The notes under the pieces: generated by a model | Databases searched by the model: none | The model's input: only the letters and a program-made list of their open reading frames with translations | What the model was told of the DNA's origin: nothing | Assembly (NCBI GenBank): GCA_965637545.1 | Contig: OZ281501.1 | Coordinates: 4,526,001-4,590,000 of the forward strand | DNA length: 64,000 nt | DNA from: Phallusia mammillata | Taxonomy: Eukaryota | Direction: 5' to 3' | Part shown: positions 1 through 64,000 of the stretch, piece after piece | Position numbering within the stretch: the first letter of the stretch is position 1 | Layout of the letters: each line of letters begins with the position of its first letter | Made by a program: the position numbers and the translations under genes

Positions 1-314
1 GGAATTAGACAAATGGTAGGCAGGAAGATCAAAAATGCGCTATTCTTAAACCGTGTATGCTTGTAACTTAATTATAATACACTCGCCTTGGGATTTAGGC
101 TTGCGTACAAGGCATTTAGGGTTTTGTACAGGTTCCAAACTACATGCACTGAGATTATTTTATTTTACGAGCTGCTATGGAAAGAGCGAAAGTTTAGCGA
201 ATTTTATGAACTTTGAGATGAAAGTGTTAGGATAATATTTTTTATTGGATATATGTTAGTCTATTGGACATAGTACCTGAAGAAAACAATGCGAATAGTT
301 TTAAAAGCTAACTA

Positions 315-605
315 AATATTGTTGGTAGAGCTACTAACACCATAACGCAAATGACAACCAAAGTCGATTAGAGGGCGTAAAGAGCTGAATTTTTTATTTA
401 GCGGCTGTGAATGGGTTGGGTTGGGAAATAAGTTTTTAAAATTTTTACATTAGTAAGTAATGTTTTGGGTTAGTTTTATTGAATTTTAAGTGCTAATACC
501 TTACCCCGACCCTAATAGCCCTAACCGTGAGCATTTTTGGAGATATAACCAAATCGACTTTGGTTGTCACTTGCGGTATATGGTGTTAGTAGGTCTACCA
601 ATATT
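315..605. mobile_element. Foldback/MITE with ~50-bp TIRs and GGGTT/CCCTAA-rich interior
   Basis: TTGGTAGAGCTACTAACACCATAACGCAAATGACAACCAAAGTCGATT (322-369) pairs with 552-601. Confidence 0.8.
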
Positions 606-2021
606 GTTTAGGTGGCTGTAGGATAATTAATTTATTAACACCGCACTTTGAATTAAAAACGACTTTCGAGAATAGATAGCAAATTTTTTACGTTTGTTGC
701 GATATACAAAATATTGTAGGTTTAAAAAAAAATTTTGATTCGCAAAACATTAGTACTCGATACTGATAAGGGTCGTAGATAAGTTTCTTTTTAATAACAT
801 TCCGTATTTATTATAGTCTGATTTGTATAACTCTTAGTCACAAAATAGTAATATCGGAGAACTTGCTTGTAGGCTATATTTGTTGAAATCATATTAGTAA
901 AAACCTAAGGTTTAAATTTTGTCTACCTAACTTTTTCAATTTCTCGAATTTTTATTTTTGCCTACAAGCCAAGGTCGCGTAAAAGTGTAATACTGTATAA
1001 AAGCAAAGTAAAATCTACATCCGACATGTAAGGTAACAAGCGAAAACACAATATATTTTGTTGACAATATTTTTTTTATGTTGTTAACTTATAGTTTTTT
1101 ACTAAGTGCTTTGTCTGCGAAAAATGGTCGTTTCATATCGACAAAGCGGAGATTTCTAAAATAAATTTTGGGCTTTGGGGATTTTAGTACCGTTTGTTTC
1201 CAATTTAAATAACTTACTTTTTCACTCGCATCCTAAAATTTTTAGTCAAACATTTCAAAGGTAAGGGGAATTCCCCCCATCACCCATAGGTCACCCCATT
1301 ACCTCCTTTATTGCGCGCTTTTTATAACTCGAAACCCCCAGAGCACGTCAATATTTTTGCTCCAAAGTTTGCAAAGTTGGATCTCAAGAAAGCGCTAAAT
1401 TATTGAAGAAAGCCTATATCGACCTACTGTAAATCGCAAGGGTGGGTCCCAGGGGAATAGAACGCACCACTTCTAAAGGTCACCTGGGAAACTTTTTGTA
1501 TAAATCCCATTTAAGTTGACGGGCCAACGAGTCATTAGGTTAATGCAAAATCGTGCGTGAATAACGAGATGCTGTCAAGTGATTAGTTTTCCAACACCAA
1601 TAAACTTTTAATATTGGTTTATTCGAGAGGGGTTTAATTTAAAGAGAAGTCGTCGTTTCTTTAACGCCAGTTGCAAGATTTTTGCACTTGTAGTCAGTGC
1701 AAAAGTATAGCTTCTAGCAATAATATAAAAGGGTGTTTAATTAGGAGAATAATTCAATGTGTCTGTAGAATCGATTGGCTGTTAGGAAAGTTATTGATTT
1801 CAGACAACGCTTAGGCTTATTGTAAAGCACAACTGTAAATTGGTAGTCATTTTTGCATTATCTTTAGCAAAACTGTTTCTACTATTTTCTTCACCATAAA
1901 AAAATATTTTGTTTAATTTTAGTTTATGCTTGAGCTTGTTTAGGCACAGAATTTTGCAAAACAAGATTAAGAATAATAAATTTACCTGGTAGAAACATCT
2001 GACGGAAATACAAGTATCACT

Positions 2022-2115
2022 ATGATGGGCCATAAATTACCACAAGAACCGAAATCAAACAGCCACAAGGTCGTGCTAGAGGACTCTTCACGGATTTTGA
2101 ATGGCTTCGCAAAGG
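2022..2115 (+). CDS. Candidate alternative first coding exon of PDE1 (MMGHKLPQEPKSNSHKVVLEDSSRILNGFAK)
   Basis: ATG, 31 open codons, then AAGG|GTAAG consensus donor in phase 1, compatible with exon 27503. No homology recognised. Confidence 0.45.
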
Positions 2116-5100
2116 GTAAGTACAAATTTATAATTTTTTGAATTAGCAAATTTTGTGTTCTAGTCCGACGTAAAGCATATAATACTTAAAATATGTTTCA
2201 ATATCAAAATTTTAGTAAGGTCTAATAGGTTTTGTGTACATTTTTGACTGAACGTACTCTGTATAATGTATGGATTGCGTGTTTAGATTAAAAGTACAAC
2301 TGTTTCGTTGTTTATATATTTGTAAAACGCAAAATGGTAATATAAAAAGGATATTTCATGTTAGTATGTTTTCCGTCACTTTAGTTCACAAAGGTAAGAT
2401 ACAACAAATATCATAATGACACAATCAATTGCTCAGAGGTAACTCAGGTTCAAAGAGGTTACTCAGGTTTATTGTTCGCGTGATTCCATATCCGAGTTTA
2501 TCATTGCTGTTCTGCAGTTTAAATCAGTCTCTACATTCATAAATGATATGATTACCTTTATGATGTACTCATATACCCGCATTGTTCCAAGAGGTTAAAG
2601 AAGGTTTTCAATCAAACCTATTAAGACACAGATAAATAGCTGAAGTGTCGATGCAGACCAGCGATCAAGGCACACTCATATAGAAAAATTATTAAACCAA
2701 ACCTAATTGAACCTTGTATTTGTATGAGACGACATTGTAAGGCTTAATGAATTATTACACTTGCTTTGGTCACCCGCTGTAATTATACATAACCGCATGA
2801 GAGTTTATTGTGGTCAGTATAGTGGGTTACAGTGCTTCAATAAGACCGAATAAAATAAGACCAATTTTGGAGTTTTATTGCCCGTAGGGTGTATAGCAGT
2901 TATTGTTTTTTTATGATGTTTGCAAACATGTTTTGTATTTGTCCAGAATTAAATTCTAAGCATTTTCTTGATTAATTATGGTATTCAATAAAGCTGGTTA
3001 ATACCGGCCCCTAAAATATACATATTGGACCAACGCAGTTCGAGGATTAAATGTTTTTTTCTACAGGTAAGAACTCGCATTGAGTGCAGCATGCAAATAA
3101 TATTCAAAAACGCGAATATTTTACGAGTGTAGTACGTATCTATGTGAATGGTATTATCGATATTAGGGGTGTCCGTTTTTTTAGCGCCCCAAAACGCTCC
3201 GATTTTACCAAGAGTCTATACCATATATATAAGTTTATGTATATGGTTTGGTAGCCTAATCTTACCAAGGTAGTTCTAAAACTCTTTTGTGGATTATCGT
3301 TTTTACCTGGCTGAGCGCATATGGCATCAGTTCTGATGTTCTGAAAACTAGTATTTTTTCAGGGTATGTTTGTACAATAAAACTCTTTACCGATTTTCGT
3401 GTCGCAACTTAGTCCAGTTCGGAACTTTTGCTCATCATTACAAGACAGTTAAAAAGTTTGCTTGTAAATTGGATTTTAAAATGGCGATGCACGGTACCAA
3501 GTATACTTGTATGCTAGCACAATTTGACCACTCAACTTCCCTTGAAAAGAACAGCCAGCAAGACCTTACGATTTATAACGTTGCAAATGAGCAAAAAAGC
3601 ACACTGTACTTGCTCATAGTGGTGTTTGTTAATGTACATGTTGACGTTGGCAGAAGTCCATGGGGTCTAAACTCTTTTGACCTCTTCCTTGGGATTCGTT
3701 CGGAATGGCAGAACGATCAGTAAATCAATAGCAATGTACGCACGCACTAACAGCGTTTGAAGTAAGGCTGCTAAAATGGTAAATAGAATGCAAATGAATC
3801 AATAAAACCATAAGCTACAGCTCTTTCAGTAACCATCCATCGTGCGTTTATAAGTGTTGACTTTTGTACAGATCTGTGTGCTAAAATTGGGTGACATACA
3901 TTTAATGTGGTTTTCTGTGTGGATCAAGTCTTTAACTGAGGCAGCAGTGCATAGACATTTCTTGTGTGCAATTTAAAACTAAAATCGGCGTTTTTGTCGC
4001 GTATTCATGCGTGCATAATGTTGCCCTGTGTCGAAAATGGTTGCGCAGCGTCTAAAAAAATCTTTTTAGTCTGCATCTACCCAGTGATTTTACTAAAAAT
4101 AGTATACCTTGTTTTATGCACAGTGCATTTTTAAGCATGGCTTGTCTTTTAGTTTATGTTTGCAGCAGCTTTGTTAATGTTTTGGGAGCTTCATAGGTTA
4201 AATTTTGTATTTGTATTCTTAGTCAGAATTGGATTACGGTTAAGGACTGGATTTTTGTTTAAGGGCCCCAATTATATACATTTATTCATGTAAACCTGTT
4301 TCTATTAGGCCAACAACACTAAAGCTTAAGGATTGTAGTCCCCATGTATCTAATCAACAGCTAAAATCAAAGCATGTTGACAATCTCAACAACGCCAGGC
4401 GCAATGCATTGAATGGCACCCTTAATTGCACGTTTCGTTGATTTCGAGTGCTTCAAGTGGCTTACGCACGTTTTTGCGTTTTTGTCTGGGAGCATGCGAG
4501 GCAAAAACGACTATTGAGTCAACGCAGACGTTGGGCTGGTGTCATACCAATGCTGTCGTTGCGGCATGTGCTGTAGTGGCTATTTAAGTAGTATAGATAG
4601 TTCAGATAGCGTAAATGCGCAATAATTTAAGGCAAGTGATGAAGTAGGTTTAAAAACACATGCAGTTAGAATATTAGATATGTTTTTAAGTGTGTGAATA
4701 GCTTGTGCTATTAAGATGTACGTGTTTGTTGTAGGTAGGCAAAAAATCGTTTTATTAGTAACCTACAACGCTTGTATACGGATTAATCCATTGTTTTTCT
4801 TTAAAATATTATTTAAAAAAGCGATTAAAATGCTGCAGTTTTGTTTGGGCATAAAACAAACAATAGACTGTTTCACTTTTGCACATTTCTACACCTTTCT
4901 GGCATGTGTATGAGCTTCAGCAATTACACTGCAATAATACAGTATATAGTCACCAAATCAAGAGGCTGCCAAATTTTGCCCCACAGGGGCGAAATTAGTC
5001 TTGAGTGATTAGAAACTTGCCAATACGCATTTCTGCATCTGCTTGCAGTTCTTACTGACGTAAATGCGTCTACTTACATACTAATTACTCAAATGTGTCT

Positions 5101-6827
5101 TCACTTTGTTATATTTTGATTGGTCAATGCGTAAACAATGCATACCTATGTGTAGACAATACGCCGCTTAAATGTATTGTTTTAATGTGCACAAGCACTA
5201 TAAACGAAAAGACTTATACGAAAAGGTAAAACAGTATATTTACCAAGTCCAATTGTTATTGCCAATGGCTTAATTTCTAAATATTAGCAAAAAGGTCTTG
5301 TTTATAACGTGTACACTAATGTCAATGCATGCAAAACAAAATTAATGTGTTGGTTTTAAAAAACAAACAGCAACATTTGAACAAGAAAGCATGTCGCTTT
5401 TTACGTCTATTTGGGCCGTTATTTTCACCATTAAACAGCACCAAGTATAGGAAAAAATGATTGCCGTTTGAATAAAGCCGCTTTGACAGTTATTGATCCA
5501 AGGTGATAGGGAAGAGCAAAAAAGGCCAGCTTGTCTATCAAATGTGGTTCACTTGTAATTGCGATTTAATGATTAGCGACCTATCCAACGACCCCGCGAA
5601 TAAACCTGATTAGCTCTTTGCTTATGATCAGCGCTCTCTGCTGGACAACAAAGCGTTAAAGGTTTTTAATGTTGCGTTCAGAGGCCACGAAGCATGGCTT
5701 GACCTTTGTCATTTTGCGACGCTTTGAAATTGACAAGGCCTCGTAAAGGTAGAAGTCAAAGGTTCTATAGATTACAGTTTAGACATTACAACTTTAAAAA
5801 CTATTTGATGCACCGTATACGCTAAGTATAGTATAATGCACTGCATGTCTTGGACTACTTTGTCCGCCAGACCACCTAAGACTATAAGAGGCAAACCGTC
5901 AAGTATAATTGCCAGACTGTCATTCACATCAAGAAGGGCAGCTGTGATTGTAATTGTTGGCCTGCGACCGCATTTGCACATTAGTCGAAATCTACCGGGT
6001 TTTACCTGGGTTGTTCAACACTGTTATTAACTTGCGAGGATTAGACTGTTAATTTTTTCAAGTAGCAAAAAGGGTTTTGCTATCAAATTTTCACAATGTC
6101 TATTAGCAATTGTAGAAAATGACGTTACTGTGACGTAACAATCACTACAATGACATCACGAAACGGTAACAGTTTTCTTGAATTTACAATTATAATTGTT
6201 AAAATTATTAAAATTTGCAGTCTCAGAAATTGAAGCGTTGTGTAAAAACATTTATGACATCACCAAGACGAATATGTCGTCACAAAACCTATGTCGTCAT
6301 TATAGCCTTACAACAAATATCAAGTCTTCCGTTTTGCTTTAGAAACCGTTGGTTTCATAAGGTTAGCCCTGTATTGAAAATTAAACGTATTTATAGAGAA
6401 TTCGTTTATTTTTCGTGCTATCAGAAGGTCTGTTGAATCAAAAGCCTGTCGTAACCTTTAAAGGTATCGATTGCATGCGAAGATTTTTGCCAAACCATGC
6501 ACTGGGTTTCTGCACTACATTCGGTGGTTTAATGTGTAAAGGGTCGTTTTACAATGTAATCTAACCTTTCAGTCAATGTGACGGGTGTTCACTAGCACCG
6601 TAAGAAAAACACGTTTTTCAAAAGCTTTAAAATGTACACTTAACAAACATTCGAAGTTTTTACATTTTTTTGTTTGTTTATGTTAATGTTTTATTGTGTA
6701 ATTTATTTCTTAAACACACAAACTATTCTTAATTCAATCAATCTAAAAGTTTCTGTACGAGGCTTCCTCAAAAGCTATAATTCTTTATTCTAACCAGATA
6801 GAACATTTGGTTAGGTATACTGTATAC

Positions 6828-7043
6828 CAGTAGTTCTCAAACTGTGCGTCGCGACGCCCTGGTGCGTCGTTTCAATTTTCCAAGGGCGTCGCAGAATAGT
6901 TCCGTTTCGTGGCTTTTGGTGATTGTATCGAAAAACACAACTTTAATAATAAGTTTTTGCATTAACTTTTATTTGCTGGTGCGTAGCAAGACCAGAAAAC
7001 TTTTCCATAGGCGTCGCAACAAAAAAAAGTTTGAGAACCACTG
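6828..7043. mobile_element. hAT-type MITE
   Basis: TIR CAGTAGTTCTCAAAC / GTTTGAGAACCACTG; 8-bp TSD CTGTATAC. Confidence 0.9.
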
Positions 7044-7611
7044 CTGTATACATAATATTTACGTGTTTACATTAAGTATGTTTGAGCCCAAATATACCGC
7101 CATATTTGCGAAAGTGTTCGTTCTTGAAAACGCTTTTAGAGCACAAAGCAAAAAGGTTTATGAAACTAACTTGCCTCGCCTATCGATGTAAAAGGTTAAC
7201 GTGTATTACTAATTTTATATCATTTGTTATCGCAGCGCATAAAGTTACGCGTGTCCAATTAGTACATGTGTGACCACAGTATACTCAAGTCATTCAGGTT
7301 TATGTAACTCAATCGAACTAAGTTATGTGTTTTTGCGAAAGCGCAATACACTTGTTTTTTTAAGCCAGTGTGAATGCAGTCGATATCTGTAAGCCTTTTT
7401 GATTGCCTCCCTAGTGTATATAACGAAATTTCGTAGGCCCATGCTTGGTTTTAGCAATTATGCAAATCACGTTGAAGCCATGATCGATAGATTTCCTTAT
7501 TTCTACCCTTATTATATATCGCAGGCGGCAGCAAGACGGCTTTCAGCGAAATAGGCATTTCCTGTGTTGTTAGGTTAAGGTATACTATAGTACCTATTGC
7601 GGACATAAAGT

Positions 7612-7723
7612 CAGTGATGGGATTCAATTTTTTGGCCAGCCAGTTCTATATCCAAAATCATACTTTTACAAAAAGTTTTTGACAGTAAAAGAACAGCTGC
7701 GAACCGGCTGAATCCCACCACTG
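7612..7723. mobile_element. Small hAT-like MITE
   Basis: TIR CAGTGATGGGATTCA / TGAATCCCACCACTG; no clean TSD. Confidence 0.65.
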
Positions 7724-8163
7724 CATGTATAGTCAGTTTGTGCACAGGCTTTTCCGTAATTTTAAGCAAGCTTTGTGCATCTTATATAGTCGCAGCTTAT
7801 AATGTCCAACTAATATTGTTAAATATGCATTATACGACATGGCATGAAGCTAGTTTAATTAAAAAAGTCGGAGTCGAATACGTTGAGTTGAATGGTAACC
7901 AAAAGTGCAAGGGTTCTATGACCTTTAAGAAATTTAGCTTTTTCTCAAAACTTATATAAGAGTGTAGTGTTGCAAGAACTAAAAATACTATACTAACGCG
8001 TAATTAAGATTTATACTTAGGTTGTTTTAGTGCTGCGTATAGTAAAGCGTACAGAAAGTAGTTTCTTTTTTTAGCGCCACTACGCAGCGGATACACTAGC
8101 TTATTTTAACTCCTAGGTGTCTCAAATAACGTTTATGATAGTGCAGCACTTCCGCGTGGCCCT

Positions 8164-8182
8164 TGACGTCATCAATGAGTCA
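8164..8182. promoter_or_regulatory. Adjacent perfect CRE (TGACGTCA) and AP-1 (TGAGTCA) sites
   Basis: TGACGTCA-TCAA-TGAGTCA, in the PDE1 5' intronic region upstream of the 11063 exon. Confidence 0.4.
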
Positions 8183-8749
8183 CTGACAAGTCGAAAGGTC
8201 CTGCGTGCATTTCAAATGAGCATTTTTGCAGTGTAGGAAAGGAATGCTATTTTGTTGCTAATGTCCATTAGGCGATGTGACCTTTTAAGAAAAGTTGTTG
8301 TTTGTTACGTATAGTGACTGCAGCCCATTGCGAAATTTTAATATGTGTAATGTATTTTAGGTTGGTATTGTATTGGTATTGTAAATTGCTTTTAATTTAG
8401 CTTTAAGGCTTGCCTAAAGATTATTGAATTTCGATAACGCGCTTAGCATGCAAGCGACTGAAATCATTCCATATTGCATTGTTGATCAGATATAGTCAGA
8501 GTTGCCATCAACACGGAGCCGAAAATAAGAACAAAAATAAGTTTGCATTTGAAACGAAACAAACGTTTTCGAATAAATCTTCGCATTTATACGAGCCGTA
8601 ACATATCACGTGCCATATTTTTTGCCAGATACAATCTGTTCCAGCAACTTCTTGTTTGTTACTTCGTGCATCTCACAACAGCTCAGGTCTAGGTTTACTT
8701 GTAGCGGGGATTTCACTGTCATTTCAATAAGTTTTTTCCTTGTAATTAT

Positions 8750-8883
8750 TGAAAATAAGACAAAATAAGGACGTAAGTCAAAAAGAAGGACATTTCTTAG
8801 AAATAAGGACAATACATTTTTCTAAGACATTACCCTACAAAATAAGGACAAATCTTAGAAATAAGGACGGTATGGCAACCCTG
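8750..8883. mobile_element. Right-end fragment of a hAT-like element with AAATAAGGAC subterminal repeats
   Basis: Several AAATAAGGAC units ending in TATGGCAACCCTG; left end not found. Confidence 0.55.
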
Positions 8884-9680
8884 GATATAGTGCAAATGGG
8901 TGCAGATTTGGCTGCAAAAATATCTTGCATAGCCTACAATCTAATAATAAAACGTACTGATGTAATATAGGTTGAAATGGACATAGCCATAGAAAGAAGC
9001 GAATTGAGTACGCTATCATGAAAAAAAGTTACTTGTAATGCACTTTGAAGTAGAATAACTTTGTTGCCGTTTGTTTTTGCGCTATAATTTCTTTGCCAAA
9101 CATGTAGTATGTAGTTACATTGGCAATTTTCCATTGGGCAGTGTCGCTTAAAATAATTGTTGGTGTGGGGCACAAAGCTGTCAAGTAGGTCTCTTTAGCC
9201 GTCAACCCATGGTTACTGAGCGCATATGTCTCTTGCCTTTCTCTAATTTCCGCGAATTATCGAAACAACGATATGGTGGACTCATTATAACAATCATCAT
9301 AAAGTCCTGATTTGTAACTTATCGGTATGATTTGAAAAATTTTGTTTACATCTTCTTTTCCGCATGCCAAAATGGAAGTGTTAAGGAACTATTTTCCTAT
9401 AGTGCAAGTGATTCAACATAGTCGCAGATACTAAAATACTAACCATATTTTAAGGCAGTCGATTCCTGATCTGCAACTAGGTGTTGACGTTTTTTGACAT
9501 TTTTGCGCCATTGCAAAATTTGGTAATTATTTGCTTACAATTACTTTCTGTGTTCTATTTTTACACTAAAGCTAACAAAAGCCTGTAAAAAACGCACAAT
9601 TTTAGGACCTTATAAATTTGCAGGTACGAATTTGCTTACCGTCACGATTTACGTAAGGACTTCAGTTATAACGTATAGTA

Positions 9681-10543
9681 TAGGGTTGCCATATACGTCA
9701 GGATTTTCCCTGACATGTCAGGAAATTTAGTGTTTAAATCTGCGTCAGGAAGAAATGTTAAAATGCACTTAAAAGTCAGGAATTTTAGAAAGTTTCTAGT
9801 AGTTTGCTACAACCGCGTCTATACCATGAAACGTACAGAGGTAAAGGTGGCGCGCAGGTTAACAAACAAGGTTACTGTTTCGTTTTGCAGTTTTTTTCTG
9901 TGTGAAATTGGTCCGAATGGTTTTTAGAGTGGTAAAGGTTGGCGATCCCTGAAATATGTGCTTATTGTTTCAAGGATAGTAAGAGTAGTGAACTTAGCCT
10001 AATTAAGTGTCACCGTTTGTGTGACTTCCGAATATTCTAAATTTATTTCGGAATAGAAGTGTATGGATCGCAAAAAAGGTTAACGCAGCGGTTCTCAAAC
10101 TGGGGTCCGCGGCCCTTTAGGGCACTTTGCGGGGATCGCGAAAAGGTGGAAGTAATTCTATATTCTTATTTGGCGTCAGTTTGTGCGGCTGAATAAGTTT
10201 AAATCAAAGTGAAAGTGAGAATCGACCGTCTTCATTGCTAAACAATAGGCTTTATTGCATGGAACTAACAAAAATGCAATTGTTCGCGCACAGTTGTAAT
10301 GTTTTTGTTTTGTCTGTGATGTCAGATTTGGATCATCGTTTTGCGCAATTTTGCATAACTAACTAAAATTCTGCAATCAACTTTCGTTTTTCATACAAAT
10401 TTAGGCTTACGCACCGCGAGCCCTTCAAATAATGGCAAAGGGACCCTTTAGAAAAAATAACGAAGAAGTTTGTGAAAAACTGAGTTAACGCAACCGAGAT
10501 AAACTTTGTCAGGGATAGTGTATCATAAAATATGGCAACCCTA
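9681..10543. mobile_element. hAT-type non-autonomous element with a nested MITE
   Basis: TIR TAGGGTTGCCATAT / ATATGGCAACCCTA; 8-bp TSD GTATAGTA. Confidence 0.9.
10086..10482. mobile_element. Nested hAT MITE
   Basis: CAGCGGTTCTCAAAC ... GTTTGTGAAAAACTG (degenerate); TSD GGTTAACG/AGTTAACG. Confidence 0.7.
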
Positions 10544-11062
10544 GTATAGTATTGACGAAAAATGAAATGGTGGACAGGTTTCTACTGGTTTAGGGTTTTC
10601 ATTAGTTCAAGGTTGAGTTTAGGATTTACTATGACAACAATATGATGCTATAGTTATGATAGCGAATTCCAGCATATGACTAGCCTACATAAGATACCTA
10701 TGGTATGAGATTTGCTTGCTTTGGCGTCGTATTGAACGTTTTGTCTGGTGTGACATTCGTATGAATAAACGGCTGACAAACTAGGCCTAACTTGAGGCTT
10801 AGTTTCAGTTCAAATGGTTGTCTTTGTGTTACAGTATGGCAGAAATTGAGATTATTGGGATGTATTGAACTGTTAATACTTGGAGAACATAGAAAAGTAT
10901 TTAAAAGTTTACCAGCACTTTAAGCGGACTTGTCTGCCTCGAGTAAACAGCATCTATTTTGCCGGCTACTGAAAGCCTTTGTCCAGTCACTTTACTCTGA
11001 ATGTTGTTGTTTTGCGTTCGTCACAGAGGTTATTGTTGCGCAATTATTGCTGCTAACAAAAG

Positions 11063-11867
11063 ATGTTCGCACACGGTGAATGCCACCAAGACTTGAATTA
11101 TCTGGTTCGCAGTGGCAACGGCCAAAACGGAAACTCTCAGGTTTGCCTGGACAAAGTTACTGGACGTTTTTTGTGCACTGAACTTATACACCAAAACGGC
11201 CTGCAGAGGGAATCAAAGGCAAGACTGACCAATGCAGCAGTTCATCGGACTAATAGTGATGGAATTTTGCAGTTAAATTGTTCTTCAAAGCGTCAAAAAT
11301 CCCGTGGATTGCAGGGTTTCTGTAGAAAGAAAATCCCGTTGGATACGTCGCTTAGTACAGGTGCTGTTCCAAGTAGCCCGGGCTTACAAATCCCTTCCAA
11401 TAACCGGAGTTATCGCCAATGTAAGGGAACTGGGTCAACTCACAAAACACAGACTTTTGACTGGAGGCGATTTCTAAGAAAGTCACGGGCACCGAACGAG
11501 GAATCAAACCGAGGACAACCTTTGGTTAGCGATTCGCTAAAAGACCGAAACCAGAATTCGACTTGGAGTCCAGACAGCCTGCCCGCTATCAAGCATTCAA
11601 GCAATTGCGTCAGGAGACCATCGCCTTCTGTCAAAAGTATCGCCCACACGATTATGAGCGAAGAGGCCACCAGTGCCAGCGATAAGAAATATCAGCTCTC
11701 CCAGGACGCTAGAACTATTAATCAAACGCAGAACGCTAGGACAACACTTACTCCCCTTGCTGCTGTCAGCTGTAAAGAAACGACTTCAAAGATTGACAGC
11801 ATTCCCCTGACGAAAAAGGTATCAAGGGTTATTCAGGTGGACGGTGTTAGCTACAAAGTAACAATGG
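11063..11867 (+). CDS. PDE1: Large alternative first coding exon of PDE1 (268 codons, basic/Ser-rich, low complexity)
   Basis: Longest non-transposon ORF. ATG 11063 has an in-frame stop just upstream. It ends at ATGG|GTAAG (phase 1), in frame with exon 27503. The C-terminal KKVSRVIQVDGVSYKVTM resembles the KKCRSATFSIDGYSFTIV N-terminus of the long vertebrate PDE1C isoform (recalled, not searched). Confidence 0.75.
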
Positions 11868-14800
11868 GTAAGTAGATTTACTAATAATTTATGGCGGTGG
11901 CGCATCATTTTTGACGTGATAATAGGCATTGTTTCAGTTCAATCTTCATGGAAGCAATGTCGTTAGATTGTTTCTAAGACTTTCAGTTTTTACCTAAAAG
12001 TCTCATAGCCTACTTGTTTCCTTAATTTGCTCTGAGAGGAGTGCAGAAACAAAATGATAAGTTGTTTGGGTTGTGAGTTTTTTTGAAAAATAACCTTACC
12101 AAAATTTAAACACCTTAAACTAAGGACTATGGAAAAACTAGCCGTAAACCACGTGTCAGTAACAAATTCTATGTATAGTTAGTATACTACAATGTTATGA
12201 TGCGTTGACAAAAGTCAATCGGGTAAAAAACGATTAAGGGCAATAATAAACGTCATTTATTGTTTTATTGTTTCACCAAATGATGCAAACAGGCACTTTC
12301 AACTGTCAAAAAGGTTCATTAAGTTGATACAGGTGCATTATGATAAGAGTTAGCTATGAAATGATTATGAAAGCAATAGAATCAGTGTAGTGTTGCATTT
12401 CTTTTGGTTAGTTAGGTATCCGATTTAAAACCAATTATTTTAACAAAATGCCATAAGGTTGTGCATGTATCGCTAGATTTTTACTTTGCATGACAGAACA
12501 ACATAACGCTGAATCGTAAAGACGTAAATTTTGTTATAAAGCAGAGTATTGTATAAAGGTAATATACGTTCTCAAAGGCTATTATGGATTTGTGCACGTT
12601 GTCTTAAATGAAATGTGAGAATTAATTTTGGCAAACCTAAATACGAAATTGCAACCGGGCATGCAGTATCAGAGTATGACTTTGTCAGTTAAATTCGATT
12701 GAGATACTGCGGTTCGTTTTACCTCAGGTTTTTTACATTTAAAAAAATTAGGCTTTGTGTTTAGTTTAGGCTTTAGTCCAGAAAGTTTCAATGAAAGTTT
12801 GCTGTAATGGGCCAAAAGGTGTTCAAATATTATAAGGTTACGCTCATTACATGAAATCACTGATTTTGTCAAATTGCCAGTCTGTTGTTTTGCTAACAAC
12901 ATTGTGCGCATTTAATTTAAGTAGACCTATATTTCTGTATTTAAACTAATCGTTGAAGGTTCGCTTTCTGGTCGTAACCGCATGTTCAACTGAATGGAAT
13001 CTACCCGTAAAAAACGGTCTAAATATTATTTTAAATGCATCGTATCTTAATAATGCAAGCAAACTTGTTGACACATTATTACATCTCTTTATAACCTGCA
13101 GAAAAAACCTACACAAAAACAGGATAGTTTACATGCATCGTAGCTTTTGTTTTGTATAGGGACGGTTGGATAATTTATCACATTTTGATTGGTCAGTTGT
13201 CTATTACGAATTTGCATCATACAAGAAATTGGGCCAGTGTTATTTAACCGTTGACTACAGTCGTGGCACAGTTTGCACCGTAATTTGTTATTTATAAAAC
13301 TGACCAGATAATGTTACGTAACGGTTATAAATTTCCGAGGACTGACCAACCAATGTTTTTACAGCCCAAATGTACACGATTCTGGGCTAAATCTTAGTGT
13401 TTCCAGCACATATATAAATCAACTTTCGGCCCTGTTTTGGTCTGAAAGTTCTTTATTTAACCAACTCATCGTGTTAAGAGAAGTACGAAATAAACTACTA
13501 CATGTTCCGGTCAGTTTCTATGCAGTTCAATTGGCTAAATCTATAGCATGTGATCATACGCCGTGTCATAAGCTGGATTAGTTGATCCTAACTTAAGATC
13601 ATATGGGCATGAATCAACATGCGACGTGTACGTTAACAATCCGGTGGTGATTTGGCGACAGATAGTGGACGAATGTTGTTGTTCCTTTTGTTACCGGGCG
13701 CCACTAGTAAAGATAATGAGTATTTCACTACTGGGTCAGTAAGCTGTCTTAAGCCTCGCGGATTGTGATGTCACAAGGCTTGATGTGGTTAACATACGTC
13801 ACTAGATAAACAGTAGGCAAGTTCCGGGCCAGGTTCGAGTTTTGCTGTGAAAACAGTATTGTATTGGTTGGCTCGTGGGAAGGATAGCCGCTTTCTATAT
13901 TGTGACAACGCTTTAACGTTGCGAATATTTATTTTTTCACGGTCGGTCCAAGTTTACCACTATTTCTCAATGATGGAAAGCTTTTTTAAGAAATCGCTGG
14001 ATAAGAAATGGGCACGAGATTCGCAAATTCGAAATTCTTTTAAACTTTCCACAATGGTTATTGATATCTTAACTAAATACCTTTCTAAATTATTCTTGTT
14101 GTTTTCGGGTCAACGGAATATTGTTAACCAAAAAATTCAGGTCTATTACTCAAACACGTATAAATGTTAAATGCTGCCTTGTGACGTGGTTGCGTTTAAT
14201 TCTTTTTTCCTTTGTTTATCGTGCACTGCACTACGTGCATTACCCTGATGAAGGCGACCTGTATAGGACGTCGAAACGTTGGTATAAAAAATACAATCGC
14301 CAGAAGAGCTCTATAAATTTGATTTTATGCCTGGCAGCAACAGCTTATATGTACGTAGAAATGTTATCCATTTTTTATTTATACCCTAATTTGCTTTGTA
14401 TCGGATTTGCTTGCGTTGCAAAACAAACAAACCCTGCCGAACAAAACCATAACCTTTTCAATTGTTCAAATTTACACCACGTCGACGTTTTGCCTTATTT
14501 CGTATTCTAACGTCCAATCTGAGAGATGCCAGGGTTATCACGTAGCGAGGGGACTTCCCCTACGGATTGTACGTCATATTCCGTGATTCAGAGCTACTTC
14601 TATTGTACAATCGATTTGTCTTCGACGCCCCATAGGTTTTCATATACACAACACTATAGAACCGTATTCAACCGTGACGCATTCGTCTTAACAGTACGTT
14701 TTTTACACGTCACTGGTCAAATCGTTTCTAAGCGTTTAGCCACTATTAAATTTCGGCATTTCGTAATTTACGAAAATGGTTGCCTTATTTGCAGTGAGTG

Positions 14801-17800
14801 TGGGTATTAATATAGACAGGTTTTTGGAAACCGTTGTGTACATGGAACGGTATTAGCTTCGAAAAGTGTTCTATTCTTGGTTTTCCGTTTGTATACGCGC
14901 TAGACAGTATAACAACATGTTGTGTGTTGCCGCTGAGCTATTTACAAAACAATTTTGATCATGACGGCGTGCGTTATACTCCAGTGATAAATATGCCGTT
15001 TCCGCTGTTGCTGTTTTTGGCAAGGTGAGCGTTAAGAAGTATAAACTAAAATGGTTTGTTAGATTTTGTTTCACACTTCCGTAACACTTTAAAAAAGGTC
15101 ACAAATTCATCATCAACTCTATTTTGGTTCTGGCCTTATAAACAACACTTGATATAGACTGGTAAACTTTAAAAAACAGGTTACAGTTTTAGCTGAGCGC
15201 TTTGACCGTGGTTATGCTCTTCTGATTGACAGTTGCCATGTAAACACGTGGAAGTTACGTAATCGACAACATGTTTAATTATGGCGATGCAGGGGAAGGT
15301 TTTTCACGCATCTCGTGTGTTACTAGTGATCAATTTATGTATAGCGCCTGTGATATTTTTACATGTTGCTCTTATGTAGCGACTGTGATACTTTTACATG
15401 TTGCTCTTATGTGTTAAGTCACTGTTTTTCATTTTTTCCATGTCCTATATAAAACGTTTGTTAAATTCTCATGGCCAATCTATTTCATCAGTATAGCAAG
15501 GTTTCTTCATTTAGTTTAAAGGTTGTTATCACTAGTACAGGCATTGTTTAATGTGTGGCATTTATTTTATAATACACTCTGGTGATATGGTTATTGGGTA
15601 ATTTGCCCAAAGTAGGTAATTTTGCATTTTTAGGAGGTAATTACATTGTTACATTTTAGTTTTATGACTTCATCTTTCTACGACGTCATATAGTTGGTTA
15701 TTTTGATGTATTTGAAACGGGCTGAATAAAATTTTATCTGGTTAATCTCGGGGATATTAAAAGGTTCATATGAACCCGTGGTCAGGTGGGAAACATACGA
15801 TTGATCACAATACACCAGCGTGGTTAAGAAACAGGATATTATGCAAACAATTGGGTACGTTAATTCATACGACATGTGACATCATTAACGATGTGCTAAA
15901 TACGAATTGAGCTACTGCGTGTGGAATGGATAAATCGATTTAAATGAACTATATAGTTAACAGTGCTGAAGTGCTAGGAAATAAGAAAACACGTTTGTGA
16001 CTTTTTTCCTACCCAGGCAGTTTTTTTTTAGGATTGTGTTTTTTTAGGGCGCGTGGTCAGTGCTAAAATGTGTTTTTGGCATCAGTTGTAGTTAACTAAA
16101 ATAATCGTTTTCATAATTGCTTTACACCAGTGGTTCTCAACCGCCGGTCCGCGGACCGGTGCCGGTCCCCGTCAACTTTCCTGCCGGTCCGCCAAATATA
16201 TTACAATTTTACATATCGATTTAATTTTGTTTAATCTCAAAGAACCTCGTTTAACACATACGATATCAAACAGACAGCAGCAAACTTATTAATATGGAAT
16301 TTTTCATTCTTCTTTTGAACCGCATATTTTTGTCGTAATTGCATTTTGGGTTGATTTTGAAAGTCCACCGGTCCGCAAAATTTGTTTAGAAAGTTTACTG
16401 GTCCGCCAACTTAAAAGGTTGAGAACCACTGCTTTACACCCCCAGCGACTGTGTTTATTCCATTGTTTTAAAACAAATGCTCATTGTTTTGGGTAACAGA
16501 TTAAGCGACAAAGGAAAGAAACTAAATAGTTGGTGCATAACTGTTAGTAAGCCTTTTTTTGTGTACAATCGTTTGTTGGTTTGTTGAGTTGAGTTTCATT
16601 TTAGTAGTAACAAATACTAAGTTTGGTGTCAAAAATGTCAAACTTTGGGACGGTTCTCTATTTATGTTATGCAACCCGGAATTTGAGTGTTACTAAATTG
16701 TTTTTCTTGATTTGTTTCAAGAAGTAACGTTTAGAATTCCGCAAACGAAATAACACCACAAAGCCATAAGCGACTTGCTGTCCTTGAAGGTACTTTTACA
16801 TTAAGTGCTAAACCCGCTTAAACCTTCATACAGTTCCAAGTAATATTGTAAACAAGTCATTGTACACAAGTTACAGTTTAAGTTGAGTCATTTACTTTTT
16901 AAAGTCATCGATGATTGTTAACTTTTTGGATACTTTTTAAGGCACGACGCTTATCAAGCCTAAAGTACTGCGGAAAAGTAAGTTTAAATCAATGTTTACT
17001 ATTTGTGTTGGTTTTCAAATAAAGTTCAACTCGCAAAAAGGCTGTATCGATTGTAAGAAGTCATGTTATTTGAAAACCGGGATGTATTTTGTACCGAAAA
17101 TTTTTATTGTTTAGTGCAGGGCTACTCAAAATTCATTTCTAGCTTGATACACAGATTGACAGTCTTAGTTTGTATGACGTCATAATCTATATTGTGACGC
17201 TTGCGATATCTGCTTTTTCGCATTGTTTATACACAATAGGCATAAATAAGTCTGGCGCATATGGTTACTAGGCTGGTAATACTCTTTTAAGTTCTACAAA
17301 ATGTGTTTAGAACAGTTTGATTAAATGGGAATGATGTTTAAACAATAAATATACGCACGTATACCATTTATTGTGACTGACATAATAACCCATAATGTTT
17401 CGCGACCCCAAAATTATATTACGCGACCCCAATTGTGGTCGCGACCCACAGTTTGAGAAGCCCTGGTTTAGTGGGCCCCAACCATGTCTAGCTTGATTGC
17501 ACGTAATAGCAATACGTAACCTAGTTTTAAGTGCAAACAAAGCAAGATTGTTGTTTTTGGAACAAAATAGCAGACTGCATCAGATCCGAAGCCACGGAAA
17601 GACTAATAAATTTGTAATGACTATTTGTTTTATGCTTGCAGGCCAAACGCGGTTAACCGACAAACCAGAAATTAATTACTATGCTTGGTATAATAAATCC
17701 AATTCAAGTTGAAATGTTTTTGTTTCTAAAACTACCTTTTATTGGTGTCATTTATAAGTTATGTTAACTAAATAGGCATACTGACGCAAATTCCGAATAT

Positions 17801-20800
17801 ACATTTAGGCATGTGTATTCAAACTGTATTCTCATAATTTCTACCGTCAAATCACTTGGAATTGATTGATGGCCCAGCTTTCAAATTTTGTAATGGATCC
17901 ATAATTTTAATTGCTTAGTCTGGTGCAGTGTCGTTTTCTTGGCAGGAACAATGCCTTTTGCACTTTGCGCAATTGTTTCCTGTTAGAACTGCATCTTTTC
18001 ATTTTGTTTCAGTAACAGATGTATGGAATTTTTTACCAGTTTAGAGCTGTGTTTAAACCTAAAAGCGATGACCACAGGTACTGAAAGGTTATTGTTTTAG
18101 TTGTTAGAGACCTAATACATTCTATTGTTTATTATAATCTAAATGATACAAAAGACGAAGCACATTTAACGTATGTGGCTCTATTGTAAAGTGCGGTCAA
18201 GGCATATAGTGTCCAATGTCATTCTGTTGTCTATGTGATTTCAATTTCACGATTGATCCATTAGTTCGATTGCAACGCATAAAATGGAATTGCTTGATTG
18301 ATCTATGGTTGTCCTGACTGATTTTGCAAGCCCGTTCAATTTAACTAAAAGACATTAAGACACCCTATTTGTATGGGTTTGAATGAGAAAAAGAGTATAA
18401 ATATGCTGAACTAATTCAATTTTAACTTGAAAATCAGACAACCAAGATCGCATTTTTTTCCTATTTTAGGAGTAATTAAGAGTAACATAAGATATATACC
18501 TGCTCTATATTGTGAAAAATATCCCGAGTAGTGTTTGGCGATACAACAAAAAGCATTGTGTCAATCCCAAGCTATCATACGAGCGGCAGGTTGCAGTAGG
18601 TCTATAAGCAATTATCTTGAGAGACACGTCCCTTTCAGTCAATCACTGCACATTGAGGCAGCAATCAATGCAGTAAGAGCTTAGATGCGAGTGTAATGCT
18701 TGCAATCTGAAAGCCTGAGGCTAGAGCAAGCTATTAATAGGCCAGCCGCAACCATAACATGAGGTAACGCATTTCCACACGAAGCTTGTCCTAATCTTAC
18801 GGCCCCTATATAGGTCGGAAGTTATAAACCGGGTTTGATTGACTCGATTGGTAGATTGTGCACAACCGATTTGTTTAAGGTGATTCAATATCTAGGTTTT
18901 GCATTGAAAATGGTTAGGTTCCACATATTAGCTGTATTTGCCGCTGAGCACAAGTGCAGTATGTCAGATTAAGACGATTTGACCAAGTTTTTTGTTTAGG
19001 TCGTGCAGATTTGTACGTCAGATTTTTAGTGATTAAAAGTTAACGATACCAGTTTGCAAATAGAGCTTGTATCTTATACAAAAAATGCATACGTGTAAAC
19101 AATGCTATTGCCATCATCGGTAGCAAAGTTCGTAGACTTCATATATAGCCGATGAACTTTTATGTGAACTTTATAAAGGCGATTAAGCCATGCTAGAGCG
19201 CATGTTAAACTTTCGTACTCTATTTTTAAACGTATACAATCTGTTGAACGTTATTTTAGCCGAATATTTTTGTGATGTATGTTGCTTTTTTTGGAAAAGG
19301 TGATTTTATTAAGGCCTGTAGCAAATAGATTCTGCATTTCGCTGGTTTGTTTAAGTAAAGTATACACGTGAAGCAGCAATTACCTGTCACTGCTATAGTT
19401 GAGCGGGTTTGTAGAATTCAATTATTCACCGCTTCCTCTCTGCAAGCACCGACCATAAAAGCATGCACATAACATCCTCTAGATTTCTAGTTACCGTGCA
19501 GTTTGTGTATGTTCAGCTAGTGGCGGGGCGTAATGGCTATTGGCCCAACCTGCCAAATAGGGATTGTATGAAAAGTTAGTCATCAGGTAGTAAGGCGTAC
19601 TTGCTGAGATAAGCGTTACAGTTACTATTTCTTTAGATATCACCGTAGCGTAATTTTAAATGAAATTCGAACCTGTAATCGGCCGTCGCGTGAATGGGTC
19701 TTTGTTCATGTAGAATGTTAGACAACTATGTTTTTTTAAAAAAAGTATAGAGCTCTTCTGGCATTTGTATTTTTATATCGACGTTTCGACGTCCTATACC
19801 GGTCGCCTTCATCAGGGTAAATAACACTGAATGTGCGTAGTACAGTGCATGATAGAGAAAAGTACAACGCAACGAAAACATTGTGCGAATGATAAGGCCT
19901 CTAATCTTTGAGCAGGTGCCTGCAGAACGCTGAAAGCATCATCTCTGTTTTGATGCTATTTTTCGGCAGGATTAAATGTGGCAGGTCTTTCATTGTCGCT
20001 GTATCGTCATAATATATGTCTGGCATTTTTGACGAATTGTAGGTGCTGCTAAATATATCCGTATACCTTAATTTTTTGCGTGTGTCAATGATAAGCTTAA
20101 AAGCAAAAACAAGGGAGGTAATATGTTTCAGCATCTGTAACGTACCAAACATGTACATTTGAACACTAAACACGTCCTACCATTGTTAAGAAGTGGCCAA
20201 ACCTTAAACAAAGGTTTGCCTGAGTTTGTTTTTGTTCGTCCCATTTTCGGTGTAACCATTCGGTGTAAACTCTTGGGAACACATGTGCTATTGGTTGCTT
20301 TAATCAATGTCACCGTATCATGGGCAAAATCGAAAGATCGACGTTCCATAGATCTGTAACAAATTTTCGGACTGTGGTTGCCCAAGTGAGAACAACATAG
20401 GAACTACAGTCCATTTACGGCCTTGCTGCGTGATTTTTCAACAGCGATTAGCATGAGAGGTTTAGCTTTCATTTGGTGCCAAATTTTACTGATTTCGTGC
20501 GCTAGTCTTTTCCATCACATGTTTGGAAATGTTTATTTCCAGGTGAAAATCAGTTGACAGTGTTACAAAGAACAAAAATCTCGCTAAAAGGCATCTTCAG
20601 TGTCTTATTTCAAACAGAATCTTTTTAACACTGTCGACTGATTTTAACCTGGAAATAAACATTTCCCAACTTGTGATACACATATCCTGAAACGTGGTAA
20701 TCGTTGCAACAATGGCAACAGGGTATGATTCCCAGAATCAATTTACCAGGATTAATAACTAATCTTTTTTATTTAAGATTTTGGCTGAAAATACTGTTAG

Positions 20801-23800
20801 CAAACGCGCTAGGGCAGGAAGCCTTGCAATTGAAAGTTTAACTTTCCTTACTGCGATACTTTGAAACTGTAGCAGAGAAACCCTTAAAATTAAAAGCTTT
20901 TCGTTGAATTTGACTCCCTATCCGCTTTTGATGGTACTTTTTTACGTCTGCACATGCGTGACGTTGATCTTGACCCCGTTCAAGGTTCATTTAAGTCGAC
21001 AACTTTGCGTAGGTGGGATCGGGTGAAAGTTTTGTGTGGGTTTTGCCTACGATAAACAGTGTCGGTTTAGTCACGCTCAAAGAAGCAGAAATTGTAGATA
21101 TTTCACTAAGTTTGCTGTTATATAAGAGACATAAACTGTAAAAGGTAGATAAGCTGTTGATTATAGGTTCGTTCTGGTGGGCGAAACGTCAGCAAAAATA
21201 CAATGTCTTGAAAAAACAACTAGTATTCTGTTTAGCATTACACCAGTTGAATGACAATTTTTTAAAATAAGATGCTGCTGCCAGGCATGATATATAAACG
21301 AGTAATGCTCTTCCAGCAGTTTTATGATAAACAACCGACGTTTCGACGTCCCATACGAGACGCCTTCATCAGGATAATGGCATATTTTAAAACACAAAGT
21401 TCTTATAAAGCGACAAAGGCATTTGCAAAAAAACACAAAAATAGCAGAATAATTGAAAACGTGTCAATTTTGTCACTTATAACAAAGGCGATTGTTAAAA
21501 CGTCTGCAACAAAGTGTATTGATTATAATTATATACAAGCTCTTTAAAATTTAGGTTTTTTTCTAAGATTTTTAGAGTTTGACAGAAGATGTATACATTT
21601 TAAAAATATAGCATTTGGCAGCCTACCAATAACTTTTTGTTACAAATTAACGTTTACATTTTACCGTTTTTACTATTTATGTCGTAAGACTTATAATAAG
21701 CGTCCTAAACACAGAGCAATGCATTTTTCATTAGTGTTCGATTAATTGCATTATCAAACGCTTTACTTAATTGCAAATCAAAAGAATCGTTTACAAAAGT
21801 GGCTGCAAAACGTTAATTAGCACTTGTCTAATTGCCTTTTCGGTTTTTGGTTTGTTGCAGTGCGCAATTAATCACATCAGAGCCTGCTTCGGGCTAAGGT
21901 TGCTAAATGGTTTTTGAATTAAATTCGATATTTGGGTGATGATTCACTTTTTTCGCACAAACGTATACATGTGGTGTATATGAAGTCGTAGCACACAGTC
22001 TAACTTTTTCGTTTCTGTTACCCCTTGAACGCTTTCGAAGATACGTCGTAATATAGGAAACCATGATAGTATATGTCACGAAATTATCATGTTATGAGAA
22101 CTAATTTTGCCAGGGTGGCGCTTTTTTTTGCTCAAATGGGCTCCTTTTTAACATCGAGTCGCGGGTTGCGTTTTTTAGGCGGGTTGAATAAAGTGAAAAA
22201 CCATGACGTAAAAACTCAATGATGCTTTTCTGGCAAATATTTTCTTTGTATGGGCGTTATAGTGTCCTATTTAGTTTTCAACGTCCTATCTTATACCTTT
22301 GTATCGAAAACAGTTTATATTGAAAAACTACATTTAAGTTGCGTCTTTTGGGCCAGTTTTAACGAGCAGATTTGCGCGTTTTGAGAATTTGACCTGCCAT
22401 CTACATGTGTTGTAGCACCTAACGTGTATGTAGGTTTGCAAATTCAACGGTATATATCTCTTCTTACACCAGTGTTTAGGTTAGGGGTGGAGTTTCGTTT
22501 TAACACGAACTTTTGCCTTAGTCATTAAGCCCAACTTCGTGGTGTAACGGCACGAACTTCGTTTCATGAATGACAGCCATCATAAACAATGTGTGACTAT
22601 GGTTCTGTTTAAATAGGCTTCCGTTTTTCAAACTTTTCAATTTGTCAGTCTGTTTTAAGGGGGTAATGAATGTCAGTTTTCGTTGTTTTCCAGCAGTATA
22701 GCATCGTTTAGTCTTGTTTATGTGTAAAGAAGAAAATATATAGTATCCAAGGATACTTATTTCAGAGCCTAGCAACGGTAATTATAGTCTAATTATATCT
22801 TGACAAACTTTGTGCTTTTTCACTGTATTGGTATGTATGGGCCTGAAAATGTATGTAGTATATATTTATCAAATTGGACTCCTAAATGGTCGTTTTTGTC
22901 CGAAAAACAGCCTTTAGTTATACAGTTGGACTTTACCTTTTATCGTTTGGACTTGTGCAAAACGTTTTTTCATTGATTCAGATTTTTGTTAGTGTGCTGA
23001 CCTACAGGCGTAAGAGTCAGTTTTCTGTGTATTTTACCGATAAATTGACATGATTTTGCTGCCGACCTTATATTCGTAATATGCCGAAACAGAGGCAAGT
23101 TGTCCGTCGTAAAAGATCTAAATCAAGCCGTGGACCAGAAAACGGTAAGTTTATCATTATACTGTATAATGTTTTTGTTCAAAAAGCCGCCTATTGTCTG
23201 TGATGTCACAATACAATGCAAACAGTATTGAGTGCTCAGAACATGTTTTGGTGTTTTTAGGCGTTTTTGTTGGTTTCTGACAATGTGTTGCAAACCATTG
23301 TTGCATTTTTGAGAGACATAATGCATTGTTTTCAAAGGGTTGGTACGCCACATTTGCTGCAAATGAACTGGATTTCCTATTGGTGTCTTGCTTTGGTTTA
23401 CACTGTATGCCTTTACGATGGAATCAAGTCTTTCTGGGTGTCTGTTATTTACTTGCCACTAAAAACATGATAAAATTCTGATCTAAAAACTCTAACCATC
23501 AATTGTATTTCGCAAAAACTACGACCGTGTCTTTTTCCATTTCGTCTATCGATTGCCTGATCTGTCAAAAGTGCATCAACATTATTGGTCATGACACTTT
23601 GTGGCTTAATGCAACCGTCCGGCTTATTGGTAGGCAATCAACTCGCTTATGACATTCCTAACGTCAACGTCAATCAATCACAAATGTCGTAAAGGTAGCA
23701 AACTGCGTTTACCAGCATCTATTTCAGAGAGAGAGGCGATTTTTGGCTCTTACTGTACACGCTTTTTGCGCCCTAAACTGAATAGAATTTCAATACAACT

Positions 23801-26800
23801 GGTAATGTTAAAACACTAAAGACATTAGGTGGTTAGGAGATTGCTTTTGATAGTTTTTTAGCGTAAAAATTGTGTAATGTGTAGATGATTTATACAGCAA
23901 GTATTGAAAGAAGCACTGCGTATGTTTGTTATGCCCGCCATGTCATTTCAATGTTCCGTCCCAGCGGACTTGACAGGATATTTAGTTGAATTGTTGACAG
24001 ATGACTGTGAACTTTTAGTCACCGGTCTAAGTTGGCTGAATGTCGGTTGTATATATAAGTTGTTGCTAGCTATACTGTTACCGAACAACAGCTTTGCATG
24101 AGCATTTTGTAGCGGTTGTTTTTTAACGAGTCTAGAGGGGTCGTATTCAGTGGAAAGTGTTTTGGAACTTGTAAGTAATGTTTGGTGTAAAAAGTCGCGT
24201 ACAGATAACTAACTATTCAAGCCTATGTCATTGCGAATATCGTTCGTTTTAGACAAGTGTGTAAAATATAAAAAGTTTGTTTTCACTCGTTTTACGTTGA
24301 ACATGTGGTTTTGTGGATCTTAATTTGTCACTGGAAACATTTGCTTTTGTATGGTTTGGCTCTGATCTTATATATACGTTGATGCCAAATGCACAAAACA
24401 ACGCTAAACCTGTTTTAAACGTATTCTTTACAAAACAGCCGAGAGTTGCAAGCGGGCCGGAAATCTGAGCCCGAAACCGAAAGTGTAAGCCCGAAGCCTG
24501 GCCCGAACCCGAAACGTTTTTGATAAGCCCTTTTAGGCCCGAAATTTTGATTGACAGGCTATCCACGAAAGCCTTGCAAGTTGCAACAAAGGGTGAGAAA
24601 GAAAAAAGAGAAAGACAACAAACACAATGAACAACGGTAGACAATGGGGTAAACAATACGTTTTATAGTAGGGTGGGCATACGTTCAAAGCCACAGATTT
24701 GTTACTAAGCTGAGTGATTTTATTTGAAAAAAATGACTGACACGGAACGTAAAGTCAGGCCCGTTTCAAACCCGTTTTCTCACAAATACCTGAACCCGGC
24801 CCGACTTTTAACTTTTTTTGTATGTTTTGGCCTTTAAGTGTGCCGTGATGAAATGTGTCTTTTTAATGTTTCGGAAACGTTAAGCTTTAGAACTATTTCC
24901 TTAAACAGGGGCTAATTGAAATTTGTGTCAAATAAAAAAACTAGTTGTTTTCATGTTCGAATTGCCTACTTTGTCAAAACCCGTACATAATGCACTTAAA
25001 ATCTGTTTCCAATTAAAACAAACCTACGTTTTTTAAAATGAAATTGCGTTCAAGTAGCATATTTTACATCATGGTACTTTTCCATTTAAAATCTTTTTTA
25101 CACGAGTATAAATGTTAATGCAAGAAACTTCCATGCAAAAATATCTTGCAATGGCGCTGTTACGCTTTTATATCTCGTTGCCAATCTGCCCTTTAGGGAT
25201 CTCGAAACCACGAGTGCACCGCAGTTTTCATTCATAAATTATTATCCACGCCGGGCGAAACCATTGCCCCCAGCGCCTTGTTAAATGCGAAACAGATTAG
25301 TTTTGAGCCTCTAATTTTTAAACTTGACGTTGGTCCGCCTTCGCTAAAAGCCTGACTTAAATAATTGATAGCCTGTTGGCTTGATATGTCTTGATCCTAC
25401 AAGGTCCGTACAACAAGCTAATTGTGTCAGCTGTCATTTCGAAATGCGTGAACTTTTATGTTTTTGTTCTTGACAACTATGTTGAGTAAAAACCGCCGAT
25501 CGTTTGAATTTTGATAAATGCAGATGGGAAAAAGGCCCGCTGTCTGGGACGTCCATTACACAAGGTAATTCAATTGCGTGTCACAGACGTTTACTGGTCG
25601 TCACTCAAATGCAGAAAAGTTTACGCGCAGTTCAAGCAGTGGCAGTCTTGAGGTTTTTGACATAAAATTTCAAATGTGCAATACTAAGTGTAGACTTAAC
25701 CCATTGTTAGATAGTAGTGAAGTCAGTTTTTGATAAGCTAAGCTAGGTTTTTGTGCAACCGGAAAGCACTAATCAGATATATTTTTGCTTTTTAATCGTT
25801 TTTTATGCTTTATGCTTTTATTTTGGCAAAGATTAATATTTTATTGAGGTCAATTTTTAACGACATTGAGTTGAAGTAAATCTCTAAATTAATTTCATGA
25901 AAAGAAAAGTATGTTAAACCATACATTGCTGCTATGATATAAGTAGGGTAGAAATGCCAAATTTAACATGAAAGTTGTCTAAACTTACCCTTATCGGCCA
26001 GTTTTGCCTCTTATCGCCGATTCTACAAAACCGCGCGTTATCAGTATTGCAAGCAACCGCACACCCTCGGAACAAAACTGTCTAAAAATGCTACAATTGA
26101 AGGCAATGCAAGTGGTGCAAATTTAATATTTTATCCAAAAGAAATCGTAAAAAAGCATCAACCCAATAAATGATAAGCTGCAGACAGTGCACACTGTTTC
26201 GACCTATAAGATCTCATCAGTACATCTAGTGACAAGACATACACTGTATTGGCTAGTGTAGCCATTCAACGGCACTTCAGTTTGTTGGGAGTAACAGGCT
26301 AAAACGCTATGCCTCACCTATTCTGTTCGGTGCCACAGCAGGGCATAAACTAGCCAATACGGCCTATCTCTTGTCACCAGCTGCATTGATGAGTCCTTAC
26401 AGCAGGTCGAAACAATGTGCCCTGTCTGCAGCTTATCAAAGAACATCGTCTTTAAAAACAGTTTTTGGGTAAAAAGTATGTATCGCCAGTTTTCCTTTAA
26501 GAGTGCATTTCAGTGCAGTCCGCAATCTGGTAACATTTGAGATGTAGGAGTGTCAGGGCTATAGCAAACAGACATTGTGTACACAGGATACTTGCATCTG
26601 TTTTTCCCTACTATCCGCGTAAACTATGTCCGTGTGTTTTAATGTGCCGAAATTTGTTTTCACAAGCTGCCTCCCGCCACGACAGACGTTTGAAGGTAAA
26701 AGCAATAAACACTTGTTGGAATTTTGCTGGGTTCGCAGCTGCAATTGCAAACACTCTGATCGTGCTACTCGAAAACTGTTTTAGGCTGTGTTGTGTAGTT

Positions 26801-29800
26801 TATGAGCACTCTAGTATGTTTTTTTATACTGTAAAGTGTGAGTTACGTACAGTGCGCATAGGTCCTGTATCCTTGATATGATGGTCAAGTGTTCTATATG
26901 TGGGCGACGATTTTAGATGTTTTATACGTCACAGATAACTGCAAAATGCAATTCAAATTTACAGTTTTAACTTTTTGCGTTTTTTGTTCGTTCAATGAGA
27001 TTTTTAATGCACGCTCAGTTTTGATGCGTAACACTTCTTTTGATGGACGGCATTATGACAGCAGGATAGCATGCCAGCAGGACGTATTTGAATGAATTTG
27101 ATATGCCAAACTCGTTCGTCGTACTACTCCACACACTTTTGCTTTTTACTTTACCTTAATAGAATGTTTTTGCCCACAAATGAAAGTGCGTACCACCGAA
27201 TTTAAAGTTGTAAGGCGGACCGGGCGTTTTAGGTCGGTTTCGGCCTTGATAACAATTATAACTGGTTTAATTCGGCCCTGAATTTACACTTGGCCTCATT
27301 TGTGTCACAATTTTACCAACTTTGGGGCATTATTTAAAAAGAAAGAATTAGTTTGGGATTCAATTTTTGGCCCGTTTATAACTCACGTAACTTAACGAAA
27401 ACGCTCGGAGCAGGGCGCAACTACCTAGATTAAAAAGCCTTGTGCTAATCTAAATCTGTTGTTGCGCCTACACATATTATAACGAAAACGTATTTTTCGC
27501 AGAACCACCTGCGCGAACATCGAAAAGACAATCCCCTGTTATCAAGAAAATCAACCTCAACGGCACCGGGCCCTTGGAAAACGGAACCCTGGGGGGGTCA
27601 ACCTGTTCCAGGTCCGCCAGTGGCCAGGTGGACCGTCTGAGCAATTTATCCGTGTCTGTAGGAAATACTCCGTCACTACGAGGCGACCCCACGGCATGGG
27701 ATAACGAGCGAAATGAAAAGTCGACCTCGATTGACCTCTGCGCTAATGACGTCGTTGACCCAAAACTGGATGATGCTCTTGACCACGCTGCCTTAAGGTA
27801 TATCTTCTTCAAGATTTGATTTGGAAGTACTTAAGTTAGTAAGGCATTGTTGATCACGTGACCTGCCCGTAGCAGTGATTCAAAATCGTTTTTTATCGTG
27901 AGAACAATAAGAAGAATTTTATTTGCTCTGTTTCAAAAAAATGCCGAATGAACTAAAATTGATACCACACCCAAAAAAACAATAAATTACCTTTTTCGGG
28001 CAATTATCCACAGGTTACTAAAACACGTTTGGAAACAATAAAATATGTCGGTACATAGTATATTGGTTACTGTTCTTTTCTAAAATAAAAACAATGACAA
28101 CTAAGTGAAGGTTATGCAATCCATGAATTTTGTTGTACAGTTGTAAGCGTATAGTTTAGACGTGTTTGCAATTGTAACTCTGGCACACGTTTAAAACTAA
28201 AACGTCGAACATGAGTTATAACAGAGTATTTCCTCTATTTCAGGTTGCGTGGTTTGATTGGTCAGTTGGACAGCGATCAAGCGTGTCCAGCTGATGTGTT
28301 ACGTCACAATTTAGAGTACGCTATTTCCGTGTTGGAATCTAGGCACATAAAAGATGTCAGGTAACTAATGTAATTCACTGTATTACTGAATCCTTTTTGT
28401 CACAATAAGCCCCGAAGCCACATTTTGTGTTAACAAACCAGTCAAAGATGCAACTTTTTAAATGCAGATTTACTACAGGGCAGTATGTTAGTGAGAAAGA
28501 TTACATTTTGTGTGTTGCAAATTGTTTGTCTTACTTGGCTGATTGGGTCAAAGTTTTATGTTGGGTCGGGCTTTTTCGGGTTTAGTCACACGGTTTAATA
28601 ATACGGGTCTACTTCGGGTCTGTCTTTTAATTTTTGGCAGCATTTGCTATTTCACCAACTTTTGGGCCTAAATGGAGCCTTATTAATTAAACAATCTGGC
28701 TTGTACTTTCGGGTTCTGGTCCGCTTACAGCTGGCCTTAGTGTCATCAGTAGTATTTTATTCAAATATGACATTAAAAAATACTTACTTTTTGGCATCTT
28801 TACACATAGTATGATCACCTACCAAGTATATGCAAAAATGATGTGTCAGATTTTTTTTTATAAAGTATGTCAAAGTATACAAAACAATGACTGTTTTAAA
28901 CAAGTAGTACGATATGCAAGGCGGAAATTTGTCATGTGTGTCTCTTCAAATGATTCATTGTTAAAATGTTTCATATCGAATATTTGTCATTTTATACAAA
29001 ACAAACAGTTGATCAAATATTTGTAATCACCAAAAGATTCCGTTTCCGATGCAGTTTTTCTGCCGTCGCCACCAAGTCTATGTAGCTCAGTTGGTAGAGT
29101 GCTTTGGGTTCAAATCCCACCACCGGCTAGATTTATTAAATGCAAATCACGGGACTGTATTGAATGCCTTTGACATACAACAGTAGAATGTCCCCATGAC
29201 TGCCACGTATTGTAATATGGTTAAATTTTGTGTCAATTCCATTTATTTTTGCTTGTGGTGTGCATACCATGGCTTTTAACACATTTTTTGTCGTTTAAAA
29301 TATTGTTGTGGTGTTTTAGTATCAAACTAAAAGTTGCTCATTTCTTTTAATGTAATTGTTTTCACCTTTGCGTGTATTGACGTTTATTTATTAACATTTA
29401 CAATAGATTTGAAATGGGGGTTTAGATGTTTATTACTGTCATATACTTTATAGGACAAGAGCCGTAAAGTCACTTGGTTTTTCTTGAACTTTATAGTTAA
29501 TACGTAGAGAAATACAACATTAGTATGCCATAATTTTATTCCTGTTCATATCAAACTATACCTATATCACAAATACTACTTTGGCAGTTTCACTTTGTCA
29601 ATTGTAAACATATTTTATGAGCTAGTGCAAATACTATTGCCAGCTCCAATGCTATACACTGCTTTTTGCAACAGTCTTTGTATTAAGTATATACACTGCG
29701 TTTCGTAACATTACCTTTCTCTCATCCAGCAGGGCGGAGACCAACAGTTTTGAGGATGAGATGTCGACCCACCTTAACGGGGAAACCCCTGTCCCACCCG

Positions 29801-32800
29801 AAATTAAACGTTGGCTGCTTCAGACGTTCAGCAATTCCAAAGCGGGTGAGACAAAAATCATTTATGATTCTTTGATGTTTAAACTAGGGACCAGTTGCGG
29901 TTAAGCTCGCATTTGATCCTCAATTGAAATTGATTTATTGGGATGTTGTCGTTTTTAAGTGAAGCATAATGTTCAAGTCTAGTCCAAGGTAGCAAACCCG
30001 TTGAGACAAGACACCTTTGTTTAATGCAGGGGTTCATAAACTTTTTTGGTCTGTGGCCCAAATGTCTATTTAATAGCGATTCATGGCCCACCACGTGCTG
30101 TAAATTTGGGCACAAACAAAAAAAATAACTCAAAAACAGGCGAAATGGTTTCTAACAATTTATTTTTACTGAGATGCATGCTCCTGAAATGTGGCGACAA
30201 GATTCGGAATTCTTTGCAAAAATTACGTTTTTCAAAACAAAGCGCATAATATCTGCAGTATAACAAAACAGTAGAATTTGTTCAAATGGCTCTGTGGCCC
30301 ATTGAAAATGTCTTGATGGCCTGGGCCATGGCATGGTTTAATGCATTCAAAATTGTCAGAACCGAGTCTTATAACTTTCTGGTACCTTACGTATAATTTA
30401 TTTGGCACAACTTGGTGCATTAAAAAACGGCCAATAATGAAAAGCGAGTCCAAGCCGCCAAGAGGGTGAAATGGTTGGTGCAACCGTCTTGTGTTCGCAA
30501 GGTTTTAATTCTAATCCTGTCTCAACCGCTTATGTTTCTCTGGTATTGTTCCAACCCAGTGGTTCCCGACGGGTTGAACTTAATTGAAGTCACCGACTTC
30601 CCAAGACGAAGCCGGGAACGGTGCTTGTGATTCAACCTTTGACGGGGTTCACTGCTGAACCTGCGAAGCTCGGTTGATAGAAAGCGAGTCCCGGGTTCGA
30701 ATCCACCGCAGGCTAGATTTTTCTAACCTACGCCTTGCCATATGGGATTGCTCAGTGACCGGCTGATTCAGTACAACGTCTTCAATAGAACTGTAATTCC
30801 CAAGGCGAAATGTCAAATAAAAATTTAACGGACTTAAAAAAACAACAGGCGGCTAAATCATTGCGAACATCAGGCTTTACTGCGTTGCCTACCCACTAAT
30901 GATAAAAACAACGAACAAACAGACCCCTTATTCTTGCCGTGGTCCCATTGAAACATTATTACAAAATATTTCTTTATGCAGACGTGCGGAGCAAGCGGGA
31001 TACGGAAAAGCGATCATTGCGAAGTGTGGTGCACGCCGTACAAGCAGGAATGTTTGTCGAGAGAATTTTCCGCAAAAACGTTGAAAGCACTAACAACCTG
31101 CCGCCCGTGGTGATCGAAAAACTCAAGGTTGCTACTTCTTAATTGGTTGTCCCGTTGTGAAAGACCCATCGATTGCTATTCAGTTATTTCTGTCAATTAT
31201 ATTCAAAGCCCTAGGAGGCATTTTAATTGTTACCTGTCAAAGAGAAGCATTCAGTTTTGAATATGCTGTTTTTCTGTTTAAAAATGCGGTTCGTTTTAGT
31301 GAACAAACAATCTGTCATATTTATTTTCATATTTCATGAAGCAGTTGTTATGGAATGAAAATTGTTTACTCCATTATTAGCTGTCCCACCAGACTCGAAA
31401 TCTTAGATTTTAAAATCCGTTATGATTTTGAAAATATGTTTCTTATTTTTTTTATTGCAGGTATAGACATTGTTAACATTTTGGTTGTGTTAGGGTGGAT
31501 TGACAACTTGTCAAAATTGCTGAATCATATTACCAGTGTTGATTGTTCAGCCTTAAAAATGACGATAAAATATATCGACGTACAAGGTCACTATAGTAGC
31601 TACGCTAGCTCACATGGTCAATGTCTTGCTACTATTTTTACTGATCAGACCTTATTGATCCGAACAGTCGTATTTATGTTTTTGTGAAAATCGATTTTCA
31701 ATCTCACAGACTATTGAAAATTGTCTGTTTGTTCAAATTATTTGAAGACAAGTCTTAACGTAGATAAAATACTTTATCGATTTTTTTCTTTTTACCGTGT
31801 GTGTTATAGTCTTTTAAACGGTTACGTATTTGTTGTTAAGTTGGGCGATGAATGGACGTTCGATGTTTTCGATCTCGAGGAAGTAAGCGACGGAAACTCA
31901 CTTAAATATGTTTATTTCCATCTCCTCAGCAAATACGATCTCATCCGAAAGTTTAAGGTGAGAGTTTATACATTTCTAAATCTTCTGCTAAAATGGTTTT
32001 ATCAAACGACCAGTGGCCAAAGTAGGGTATATTTTCTGATCAGAACGTTTCGTTGATAGGTTAAAATCGTCCCCAAAACAAATTGATTCAAATTTATTAA
32101 AACATCAATTCATTGGTCTCTATGAATTCGCGATGAATATATTTTGCCTATGCGGCATCATTGGTATCTTATTCAAATAATATCTTAACATTCTATACAT
32201 CTTGAATTCATAAGGATGAATAACTTGAGGTTTTAATACAATCTGAATCAATAAGCATAACGTTCATTGTGGTCTTCATCCACCAAGCAACGAGTTAGTA
32301 GATTCTAGTTTAAAGCATACTGTAACTCAAGTAAAACAAAATAAATCCACCATAAAAATAACAACTACAACTGCAACGAAGTAAATCAACCATCGACATA
32401 AGAAAAACAACTGAAGGCAGCGCGACAAAAAAACATTGCACTCGATATATAAGCACTATAGTCTACAGCCACGTCCCAGTGTTGCATGAGCTAAAGTAAA
32501 AACAACAACAACAAATTGTCCCAATTGACGTATGGTTAACTCAAAGGCCCCCAAAACGTTTCTCCAGCGGTTTCCCAAAATTTGCCAGTAGCCTAATAAA
32601 TAATTCGTTTAAGCAAATATGGCTATTTTTTGGTATTTAAATGAAACACTTGCGGTCTCTTAAAACTACTTAGCGGTCACCCAAACCAAACCTTAAAAAA
32701 AACCTGGCTACACTAGCTTAAACGGTCAATATCTTGTTACCAGCAGCTGGACAAAACTCTAGATCAGTGGTTCTTAACCTTTTTGGTGTGGTTTCCCACT

Positions 32801-35800
32801 AAAGTCAACCACCAACTTCAAATTTCCCACTCTGTTATTTTTATAATGATGTTTTGTGCCCTAAGTTCACAAAAAAAATTCTTTAAATGAAATAATTTTG
32901 TGAAGCGATTTGGTCTGGAACCCCAAAGGTATACTGCAATCTTATTTAGTTTAAATAGTGCTTTGTGAGAGATTAAAGTTTTTGAAATATTGAAGAGTCT
33001 CCTCTGCTTGCAATAGTCATTTATTGCATCACAATCAACAAAGGAAAGGCTTTTATTCACGCACAATAGCAAAGTCATTGATACTTTTTAGTCTTGTCTG
33101 TGATTTGTATGTGTCTTGTAATCCTTACTGAAATTAATCTTACATATTGTTGCGGAAAAATGTTAGGAAAGTTACTTTCAACCATTATTTTATAGCTGGG
33201 TTCGACCCTCGGCCCGAGTTTGGTTACATGATTACATAATTTCCCTCTGAAAACCATTAAATTTCCCACCGGTTAAGAACCACTGCTCTAGATCGAAGCA
33301 ATGTGCACTGTATGTATAATACATGTTGTTACAGATCCCTCAGAAGTCCCTATGGTCATATTGTCACAAGCTACAACAAGGCTACAGACGTCACAACAAT
33401 CGATATCATAATCCCATTCACGCCGCTGACGTAGCACAAACTCTTAACTGTATGCTCATCCAGTCAGGATTCGTGGTAAGTGGATGCGAGCTAGGCGAAG
33501 CAAATAAAGCAAATGTTCTTATGAACACGTATAATATGTTTTTTTTGTTATTATTTTAGTTGACCTATAGATAAGAAGTGGTATTTTTGAGAAGTTTACG
33601 CCATTGACGTTCTATTCTAAAAGCAATGACCGTATATGCTAAAATATTTTGTAAAAAAGGCGTAAACTGCTAACTGAAGCCGAAAATTATTGAAACCAAA
33701 TCGGTGTAAATGCAATTTGGTTCATTTTCTTTGTGCAGCATTTTAACTCAGTAAAATGCTTTTCGTCATTGACCTAAAAACAAAGAAAAAAAACTTTCCT
33801 AAAAAGCGTTTCATGCCCTAATTGTGGCGGCTTGATTAGACTATTAGCAAAATTGAACGCCGAAAATTGTTTTATTTACCGGCATCGAACGCTATGTGGC
33901 AGAATTCAGTGATTTCAAGTCTTCGATTTTTATTTAACCGCGGCTTTCTACCAATTACCCTTAAATTACGCCACAAGGCACATTTGCATTCGCATGCGTT
34001 GGCGTGACTACAAAACACTTAACTACGTCACGACTGACCTTGCGGGGTCACAGAGGTCAAATTACAACGGTCAGCGTAACACAAGGCCACTGAAGTGAGC
34101 CTCAGGGCTTGAAGAGTTTGTTATGACACAACTAAAACAATATTTTTGCTTCCTTTTCAAGCACGTTTCGCGCCCCTGACGCCGAGTTCGCGATTGTAGC
34201 AAAATAATTGCCATTGTGATGTCACAGTGCTTGTATTTATAGCCGAGTGGGTGCTAGCGACAAAACCGCCTGTCCTGAATTACAATGGCCGGTAATTGTT
34301 ATGGACCCTTGCTTAGCACGTCATGCTGTATCTTTGATTGACAACTAAATGGGAATGCCTATACTTGTGACGTCATAAAGCGTCTGTCTCGCGCCGCGTG
34401 CGGTTTGGCACGTGTCAAATTAATTGGATTAAAATCAGCTCCATAGAAAACAAAATTGTTGAATACTATAAAAAGTAAAACCAATGGACTATAAAATCCT
34501 TGGTGAAACAGAATCAGTCGGTTTAAATAAAGGAATATATATTTCGCCTATGTGCCTAATACGGAACTGATGATGCCACATAGGCGAAATATATATTCCT
34601 TGCTTATATGAACCGACTGATTCTGTTTTACCAAGGATTGGGTTTTATCGTCCATTGATTTCACTGTATTATAGTTAAAAAGGCAAACAGTGATCGTCAG
34701 TTTAAGCCATGCTGTTGATGGTTTTTATTTATTAGTAAAGTTGTAATTTTGTTGAATACTATTTTCGAATTAAAATATTTCGTAAAAACGCATTAAATTC
34801 GAAAAAACAATTTTTTCATCATTTTTTTGTAATCTACTATTTCACTTTTAGATGTGATTTAACTATTTACCATCGGCTGGTGTCAAAATGTCACAGACCT
34901 CAACATAAAATCATTATTTGTCTTTACGGTGATTAATTATTCGACGTTGTGGGGTTTGGGGGTGCAGGGTGTGGGCCAATTTATTGATCCTCCTGTCAAG
35001 TTGATTCGAAACACCGAAAATGTCGCTTTGTTGATATCACAATGCCAGCGTTGTACGTGACAAACATGTCTATTTCACGTCATGTATTTTTACACAGATT
35101 TTTTGGGGGTTGTTTTTCAAACAAGCGTTTCTTAGTCGACTTAAAAAAGTAATTCGATTTTCTTTGTCTTCAAATGAAAGTTCTTAAACAGCGTTGCACT
35201 TAAATTCAAGCTGTTTTGTTTTTTAATCAAATTTGCTTAGCTACCTTGAAAAAGCAAATATTTTTCAAAGAAAAACACTTTTGCATCTTAATCAAAGGTT
35301 ATTTCTAACGATTTTTTTTACGTTTTTTACTTTCTGACGAGCCCACTACACGCTTAAAAAAACATACAGGCCAAACTGTATTCTAAAAACTGGTTAAGTT
35401 TCCTGCTTCAAGCACAACTCAGTGTCTACTATATCACAAAAAAGGATTTAAAAAACTGCTGCACTGAGCTTTTTTTCGATTTTAATCTGGGTCGGGTCAA
35501 AAGTGGTTTCGGTGAATTATGAATATTTTTTACCAGTTCACATACCTCATTTCGTATCACTTGTATTATAACCCTTTCTACAAATTTTCGAGCTTTACTC
35601 ATTTTTTAAACCAAATCTAAATCTCTCTAGTGTCCCCTAGTGGACGGTCGTGTCCCTTTCAATTTAAACCTCCTAATCTTAACTAGAGAGTTTTTTTCCG
35701 TTTTAGCACTGGCTTTCTGATCAAGAAATCTTTTCCATGATAACGGCTGCGGTTGTACATGACTTGGAACACACCGGTACCACAAACAACTTTCACACAA

Positions 35801-38800
35801 ACACAAGGTAATTTGTGGTTTAATGTACAAGTAGTGACAGTTACAAACAAAATAGAAATTGAAAATTTATTGGTGCCATCTGTGAAGACATGTATACTGT
35901 CGCCATATCTGGTTTGCACTTTTTTGTGAGCTTCTTTGGTATAGGAATTTCAATAATTGCGTGTGATTGTTATAGGTTTATTGTATCACCGGTAAGGACA
36001 TGAGTAACTGACAAGTTTGTTAATTAAACGCACGATTATGTGGGCCAGTAACATTTTTCCACGTGTATTAAAAAAACTGAGATACATTTTTTTTTCTATA
36101 CTTGTAAGTCTAAGAACATGCTGCAATGAATAAGTGGTATTAAATCGCGCCTAATCAACCATAAAATTACGCCATGCTGCTTACAAACATTGATAAAATG
36201 AAAACCATTTCGGGCTACTTTAAAAGCACGAAAAAAAAACTATAAATATTTGTCAGCTAGCGAACTTTTTTTATTGGTTTCATTGATTAAACCAGTGTTA
36301 CTCAAACTTCTTTGCTTCAGGACACACCTAAAAAATAACCGCATCCTAAAAAACAGAAATTTTGAGGTCGCGCCATTGACGGTAATATGGAAAAAAACAG
36401 TCATTGAATATGTCACATAATTTAACTTTTTCGTTATCTAAAGGCGCACCTAACCAGAGATGTAAGTCGGACACCACTGGATTAAACTATTGATTAAACA
36501 TGTTTTTGAGAAACGTCTGACCTAACACGGTATATCAGAACCATAAGGCTTATGTACAATATGGAATGTTATTGTTTTTGACAGATCAAATCTGGCGCAA
36601 CTTTATAACGACCGCTCGGTACTGGAGAATCACCACATTAGTTCAGCTTTCCGCCTCATGCAAGAAGATGACTGCAATATCATGTCGGGCATGAACACTG
36701 ACGATTACCAGTAAGCTCTCAAACCACTTTATAAGTACCAGATAAGTACTAAGATCAAAAAAACTCTGGACTGACTATCACATGTTGCCTGTTTTCAACT
36801 TTATAGCAGAATAATCTGCAGAAGAAACTGATCATGCCGGGTATGCTTTAAAAATGACTTTTAGCATAATTAAATCATTGTAATTCGACTTTCAGCGCAT
36901 TTACCACCGAGTCTGTATGGCTCGGTGGTATGAGGGCTAGAAAAGGCTTCTTCGAGGATCGAGGGTTCGAATTCCAATGGTCAAATGACATATACAAAAG
37001 CTTTCAAACGGGCCTGAAAACCGAATTTAGCAAAAATCAAAGCCTAAATAAAGCCCAAACGTTGGTGAAACTTAGGCAAAAATAGTGACTTTGTTATAAG
37101 TCCCAAATCAAGCCTTAAGCTCCTTGATAAACCGGCTTGTTTCGGCATGACCCCTTCAAAAGGCCCGACGTACTATGAAAGTCAAACTAGAGTTTAAGCT
37201 ACCGTATAGTCTTAGTTGTTGGCTGCATAAATAAATGTTTCAAAAAGTGTTTTGATTTGTTGTAAAAATATTACAACAGAATGAGAACCACGGCCTCTGC
37301 ACAACGACTGAACACATTGGGCGGGTCTTAGATTAATTTATGTTTAATTTGTTTAATGATGAATTTCAGAGAATGTCGAGCACTGATGATTGACATGGTT
37401 CTAGCCACCGACATGAGTCAGCATTTTGGCCAGATCCAAAAGATGAAGTCAGCACTTTCTCATCCCGAAACGTAAGTTTTAAAAATCCTAAAGTCAGTGG
37501 TCGGCAACCTTTTAGGCGACGGGTGCCAATTTACTTGTTATTTCCATGTGTTAATGACCTCGTGTGCCAACGTTTTTCTAAATAATTGTGGTTCGTGCCG
37601 GCTGATATCAATAATAAAGAGAAAGCAGAGTGTTTTGTACATGTAAGGATGAATTTTAAGACAATGGCATGATAAAAACTAAAAACAAGCAGTGTAACAG
37701 GTTAAATTGTGACTTCAATATAAACACGGAAATCGGTTGGCGTGCCATGAAAAAGCACTTCGCGTGCCAGGGGTTGCCGAACCCTGACCTAAACCGAAAA
37801 CGTTCTTGACCGTCCCTACAGCTGACTGCATCGTATGAAAAGGCAATCGGTTCTCGTTTGGATTCACGTGTGCTGAAGAATTAAGTTTTTTTTGCAGACT
37901 TGAAAAATCCCGCGCCATGTGTCTTATGATTCACTCAGCTGATATTAACCACCCTTCGAAACCGTGGCATCTTCATCACAAGTAAGTTATAACTTATCTT
38001 TATATCTGAAAACAATCGCACCGAGCAGTAGAATAATAAGCAGTGGTTGATCATATTGATTATACCTTCATAATATTAAAATAATTCTAAGTAAAGTGAG
38101 ATGAGAAGTCGGGGAATGGCGTGCAAACGATATCAAACATTTGGTTGTATACACAGTTGATAACAAAGCGGGAAGTCAAAATACCACATGGTTCTAAAGG
38201 GTGTTACTGGACACCGCATCATACTGCATGCGGGAGTATAAGCCCAAAACGGTATCTGAGACATTGGTATATTGTTATTGTATTACCAACATGAGGTAGC
38301 ATGTGGTACCATACGGTACCATACGGTAAGAACCGGTCCTAAACGCTCAGTCGAACAAAACAATTTTAGCCTGCAGTGGAAACAGCACTTCTTAAATCAA
38401 AAACCATCAACAGCAGCTCTTAAATTGGCGATCACTGTGTACCATTTCCACCTCTAACACCAATGAGTGTTAGAACCCTTGGTTCAAACAAAATTGATTT
38501 AACCAAAGAGATAAGCTTAGATAATTTGCCAGTCTGGCATAAGAAGTCCCCTGTTCAAATTGGATCATAAACTGTTGAATAAAGAACTGACGATGTCATT
38601 TAGGCAAAAAATATACCTGAAACTAACTGATTGTGTTTTGAGAGGTATGTGGTTGATTTTGTATTTTAAATACTATATTTATTATTTTATTTTCGCTGAA
38701 AATGCGACTTTATACTCGCTGCCGATGACCGAAATGTGTTTTTGTAATTTATAAATTAATGTTTTTGTGCAGATGGACAGAACGGTTAGTTGTTGAGTTT

Positions 38801-41110
38801 TTCGAACAAGGAGACAGGGAAAGAGAACTGAATCTTCCAATTTCACCACTGTGTGATCGACATACAACGATGGTGGCGCAATCGCAGATCGGTAAGAGGC
38901 AATTGGCAAAACTTCTGCCCTTTAATGGTCAACTCAAGGGATCCCCGTGTCCATACTTACATTGTCTAAACATAATACATACAGCCATGCGATTACCACT
39001 ATTGTAAAAAATACCTCTGACAGAAAGCCTGTCTTTTTTGTTACTTCTGCTACACTAAAGTGCTGAAAATCGGGACGTTTAAGAAACTCCCTTAATTGCG
39101 AAAGGTTTGGTTTTTAGCATGCATGTTTTTAGCATAGTAGAACTTTCCTTAATTACGGCACTGGACCAAAAAAACACCCATGCGTAATATCTACGACGTC
39201 ACAGGTTTCATCGATTACGTCATCGAGCCAACTTTCAACATCCTCTTCGACATGTATAAGAACGTTAACGGTCAGGTCATCCACGATCACATTCTGGCTT
39301 CAAGGTCCGGAAGCGCATCGGGAAGTCGAGGTCAACCGGGTTCAACCGCTGCACGAAGCTCAGCTGCTGATGACGTTTTAAAACGAAGATTTAGTGACTG
39401 TAGTTCGTACAGGTTGGTTGATAGGTTACTCTGACTCGGTTTCGGTGTAGGCAATAAGCTGTAACTTGCGGTGTTAACCACACCAGAGTTGTAAACGGGC
39501 CTGAATTGAAAATAAAAGCCCAAAACCCGACCCAATTCGAAAGTACAAGCCTAAATCCCGGTCCAATTCGAAAGTGCATGCCCAAAACCCGGTCCAATTC
39601 GAAAGTGCAAGCCTAAAACCCGACCCAATTCGAAAGTACAAGCCCAAAACCCGGTCCAATTCGAAAGTGCAAGCCCAAAACCCGGTCCAATCCGAAATCT
39701 CAAGCCTAAAACCCGACCCAGTTCGAAAATTCAACCCCTAAACCCGGTCCAATTTGAAATTACAAGCCCAAACGCGACCCAAACTAAAAACCCTGCCCCA
39801 TTCGAAAGTTTAAACCAAAAACCCGGCCCGAATAGGAAAATCCTAAGCCAAAACATGGTCCAAACCCGGTTTAGTTTGAAATCAAGACTTCAATGTACCA
39901 GGGTGATATTATGACGCTAATGGCGCCGAGTACACAGCCAGACCCAAATCAAGCCCGGTTAATTGAAACATAAGCCAGAACCCGTCCAAAAAACGTCCCG
40001 ACTTAGAAATCTGAAACAGATTTCCTTTTCTTGGAAAAACGTTTTATTGGAAACAACATTTTACGATATTTTCAAATACTGATGTTACATTCCATGTTTT
40101 ACAGTAGCGCAATTACCAACAGAGCGGAGATCCTCAGATCGACGAATGAAGGTAGAAAAAGATGTTTTGCCTACATGGAGCATAACAGGACGCAGTGGCA
40201 ACGGAAAAATGAAATAGGTAGGTTGGACCATTGTAAGCAAACTCTTAAACTCGAAGTAAAAAAGTCAAGGTAAAGCCATTCTGGTTGGTATCTTAAATCA
40301 AGTCTTAATGGTTATAATAGTGACTCCAGTTCGAGTCTTGGTGGTTCGTTACTCGAGTTAAATCGAGTCGTCGGGATGGATGACTCGAGTTAAGTAGAGT
40401 CTTGAAGTTTGGCCACTCAAGTCGAGTCTGGGTGGTTTGTAACTTGAGTCAAGTCGAGTATTGGTGGCTTGTGACTCGATTTTAGTGTGGTCCTCGGCGT
40501 TGGTGACTCAAAACCTCAAACGCAAGTAAACTTACAACTTATTCTGCAAACAAATAAACCCGCGAATTGTGTACACTAAACTAATAATGTATTACCAAAT
40601 GTATTATCACCGGAAAAAACACTTCCCAAAATTAGTTTTAAACGAAAAGCATTTTTATTTTTACCAGCAAAGATAAATCTACAGTTAATACCTCCGTTAA
40701 TCCGGACCCGTTCGGACCAAAAAAATGTCTGTATTCGGTGAAGATCCTGATTAACCGATGTCGATTAGTTCAAGTCTTACCACATCACAAATCATTTGTA
40801 CCTCGAGTTTTATTCGATTTAGGCAAAAATCCGGATTAACCGAGGTTCACTGTACTTTGGTATAACGCCTTTAATAGGCCTGGCATACTAGGACTTAAAC
40901 GTGTTATGCTTTATTTGTTTAGAACGAGAACACAATCTTTTTGGGAACGATTCCTTCACAAAAGCTCCACAATTTACACCGGATCCGCTTCCAACGTTTA
41001 ACATCACACCATCCAACGGGACAGTCACTACGTCACAACAACCGACTGTTACGTCACAGACAACCAAGGACCGGACGATTGATTCTAATGACGTCATGGA
41101 GCCGACGTAG
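11063..41110 (+). CDS. PDE1: Calcium/calmodulin-dependent 3',5'-cyclic nucleotide phosphodiesterase (PDE1 family), spliced; longest model ~925 aa
   Basis: Hand-assembled exons with AG/GT boundaries and consistent phases: 11063-11867, 27503-27797, 28244-28360, 29730-29845, 30982-31127, 31841-31957, 33335-33475, 35707-35807, 36585-36710, 37370-37471, 37898-37981, 38773-38891, 39205-39412, 40105-40217, 40923-41110 (2778 nt incl. stop). PDE1-type N-terminal segments: LRGLIGQLD..LRHNLEYAISVLES, PPEIKRWLLQTF, LRSVVHAVQAGMFVERIFR. Class I PDE catalytic motifs: YHNPIHAADV, HDLEHTGTTN, LENHH, LATDM, IHSAD, EFFEQGDRE, SQIGFIDY. Confidence 0.95.
14241..14284 (+). ncRNA. Minimal type I hammerhead motif (Penelope/retrozyme type, palindromic ACGU stem III), family A copy 1
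   Basis: TACC-CTGATGA-A-GGCGACCT GTAT AGGACGTC-GAAA-CG-TT^-GGTA. GUU triplet. Lies in a ~140-bp repeat (about 14205-14345) shared with the copies near 19.8 and 21.3 kb. Confidence 0.75.
15348..15412. repeat. 35-bp direct tandem repeat, about 2 copies
   Basis: CTGTGATA(T/C)TTTTACATGTTGCTCTTATGT twice. Confidence 0.9.
16128..16431. mobile_element. hAT-type MITE
   Basis: TIR CAGTGGTTCTCAACC / GGTTGAGAACCACTG; TSD CTTTACAC; internal CCGGTCCGC repeats. Confidence 0.92.
17117..17465. mobile_element. hAT-type MITE
   Basis: TIR CAGGGCTACTCAAA / TTTGAGAAGCCCTG; TSD GTTTAGTG. Confidence 0.85.
19776..19819 (-). ncRNA. Minimal type I hammerhead motif, family A copy 2
   Basis: Minus: TACC-CTGATGA-A-GGCGACCG GTAT AGGACGTC-GAAA-CG-TC^-GATA. 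GUC triplet; one mismatch in stem I. Flanks (ATAAAAATACAAATGCCAGAAGAGCTCTATA) match copy 1. Confidence 0.75.
20522..20670. mobile_element. Small foldback element, 45-bp arms
   Basis: GTTTGGAAATGTTTATTTCCAGGTGAAAATCAGTTGACAGTGTTA and its near-perfect reverse complement about 60 nt downstream. Confidence 0.8.
21331..21378 (-). ncRNA. Minimal type I hammerhead motif, family A copy 3
   Basis: Minus: ATTATC-CTGATGA-A-GGCGTCTC GTAT GGGACGTC-GAAA-CG-TC^-GGTTGT. Fully paired 8-bp stem II (incl. G-U) that differs from copies 1/2 by compensating changes. Downstream GAAGAGC..ATGCCTGGCAGCA is shared with copy 1. Confidence 0.78.
23081..23144 (+). CDS. Candidate alternative first coding exon of PDE1 (MPKQRQVVRRKRSKSSRGPEN)
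   Basis: ATG, 21 open codons, AACG|GTAAGT consensus donor, phase 1 matching exon 27503. Basic, NLS-like peptide. Confidence 0.55.
25518..25564 (+). CDS. Candidate short alternative first exon of PDE1 (MQMGKRPAVWDVHYTR)
   Basis: ATG, 15 codons plus 2 nt, CAAG|GTAATT donor in phase 2. It would join directly to the CaM-binding exon at 28244 (..YTR|LRGLIG). Confidence 0.35.
26176..26227 (-). ncRNA. Type I hammerhead ribozyme motif (canonical core, full stem III), antisense to PDE1
   Basis: Minus strand: AGATGTA-CTGATGA-GATCT TAT AGGTC-GAAA-CAGTG TG CACTG-TC^-TGCAGCT. Perfect CUGAUGA/GAAA/GUC core and three stems. Predicted cut between 26183 and 26182. Confidence 0.88.
26379..26433 (+). ncRNA. 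Type I hammerhead ribozyme motif (full stem III), sense to PDE1
   Basis: AGCTGCA-TTGATGA-GTCCT TACAGC AGGTC-GAAA-CA ATGTGCCC TG-TC^-TGCAGCT. Stem I is a perfect 7 bp. The core has a C3U variant and stem II a T-T mismatch. GUC triplet, predicted cut after 26426. Confidence 0.75.
29069..29134 (+). mobile_element. tRNA-derived SINE-like head (related copies about 30668-30720 and 36904-36985)
   Basis: Box A TAGCTCAGTTGGTAG and box B GGTTCAAATCC with no anticodon arm. Shared CCACC(A/G)AGTCT leader and GGCTAGATTT tail among copies. Confidence 0.65.
30027..30335. mobile_element. hAT-type MITE with degenerate right end
   Basis: Left end CAGGGGTTCATAAAC; GTTTAATG flanks both sides (TSD). Confidence 0.6.
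32765..33285. mobile_element. hAT-type MITE
   Basis: TIR CAGTGGTTCTTAACC / GGTTAAGAACCACTG; TSD CTCTAGAT. Confidence 0.92.
34035..34059. promoter_or_regulatory. Cluster of three nuclear-receptor half-sites including a DR3
   Basis: TGACCT-TGCG-GGGTCA-CAG-AGGTCA in a PDE1 intron. Confidence 0.35.
34465..34675. mobile_element. Foldback element centred on the family B hammerhead (inverted, 5'-truncated pseudo-LTR-like)
   Basis: Left arm 34465-34555 is the reverse complement of the right arm 34577-34675. It reproduces the hammerhead only from the stem II loop onward and lacks CUGAUGA. Confidence 0.8.
34563..34599 (+). ncRNA. Minimal type I hammerhead motif, family B (palindromic AUAUAU stem III)
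   Basis: GGAA-CTGATGA-T-GCC ACATA GGC-GAAA-TATA-TA^-TTCC. Stem I GGAA/TTCC, AUA triplet, predicted cut after 34595. Confidence 0.78.
36293..36479. mobile_element. hAT-type MITE
   Basis: CAGTGTTACTC ... GACACCACTG; TSD GATTAAAC. Confidence 0.75.
37495..37786. mobile_element. hAT-type MITE
   Basis: TIR CAGTGGTCGGCAACC / GGTTGCCGAACCCTG; internal CGTGCCA repeats; TSD imperfect. Confidence 0.8.
38584..38640 (+). pseudogene. Degenerate family B hammerhead element (G12A, stem I lost); duplicated at 60542-60598
   Basis: GAA-CTGACGA-T-GTC ATTTA GGC-AAAA-AATATA, followed by AACTAACTGATTGTGTTTTG, similar to AACCGACTGATTCTGTTTTA after the 34563 copy. Confidence 0.55.
39484..40013. mobile_element. Non-autonomous TIR element containing a 31-bp tandem array (duplicate at 61442-61971; related copies near 24440-24810, 28550-28735, 37000-37200)
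   Basis: About 10-11 units of AAAACCCG(G/A)(T/C)CCAATTCGAAAGT(A/G)CAAGCC(C/T). Ends CAGAGTTGTAAACGGGCC / GTCCCGACTTAGAAATCTG. The related copies share CCCGA-rich subterminal motifs. Confidence 0.75.
40319..40510. repeat. Degenerate ~30-bp array of GACTCGAGTC palindromes (transposon-subterminal type); duplicate at 62277-62468
   Basis: Repeated (G)TGACTCGAGTCAAGTCGAGTCTTGGTGGT-like units. Confidence 0.7.
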
Positions 41111-43147
41111 CGCTGACGTCAACGCTCTTTCGATTCGAATGTGATTTATTTTTTTGTTCAGTGGAATACAAAGAGCGAACTTGTTTTCGAGTTTTTAGTT
41201 GGCCCGCTCCCCCCCCCCCCCCAACAATTACCTCGACATTGCGGATATGACGTCATCACTAATGATGAATCGCACACGACAGTTTTTGGGGTTTTCAAAA
41301 TATGTCTACAATGGTGTAGGTGTACTTTCACTTTAGTACCAAGTTTTAGATTTTCATACCTTTGTCTGTAAAGCATTTTAGCATTTGCAAACTAGATACC
41401 ATGTTCAAACTAGAATACCGGAAGCCCTGTTTTGCTAACTATGGGAACCAATCGGTTTAGCTGAAACATGGCAACTTTACTATTATTTTTCTGTAACTGG
41501 CATGGCATCCAAAAATCTATAGTTACACAAAAATCACTCGCCGTTCAAAGACTGACATATATTTTATTTAATGTTGCGTGTATTTTCTTATTTTTGAGAG
41601 CTGCATCGAATTATAATGATTTTTCAATGTTTATTTGTTTAAAGTTCCTTTGTTTCACTTGTATTTCAACCTATCTTCCCGGGAGCGGCGTTGCCCGGTT
41701 GTGTAATGTGTATGAGAGCCCTAATCGAACACTAGCCTGTGGTGCAGACCCCTATATTTATTTTCAACGTTGTGTAATGCACTCTTCGCCCATTTACTTC
41801 ACTTGTATGTTTTTTTGTTTTTATTTTGACTTGGCGCTGAGGTGGGTAGCCTAGACTGACAAGGGCTTAAAGTTGAAGAGAAAATGTATACGTTTAGATT
41901 GCGGTTATGGTGTTTTCAATTTGTGACTGTTAAGAAAAACTCAACAACTGAAGTTGTACAAAACCCACACGAAATTTTCAATGATTTACTTATGTGATCT
42001 TTTTTGCAAGGTAATTTAGATAACCAAAAATGTAAGCTTTGTAAACTACGGTACTAAGTTGTACAAAGCGAATTTGTAAAAACTTTGGGGAAAACAGAAC
42101 CTGTCAAATTTAACCCAGTTATCATACTGCACACTTTTTTCTTTAAAATGGCAATCGCTGTATAAAATGGAGTATGTGCAAATCAATTCCAGTTCTTTAT
42201 ACCCTATTGGCTACGTCAAAGTTTCCCACGTTTTGTAAAACTCAATGATCTAGAAAAATGCGCCTATGTCTACAAATGTTTCTCAACCAAAAATCCCACG
42301 CCAACGCTACATATTGATCTGTATAATGACGTTTGAGATACCACGCTGGTTCACATTGCACGACGCTGAATAGTCAAAAGTACTGGCACTGCCCAATGTT
42401 GAAACGCAATGGTTGGGCATTGCCGTAGTTCAGATCCCCAAAATTCCTACTCCTATTGATCAATTACGCAAGGCCTGATTGGTTTTGAGCTATCAATGTC
42501 ATGTCGATTTATTACGGTGCAACGTTAAAATACCAGCGATTTGGGTAATGTCGTTTTGTTGAAAGTCTTCCCGTCGGTTTCTGCTATGCTCCTTTGAAAG
42601 GGAGGTCACTGTGCTTTATTTGTAGCTGGCTACATACAAGTGATGCTATCAGTTCGTGTCGAATAAATACTGATGTACAAAACGCTCTGCTTCCCCATTT
42701 AGCTACAAGACAGCTATGAAACCATTGTAGATCATGATGACAGGCCCACTTTTAACGCATGTAATCAAAATATTGTTTCAAGGTACATCTGTTAAAAAAT
42801 TGTCACAAAAATGTTTCAAAATCTTACCAAACCAAAAAACAGGTTGTATCTAAACCCAGCACATCCAATTCACTTATAATTGTGTAATTTATCCTTAGAC
42901 CTGATAAAAGTGTTAAAATTGAAACCACCTAAACTTCTTACAACCCAGCAATATTTTGTAAGGTCTGTAGTATAACCAAGCTACCTATCTGCTTTTGTAG
43001 AAAGTAACAATATACTTTTTGACATTCAGTAGATTTGTATTTACACCCATAGTTCAAAGTCTATACACTTCTGGTGTCCACCACAATTTGAGAAGTTGGA
43101 TTATCGGTGTTTGTTCCAAGTCCAGTGAATGTCAATGAAAGGAAGAT

Positions 43148-43859
43148 CTACTTTGATCTTGCACGCATCTTTCTGCGCTTGCGCTTCAATCTTCGCATTC
43201 TCTTCTTCTTCCACTGAACATAAAACATCAATTTAATGGTCAAATTGTTCGAAAGACATAACTTGTAATATATAATGCAAACTCCAAACTTTCAGATAAT
43301 ATGCCAAGTGGGTATTAATAAGTTCTTCACAAAATAAGTAATATTGGCCCATTTCAACCAAAGCGGGCATAAACAAGCATTAATGATTAATATAGCATGT
43401 CAAAACTAACAAAGGTAATTGATATTCCTTGAAAACTACTCACAAACATTAAGCATATCAACTTCAGTTATTGTTTAATTTTAATTCTTTACTTCTAAAC
43501 ATGTGGATAATTTCAAGATTGATAGGAACAAAAAAGGTTCAACATGCACTTAACCATTTTAGCAGAACCACAGAAGTAAAAAACGTTATTTGTGTGGCAG
43601 GTTATAAAAACGCACATTAAAATAAACACATGGAATTGAGATAAAGTATATTTTGTTAAAAGCAACCATGGATTACAAATCGTACTGTTTACAAGAGATA
43701 TGTGCTACAGAAGCATTAGCCAAAGTTGCAAACTGCCTGCTCAAATGTCAACGTGGACCAAACTTTTCACGAGGCCATATTAAAAAAATATCACACAACA
43801 ATTAAATAAGTTGGTAAGTAATTGCTAAATATAAAACATTTTCTCACCTTTCCGCGCAT
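43148..43859 (-). CDS. RPL41: Ribosomal protein L41 (eL41/eS32), 25 aa
   Basis: Coding exons 43859-43848 (MRGK|GTGAG) and 43213-43148 (CAG|[21 protein letters not shown]). Nearly identical to the canonical [25 protein letters not shown]. Confidence 0.96.
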
Positions 43860-44942
43860 CGCTGTTAGATAAAACGATCCGCAAGAAACAGATTCGTAAG
43901 GATTTTACTTTCAAGTTTTCCTGTTAACGTCTCATCTAAAAGGACCGCATCCAAGGCAATTTCGCTGCAGCGAAACTAAAGTTAAAGGATTACGTACATA
44001 TTTTAATTTTTAATATTTTGTCAACAATTTTAAAAAACAAATTATCAGGAATAAATAATAAAAACTACCTACAAAAATATTACTTGCATAAATCTTCGGA
44101 AAATCTGTGCTACTTTTATGGAAATCTGTATGACGAATCGCATAGAGTATTTTACTCTTCAGTCTTCACTCTTCACATCCCAAAGAAAGTTCAGTACCGT
44201 AGCTGATAAATCAGGATAAAACGTTGCTACATAAAATACAAACAATTCTGCCTGCAAAAGAGGTGCTTACTCATTTACTGTAATCACTGAAAGCAACCAC
44301 AATCAACTTCACATTGTGTTGACTATTGACCCAAAACATCACTGAAGCGAAACGTTGTTTGCAAGAAATACTTAAAGGTAGTCGAGCACAAATTTAAAAC
44401 TTTTTTTATCGCAGAGTCACTCACGCAAAATAAAGTAACGCAAATGTTAACATATAATTTTAGAACTACTGTTTCCCACTGCAAGCTGTTTTAGCATGGA
44501 AACGGGGCTTAAATCAAACAATTTGAAACAAGACAATTCACTATTCACATCACAATGCTAGCGAGGTGAAATCCCTCAAACCTTCGTTACAAAAGTATTG
44601 CGCAAATTTCGTCACTATATATATGTTACTGCGTGTAAAATGAAAACAATATTTCATTGTCGTTTTTTTGTCATCATTGTTTTCAATTTCGTTATGCTTT
44701 GTTTGGCACTTGGCAGTGATAAATTTTAAAAACATATCGCGTGAAAAAAAGGGTAAAAATTTAGCCAGGTTGGGTGTAGGTTTAGCAAAGATATTCTGTA
44801 TTTTTTTAATAATGATTGGATGTATGTAATTGTCAACAGAATTAAGCCCACTGCTAAATAGTACTATGCATTAATTGTATATGTTGGGAATGTGAATTTA
44901 TATTATTGCATCTGCACCATTTGGCTTTAATGGAGAGATAAC
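43860..44942. promoter_or_regulatory. Shared upstream region of head-to-head RPL41 and DCUN1D5 (possible bidirectional promoter)
   Basis: Divergent start codons about 1.08 kb apart. Pyrimidine run CCTTTT on the minus strand near 43940 (TOP-like). Perfect 16-bp palindrome TTTCGCTGCAGCGAAA at 43960-43975. Confidence 0.4.
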
Positions 44943-47687
44943 ATGCCTTTGCAACACAGCAAGAAGAGAAAATCTCATCATTCTGATGATTCAAATGCCA
45001 AACGTACAAAACACAGGTATCTCAAATAACAATCCTTTCCCCTTGTTCATTACAGCATTGTTAACAAACATCCGAACATTATTCAACCAGTACCATCTAA
45101 AACTGCGATCCCACTAAGCCCACTTAGCCAATGCCTAACCCGCTAAGCCCATATGTGCTACTTATTTTTTTTACTTTTTCAATTTTCTACTTTTTTGAAA
45201 AATGGATACAAGTAGGGCTATGGAATTTGAGTGAGGGTTTGTAATTAAACACTATAATTTAATCTCCTATAGGCGACCTCGGCTTGGCGCAGACTTTGCA
45301 CCCTAGTAAAAATGTTACATTTCTACTTTAACTTAATGATAATGTGAGAATAGGTGTTTGTAGTAATATCTGTTATTTTTTTGGTAAATTTTAGTAACAC
45401 AAGGCTACAGAAAGGTATTGATGAACTGTGGTCAGCTTCTTCAAAACAAAGAAGTTCTACTCCGAAACAAAGCGAACCATTTTCTGTCAAAAAATGTATA
45501 AAATGGTTTAAAGAGTTTGCAGGTATATATGTAACATTTTCTTTTTCCGGGATTTCTCCTTTTTTGGTGCCTTTTATTATACAATATTGTTTTAGGAAAC
45601 AAGGAACAGATAGAACCAGATGGAGTAGAAAAGTTATGTGAAACATGTGAAGTTGAACCACATGATATTGTAATGTTGGTACTTGCTTACCACCTTAATG
45701 CACAAACTATGGGCTTCTTTACTCTCAAAGAATGGACTAAAGGAATGCACAAGCTCCAGTGAGTAATGAACACACTTCCACTATCAATTTCATTTATATG
45801 TTACATACAATTATAACATAGTTGGGTTCAGAAAAAAAAAATGTTTTCACTAATTTTTTGTTTTGGACCACAGGTATATTATGTATTGATTTGGGTTAGT
45901 TCAGCTATTTCTTAACCAAGGATAGAAGCATCATAAACAGATATGTATCACAACAGCCACACGGGTGTGCCAGAAAAAGAACTCTCATTTTGATGTAGTG
46001 CAAAAATGAAGCTCTGGCCAGTAACAAATAAAAATAGAATTAAAATATTTTTTGTGTGTAATTTTTGAATCCAACAGACGGTTCATTATGCTTTATTATA
46101 TGTTAGTACCCATATAAACAGGTTTGGAAAACTGGACATCCAATATTTTGTGAGCAAAACTGCTGGAAAAATGACTTAAAATCATGTCTGACTTCAAAAC
46201 TGCAATCAGCTGTTTTGGATTGCATGCTTGTAGGTTTTATAATGTGTTTTTAATTTAAAGGTGCGATTCCACTGTGAAGCTTCAAGGAAAACTGCCTTCC
46301 CTGCGATCATCTTTAGATGAACCTTCATTGTTCAAATCAGTGTACAGATATGCATTTGACTTTTTGAAGGTAGGTTGTTTTCACAAAACTCTTAACGCGT
46401 GACAAGTGATGTATCGAATCAATTACTATTTGATTAAGCAGCCATCATCTACATGGATACACAGTTGAAAATTTTAATCCATGTTAACTGTGGTCATGTA
46501 ATACATACATGGAGTTTGTATGCATAAACGTTGAATACATATCACTCTCAATAGGTGTCTGTATTTACCACTTGACTGCTGTAGCCAACTTGTATAATGC
46601 AGGCTATGTTATGTTGCCAACTTTATAGATACCACTTGACCACCATAGCCAACCTGTAAAAATATTGTGTGGCCACTGTGGCTAATCTATCCTCACCTCA
46701 ACCAAAATGATTGTTGGATTTTTCAAAGAAATACCTATTTAATAAGGTGTAAGTTGATTTACAGGTTCCCCACAGTGGTCTAGTGGCATTTACAACCACG
46801 CTTTTCAAATGCTTATCATCCAATTACTTAAAAGTGAAATATGTTTTAAATCTAAATCATAAATGTAGTAAGCATTATAAAACCTGACATAGCAATTATT
46901 GGTAATACCAATATTAAACCCATTACAATCGTAAAGGTTTCCATATTGTCACAGCTCAAACAAATTACAGTGCCTACTTTCGGTGTTGTTTTCCCCTTTA
47001 CACAAAACTGGAAAACTATTTTCAAACTTTTGTTGACAGGAACCTGGCCAAAGGACTGTAGATTTGGGCACTGCGAAAGCTATGTTGGATGTTCTACTTT
47101 CTGATAGATGGTCACTACTAGACAAGTTTCAAAATTACTTAGATGTATGTTGTAATGTTGGTTGTAACTAGGCATTGTAGTAGTAATTATGGGTCCTTTT
47201 TGACACTTTCTGCTTCGTTTATTCTGGCTATACGACCGAAGGGGTTACACTTTTTAGTGCTATTTTTCTTTAAACTATAACATTGCAGACAGAACTGGTT
47301 TCTAGTGGGTTACACTTTTTAATCGACCTTTCTCTTTACACTATAACATTGGCAACAGAACTTGGTTGATATTATTGCAAGCAAAATTATGTCCATGTTT
47401 CTGTTGACAAGAAGAATTACCAAAAAAGCGTTTTTAACTTGTACTCTTGCTTCTCTAAAGGGCTGCAAAAACAAAGTCATAAACAGAGACCAATGGAACA
47501 ACGTCCTGGAATTTAGTAGAATGATTCAGCCTGATTTATCAAACTATGATATGGATGGGGCATGTGAGTCAATAAAAGCAATAACTCACTGAAAAAAAGT
47601 TCTTTAAATTACGATCTTTTGTTTTCAGGGCCAGTGCTCCTTGATGAATTTGTTGAGTACATCAAGATGCACAACGAGATGTTGTAA
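44943..47687 (+). CDS. DCUN1D5: DCN1-like protein (DCUN1D4/5 clade, neddylation co-E3), 7 exons, 246 aa
   Basis: Exons 44943-45016, 45395-45522, 45596-45758, 46261-46369, 47040-47144, 47461-47563, 47629-47687 (741 nt, phases consistent). Motifs [90 protein letters not shown] near 47770. Confidence 0.93.
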
Positions 47688-48233
47688 TAGTTTATTTCCT
47701 TACACTGTTACGTTTTTATGTGTGCCTTTTTCTTTCTAATATTGGCCGTTATATCGCCAGTGTTTTATTTAATAAATCGTCCAGCAGCGTGTACGTGTTT
47801 GTTGTAACTTTCAGGCATATCTGATCGGTTTTGCAAGTGATAATGAGTTTATTTTTCTCGTGAAAGAATATTATAGGCGGTACGGTTTGAAGTGTGTATT
47901 TACGGTCTTAGGCGTACGTAAAACTTACGGCAACAAATAAGTTGTACAAAATAAGTTTAATATGCAAGAAACCTAGTTTTAAACCGTTTTTTTTGGCAGC
48001 GCAAAAATGTAGCTTTGTGGGTCGATCCGTTGCCTGGAAGTGGCAGTGTTTGAGCCGTGTCTTGTCCTTTGAAAGATATATACGAGTTTTCTAACGTGGG
48101 GTCCATGAACTGCTCCGAAGCGTCCGTAGCCTACTCTGAGTTCTAGTTAAGATTTTTTTGCATGTTTGCTACAATTAGCATGTGTATATTTCCCGTTCCT
48201 GATTTTGATCATTATGATGCCTTTTTTTCTGGG

Positions 48234-48405
48234 TGAGCTTGGACTTGCGCCCGGTCCGAGAACTTCTGGTAGGTGGCGCAGCAGAGCATGGGCGTTATGT
48301 TGCTGACTCTTCATAAACCCAAATTGCTGTAACAGCACCATAAACGCCTATGCTCTGTTGCGCCACCTACCAGAAGTTCTCAGACCAGGCGCAAGCCCAA
48401 GCTCA
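48234..48405. mobile_element. GC-rich 172-bp foldback element
   Basis: Arms of about 70 bp: TGAGCTTGGACTTGCGCC..GGTAGGTGGCGC..GTTGCTG / CAGCACC..GCGCCACCTACC..GGCGCAAGCCCAAGCTCA. Confidence 0.85.
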
Positions 48406-48608
48406 GTGTTAGTAGCTCTACCTTTTTCTGTACATGGATAACCGCTTTTGTCGGGTAAATATGATTTTTTGAGGAGTCCCTGACCTGACCAAATGCAGGT
48501 GAAGAAACACTGCCCGGTGTTGCAAGGTCAAGATGACCAATTTATTTTCAGCCTATTGTGTTTCGGTATAGCAAAAATGTTTTAGCTGATTGGGCTTAGC
48601 CTTAAAAC

Positions 48609-49099
48609 TATGGGGCGCCGTTGTCGAAAAAATTAAGTTGCCGCAACTTAATTTTTTCGACAACGGCGCCTTAAGGCCGTTTTGAAAACAAACAAAAAAC
48701 TTGCAAGATAGCTAACTTGCGGCAACTTAGCGTTGCAAGTTAGCTAACTTGCCGCAAGTTAAGTTATCTTGCGGCAACTTAGCTAACTTGCAACGCTAAG
48801 TTGCGGCAAGATAGCTATCTTGCGACGCGAAGTTGCCGCAACTTAGCTAACTTGCAACGCTAAGTTGCGGCAACTTAGCTAACTTGCGACGCTAAGTTGC
48901 GGCAAGATAGCTATCTTGCCACGCGAAGTTGCCGCAACTTAGCTAACTTGCAACGCTAAGTTGCGGCAACTTAGCTAACTTGCGACGCTAAGTTGCGGCA
49001 ACTTAGCTAACTTGCGACGCTAAGTTGCGGCAACTTAGCTAACTTGCGACGCTAAGTTGCGGCAACTTAGCGTCGCAAGTTACCCGGTGCATTGTGGTT
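48609..49099. repeat. Left terminal inverted repeat with 32-bp tandem subterminal array
   Basis: About 11-12 imperfect units of CAACTTAGCTAACTTGC(G/A)ACGCTAAGTTGCGG, preceded by a perfect 57-bp palindrome at 48614-48670. Confidence 0.9.
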
Positions 49100-49121
49100 G
49101 TACATTCATTTTCGGCAACAC

Positions 49122-50474
49122 ATGTACATGTGGTCATACGATGGACTGTTTAATGGAATTTCGATACCCACACATTTTTGGCTTGTACGAAGACTTAAAA
49201 GAACAGCTGAAATGGTAGGCATTTGTTTGTAGTTTTTTAACTATTTTAATTTATTAGCTTTTTAAACTATTTACTTTTTATGCATATAGGGACGCCATCG
49301 TAAGAATGTTGATGTGGAACACCTAAGAGAATTTTTAACTCTGAGAATAAAACCCAGTGTGATTTGTCGCTTGCTTGACATTTCAAGACCAACACTGAAA
49401 AAAGTGATAAGTGAATCTAATCTGTCCATACCTACTTACAGGTATTGTTTTTTAAAACATAAGTAAGGTTACCCTTATGTGAAGGACTACTTATATCTAT
49501 TTTTTTCCAGCTCAATTTCGGATCAAGAACTTGACACTACACTAAGAAATTTAAAAGAAAAACATCCCTCATCTGGTGAAGTGATGGTAAATGGACATCT
49601 TAAAGCACAGGGCATTTTCATTCAAAGAAAAAGGCTTCGGCAAAGTTTGCACAGAGTTGATGAAGAGGGAATAAGAGCGCGGCAACTGACTACAATTGCT
49701 AGAAGGAAATATTCTGTTCCCTGTCCGAATTACATTTGGCATATAGATGGTACCCACAAGTTGATTCGATGGAAGTTTGTGATTCATGCTGCAATTGATG
49801 GGTACAGCAGGTTAATTACATACTGTCACTGCGCTGACAATAATAGGTCAGGGACTGTATTGAATTTGTTTGAAGATGCTGTGGCAAAATTTGGCCTGCC
49901 ACTAAAAGTAAGAAGTGATTATGGTGGTGAAAATGTTCAAGTCTGGAGGTATATGTATGAAAGAAGACTTAACAGTAAATGTGTGATTGCAGGAAGTTCA
50001 GTGCATAACCAACGAATTGAAAGACTTAACAGAGACATCAATTCACAAGTTGTAAATCGATTTCACAATGAATTTACATACCTTGAGGATTCAAACTTTT
50101 TGGATGTTACAAGTTTGATAGAGCTTTTTTGTGTTCATTTTGTATATAAAGATGTCATAAATAAAAGGCTGGCAGAGTTTGTAGAAGGTGCCAACCATCA
50201 TTTACTCTCCACTGAGAACTATTATTCCCCTTTACAACTTTTTCACATGAACCGTCACCTATTGCAGCTTCAAGCCTTAAACCCATGTGATGAGATTGAA
50301 GTTGATGACATAACATATCCCAGTACTAACAATGTTGATGTGGATACTGATTGGTTACAGTTGCCAGAAGATGTGAAACAAAGCCTGAGTGAAGCAATAA
50401 CCCAAGAAAGTGACAACATTGATAAATATAAATGTGCTGTTCGATTTGTCAACAACTATCTTGCAGAACAATAA
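49122..50474 (+). CDS. DDE transposase/integrase-core protein with N-terminal HTH, 3 exons, intact
   Basis: Exons 49122 (or ATG 49212)-49214, 49290-49441, 49511-50474. HTH-like [28 protein letters not shown], then [10 protein letters not shown], YPxxG-like HPSSGEVMV. Catalytic triad: WHIDGTHKL (D; IDGYSR follows), VRSDYGGEN (D), [11 protein letters not shown] (E). No stops or frameshifts seen. Confidence 0.92.
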
Positions 50475-51034
50475 ATGCTGCTTTTTCTTTTCTGCTCATT
50501 TTTGTCACATGTGCTGATTTTTAATGCTTTTATTATGGCAATGTGAAAAGAAATAAATCGGATAATACTTTCAGCTTGGAACTGATACTGCAGCAGGTGG
50601 AATATGAGTGTGGCAAGCAATATGACAATAGGGACAGTGGCACATGAGGTGACAGTGTGTGGCATTGCAAGCAGAACAGTGAAGAGGTATATTATACATT
50701 TGTTTAAGGATACACAAATACTAATGCCATGATTTTTTACAGTGACTTTTAACAGCAATAAACTAAAAACCTGGTTATTCAAAAGGACATGAAATTCACA
50801 ATGAAATATTGACACAACATCCAATTAAAATAAGTTGTGTAAATATGTTTTGTAGTGGATAAAAAAGGACAATCACTTACATGTAGCTAAAATAATCACA
50901 ATCAAGAGGTAAAGCAACTTCATATAAAAATAAATGTAGCAGAATTTTAAAATTGCTTGGTCATGTACATTTTCATTGACACATATGAGATACAATATAC
51001 GGTTCAGTACAATGGTATATTTTTTTTTCATGCT

Positions 51035-53814
51035 TTAAACTCGGCCAAACCCGGGTGAATTGCATATGCCAAATTCCATTTTACTTTTAAAAGCTTCATA
51101 ATCATCATGCTGCAATGGAATGCTTAAAATATTGGAACATGTATTTGCAAGGGGAAAATGAGACAATTCAGTAAATTGAAGAGTAGGTGGTGGTGAAAAT
51201 CCTAATGGGGGTATTTCATCTGCCCCAGTGGCAAAAATTAAGATACCTTGAAGCGAGCATTCAGAATCTTTTTCTGTAATGAAAAATATTTTAAGATAAT
51301 ACACACAACAATCAATATAACAAAATATTAGTCAAAGTACCTCCCACTTCATCTACAAAGTGTCTCCACCAGCTTAGCACCAGGTTTTCCCTATGTCTTT
51401 TGTTGCTTCCAGATTCAGATAATTTTGGGGAAAACATTGCTATAATTTTATTTCCTGAAAGCGGATCACTGCAGTCATTTGCAATAAAAAGCATTTTAAA
51501 TGCATTTGGTGTATTTTTCATTTGCTCCAAGAGGCCAGTTTGGTTTAGGCCTAAACTAAACCTAAAAATAAACAAACCTTATTGAACTTGCAAATGACAA
51601 TTTTGATTGTAACAAACCTGTGAAGTGGTTCTGACTTGCCTTCTGTGTAAAACTTCATTGCAGTCTTTATAATTTCATTTTTACCCGTTAAATTTGTGCA
51701 ATGTGTGTGGCAACCAGCTAATTTCAAAAAGTTAAATGAATCCATCAAGCAATCATTCAGTTCATCAAGGGATATTGCATCATGTATCTGCATAAGTAAA
51801 ACAAGTTAACTATGTAACAAATACACACATATATACAAACAGGAAATGATGAAAATTGCTTTACCTTCTGAAGCTGAGAAATATATTCACAACCAATATC
51901 AGTCATATCCGTTAGAGCCTCCATATAGTCCCTCGGGAGATTTAGAATTTGACTGTACAAAAGCTTAGAAAAACATTTTGGACCTGGGCCACCATGCAGT
52001 AGTGTGAGAGATATGAGAGTTCCGTAGATGTAATACAAATCTTTAGCAACAGCTAGATAAAAGAATACACATGAAAATGCTATGTTGTAAAAAATGTTTA
52101 AGTATTTAAAGTATTACCTATCGGATTGTGAGTAAGAAATCTTTTATTTTCTTTTCCTTCGAAAATTATACTGTTCGTGATTGCATGCATTACCAGGCGC
52201 AAAAATTCTCTAGTTGGACCTCCAGCATCCACTGCTCCTTCAAATTGGCCATTTTCATCACTGAACTCAACACTAATACTGGCCATTGGTTTAAAAAATT
52301 TGCGTTTGACAGTTCGCACAGCCCCATCTAATATGTTTGACCTAATAACATGAAACTTGTTGACAGCTGATTCATCAATTTGTTCTTGCAAAGTTTGTAG
52401 GCACTGTTCTGCGGTGACATTGTTTTCGGATTTCCTGCAATGTAAATATTCGTTGGTGGCAGTGTACATTATTGACAAAAATTAAAGGAAATATAAATAC
52501 ATATGTAACTGACTCTGATATGGATGGTTCTCCAAGCAAAGATTCTTGAATGGCCTGCTGGATGTCCCCATCACTGTCATCACTCGAACAATTAAATTCT
52601 TCATTGCAACTCGCAATGAGATTGACATACTCACTACAGAAAAAAGATTTAACTTGCAAATTTGTTATGTATTTCTGTATTTTTTCTACTTGTAAACTGA
52701 AGATTCTGCAGTGGTTTCAGAACATTCATTTGATGTATCTTCTAAAACATTGCCTTTTGAACTGTTGGAAGTATCATTGCATTCCTAAAGAATGAAGTTT
52801 AATATATTAGGTTAATGTACAAAAGAATAAATGGCAATTGTAAAACTAACATACCATGTCACAACGGTTAATTGCAATTTCCACAGTTTTGATTGCAAGA
52901 TGATCCTTTGTGCAGATATATATTTTTTTAGTATTTAATGCAAGCACTGCTCTGGCATTCCACATAAAGTTATCATCCACTGCTGCTTTTGTCAGTAAAT
53001 TAAGGCCTGGTTTGTGCACCAAGAAGTCAAAAGCAGAAAAATGTGAAAAGCATTCTCCAAAAGCGTTGATGATTGCTGTTTTCATTTCAGTCATGTTCCA
53101 TGCATTGTTAATTTGCAAAACATGGTGCAAACCCATTGTTTTTAATTTGTTTTGGCATCTTGGTATAGCCATAAACCATTCACCATTCATTATTTGTATT
53201 GTTTGGGAAAACTCTTGAAGTGGTATGCACACCACAGTCCTTGAACCGTACCGTTGTTTTTGTTTATTTTTAAGAGATAGTTTACGACCTCCTTTGATTG
53301 CAGTTGGTGTGTATCTTTTTCCTGTGTATGAATTAAATGGACGGAAAACTTTCTTTCGCTCCTATTGAAACAGGCAAAAACCATGTATAATATTTTTTAC
53401 ATGTATCCAAATACAAATGTAAACATGCAAGCTTACAGGTTGAAATTCATCATCACTATCGGTTAGAGTGGAATGACTTGGTTCATTTTTGTCATTATCA
53501 AAAGTTGGATTCTGCCAATACATCACAAATATCATATAAAGCAAAGGCATTTTGGCGCAGGAACCCCAGGTATAAACAGATACAAACATGCTTAGCAATC
53601 TATAGCATGTGATTTTACATACATTATTTGTCTGCCTTGTCCCCTGGTGATGCACCTGTCCACTCCTGGAAGTTGATTGTCCAGTAAGAGTTCTACAAGT
53701 ATTAGCACTAACGCGTCCGGTTTGTTGCCTTGATAGTGTAGTAACAACTGAAGTCAACTGATTTACAACTTCTTGCAAGTCTAATTGCACGTATTTATCG
53801 TTGGATTCCATCAT
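51035..53814 (-). CDS. HECT-domain E3 ubiquitin ligase (G2E3-like HECT) with UIM-like motif, 10 exons, 707 aa, inside the transposon
   Basis: Exons (minus): 53814-53623, 53511-53437, 53361-52855, 52784-52690, 52633-52514, 52434-52118, 52052-51865, 51787-51618, 51561-51341, 51273-51035 = 2124 nt, all GT-AG, phases consistent. HECT motifs EGAVDAGGPTREF, LLHGGPGP, ILIFATGADEIPPLGF, and catalytic Cys in FPLANTCSNILSIP. UIM-like DGDIQQAIQESLLGE. Confidence 0.9.
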
Positions 53815-53955
53815 ACAATCCAAACCGCTATTATTATGTATTTATAGCAGAATACATACGCACTCAAGTGCAATGAAACGATATGAATGAGCAAAAGGAT
53901 TAAACATCATATTTCGCGGGTATTACAACCACGTTGCTGGAACCAGTTTCAGTTT

Positions 53956-54349
53956 CCCACAATGCACCGGGTAACTTGCGACGCAAGAAAGCTATCTTGC
54001 CGCAACTTAGCGTCGCAAGTTAGCTAAGTTGCGGCAACTTAGCGTCGCAAGTTAGCTATCTTGCCGCAACTTAGCGTTGCAAGTTAGCTAAGTTGCGGCA
54101 ACTTAGCGTTGCAAGTTAGCTAAGTTGCGGCAACTTAGCGTCGCAAGTTAGCTAAGTTGCGGCAACTTAGCGTCGCAAGTTAGCTATCTTGCCGCAACTT
54201 AGCGTTGCAAGTTAGCTATCTTGCCGCAACTTAGCGTTGCAAGTTAGCTAACTTGCTGCAAGTTAGCTATGTTTCGTTGCAGGTTAGCTATCTTGCTGCA
54301 ACTTAGCTATCTTGCGGCAACTTAATTTATTCGACAACGGCGCCCCATA
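53956..54349. repeat. Right terminal inverted repeat with the same 32-bp array in reverse orientation
   Basis: Reverse complement of the left array (CCGCAACTTAGCGTCGCAAGTTAGCTAAGTTG units), about 11 units. Confidence 0.9.
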
Positions 54350-54360
54350 TATACAAAGGT

Positions 54361-54402
54361 CAAGGCCGGGGGTGCGCGGCACCCCCGTACTCTACGCCAG
54401 TG
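54361..54402. mobile_element. Orphan 3' end of a Harbinger-type MITE abutting the IS3EU-like element
   Basis: GGGGGTGCGCGGCACCCCC hairpin then CTACGCCAGTG (CAGTGGCGTAG-type TIR). No matching left end was found left of the transposon. Confidence 0.45.
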
Positions 54403-54569
54403 ATTCAAATACGTGTCTAAATTATATTTCAGGAAAGACACAATAGCTAATTTAAAATATTTTTACAAACAATATCGAATGGCTAAAGAGCAATCATTCA
54501 AATATTCCATAAGGAGGTTCAAAAATCTTTTAGTAAAGACACAACACCTACTTAAAAATATTTTTACAG

Positions 54570-56849
54570 AAAGACAGAATGGCCAAAGATTGTGGAATGG
54601 ATTTGGAAAAATACAACGTTGCATTTGTGTCTGTATGGCCAGGACCAGTACGGACGGAATTAATAAACGCGGAATTAGCTTTGAAAACAAGCTCTGTTGA
54701 GTATTTTGCACACTTGTTAAATTGTATTTTTGTGCCACTGTTTTTCATTTTTAAATGTCTAACAGCTCACTTGGTTATTTGAACATGGAGAAACAACTGA
54801 ATTTACTGGAAAATGCATTGCAAGTTTGCTTCTTGGTAAGTCACTACATTTGTTTGGGGCTATTACTTTGTCTGTTAGGACTATATCATTCATGATATGA
54901 CATGGTCAGAAGCGAAATGTGTGTTAGCTTGACTGTTTTCAGCAGAGCATGCAATGACTGATAGGTATCAGATTTCCTAAGTTGAGCATGCATAAACATT
55001 CAATTTTGCGTCTGGTGCCGTAAGTCCCTGTTGTTTGCTTACTGACTTTGATGTTGCTAGTTTTTTGATAATTTGTTTCATTTTTATCCTTGTTGAAGAC
55101 CACTGATTGAATGTTTTATTCTCGCAATGAGTATGATGCAAAGTTGCTTTATTCTTTAAAAGAATTTTGGTCCAGTAGTGTAGGTTTATTGTATGACCAT
55201 CCAATAAAACACAAGTTGTCCAACCCATTGTTACGTGATAGAGCCCCATGAGTGACATATTGTGTCCAAAATAATACAGTGGGTACAGGGAAAGATATAT
55301 AACTTTCCCGATTTCTGCAAACTGGTGAGCTTTAACAAGAATTAGATTAGCCAAATTAAGCAAAGCTTATTGGTTCTAGAATTTGAGTGTAATAATGCAC
55401 ACTGAATACTAATATTTAATGTCTACTTGAAAATTAAGTGGGCATATTTACATGAAAATAGTTTCAGTTTCGGCATTCCTTCAAACATTTTTCTCCCTAT
55501 CAGAAAAAAATGTTGAAGACCACTGTTCTAAACCAGTAAAACTTAAAGGGTTAAATTTAATTAAATTCATTTTTTAAGTTGCAAAAATTTAATAAAAAAT
55601 GATTAATTCAACTGACTTCAACAAAAACATACAGTTTAATAGTCAACTTTTTGTGAGTTTAATGAGTTCAGACATTACCCATCCACTTCCAATAAAAACA
55701 AAACAAACAATCAAATCATCTGTTTGCAGTGGAGTAATAGTGTATGTTGGATTTCCTCATACTCTTTTATTTTGAGATTGGACACAACAGAAATACGAAA
55801 TATACCTGTGTATTTGTTTGTGCTGTGTTGTAACTTTTGTACATTCAATTTGCAGTGGATTTTATTTTACATGTTTCAGACCCTAAAATCATGAAAAAGT
55901 CTGGACAAGTTTTGCTTTCAAGTGACATTGCAGAGGAGTTTGGTTTAAAGGATGTAGACGGTAACATGGATTTTATTTGTTTTTGTAAACTATTTCAGTA
56001 CCACTGACTATTTCTTGCTTAATTTAAAAACCACAATCTAGCAAGTCATCTTGAGTTTTAAGTTTTAATTCTCCTATAAAGGAGTGTTAACAAAGTGTTA
56101 CTCAGGAGGATATTTTCTGGGGTATCTATGTCTGTCTGTCATACATTTGTTTTAAACCAAGTTTTACATTTATTTTGTTGCACCCAAAGAATTTGCAATA
56201 ACATTACAGTTGACATACTTGTCTACCAACAAACTCAAATTATGTAAAAGTAAATGGTAAATTAATGCGGATGATGACCGAAAAAAGTAAGCTATTTCAA
56301 CCAACTTAAAAAAAAATTCTGACAAATGTTGTACTGAATTTGTCTTTTTAAAAGTTACTGCTCTATCATCAAACAAGTCAAAAATAAACTATTGCACTAT
56401 GCTTGTGGCTGATATGATTTGTTATCTTTTTGTGTCAAATAAACTTATAAAAGAGTACTGTGGCACAAACAAATTGACATTCTTTACCTCAAATGTTAAT
56501 GCTTAACTAGTCAAGTCAACGATGAATAAAACTTTAATTGCATTGTCACTTTATCAAGCTTTTCAGTGGTAAACGGTTTCATAAAAGATCAACCGCACTG
56601 AAAAAACATGTTGTTATCGAAGCATGTTTACTTTTAGTTTTTATACAACAGATGACAAAACTTTTTTTATTTTACTCAGAGAAACACCCAGTAAGCATAA
56701 GAAGTGTCAAAGGAATGTTAGGTGGATCTGGAGCTCTATGGATTGCAGACTATATTCCCAGCTTCATAAAGTTGCCAAAATGGTTGTTTTTCATTCTTGG
56801 GTCTCTTGCCAAAACTCCTGTGAAAAAAGATGCCAGCAAATATGCCTAA
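54570..56849 (+). pseudogene. DHRS1: DHRS1-like short-chain dehydrogenase, 3' half only (5' exons absent in the window)
   Basis: Exons 54570-54695 (KDRMAKDCGMDL..VSVWPGPVRTE), 54766-54835 (FEHGETTEFTGKCI), 55880-55960 (DPKIMKKSGQVLLSSDIAEEFGLKDVD), 56680-56849 (WIADYIPSFIKLPKW..*). These match the DHRS1 C-terminal half. No Rossmann or YxxxK exons were found between DCUN1D5 and this point. Confidence 0.8.
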
Positions 56850-58219
56850 CTACCCCAAAGAATACTAACAATCTTTCATTTTGTTCAAATCATTTGAATA
56901 ATTATGAAGTTTGACAAATGTACATTAAAGTTTTGCTAAATAATGATATATGCAATCAAAATATCTAATACAACATGCATATTTGACTTGGTTTAAACAA
57001 AATTTCCATATTAGTATCTATTTTGGTAAACTATGTAAAAAAAACTATGTATGCAATCTTTCATCCTATTTCTGCAGGTTTATCATCCATACATTCAGTG
57101 AGTTTAATTGTTCTTTTTTACTTTAAATTACTGTATAAATCTTAATTGAATTCAGCTCAATGATTCTAAAAATGATGCCCACATTATTGTGTTTTTGTGT
57201 CTTTTTACTCTCAAATTGGGGTGAGAGGTTGTTATTTACTGTGTTTGTAAATTTGCAGTCAAATGTTTGTAATAAATTACACGACTATTATACATTCTAA
57301 ATGTAGCAGTAAAGCGCCAGAACCCTGCCTGCACTTATCTAAACAGGACAATTCTGTTATACTTGTAGGATTTACTATAGAAAATGTAGTAAAAATAGCT
57401 GATTTGATTACACTAAAGCTAACAAACAAGTGAAATTGTGTCACAACCTTTGATCACACTAAACTTTTCCTTCTCATTAAAAACTTGCAATGTTTTTGTT
57501 CATAGTTGATTAGGTTGCAATTTTTATGTGGTGATATAATACTTTATGTGCTTTTGGTGGTTAGCTACTTAGCTTTGTCTGTGAGAACAAAATCTTTAAC
57601 ACAGAAAATGCTCAGACACCCTAAAGTTACATTAAGATTATAACACAGTTTTTATATGACTACCGTCACATACACATACTTTTTTGTGCCATAATTATTA
57701 AAACATGCGTAACACAAAGGCAATCCCACCTTTGTCAAGTTCAGTAAACAATGCAAATGCCAATGTGTGGTTTTAATGTTTGTGGTTAGTTAATCATAAA
57801 CCATGTGACAGAAATGAAAGTCAGTTCAAGCCCATCAGCAAAAAGTCATGAGTTGCAAGGTTTGTAAATTACTATGCACCAGGTTACTTTCATATATTTT
57901 GCAATAGATTGTATGTTTGTATACAACAGGCTTTTTGTATGGTTAAAATTATTTCCTTTAACTGATGCATTAGGTAATGCAAAAATATTTTTTTAGGTTT
58001 CAGGATATGTTTCTGCTCTTTTAAAATGAGGTTACTATGTGTAAAAATAAGAAACAGTATCAAACTCAAATATTGTCATTAGTGATTATATTTTGGACCA
58101 ATACCTTTTCTGTGATCCAGCACAAACACCCGTATGTTTGAAAAGCATGGAATGTTCAGAATATAACACTGAATCTCATCAGCAGGTAAATTTTCTGTAC
58201 TACAGGGTAAAACAGAAAC

Positions 58220-59572
58220 ATGCCATATTTGAAAGAGAAAGTGTGCCTTGTTACTGGAGCTTCACGTGGGATAGGAAGGGGAATTGCTCTTCAGTTGGCA
58301 GTCAATGGGGCTACATGCTACATCACTGGTAGAAACTCGGAAAAGCTGGAACTTGTGGTAGATGAGGTACTGTATTGATAGCATATGAAACACTAGCAAT
58401 TTTGGACCAAATAGTAAATATACTTCGGTCTTGTACTGCTGAGTATTACTATTTTACTGCAACTCATGTCCCTTATCTTTGCATTCGAATTGAATGCCAC
58501 ACTGTATCTAATACAGAAGATTATTCGGCCTACATTGAATTTGTTCTACCAAACTTTTTCTCAGCTATATTAACAAACTGTGCATCAAACTCTTTCTTGT
58601 TGTAAACTCCTGCCATATAACATCTTGTATTGAAGGTGTAACTAATAAATCCACCAAGCCTACCCTGTATTTTTTGTTGTTTGTTATGTTTGAACATTGT
58701 GTAGCTATCCAGATTGGTAACTGTTTTAATGCTAGCGGATTGCTATGTTTTCCATCAATAAGTGAAATAATCTTAACTCAACTCATATGCAATAAACATG
58801 TAAAATAGTTTTTTTTTTCAGGCAAAACTATTGTTTTGTTTATCTAAGAGTTTAGGTAATGGCAATTTACACCCACAAAAAATTAGAAACTATTTAAAAA
58901 CTGTTAACAAAAGTCTGTTCAAAATTGAGCTATTACTATATTTACAGGTAACTTTATATGTCAAGTGACACCACATTTGTTAAACCACTTGTAGGCAAAA
59001 AAGAGGGAAGCTTGTGGAAAAATTATTCCAGTGCAATGTGATCACAGTAATGATACTGAAGTTGAAAAGGTTTTTGACTTAATCGACAAGGAGTATGATG
59101 GGAAACTTGATCTGCTGGTCAACAATGCATATTCAGCTGTTAGTGTAAGTTGCTTCCTCATGTTTATGATGTTATTGAAAATAGGCCTAAGACAGGTTTT
59201 TAACCTAGATTCTCAGACTTAAAGGTTTGCAATGTGTTTCCTAAGACAAAAAGTCTGGGCAAGTTTTTAATAGAACTTTGAGTAAACTGCATGTTGGGGT
59301 CCACAAAAGTAATAATTTATTAAAAGGGTCCATTGCACCCAAAAGCTTAGAAATTGTTAATATAAAAAATAAAAAGTACTTGATACTCCTGGGAACACTA
59401 GATGACTTTTTTACATTGTTTTGTAATATAGTTGGTTCATACTGTGATGGTAATGAATGATGTAGTGCCTAATTACATATTTTATTGCGTAGTGGTTGTT
59501 GGAAAATGCAAAGCAGTGTTTTTGGGATCATCAAATAGATGCTTGGGATGAAGTTAATCAAGTTGGATTGAG
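58220..59572 (+). CDS. DHRS1: DHRS1-like short-chain dehydrogenase, exons 1-3, running into the assembly gap
   Basis: Exons 58220-58366 (MPYLKEKVCLVTGASRGIGRGIALQL..ITGR), 58995-59144 (IPVQCDHSND..GKLDLLVNNAYS), 59493-59572 (FWDHQIDAWDEVNQVGLR). Confidence 0.88.
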
Positions 59573-59912
59573 GTACACCACAGAGTTTTTTTCACATATT
59601 TTTTATTGTTTGATCACAAAATGTTTGAGGGACAGAAATAAGGTAGGCATTGAGGGTTTGTCAAAAGCATATTTACCTTCAATCCTTGCTGTTGCCAGGC
59701 TTAACAGCTATCATGGAATAATGAAATTTTGCCTACAATGTAGTTGAATCAACACACTTCCCTTTTTGTTTTAAAAAAAGTTTCTAGTCATTTGTAGGAT
59801 GCAAACTGTTGGATCTGGAGTACATTTTTGATTCACATTAGTCCACATAATGCTTTTCATCATTTTAATATGGCAGTAAGAAAGGATTAATTATGCAGGG
59901 TTGGTGCAGTGA

Positions 59913-60112
59913 NNNNNNNNNNNNNNNNNNNNNNNNNNNNNNNNNNNNNNNNNNNNNNNNNNNNNNNNNNNNNNNNNNNNNNNNNNNNNNNNNNNNNNNN
60001 NNNNNNNNNNNNNNNNNNNNNNNNNNNNNNNNNNNNNNNNNNNNNNNNNNNNNNNNNNNNNNNNNNNNNNNNNNNNNNNNNNNNNNNNNNNNNNNNNNNN
60101 NNNNNNNNNNNN
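59913..60112. other. Assembly gap (200 N)
   Basis: Run of exactly 200 N, a round placeholder size. Confidence 0.99.
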
Positions 60113-63100
60113 AGTTGATAACAAAGCGGGAAGTCAAAATACCACATGGTTCTAAAGGGTGTTACTGGACACCGCATCATACTGCATGCGGGAGTATAAG
60201 CCCAAAACGGTATCTGAGACATTGGTATATTGTTATTGTATTACCAACATGAGGTAGCATGTGGTACCATACGGTACCATACGGTAAGAACCGGTCCTAA
60301 ACGCTCAGTCGAACAAAACAATTTTAGCCTGCAGTGGAAACAGCACTTCTTAAATCAAAAACCATCAACAGCAGCTCTTAAATTGGCGATCACTGTGTAC
60401 CATTTCCACCTCTAACACCAATGAGTGTTAGAACCCTTGGTTCAAACAAAATTGATTTAACCAAAGAGATAAGCTTAGATAATTTGCCAGTCTGGCATAA
60501 GAAGTCCCCTGTTCAAATTGGATCATAAACTGTTGAATAAAGAACTGACGATGTCATTTAGGCAAAAAATATACCTGAAACTAACTGATTGTGTTTTGAG
60601 AGGTATGTGGTTGATTTTGTATTTTAAATACTATATTTATTATTTTATTTTCGCTGAAAATGCGACTTTATACTCGCTGCCGATGACCGAAATGTGTTTT
60701 TGTAATTTATAAATTAATGTTTTTGTGCAGATGGACAGAACGGTTAGTTGTTGAGTTTTTCGAACAAGGAGACAGGGAAAGAGAACTGAATCTTCCAATT
60801 TCACCACTGTGTGATCGACATACAACGATGGTGGCGCAATCGCAGATCGGTAAGAGGCAATTGGCAAAACTTCTGCCCTTTAATGGTCAACTCAAGGGAT
60901 CCCCGTGTCCATACTTACATTGTCTAAACATAATACATACAGCCATGCGATTACCACTATTGTAAAAAATACCTCTGACAGAAAGCCTGTCTTTTTTGTT
61001 ACTTCTGCTACACTAAAGTGCTGAAAATCGGGACGTTTAAGAAACTCCCTTAATTGCGAAAGGTTTGGTTTTTAGCATGCATGTTTTTAGCATAGTAGAA
61101 CTTTCCTTAATTACGGCACTGGACCAAAAAAACACCCATGCGTAATATCTACGACGTCACAGGTTTCATCGATTACGTCATCGAGCCAACTTTCAACATC
61201 CTCTTCGACATGTATAAGAACGTTAACGGTCAGGTCATCCACGATCACATTCTGGCTTCAAGGTCCGGAAGCGCATCGGGAAGTCGAGGTCAACCGGGTT
61301 CAACCGCTGCACGAAGCTCAGCTGCTGATGACGTTTTAAAACGAAGATTTAGTGACTGTAGTTCGTACAGGTTGGTTGATAGGTTACTCTGACTCGGTTT
61401 CGGTGTAGGCAATAAGCTGTAACTTGCGGTGTTAACCACACCAGAGTTGTAAACGGGCCTGAATTGAAAATAAAAGCCCAAAACCCGACCCAATTCGAAA
61501 GTACAAGCCTAAATCCCGGTCCAATTCGAAAGTGCATGCCCAAAACCCGGTCCAATTCGAAAGTGCAAGCCTAAAACCCGACCCAATTCGAAAGTACAAG
61601 CCCAAAACCCGGTCCAATTCGAAAGTGCAAGCCCAAAACCCGGTCCAATCCGAAATCTCAAGCCTAAAACCCGACCCAGTTCGAAAATTCAACCCCTAAA
61701 CCCGGTCCAATTTGAAATTACAAGCCCAAACGCGACCCAAACTAAAAACCCTGCCCCATTCGAAAGTTTAAACCAAAAACCCGGCCCGAATAGGAAAATC
61801 CTAAGCCAAAACATGGTCCAAACCCGGTTTAGTTTGAAATCAAGACTTCAATGTACCAGGGTGATATTATGACGCTAATGGCGCCGAGTACACAGCCAGA
61901 CCCAAATCAAGCCCGGTTAATTGAAACATAAGCCAGAACCCGTCCAAAAAACGTCCCGACTTAGAAATCTGAAACAGATTTCCTTTTCTTGGAAAAACGT
62001 TTTATTGGAAACAACATTTTACGATATTTTCAAATACTGATGTTACATTCCATGTTTTACAGTAGCGCAATTACCAACAGAGCGGAGATCCTCAGATCGA
62101 CGAATGAAGGTAGAAAAAGATGTTTTGCCTACATGGAGCATAACAGGACGCAGTGGCAACGGAAAAATGAAATAGGTAGGTTGGACCATTGTAAGCAAAC
62201 TCTTAAACTCGAAGTAAAAAAGTCAAGGTAAAGCCATTCTGGTTGGTATCTTAAATCAAGTCTTAATGGTTATAATAGTGACTCCAGTTCGAGTCTTGGT
62301 GGTTCGTTACTCGAGTTAAATCGAGTCGTCGGGATGGATGACTCGAGTTAAGTAGAGTCTTGAAGTTTGGCCACTCAAGTCGAGTCTGGGTGGTTTGTAA
62401 CTTGAGTCAAGTCGAGTATTGGTGGCTTGTGACTCGATTTTAGTGTGGTCCTCGGCGTTGGTGACTCAAAACCTCAAACGCAAGTAAACTTACAACTTAT
62501 TCTGCAAACAAATAAACCCGCGAATTGTGTACACTAAACTAATAATGTATTACCAAATGTATTATCACCGGAAAAAACACTTCCCAAAATTAGTTTTAAA
62601 CGAAAAGCATTTTTATTTTTACCAGCAAAGATAAATCTACAGTTAATACCTCCGTTAATCCGGACCCGTTCGGACCAAAAAAATGTCTGTATTCGGTGAA
62701 GATCCTGATTAACCGATGTCGATTAGTTCAAGTCTTACCACATCACAAATCATTTGTACCTCGAGTTTTATTCGATTTAGGCAAAAATCCGGATTAACCG
62801 AGGTTCACTGTACTTTGGTATAACGCCTTTAATAGGCCTGGCATACTAGGACTTAAACGTGTTATGCTTTATTTGTTTAGAACGAGAACACAATCTTTTT
62901 GGGAACGATTCCTTCACAAAAGCTCCACAATTTACACCGGATCCGCTTCCAACGTTTAACATCACACCATCCAACGGGACAGTCACTACGTCACAACAAC
63001 CGACTGTTACGTCACAGACAACCAAGGACCGGACGATTGATTCTAATGACGTCATGGAGCCGACGTAGCGCTGACGTCAACGCTCTTTCGATTCGAATGT

Positions 63101-64000
63101 GATTTATTTTTTTGTTCAGTGGAATACAAAGAGCGAACTTGTTTTCGAGTTTTTAGTTGGCCCGCTCCCCCCCCCCCCCCAACAATTACCTCGACATTGC
63201 GGATATGACGTCATCACTAATGATGAATCGCACACGACAGTTTTTGGGGTTTTCAAAATATGTCTACAATGGTGTAGGTGTACTTTCACTTTAGTACCAA
63301 GTTTTAGATTTTCATACCTTTGTCTGTAAAGCATTTTAGCATTTGCAAACTAGATACCATGTTCAAACTAGAATACCGGAAGCCCTGTTTTGCTAACTAT
63401 GGGAACCAATCGGTTTAGCTGAAACATGGCAACTTTACTATTATTTTTCTGTAACTGGCATGGCATCCAAAAATCTATAGTTACACAAAAATCACTCGCC
63501 GTTCAAAGACTGACATATATTTTATTTAATGTTGCGTGTATTTTCTTATTTTTGAGAGCTGCATCGAATTATAATGATTTTTCAATGTTTATTTGTTTAA
63601 AGTTCCTTTGTTTCACTTGTATTTCAACCTATCTTCCCGGGAGCGGCGTTGCCCGGTTGTGTAATGTGTATGAGAGCCCTAATCGAACACTAGCCTGTGG
63701 TGCAGACCCCTATATTTATTTTCAACGTTGTGTAATGCACTCTTCGCCCATTTACTTCACTTGTATGTTTTTTTGTTTTTATTTTGACTTGGCGCTGAGG
63801 TGGGTAGCCTAGACTGACAAGGGCTTAAAGTTGAAGAGAAAATGTATACGTTTAGATTGCGGTTATGGTGTTTTCAATTTGTGACTGTTAAGAAAAACTC
63901 AACAACTGAAGTTGTACAAAACCCACACGAAATTTTCAATGATTTACTTATGTGATCTTTTTTGCAAGGTAATTTAGATAACCAAAAATGTAAGCTTTGT
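60113..64000 (+). repeat. Apparently identical duplicate of 38155-42042 (offset 21958), including the last four PDE1 exons
   Basis: All ORF-track entries recur with identical translation at +21958 (e.g. 38272/60230, 41468/63426). Begins immediately after the gap. Duplicated exons: 60731-60849, 61163-61370, 62063-62175, 62881-63068. Confidence 0.95.

Follow-up and report, generated by a model that had tools for sequence, protein, structure and literature searches.

We have analysed a window of 64,000 nucleotides of the Phallusia mammillata genome, which carries exons of a PDE1-type phosphodiesterase gene on the plus strand and, upstream of these, a foldback at 26171–26438. Pfam matches to PF08499 (PDEase_I_N) at 30987–31064 and PF00233 (PDEase_I) at 35704–38893 lie on the plus strand. 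The exons are GT..AG-spliced in contigs from three of the four runs, and when joined they encode a PDE1-type protein. One exon starts after the AG at 27502. A contig of 1053 nt lies at this position and extends further upstream; the foldback is therefore likely to be intronic. A sequence-only reading of the window had placed it within a PDE1 intron. The gene is borne out by these data and the intronic position is likely, although the upstream exon was not located. A 272-codon open frame at 11057–11872 (plus strand), without a Pfam match, is a candidate for it. The features of the locus are as follows.

26131–26148, unstranded: left copy of a degenerate target-site duplication (TSD), about 12–14 bp plus a few bases common with the element end, by gapped alignment to 26433–26449
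26146–26347, minus strand: long arm, a 5′-truncated retrozyme copy from about −164 to about +37 of the unit around the cleavage site, 86% to the L031 unit over 26163–26347
26176–26227, minus strand: decayed type I hammerhead with intact core, predicted cut between 26183 and 26182 (fold and alignment)
26261–26345, minus strand: middle of the rod, which has no opposite arm, being the part of the long arm from about −164 to −79, beyond the reach of the shorter arm
26346–26347, unstranded: head-to-head inversion junction, 2-nt overlap, unique in the genome
26346–26438, plus strand: short arm, a 5′-truncated retrozyme copy from −78 to about +7 of the unit (match to +12), tail absent, 88% to the L031 unit
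26379–26433, plus strand: decayed type I hammerhead, predicted cut after 26426 (fold and alignment)
26433–26449, unstranded: right copy of the degenerate TSD, by gapped alignment
27503–38893, plus strand: exons of the host PDE1-type phosphodiesterase, downstream of the insertion (Pfam, spliced contigs and translation)

The window holds other repeats. Fragments of Penelope pseudo-LTRs (pLTRs) with a minimal hammerhead, of a type that we call group B, occur at 14175–14352 (plus), 19748–19937 (minus) and 21265–21445 (minus), and a group-A fragment at 21170–21261 (plus). Within PDE1 introns there are older, weak fragments of the retrozyme family discussed below, at 31599–31668 and 32705–32747. The segment 38155–42042 is repeated at 60113–64000 as a direct duplication of 3888 bp that is 100% identical and takes in a PDE catalytic exon; it is either a recent duplication or an artefact of assembly.

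The foldback is real. In the inverted repeat the 35-nt outer arms are 94% identical and the 57-nt inner arms 79%, and the rod fold has an energy of −136.4 kcal/mol (z = −13.4), a stability that none of 200 shuffled sequences equalled. The long arm includes a decayed tail of about 30 nt, at about 26146–26175. Each strand carries the outline of a type I hammerhead with a GUC triplet at the position where it had been read. The ORFs that overlap the element (268–300 nt) reach at most 71 aa from stop to stop, and the single RT plus GIY-YIG ORF of an autonomous Penelope-like element (PLE) is absent from it. The junction between the two arms occurs once in the genome when up to three mismatches are allowed. 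The copy is not tandem and, as had been stated, cannot release a monomer by itself.

The two ribozymes had also been described as complete, with their core positions kept. This does not hold. In the plus-strand hammerhead the core reads UUGAUGA (C3U), stem II contains a U–U mismatch, loop II has a 3-nt insertion, and stem III pairs at three of its five positions. The minus-strand hammerhead retains an intact core, with an A–G mismatch and one wobble in stem I and a further wobble in stem II. The C3U change weakens hammerhead cleavage. The changes C3G and G8C abolish it (PMC11167929). A covariance-model scan, which had been proposed as a check, gave no confirmation: the minus arm alone gave a weak match to Hammerhead_3 (25 bits vs 48.5; E = 0.0057), and an Rfam search of the window at the gathering score returned zero matches. 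Matches to snoRNAs below that score were dismissed as chance.

The energy of the hammerhead fold is −17.3 kcal/mol for the family sequence vs −10.0 and −6.0 kcal/mol for the window arms. Within the rod, the two hammerhead folds can be enforced only at a penalty of 56 and 62 kcal/mol, compared with 3.3 kcal/mol in the context of the family unit. Both window ribozymes are predicted to be inactive, because they are damaged and because, whichever strand is transcribed, each would be made after its own complement and so be trapped in the rod.

Have the arms diverged under selection on folding, as had been suggested? Six changes between them fall in the hammerhead stems; four break a pair, two give a wobble and none is compensated. 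Changes affect 1 of 26 core positions vs 13 of 154 elsewhere (p = 0.70, from counts compiled by hand from the arm alignments), and the core is not significantly spared. Eight substitutions lie within the two window hammerheads, and each is found in only 0–8 of about 190 other arms, in a comparison that drew on 216 other arms and excluded the window copy from the family counts. Two changes common to both window arms, at −59 and −52, occur in 22/167 and 25/175 arms; by this comparison they mark an older subfamily. The arms differ at 14 of the 90 sites of their overlap, which lies within the range of 12–19 seen for old pairs, young pairs often being identical. Variation across the family is lower in the hammerhead (2.5% in the core vs 5.9% outside it), in a sample that was selected by its hammerhead and that includes the subfamily sites. 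Selection on folding is not borne out by stem changes that are uncompensated and by variants private to the window arms. On their sequences, the differences between the arms are the private decay of two copies of one hammerhead.

The source of these copies is an abundant repeat. The window stretch has at least 148 matches in the genome (40 of 2460 candidates scored), and a 44-nt hammerhead sequence has 268 exact matches, with none for the control. The locus had been regarded as a single copy; this is true of its junction and not of the family. Three arrays (L031–L033) consist of tandem units with a period of 282 nt, 3.0–4.3 units long and 98–99% identical, with 4.3 units at 98% in the parent array. 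The 282-nt unit matches the hammerhead core on one strand, with none on the opposite strand. The family hammerhead folds as the MFE structure, with stems of 7, 5 and 5 bp. Tandem units of 150–450 nt with a type I hammerhead, by which non-LTR retrozymes are recognised, are thus found in the family and not in the window copy, and the sequence of the parent fits a non-LTR retrozyme of single polarity. A genome-wide survey of copy number, tandem arrays and TSDs, as had been proposed, gave a high-copy family with 282-nt arrays and TSDs at most of the insertions examined.

The longest ORFs were compiled over 60 loci and 12 were scanned against Pfam, yielding five retroelement ORFs (two RT, one GIY-YIG, one integrase and one protease). 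These lie near retrozymes and outside the repeat, and the two from PLEs have their own pLTRs. As the repeat itself holds no RT or endonuclease ORF, we take the family to be non-autonomous. Assembled contigs from four runs, a type of data blind to strand, ends and circularity, cover the family unit, and those over the window foldback are indistinguishable from other copies of the family. As a test of rolling-circle copying, private variants were compared between tandem units: the units are identical within the array in L031 and L033 and differ in L032, a pattern that a homogeneous source array explains equally well. Some insertions lie inside larger, near-identical duplicated blocks (L102 and L103; L048, L049 and L050), and therefore some of the family counts include passive copies.

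Hammerheads with an identical 25-nt core plus stem II occur in four IMG/VR viral contigs of 51–87 kb (L147–L150). Their stems I and III are unrelated to those of the retrozyme, and they were rejected as relatives; the match is likely to be convergence on a favoured sequence. A search of a phage collection gave no match to the retrozyme.

We then have to ask how two copies of a single-polarity unit came to face each other. Sixty loci were examined from the sites listed; they lie on three contigs and were picked because they match the hammerhead exactly, which biases them towards young copies. The first 100 of the 268 exact sites include 27 close pairs, of which 21 are head-to-head and one is tail-to-tail. 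Spacing is variable, from 54 to 384 nt with one pair at 1563 nt, and 32 of the 85 clusters among the matches listed have the head-to-head layout. Only one close tail-to-tail site was found genome-wide (L151:1281–1675), a rare plus-minus-plus nest whose middle piece has no hammerhead core.

The truncation points vary from locus to locus. The outer ends do not; they cluster at +5 to +14 and at +35 to +39 past the cleavage site. L103, whose flanks duplicate those of L102, was omitted. Among the 26 head-to-head pairs that were kept, a short end is combined with a long one in 22, whose tail is thus on one arm, and two long ends occur together in none. The tail is about 29–30 nt long, at the lower limit of the 30–40 bp in the literature and equal to that of the group-B PLEs. 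Exact TSDs of 12–16 bp flank 21 of the 26 pairs, well beyond the 4 bp that retrozyme TSDs are expected to exceed; with mismatched flanks as controls, 12 of 650 reached 8 bp or more and none of 650 reached 12 bp. Further two-stranded loci, including multi-unit arrays, have TSDs of 10–14 bp in eight cases out of ten. At several junctions there is a gap of 10–14 nt between the matched arms. When the alleles of paired arms were compared for one vs two templates, one allele dominated (62/69). Judged by these loci, insertions of this family routinely leave a head-to-head pair of copies between TSDs, with the tail on one side.

At the window locus the exact-TSD test gave only 6 nt. A gapped duplication is present between 26131–26148 and 26433–26449, and 8 of 5000 random 24-mers scored as high. 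A degenerate TSD of this kind is what would be expected of an old copy.

These marks are those of Penelope-type insertion, of which an inverted, 5′-truncated, head-to-head copy and a tail on a single end are characteristic. PLEs carry an inverted 5′-truncated copy and a 30–40-bp tail (PMC8557442). Head-to-head pLTRs have been described in which the tail is 31 bp and the TSDs are 8–10 bp long, mobilisation in trans included (PMC3846280). A purified PLE protein cleaves the two strands of its target and extends each of them; its two start sites bound the tail, and uncleaved RNA is used (PMC11167929). We conclude that the window foldback is very probably an old, decayed insertion comprising two 5′-truncated copies of the 282-nt retrozyme, placed head-to-head between TSDs and likely to have arisen in one PLE-driven event. 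The non-autonomous Penelope-type derivative with inverted ends, which the sequence-only reading had offered as its second possibility, is essentially right.

Where the unit, the arms, the asymmetry of the tail and the TSD are observed directly, we infer the staggered cut, the dual priming and the joining of cDNAs that would have produced them. A PLE RT/GIY-YIG protein acting in trans would perform the insertion in one event. Its endonuclease would cut the two DNA strands about 12 bp apart. Each 3′ end would prime a reverse transcript, which would begin at about +7 from the ribozyme cut in one case and at about +36 in the other. The two unfinished cDNAs would then be joined in the middle, head-to-head. 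The two starting points are on the 3′ side of the cleavage site, and the copy continues across the cut; the template is therefore likely to have been a multimer left uncut, or a circle closed by ligation, rather than a linear self-cleaved monomer. The arms would probably have been identical at birth and have drifted apart later.

The same Penelope-type origin could be reached by a different route to the inversion, with a single cDNA priming itself or switching template, or with synthesis on an antisense RNA, in place of two-strand priming. Self-priming on an antisense template has been proposed for the PLEs of Adineta from palindromes at their junctions (PMC3846280), and the gaps of 10–14 nt between matched arms at several of the present junctions would be compatible with it. 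However, synthesis of each outer end begins at a fixed point of its own, beside a copy of the TSD, which fits two primed starts, as does the cutting and extension of both strands in vitro (PMC11167929). We regard the self-priming route as unlikely, though it is the most credible of the alternatives, and the choice between the two routes leaves the identity of the locus unchanged.

Alternatively, a single retrozyme might have inserted first, the inverted arm being added later by DNA foldback or a repair duplication in which the insertion enzyme would be irrelevant. The degenerate TSD of the window copy and the 2-nt overlap at its junction could be read in this way. Such a process would not be expected to stop at about +7 and +36, nor to leave a TSD around the whole in 21–22 of 26 independent loci, and both ends recur in the window copy; we consider it very improbable. 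Equally doubtful is co-option of the foldback as an intronic regulator of PDE1, acting as double-stranded RNA for editing or silencing or through residual cleavage of the pre-mRNA. Its likely position in a PDE1 intron and the stable rod expected in the pre-mRNA would suit such a role, but the divergence of the arms looks neutral, being equal to that of other old pairs, and the core of the sense-strand ribozyme is the more damaged of the two.

The headline of the sequence-only reading was that the foldback is the integrated DNA of a viroid-like circular RNA of both polarities, with its hammerheads kept by selection. In its size, its rod fold and its paired hammerheads on opposite strands the foldback does resemble such RNAs, and the minus core is intact with a weak Hammerhead_3 match; this origin is nevertheless exceedingly unlikely, since the parent 282-nt unit has a single polarity, both arms go back to one hammerhead and carry private, uncompensated changes, the window junction is unique in the genome, the tail, present on one side, is outside the rod, the footprint is also that of autonomous PLEs, and none of the 85 clusters examined, with 100 of the 268 exact sites listed, alternates complete hammerheads able to release a both-polarity monomer. 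That reading had itself allowed that the relatives of the foldback might all prove to be inverted ends of PLE type, and on the DNA side this is largely what was found. At the DNA level a viroid-like origin is thus largely refuted, and the resemblance is probably a by-product of insertion geometry.

Turning to the enzyme, we note that the genome contains many PLE ORFs, some of them open at 796–845 codons, and pLTRs with minimal hammerheads. The autonomous group-B PLEs encode an RT, with weak matches to GIY-YIG. Their head-to-head loci have TSDs of 12–16 bp and a tail on one arm in 11 of 13 cases, with ends 22–34 nt apart, the other two being ambiguous. The footprint was absent from both of the two group-A loci. 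Because the footprint is common to the retrozyme family and the group-B PLEs, an enzyme of Penelope type most likely mobilises the family; that it comes specifically from a group-B element is a narrower claim, which we favour by a small degree. A search for PLEs that carry the same arm as the foldback, suggested with the earlier reading, gave a negative result: across 40 PLE loci, sampled from clades close to the query protein, no pLTR was homologous to the retrozyme, other than retrozyme copies inserted nearby and one 21-nt match. The resemblance between the group-B tail and the retrozyme tail was exceeded by 3 of 30 shuffles, with its best position out of register. With no pLTR containing retrozyme sequence and no significant likeness of the tails, the autonomous partner is deduced from the footprint.

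Young autonomous PLEs are present at L095, L127–L132, L135, L136 and L143–L145. Several have ORFs open at 796–817 codons, and the loci include partial tandems, inverted copies, tails of about 30 nt and TSDs of 12–16 bp. They are good candidates for a PLE system in vitro.

The locus itself is of minor importance, as one decayed copy among hundreds. The family has a wider bearing. According to a review of 2020 (PMC7761336), no motif in metazoan retrozymes reveals the autonomous element that mobilises them. The retrozyme family and the PLE group that coexists with it have a measurable footprint in common, with a TSD of about 12–13 bp and a separate start site for each end, the two lying about 30 nt from one another. 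Copying of the retrozyme runs across the ribozyme cut, and the footprint makes the mobiliser directly testable in vitro. There is also a caution for searches of genomes and transcriptomes: a rod with hammerheads on opposite strands is a routine product of Penelope-type insertion and is not, taken alone, evidence of a viroid-like RNA.

A both-polarity layout is made in this genome from a one-polarity retrozyme. Viroids cleave their multimers with ribozymes of both polarities, and the escape of retrozymes has been proposed as the origin of viroids (PMC8781251). It is conceivable, at long odds, that the two-ended insertion of Penelope type, by making such rods, offers retrozymes in an animal an escape to viroid-like RNAs. 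If so, a rod lying between two ribozymes of the same sense, or duplicated in tandem, would yield an excised circle with a ribozyme in each polarity. No tandem or multimeric copy of the rod was present in the loci examined.

How does the element compare with known systems? With the both-polarity viroid-like RNAs it has in common a length of about 270 nt, the rod fold, and hammerheads on opposite strands that pair with one another. Unlike in those RNAs, the window ribozymes arose by recent duplication of a single sequence, the unit that replicates is of one polarity, multimers of the rod are missing from the loci examined, and the TSD of a retrotransposition flanks the structure.

The likeness to the non-LTR retrozymes of metazoa, which are repeats of 150–450 nt (Cervera and de la Pena 2020, PMC7229834), is closer. 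As in the accounts of these (PMC7229834; Li et al. 2026, bioRxiv 10.64898/2026.07.22.740005), a tandem unit, here of 282 nt, carries one type I hammerhead each, there is no linked coding region, TSDs exceed 4 bp, and PLEs co-occur. The family differs from those accounts in that stem III is a stable 5-bp helix and that many copies are short and head-to-head with a one-sided tail. The word 'tail' does not occur in the accessible text of the bioRxiv paper, and a literature search that covered few subscription journals and no supplements found no description of head-to-head, tailed, TSD-flanked retrozyme insertions.

With the endonuclease-positive PLEs, as described in PMC3846280, PMC8557442 and PMC11167929, the element shares the head-to-head, 5′-truncated inverted copy, the tail of about 30 nt at one end and the TSD. 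It is unlike them in having no RT/GIY-YIG ORF, a canonical rather than a minimal PLE hammerhead, and no significant homology to the pLTRs examined. The foldback is nonetheless of a known kind, the inverted-copy layout having already been published for Penelope elements.

What the first reader, a model, noticed from the sequence alone, without database searches (positions are those of the whole stretch)
48609..54349. Intact DNA transposon whose second gene is a full-length, intron-rich HECT E3 ubiquitin ligase with a UIM
Seen: between near-perfect TIRs lie only two convergent genes, an uninterrupted DDE transposase and a 10-exon, 707-aa protein with a UIM-like helix and a complete HECT domain including the catalytic Cys (PLANTC). 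All splice phases close without stops, so the ligase looks maintained rather than a captured fragment. Established: HECT ligases form a Cys-ubiquitin thioester and UIMs bind ubiquitin; some DNA transposons carry ubiquitin-system accessory domains (e.g. Ulp1 protease or F-box in Zisupton). Inference: a transposon-encoded E3 that could degrade host silencing factors or regulate its own transposase, and could explain lineage-specific expansions of 'G2E3-like' genes. I cannot confirm whether HECT cargo is already catalogued for IS3EU.
Basis: partly seen in the sequence, partly recalled or inferred. Interest (0 to 1): 0.85.

Follow-up and report, generated by a model that had tools for sequence, protein, structure and literature searches.

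The report
Jumping gene carrying its own ubiquitin ligase
This sea-squirt DNA holds a recently active cut-and-paste transposon whose second, expressed and correctly spliced gene encodes a complete HECT ubiquitin ligase, and the same gene pair sits inside the same kind of transposon in fish, coral and worm genomes, so the ligase belongs to the transposon and is not a host gene.

Summary
Window 48609-54349 is an IS3EU/GingerRoot-type DNA transposon. It has TATGG..CCATA termini, 38-bp inverted repeats, 32-bp subterminal repeat arrays and a DD34E rva_4 transposase. A convergent 10-exon, 707-aa gene encodes a ubiquitin-like fold, a UIM and a complete HECT domain.

- **Expression:** RNA-derived contigs from two studies remove all 9 HECT introns and 2 transposase introns exactly as modelled.
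- **Mobility:** other copies show 6-bp target duplications. Three independent copies have identical coding sequence.
- **Linkage in this genome:** a 63%-identical family and a 32%-identical family carry the same pair. 27 of 40 rva_4 loci have a convergent HECT.
- **Linkage elsewhere:** complete elements in a teleost and a coral, with the same 20-bp terminus and 6-bp duplications, enclose both genes. A nemertean, a sturgeon and one unnamed assembly show the same layout.
- **Co-divergence:** transposase and ligase distances correlate (Mantel r 0.84).

Corrections: the transposase has two introns. The window copy has mismatched flanks and is probably an assembly chimera.

What the ligase does is untested, and the 'G2E3-like' link could not be tested. 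No searched paper describes HECT in a transposon. The scan had already noted this element on other pieces of this genome.

The parts
48609..48646 (+). Left terminal inverted repeat (TATGGGGCGCCGTTGTCGAA...), 38 bp
   Evidence: 37 of 38 bases match the reverse complement of 54312-54349. The same terminus sits at every copy, next to 6-bp TSDs.
48611..48668 (.). Perfect palindrome at the left end only. The TIR core is followed by its own inverted copy.
   Evidence: Both orientations of GGCGCCGTTGTCGAA occur 42 bp apart at the left end of all copies.
48701..49071 (.). Left subterminal array of a 32-bp unit (about 9.5 copies plus variants). Likely transposase binding sites.
   Evidence: Tandem Repeats Finder. 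Inverted match to the right array.
49122..50474 (+). Transposase gene, 3 exons (49122-49214, 49290-49441, 49511-50474), 402 aa. An HTH lies in exon 2. Catalytic residues are D161 (49746-49748), D218 (49917-49919) and E252 (50019-50021).
   Evidence: Pfam rva_4 6e-67 and rve 7e-10. Model. Both introns are removed in RNA contigs. D, D and E are invariant in 20 homologues. Coordinates.
50475..51034 (.). Intergenic 560 bp between the two stop codons, fully covered by RNA contigs. Poly(A) signals lie at 50552 (+) and 50529 (-), so the two 3' ends probably overlap.
51035..53814 (-). HECT ligase gene, 10 exons, 707 aa: 53814-53623, 53511-53437, 53361-52855, 52784-52690, 52633-52514, 52434-52118, 52052-51865, 51787-51618, 51561-51341, 51273-51035.
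   Evidence: Splice model. All 9 junctions appear in RNA-type contigs of two studies and are absent from the DNA-type run.
52894..53256 (-). Ubiquitin-like (beta-grasp) fold domain, about aa 125-245, preceded by a basic stretch (aa 103-126).
   Evidence: AlphaFold2 mean pLDDT 80.7. All top solved-structure matches are ubiquitin-like domains, Z 5-6. Conserved module in 18 sequences.
52528..52578 (-). UIM-type motif DSDGDIQQAIQESLLGE (aa 309-325).
   Evidence: The pattern sits at the same place in family 2 and in the fish element. Those were the only three hits in six-frame scans of seven loci. No Pfam hit.
51038..52379 (-). HECT domain (about aa 349-707). Catalytic Cys674 is at 51137-51139, and a Phe lies at position -4 from the C-terminus.
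   Evidence: Pfam HECT on the last exon. Residues 391-705 align end to end with P0170, whose Pfam HECT covers profile positions 6-304 of 306. The Cys is kept in 10 lineages.
53973..54310 (.). Right subterminal array of the 32-bp unit.
54312..54349 (-). Right terminal inverted repeat, ending ...GGCGCCCCATA.

Best explanation
This is an autonomous, recently active IS3EU/GingerRoot-superfamily DNA transposon of a sea squirt. It has two genes of its own.

Gene 1 is a DD34E integrase-type (rva_4) transposase with an N-terminal helix-turn-helix. It presumably binds the TIR and the 32-bp subterminal repeats, and it makes 6-bp target duplications.

Gene 2 is convergent. It encodes a 707-aa protein with a basic stretch, a ubiquitin-like fold, a UIM and a complete HECT domain with its catalytic cysteine. 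This gene is a long-standing component of the transposon lineage, inherited together with the transposase across animal phyla. It is not a host gene or a captured fragment. All of this is shown.

How it works is inferred. The ligase is made from the element's own promoter at the inner edge of the right repeat array. It forms a Cys674-ubiquitin thioester and ubiquitinates a protein whose modification helps the element. My split is as follows:
- about 0.4 that the target is a host chromatin, silencing or repair factor;
- about 0.3 that it is the element's own transposase or strand-transfer complex (turnover or disassembly);
- the rest for other targets.

The UIM and the ubiquitin-like domain would bind ubiquitin or ubiquitin receptors.

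The window copy itself is probably an assembly chimera of two real insertions.
For: Transposon identity:
- TATGG..CCATA termini and 6-bp TSDs at 10 or more insertions.
- These match the published IS3EU hallmarks (PMC10045372: TA..TA, 6-bp TSD; PMC12730594: TAYGG..CCRTA).
- rva_4/rve Pfam hits and invariant D, D, E.

Recent activity:
- Three independent insertions have 0 substitutions in both coding sequences.
- Short deletion derivatives carry TSDs.

The ligase belongs to the element:
- Every full-length copy carries it.
- Family 2 (7 copies; transposase 63% and HECT about 46% identical) and family 3 (32%) have the same convergent layout.
- 27 of 40 rva_4 loci have a convergent HECT C-lobe 0.5-4.2 kb downstream.
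- Complete elements in the fish Brienomyrus (6,538 bp, TSD TGCTGT) and the coral Desmophyllum (5,230 bp, TSD GAAATG) start TATGGGGCGCCGTTTGTAAA and enclose the transposase and HECT exons.
- The same layout occurs in Lineus (annotated 757-aa HECT gene), in Huso and in assembly ERZ25067590.
- Transposase and HECT distance matrices agree, Mantel r 0.84, p 1e-4.

Selection: between families, pS is 0.78 (saturated) against pN 0.30 for the transposase and 0.37 for HECT.

Expression: all 11 introns are removed in RNA-type contigs of two studies.

Catalytic competence (by sequence): the HECT domain is complete, the Cys is kept in 10 lineages, and the -4 Phe is present.
Against: - No biochemical or genetic test exists. 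The target, and even ligase activity, are inferred from sequence.
- Two transposase loci in the crinoid Anneissia lack the convergent HECT, and 13 of 40 rva_4 loci in this genome show none. Many of those are fragments. The pair is therefore common but not universal.
- The ubiquitin-like fold rests on modest scores (Z 5-6), and the UIM has no Pfam hit.
- I could not consult Repbase or Dfam, where a second IS3EU protein may already be recorded.
- The runs taken as RNA are labelled 'RNA?' by the tool. Their RNA nature is inferred from the exact intron removal.
Confidence: 0.85

Rival explanations
1. The HECT gene is a host gene that lies between two transposon ends by accident, through nested or composite insertion, or it was captured recently in this one family (Pack-type capture).
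For: DNA transposons, including plant GingerRoot, do capture host gene fragments (PMC6839031). The window copy has no TSD.
Against: - The same gene lies inside the TIRs, with TSDs, at several independent loci.
- It is also present in two further families diverged to 63% and 32% transposase identity.
- It is present in complete fish and coral elements.
- A search with HECT exon 6 finds only transposon copies in this genome, with no close host paralogue.
- The gene is full length, spliced and expressed.
- The missing TSD is explained by chimeric flanks.
Confidence: 0.02
2. The ligase acts on the element's own transposase or its post-integration complex. It would limit transposase level or tag the stable strand-transfer complex for removal by p97 or the proteasome so that the 6-bp gaps can be repaired. 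It would not attack a host defence factor.
For: - An E3 that also carries a ubiquitin-like domain and a UIM resembles proteasome-shuttle architecture.
- Clade-B partners have a RAD18/WRNIP1-type ubiquitin-binding zinc finger in place of the UIM (weak match). That class of finger is used at DNA-damage sites.
- Transposase and ligase co-diverge tightly.
- From general knowledge: retroviral integrase and Mu transposase complexes need active removal.
Against: There is no interaction evidence. The one complex prediction I asked for was not folded. Co-divergence is also expected from simple linkage.
Confidence: 0.3
3. The HECT domain is catalytically inert, as reported for mammalian G2E3. The protein would serve the element as a ubiquitin-binding scaffold or nuclear adaptor.
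For: The HECT domain is very divergent. Pfam detects only the C-lobe exon, and the best PDB sequence matches of the related P0170 are weak. G2E3's HECT is described as non-functional (PMC3673628).
Against: - The catalytic Cys, its distance from the C-terminus (33 residues) and the -4 Phe are kept in lineages as far apart as 30% identity.
- An inert domain would not be expected to hold these across phyla.
- pN is well below pS.
Confidence: 0.1
4. The window copy is a real recombinant insertion, made by ectopic exchange between the C8 and C6 copies plus a segmental duplication. It would not be an assembly artefact.
For: Ectopic recombination between 5.7-kb repeats of 98-99% identity is possible. 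The switch point maps to the right subterminal array (differences at element positions 5381-5406).
Against: The flanks are 100% identical over 10 kb or more on the left and 5.6 kb on the right to two other loci. The right flank stops at a 200-N scaffold gap, after which the sequence restarts 10.4 kb upstream of the element. That is the usual signature of a false duplication or misjoin.
Confidence: 0.15

Closest known systems
[quoted passage not shown] 2019, PMC6839031; Kojima 2023, PMC10045372)
   Same: - Integrase/IS3-IS481-like DDE transposase without an HHCC finger.
- 6-bp TSD.
- TA..TA termini, here TATGG..CCATA as in fungal IS3EU (TAYGG..CCRTA).
- Reported from fish, coral and sea anemone.
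   Different: The papers I could search describe no ubiquitin-system gene in these elements. The words 'HECT' and 'ubiquitin' are absent from PMC6839031 and PMC12730594. Here a UBL-UIM-HECT gene is a conserved second gene.
Fungal IS3EU elements with an alpha-kinase gene, with or without a TET/JBP dioxygenase gene (Kojima 2025, PMC12730594)
   Same: Same superfamily and same termini. They also have a second gene in the opposite orientation to the transposase, and it encodes a protein-modifying enzyme.
   Different: The enzyme is a kinase or a DNA dioxygenase, not an E3 ligase. The hosts are fungi, not animals. TET/JBP genes move between transposon superfamilies, whereas here the ligase co-diverges with its transposase.
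DNA transposons with ubiquitin- or SUMO-pathway domains (Ulp1 protease in Zisupton and some MULEs). This comparison is from my own knowledge and was not checked here.
   Same: A mobile element carrying an enzyme of the ubiquitin-like modification system, presumed to help it against the host.
   Different: Those are deconjugating proteases, often fused to the transposase. This is a conjugating HECT ligase encoded as a separate, spliced gene.
G2E3 and the 'G2E3-like Metazoa' HECT family (class IV of Grau-Bove et al. 2013, PMC3673628)
   Same: Highly divergent HECT domain at the C-terminus, and patchy, expanded distribution in animals.
   Different: The 707-aa protein has no PHD/RING-like zinc fingers. 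Specific relatedness to G2E3 was not tested. RefSeq names a clade-B relative 'ubiquitin-protein ligase E3C-like', not G2E3-like.
Viral E3 ligases that counter host silencing, such as herpesvirus ICP0. This is a functional analogy from my own knowledge.
   Same: A genetic parasite that brings its own E3 ligase.
   Different: ICP0 is a RING ligase of a virus. There is no homology, and no target is known here.

Membership tests
IS3EU/GingerRoot DNA transposons | DDE transposase of the integrase / IS3-IS481 type, with an N-terminal HTH rather than an HHCC zinc finger | tested here: met
   Pfam rva_4 6e-67 and rve 7e-10. D161, D218 and E252 (DD34E) are invariant in 20 homologues. Weak HTH_23/HTH_7 hits in exon 2.
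IS3EU/GingerRoot DNA transposons | 6-bp target-site duplication | tested here: met
   Matching 6-mers flank 10 or more insertions of family 1, 4 of family 2, and the fish and coral elements. The window copy itself has none, because its flanks are chimeric.
IS3EU/GingerRoot DNA transposons | TA..TA termini (TAYGG..CCRTA in fungal IS3EU) | tested here: met
   TATGG...CCATA in all copies and families examined. The criterion comes from PMC10045372 and PMC12730594.
IS3EU/GingerRoot DNA transposons | Transposase groups with Repbase IS3EU / published GingerRoot transposases in a tree | not testable with these tools
   No Repbase or GingerRoot sequences were at hand. Indirect support: homologues come from fish, coral and other animals where GingerRoot was reported.
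HECT E3 ubiquitin ligases | C-terminal bilobed HECT domain of about 350 aa | tested here: met
   Pfam HECT on the last exon, profile 230-304. Residues 391-705 align, E 2e-17, to P0170 residues 120-452, and Pfam HECT covers P0170 at profile positions 6-304 of 306. The exon-6 feature search points to HECT clusters.
HECT E3 ubiquitin ligases | Catalytic cysteine about 32-36 residues from the C-terminus, and a Phe at position -4 | tested here: met
   Cys674 in PLANTC lies 33 residues from the end, and the tail is ...PGFGRV. The Cys is kept in all 10 lineages compared.
HECT E3 ubiquitin ligases | Forms a ubiquitin thioester and transfers ubiquitin | not testable with these tools
   Needs biochemistry.
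UIM (ubiquitin-interacting motif) | Acidic residues followed by the core pattern hydrophobic-x-x-Ala-x-x-x-Ser-x-x-acidic, on a single helix | tested here: inconclusive
   DGDIQQAIQESLLGE fits. The motif is conserved at the same position in family 2 and in the fish element. However, Pfam gave no hit even at E 10.
Ubiquitin-like (beta-grasp) fold | Beta-grasp topology similar to solved UBL domains | tested here: inconclusive
   Model pLDDT 80.7. The top 50 VIA matches are nearly all UBL, PB1 or RA domains, but at Z 5-6 only. Foldseek best E is 0.03.
G2E3 | N-terminal PHD/RING-like zinc fingers in front of the HECT domain | tested here: not met
   No zinc-finger Pfam hit on any N-terminal exon, and no Cys/His-rich region in the 707-aa sequence. 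Specific similarity of the HECT domain to G2E3 was not tested.

The most novel reading that the evidence does not exclude
A clade of IS3EU/GingerRoot transposons found from cnidarians to vertebrates has carried a catalytically active UBL-UIM-HECT (or UBZ-HECT) ligase since before those animal phyla diverged, and needs it to transpose or to escape host silencing. On this reading, these transposon genes make up much of the fast-evolving 'G2E3-like' HECT genes annotated in animal genomes. Copy-number 'expansions' read as host adaptation would then partly be transposon copies, and a host HECT gene such as G2E3 could be a domesticated descendant.
Probability: 0.3. Interest if true: 0.85.

Novelty: new variant of a known kind. 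Interest (0 to 1): 0.72.

Why it matters
Transposons are known to carry DNA-binding partners, proteases, kinases and demethylases. A self-encoded ubiquitin-conjugating enzyme, conserved with its transposase across phyla, would be a new class of accessory function. It would also give a tractable system for asking how a cut-and-paste element uses host proteolysis or chromatin ubiquitination, because the elements are young, expressed and sit in a laboratory sea squirt.

It also has a practical side. RefSeq annotates one of these genes as an ordinary host ligase ('ubiquitin-protein ligase E3C-like'). Genome papers interpret raised counts of HECT or 'G2E3' genes as adaptation (for example 20 copies in a hadal sea cucumber, PMC9700323). 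I did not test whether those copies are this family, but the possibility should be checked before such claims are made.

Tried and rejected
- **Complex prediction (no verdict).** I asked for a prediction of the transposase core with the ubiquitin-like domain.
- **Single exons against PDB.** phmmer of HECT exon 6 against solved structures gave only a designed repeat protein, which is spurious.
- **Single exons against Pfam.** Exons 6-9 taken alone gave no HECT hit. Completeness of the domain was shown instead through P0170.
- **UIM against Pfam.** No hit for the UIM exon.
- **Reaching a named full-length homologue.** I could not hand in the spliced 707-aa protein by reference. Exon 6 found only 14 unnamed ORF fragments. 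Exon 3 found 25 representatives, none of them a named HECT protein. The 'G2E3-like' label is therefore untested.
- **dN/dS.** Intact copies within family 1 have identical coding sequences, and the remaining copies are broken by indels and in-frame stops, so they say nothing about selection on an intact gene. Between families, synonymous sites are saturated. Only pN against pS is reported.
- **Both TIRs in other species.** They were not found within the fetched 20 kb for Lineus, Huso, Anneissia and ERZ25067590, where the elements are larger than the locus or the ends are diverged.
- **Literature.** Searches for IS3EU+HECT, HECT+transposase+TIR, 'HECT domain'+'DNA transposon' and G2E3+transposable returned nothing relevant.

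Full report
**1. What is in the window**

The stretch 48609-54349 starts TATGGGGCGCCGTTGTCGAA and ends with the reverse complement of that sequence. The terminal inverted repeats are 38 bp long with one mismatch. Just inside each end lies an array of about 300 bp made of a 32-bp unit, roughly 9.5 copies per end, and the two arrays are inverted relative to each other. At the left end only, the TIR core is followed at once by its own inverted copy, giving a perfect 58-bp palindrome.

The plus strand carries an integrase-type transposase. It hits Pfam rva_4 at E 6e-67 and rve at E 7e-10.

The transposase also has two short introns near its 5' end, so its model is 3 exons and 402 aa with a helix-turn-helix in exon 2.

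**2. The two proteins**

*Transposase.* D161, D218 and E252 (spacing 57 and 34) are invariant in an alignment of 20 homologues from tunicates, fishes, a crinoid, a coral and a nemertean.

*Ligase.* It has five recognisable parts.
- A basic stretch at aa 103-126.
- A conserved module of about 120 aa. AlphaFold2 models it at mean pLDDT 80.7. Its best solved-structure matches are almost all ubiquitin-like beta-grasp domains, such as the TBK1 ULD, UBLCP1, Ufm1, the HHR23A UBL and the USP7 UBLs. The scores are modest (VIA Z 5-6; Foldseek best E 0.03), so I call this fold assignment likely, not shown.
- An acidic linker.
- A UIM-type motif, DSDGDIQQAIQESLLGE. Pfam does not score it. The same motif sits at the same position in family 2 (DEDTLIQEAIEASLLE) and in a fish element (EEDEAVEEAIRLSLLEE). 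These were the only three hits to the pattern in six-frame scans of seven loci.
- A HECT domain. Pfam detects only the last exon (E 9e-9, profile 230-304 of 306). However, residues 391-705 align end to end (E 2e-17) with protein P0170 from a related element, in which Pfam HECT covers profile positions 6-304 of 306. Cys674 in PLANTC lies 33 residues from the C-terminus, and a Phe sits at position -4. From general knowledge, both are marks of active HECT enzymes.

**3. Expression**

I laid contigs of four public runs on the element. In two runs from two different studies, contigs skip exactly the nine HECT introns (CT..AC on the plus strand) and the two transposase introns (GT..AG), at the coordinates of my model. 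A deep DNA-type run shows the unspliced sequence and none of these joints.

The tool labels the two runs 'RNA?'. Exact intron removal is what identifies them as RNA. One contig runs from 49057 through the spliced transposase, across the whole intergenic 560 bp, and through the spliced ligase gene to 53883. Poly(A) signals lie at 50552 (+) and 50529 (-). The two convergent transcripts therefore probably overlap at their 3' ends. Both transcript contigs begin at the inner edges of the subterminal arrays.

**4. It is a mobile, recently active family**

A search of the 240-Mb assembly found full-length or near-full-length copies at 94-99% identity on several contigs, plus fragments and short derivatives. 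Every copy ends TATGG...CCATA. Matching 6-bp target duplications flank the insertions:
- TAAAAC at C8:4596567
- TATACA at C6:6024137
- TGAAGC at C1:36093443
- AAAATC at C4:30917686
- GTTTTG at C4:8549694
- several deletion derivatives of 0.4-1.5 kb

The three insertions on C8, C6 and C1 have no substitution in either coding sequence. Four other copies are broken by indels.

**5. The window copy is probably an assembly chimera**

It has no target duplication: TAAAAC on the left against TATACA on the right. Its left flank is 100% identical, over at least 10.4 kb, to the flank of the copy 22 kb downstream (window 38155-48041 = C8:4586113-4595999). Its right flank is 100% identical to the right flank of the C6 copy, up to a 200-N gap at 59913-60112. 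After the gap the sequence restarts at the duplicate of window 38155.

Both coding sequences are identical to those of the downstream copy. Across the element the two differ only in the left repeat array (a roughly 40-bp length difference and a few changed bases near element positions 440-461) and at three positions in the right repeat array, where the sequence appears to switch to the C6 copy. This does not affect what the element is.

**6. The ligase belongs to the transposon**

*Within this genome.*
- A second family has 7 copies of 6.1 kb at 99% identity to each other. Its TIR is TATGGGGCGCCGTTTGTAAAA and it has 6-bp TSDs. Its transposase is 63% identical, and about 0.5 kb past the transposase core it has a convergent HECT gene with the same UBL-like, UIM and HECT parts at roughly 46% identity.
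- A third group, with about 32% transposase identity, also has a convergent HECT C-lobe.
- Genome-wide, 27 of 40 rva_4 loci have a convergent HECT C-lobe 0.46-4.2 kb downstream. Most of the rest are fragments.
- HECT exon 6 finds only transposon copies in this genome, with no close host paralogue.

*In other species.*
- In the teleost Brienomyrus brachyistius, a 6,538-bp element with perfect TIRs of 45 bp or more and TSD TGCTGT encloses the transposase, a UBL-like ORF, the UIM and HECT exons.
- In the coral Desmophyllum pertusum, a 5,230-bp element with TSD GAAATG encloses the transposase and at least the HECT C-lobe exon.
- Both elements begin TATGGGGCGCCGTTTGTAAA, the same 20 bases as family 2 of the sea squirt.
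- The same convergent layout occurs in the nemertean Lineus longissimus (annotated 757-aa HECT gene), in the sturgeon Huso huso, and in two families of an unnamed ENA assembly. In that assembly, three 99%-identical copies on three contigs span both genes.
- Two loci in the crinoid Anneissia japonica do not show it.

*Co-divergence and selection.*
- Across ten lineages, transposase-core and HECT C-lobe distance matrices correlate (Mantel Spearman r 0.84, p 1e-4). Both split into the same two deep clades. Linkage alone predicts this result, and it argues against repeated capture.
- Between families 1 and 2, synonymous sites are saturated (pS 0.78) while pN is 0.30 for the transposase and 0.37 for the ligase. 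A proper dN/dS cannot be computed, but both genes are clearly constrained to a similar degree.

**7. Classification**

Kojima (PMC10045372) states that complete IS3EU families always have TA..TA termini and usually 6-bp TSDs, and that IS3EU and GingerRoot form one lineage. Fungal IS3EU end TAYGG..CCRTA and carry an alpha-kinase gene opposite to the transposase, sometimes with a TET/JBP gene (PMC12730594). The element here meets the TSD, terminus and transposase-type criteria. I could not place its transposase in a tree with Repbase sequences.

**8. Is it known?**

Full-text searches for IS3EU with HECT, for HECT with transposase and terminal inverted repeats, and for 'HECT domain' with 'DNA transposon' gave nothing relevant. 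The GingerRoot paper reports the superfamily in fish, coral and sea anemone, and never mentions HECT or ubiquitin. Repbase and Dfam could not be consulted.

Earlier notes of this scan describe the same kind of element on other pieces of this genome. One follow-up there reached the same conclusion, and I tested the claim independently here.

**9. Mechanism**

Shown: the element encodes, transcribes and splices a protein with an apparently complete HECT catalytic apparatus and a ubiquitin-binding motif, and this has been kept for a long time.

Inferred: the protein is an active E3 working for the element. I give these odds:
- about 0.4 to a host chromatin, silencing or repair factor as the target;
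- about 0.3 to the element's own transposase or strand-transfer complex;
- about 0.1 to a non-catalytic scaffold role, as reported for mammalian G2E3 (PMC3673628).

Two observations bear on this.
- Clade-B partners replace the UIM with an N-terminal C-x2-C-x11-H-x3-C finger that weakly matches the RAD18/WRNIP1 ubiquitin-binding finger. A ubiquitin-binding element in front of the HECT domain therefore seems to be required.
- Fungal IS3EU carry a kinase in the equivalent position, so a protein-modifying partner may be a general trait of the superfamily.

**10. G2E3**

The protein has no PHD/RING-like fingers, so it is not a G2E3 orthologue. Whether its HECT domain belongs to the 'G2E3-like Metazoa' family of Grau-Bove et al. 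was not testable with the sequences I could reach. RefSeq names a clade-B relative in Ciona intestinalis 'ubiquitin-protein ligase E3C-like'. That shows these transposon genes enter host gene sets.

**Verdict**

The element is a new variant (HECT-bearing) of a known superfamily, of clear interest to transposon and ubiquitin specialists. Its function remains open.

Noticed in passing
window 38155-60112 (gap 59913-60112): Apparent false duplication or misjoin in the assembly. Window 38155-48608 is repeated 100% after the 200-N gap. Window 54143-59912 is 100% identical to C6:6029800-6035569.
   Followed up: yes
window 48611-48668: The left end, and only the left end, carries a perfect 58-bp palindrome made of the TIR core and its inverted copy. 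It is present in all copies. Its role, such as end asymmetry or a hairpin, is unknown.
   Followed up: partly
window 50475-51034: One RNA-type contig runs through both convergent genes and the whole intergenic region. Poly(A) signals at 50552 (+) and 50529 (-) imply overlapping 3' ends, which could yield double-stranded RNA.
   Followed up: partly
L048:6544-7764 (G000:C2), L038:5568-6839 (G000:C3), protein P0170: A deeper clade of rva_4 elements in this genome has a HECT partner with a large first exon, zinc-ribbon motifs and a RAD18-like ubiquitin-binding finger where the window's protein has a UIM. RefSeq calls the Ciona intestinalis version 'ubiquitin-protein ligase E3C-like'.
   Followed up: partly
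L047:9561-16098 (Brienomyrus), L045:9292-14521 (Desmophyllum), L034:3308-9434 (own family 2): The first 20 bases of the TIR (TATGGGGCGCCGTTTGTAAA) are identical in a teleost, a stony coral and a sea squirt element. That is unusually strong conservation of a transposon end, or a hint of horizontal transfer.
   Followed up: partly
proteins P0121, P0136, P0141: The ubiquitin-like module of the ligase also occurs in other contexts. These are a 2,095-aa ENA protein with 12 tandem copies and no Pfam domain, a protein with four THAP-domain matches, and a RING-B-box protein of the fish Megalops atlanticus.
   Followed up: partly
L041 and L053 (Anneissia japonica): Transposase homologues (56-57% identical) in the crinoid lack the convergent HECT gene. 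One has HECT-like exons upstream on the same strand instead.
   Followed up: partly
window 48234-48296 and 48343-48405: A 63-nt inverted repeat (92% complementary, 46 nt apart) lies about 200 bp upstream of the element. It may be another small non-autonomous element.
   Followed up: no
G000:C5:25468540, C5:27154965, C3:14917436, C3:16668035, C7:13954899 and others: Eight transposon-type HECT C-lobe hits have no listed rva_4 gene nearby. They may be solo remnants, or copies whose transposase was missed.
   Followed up: partly
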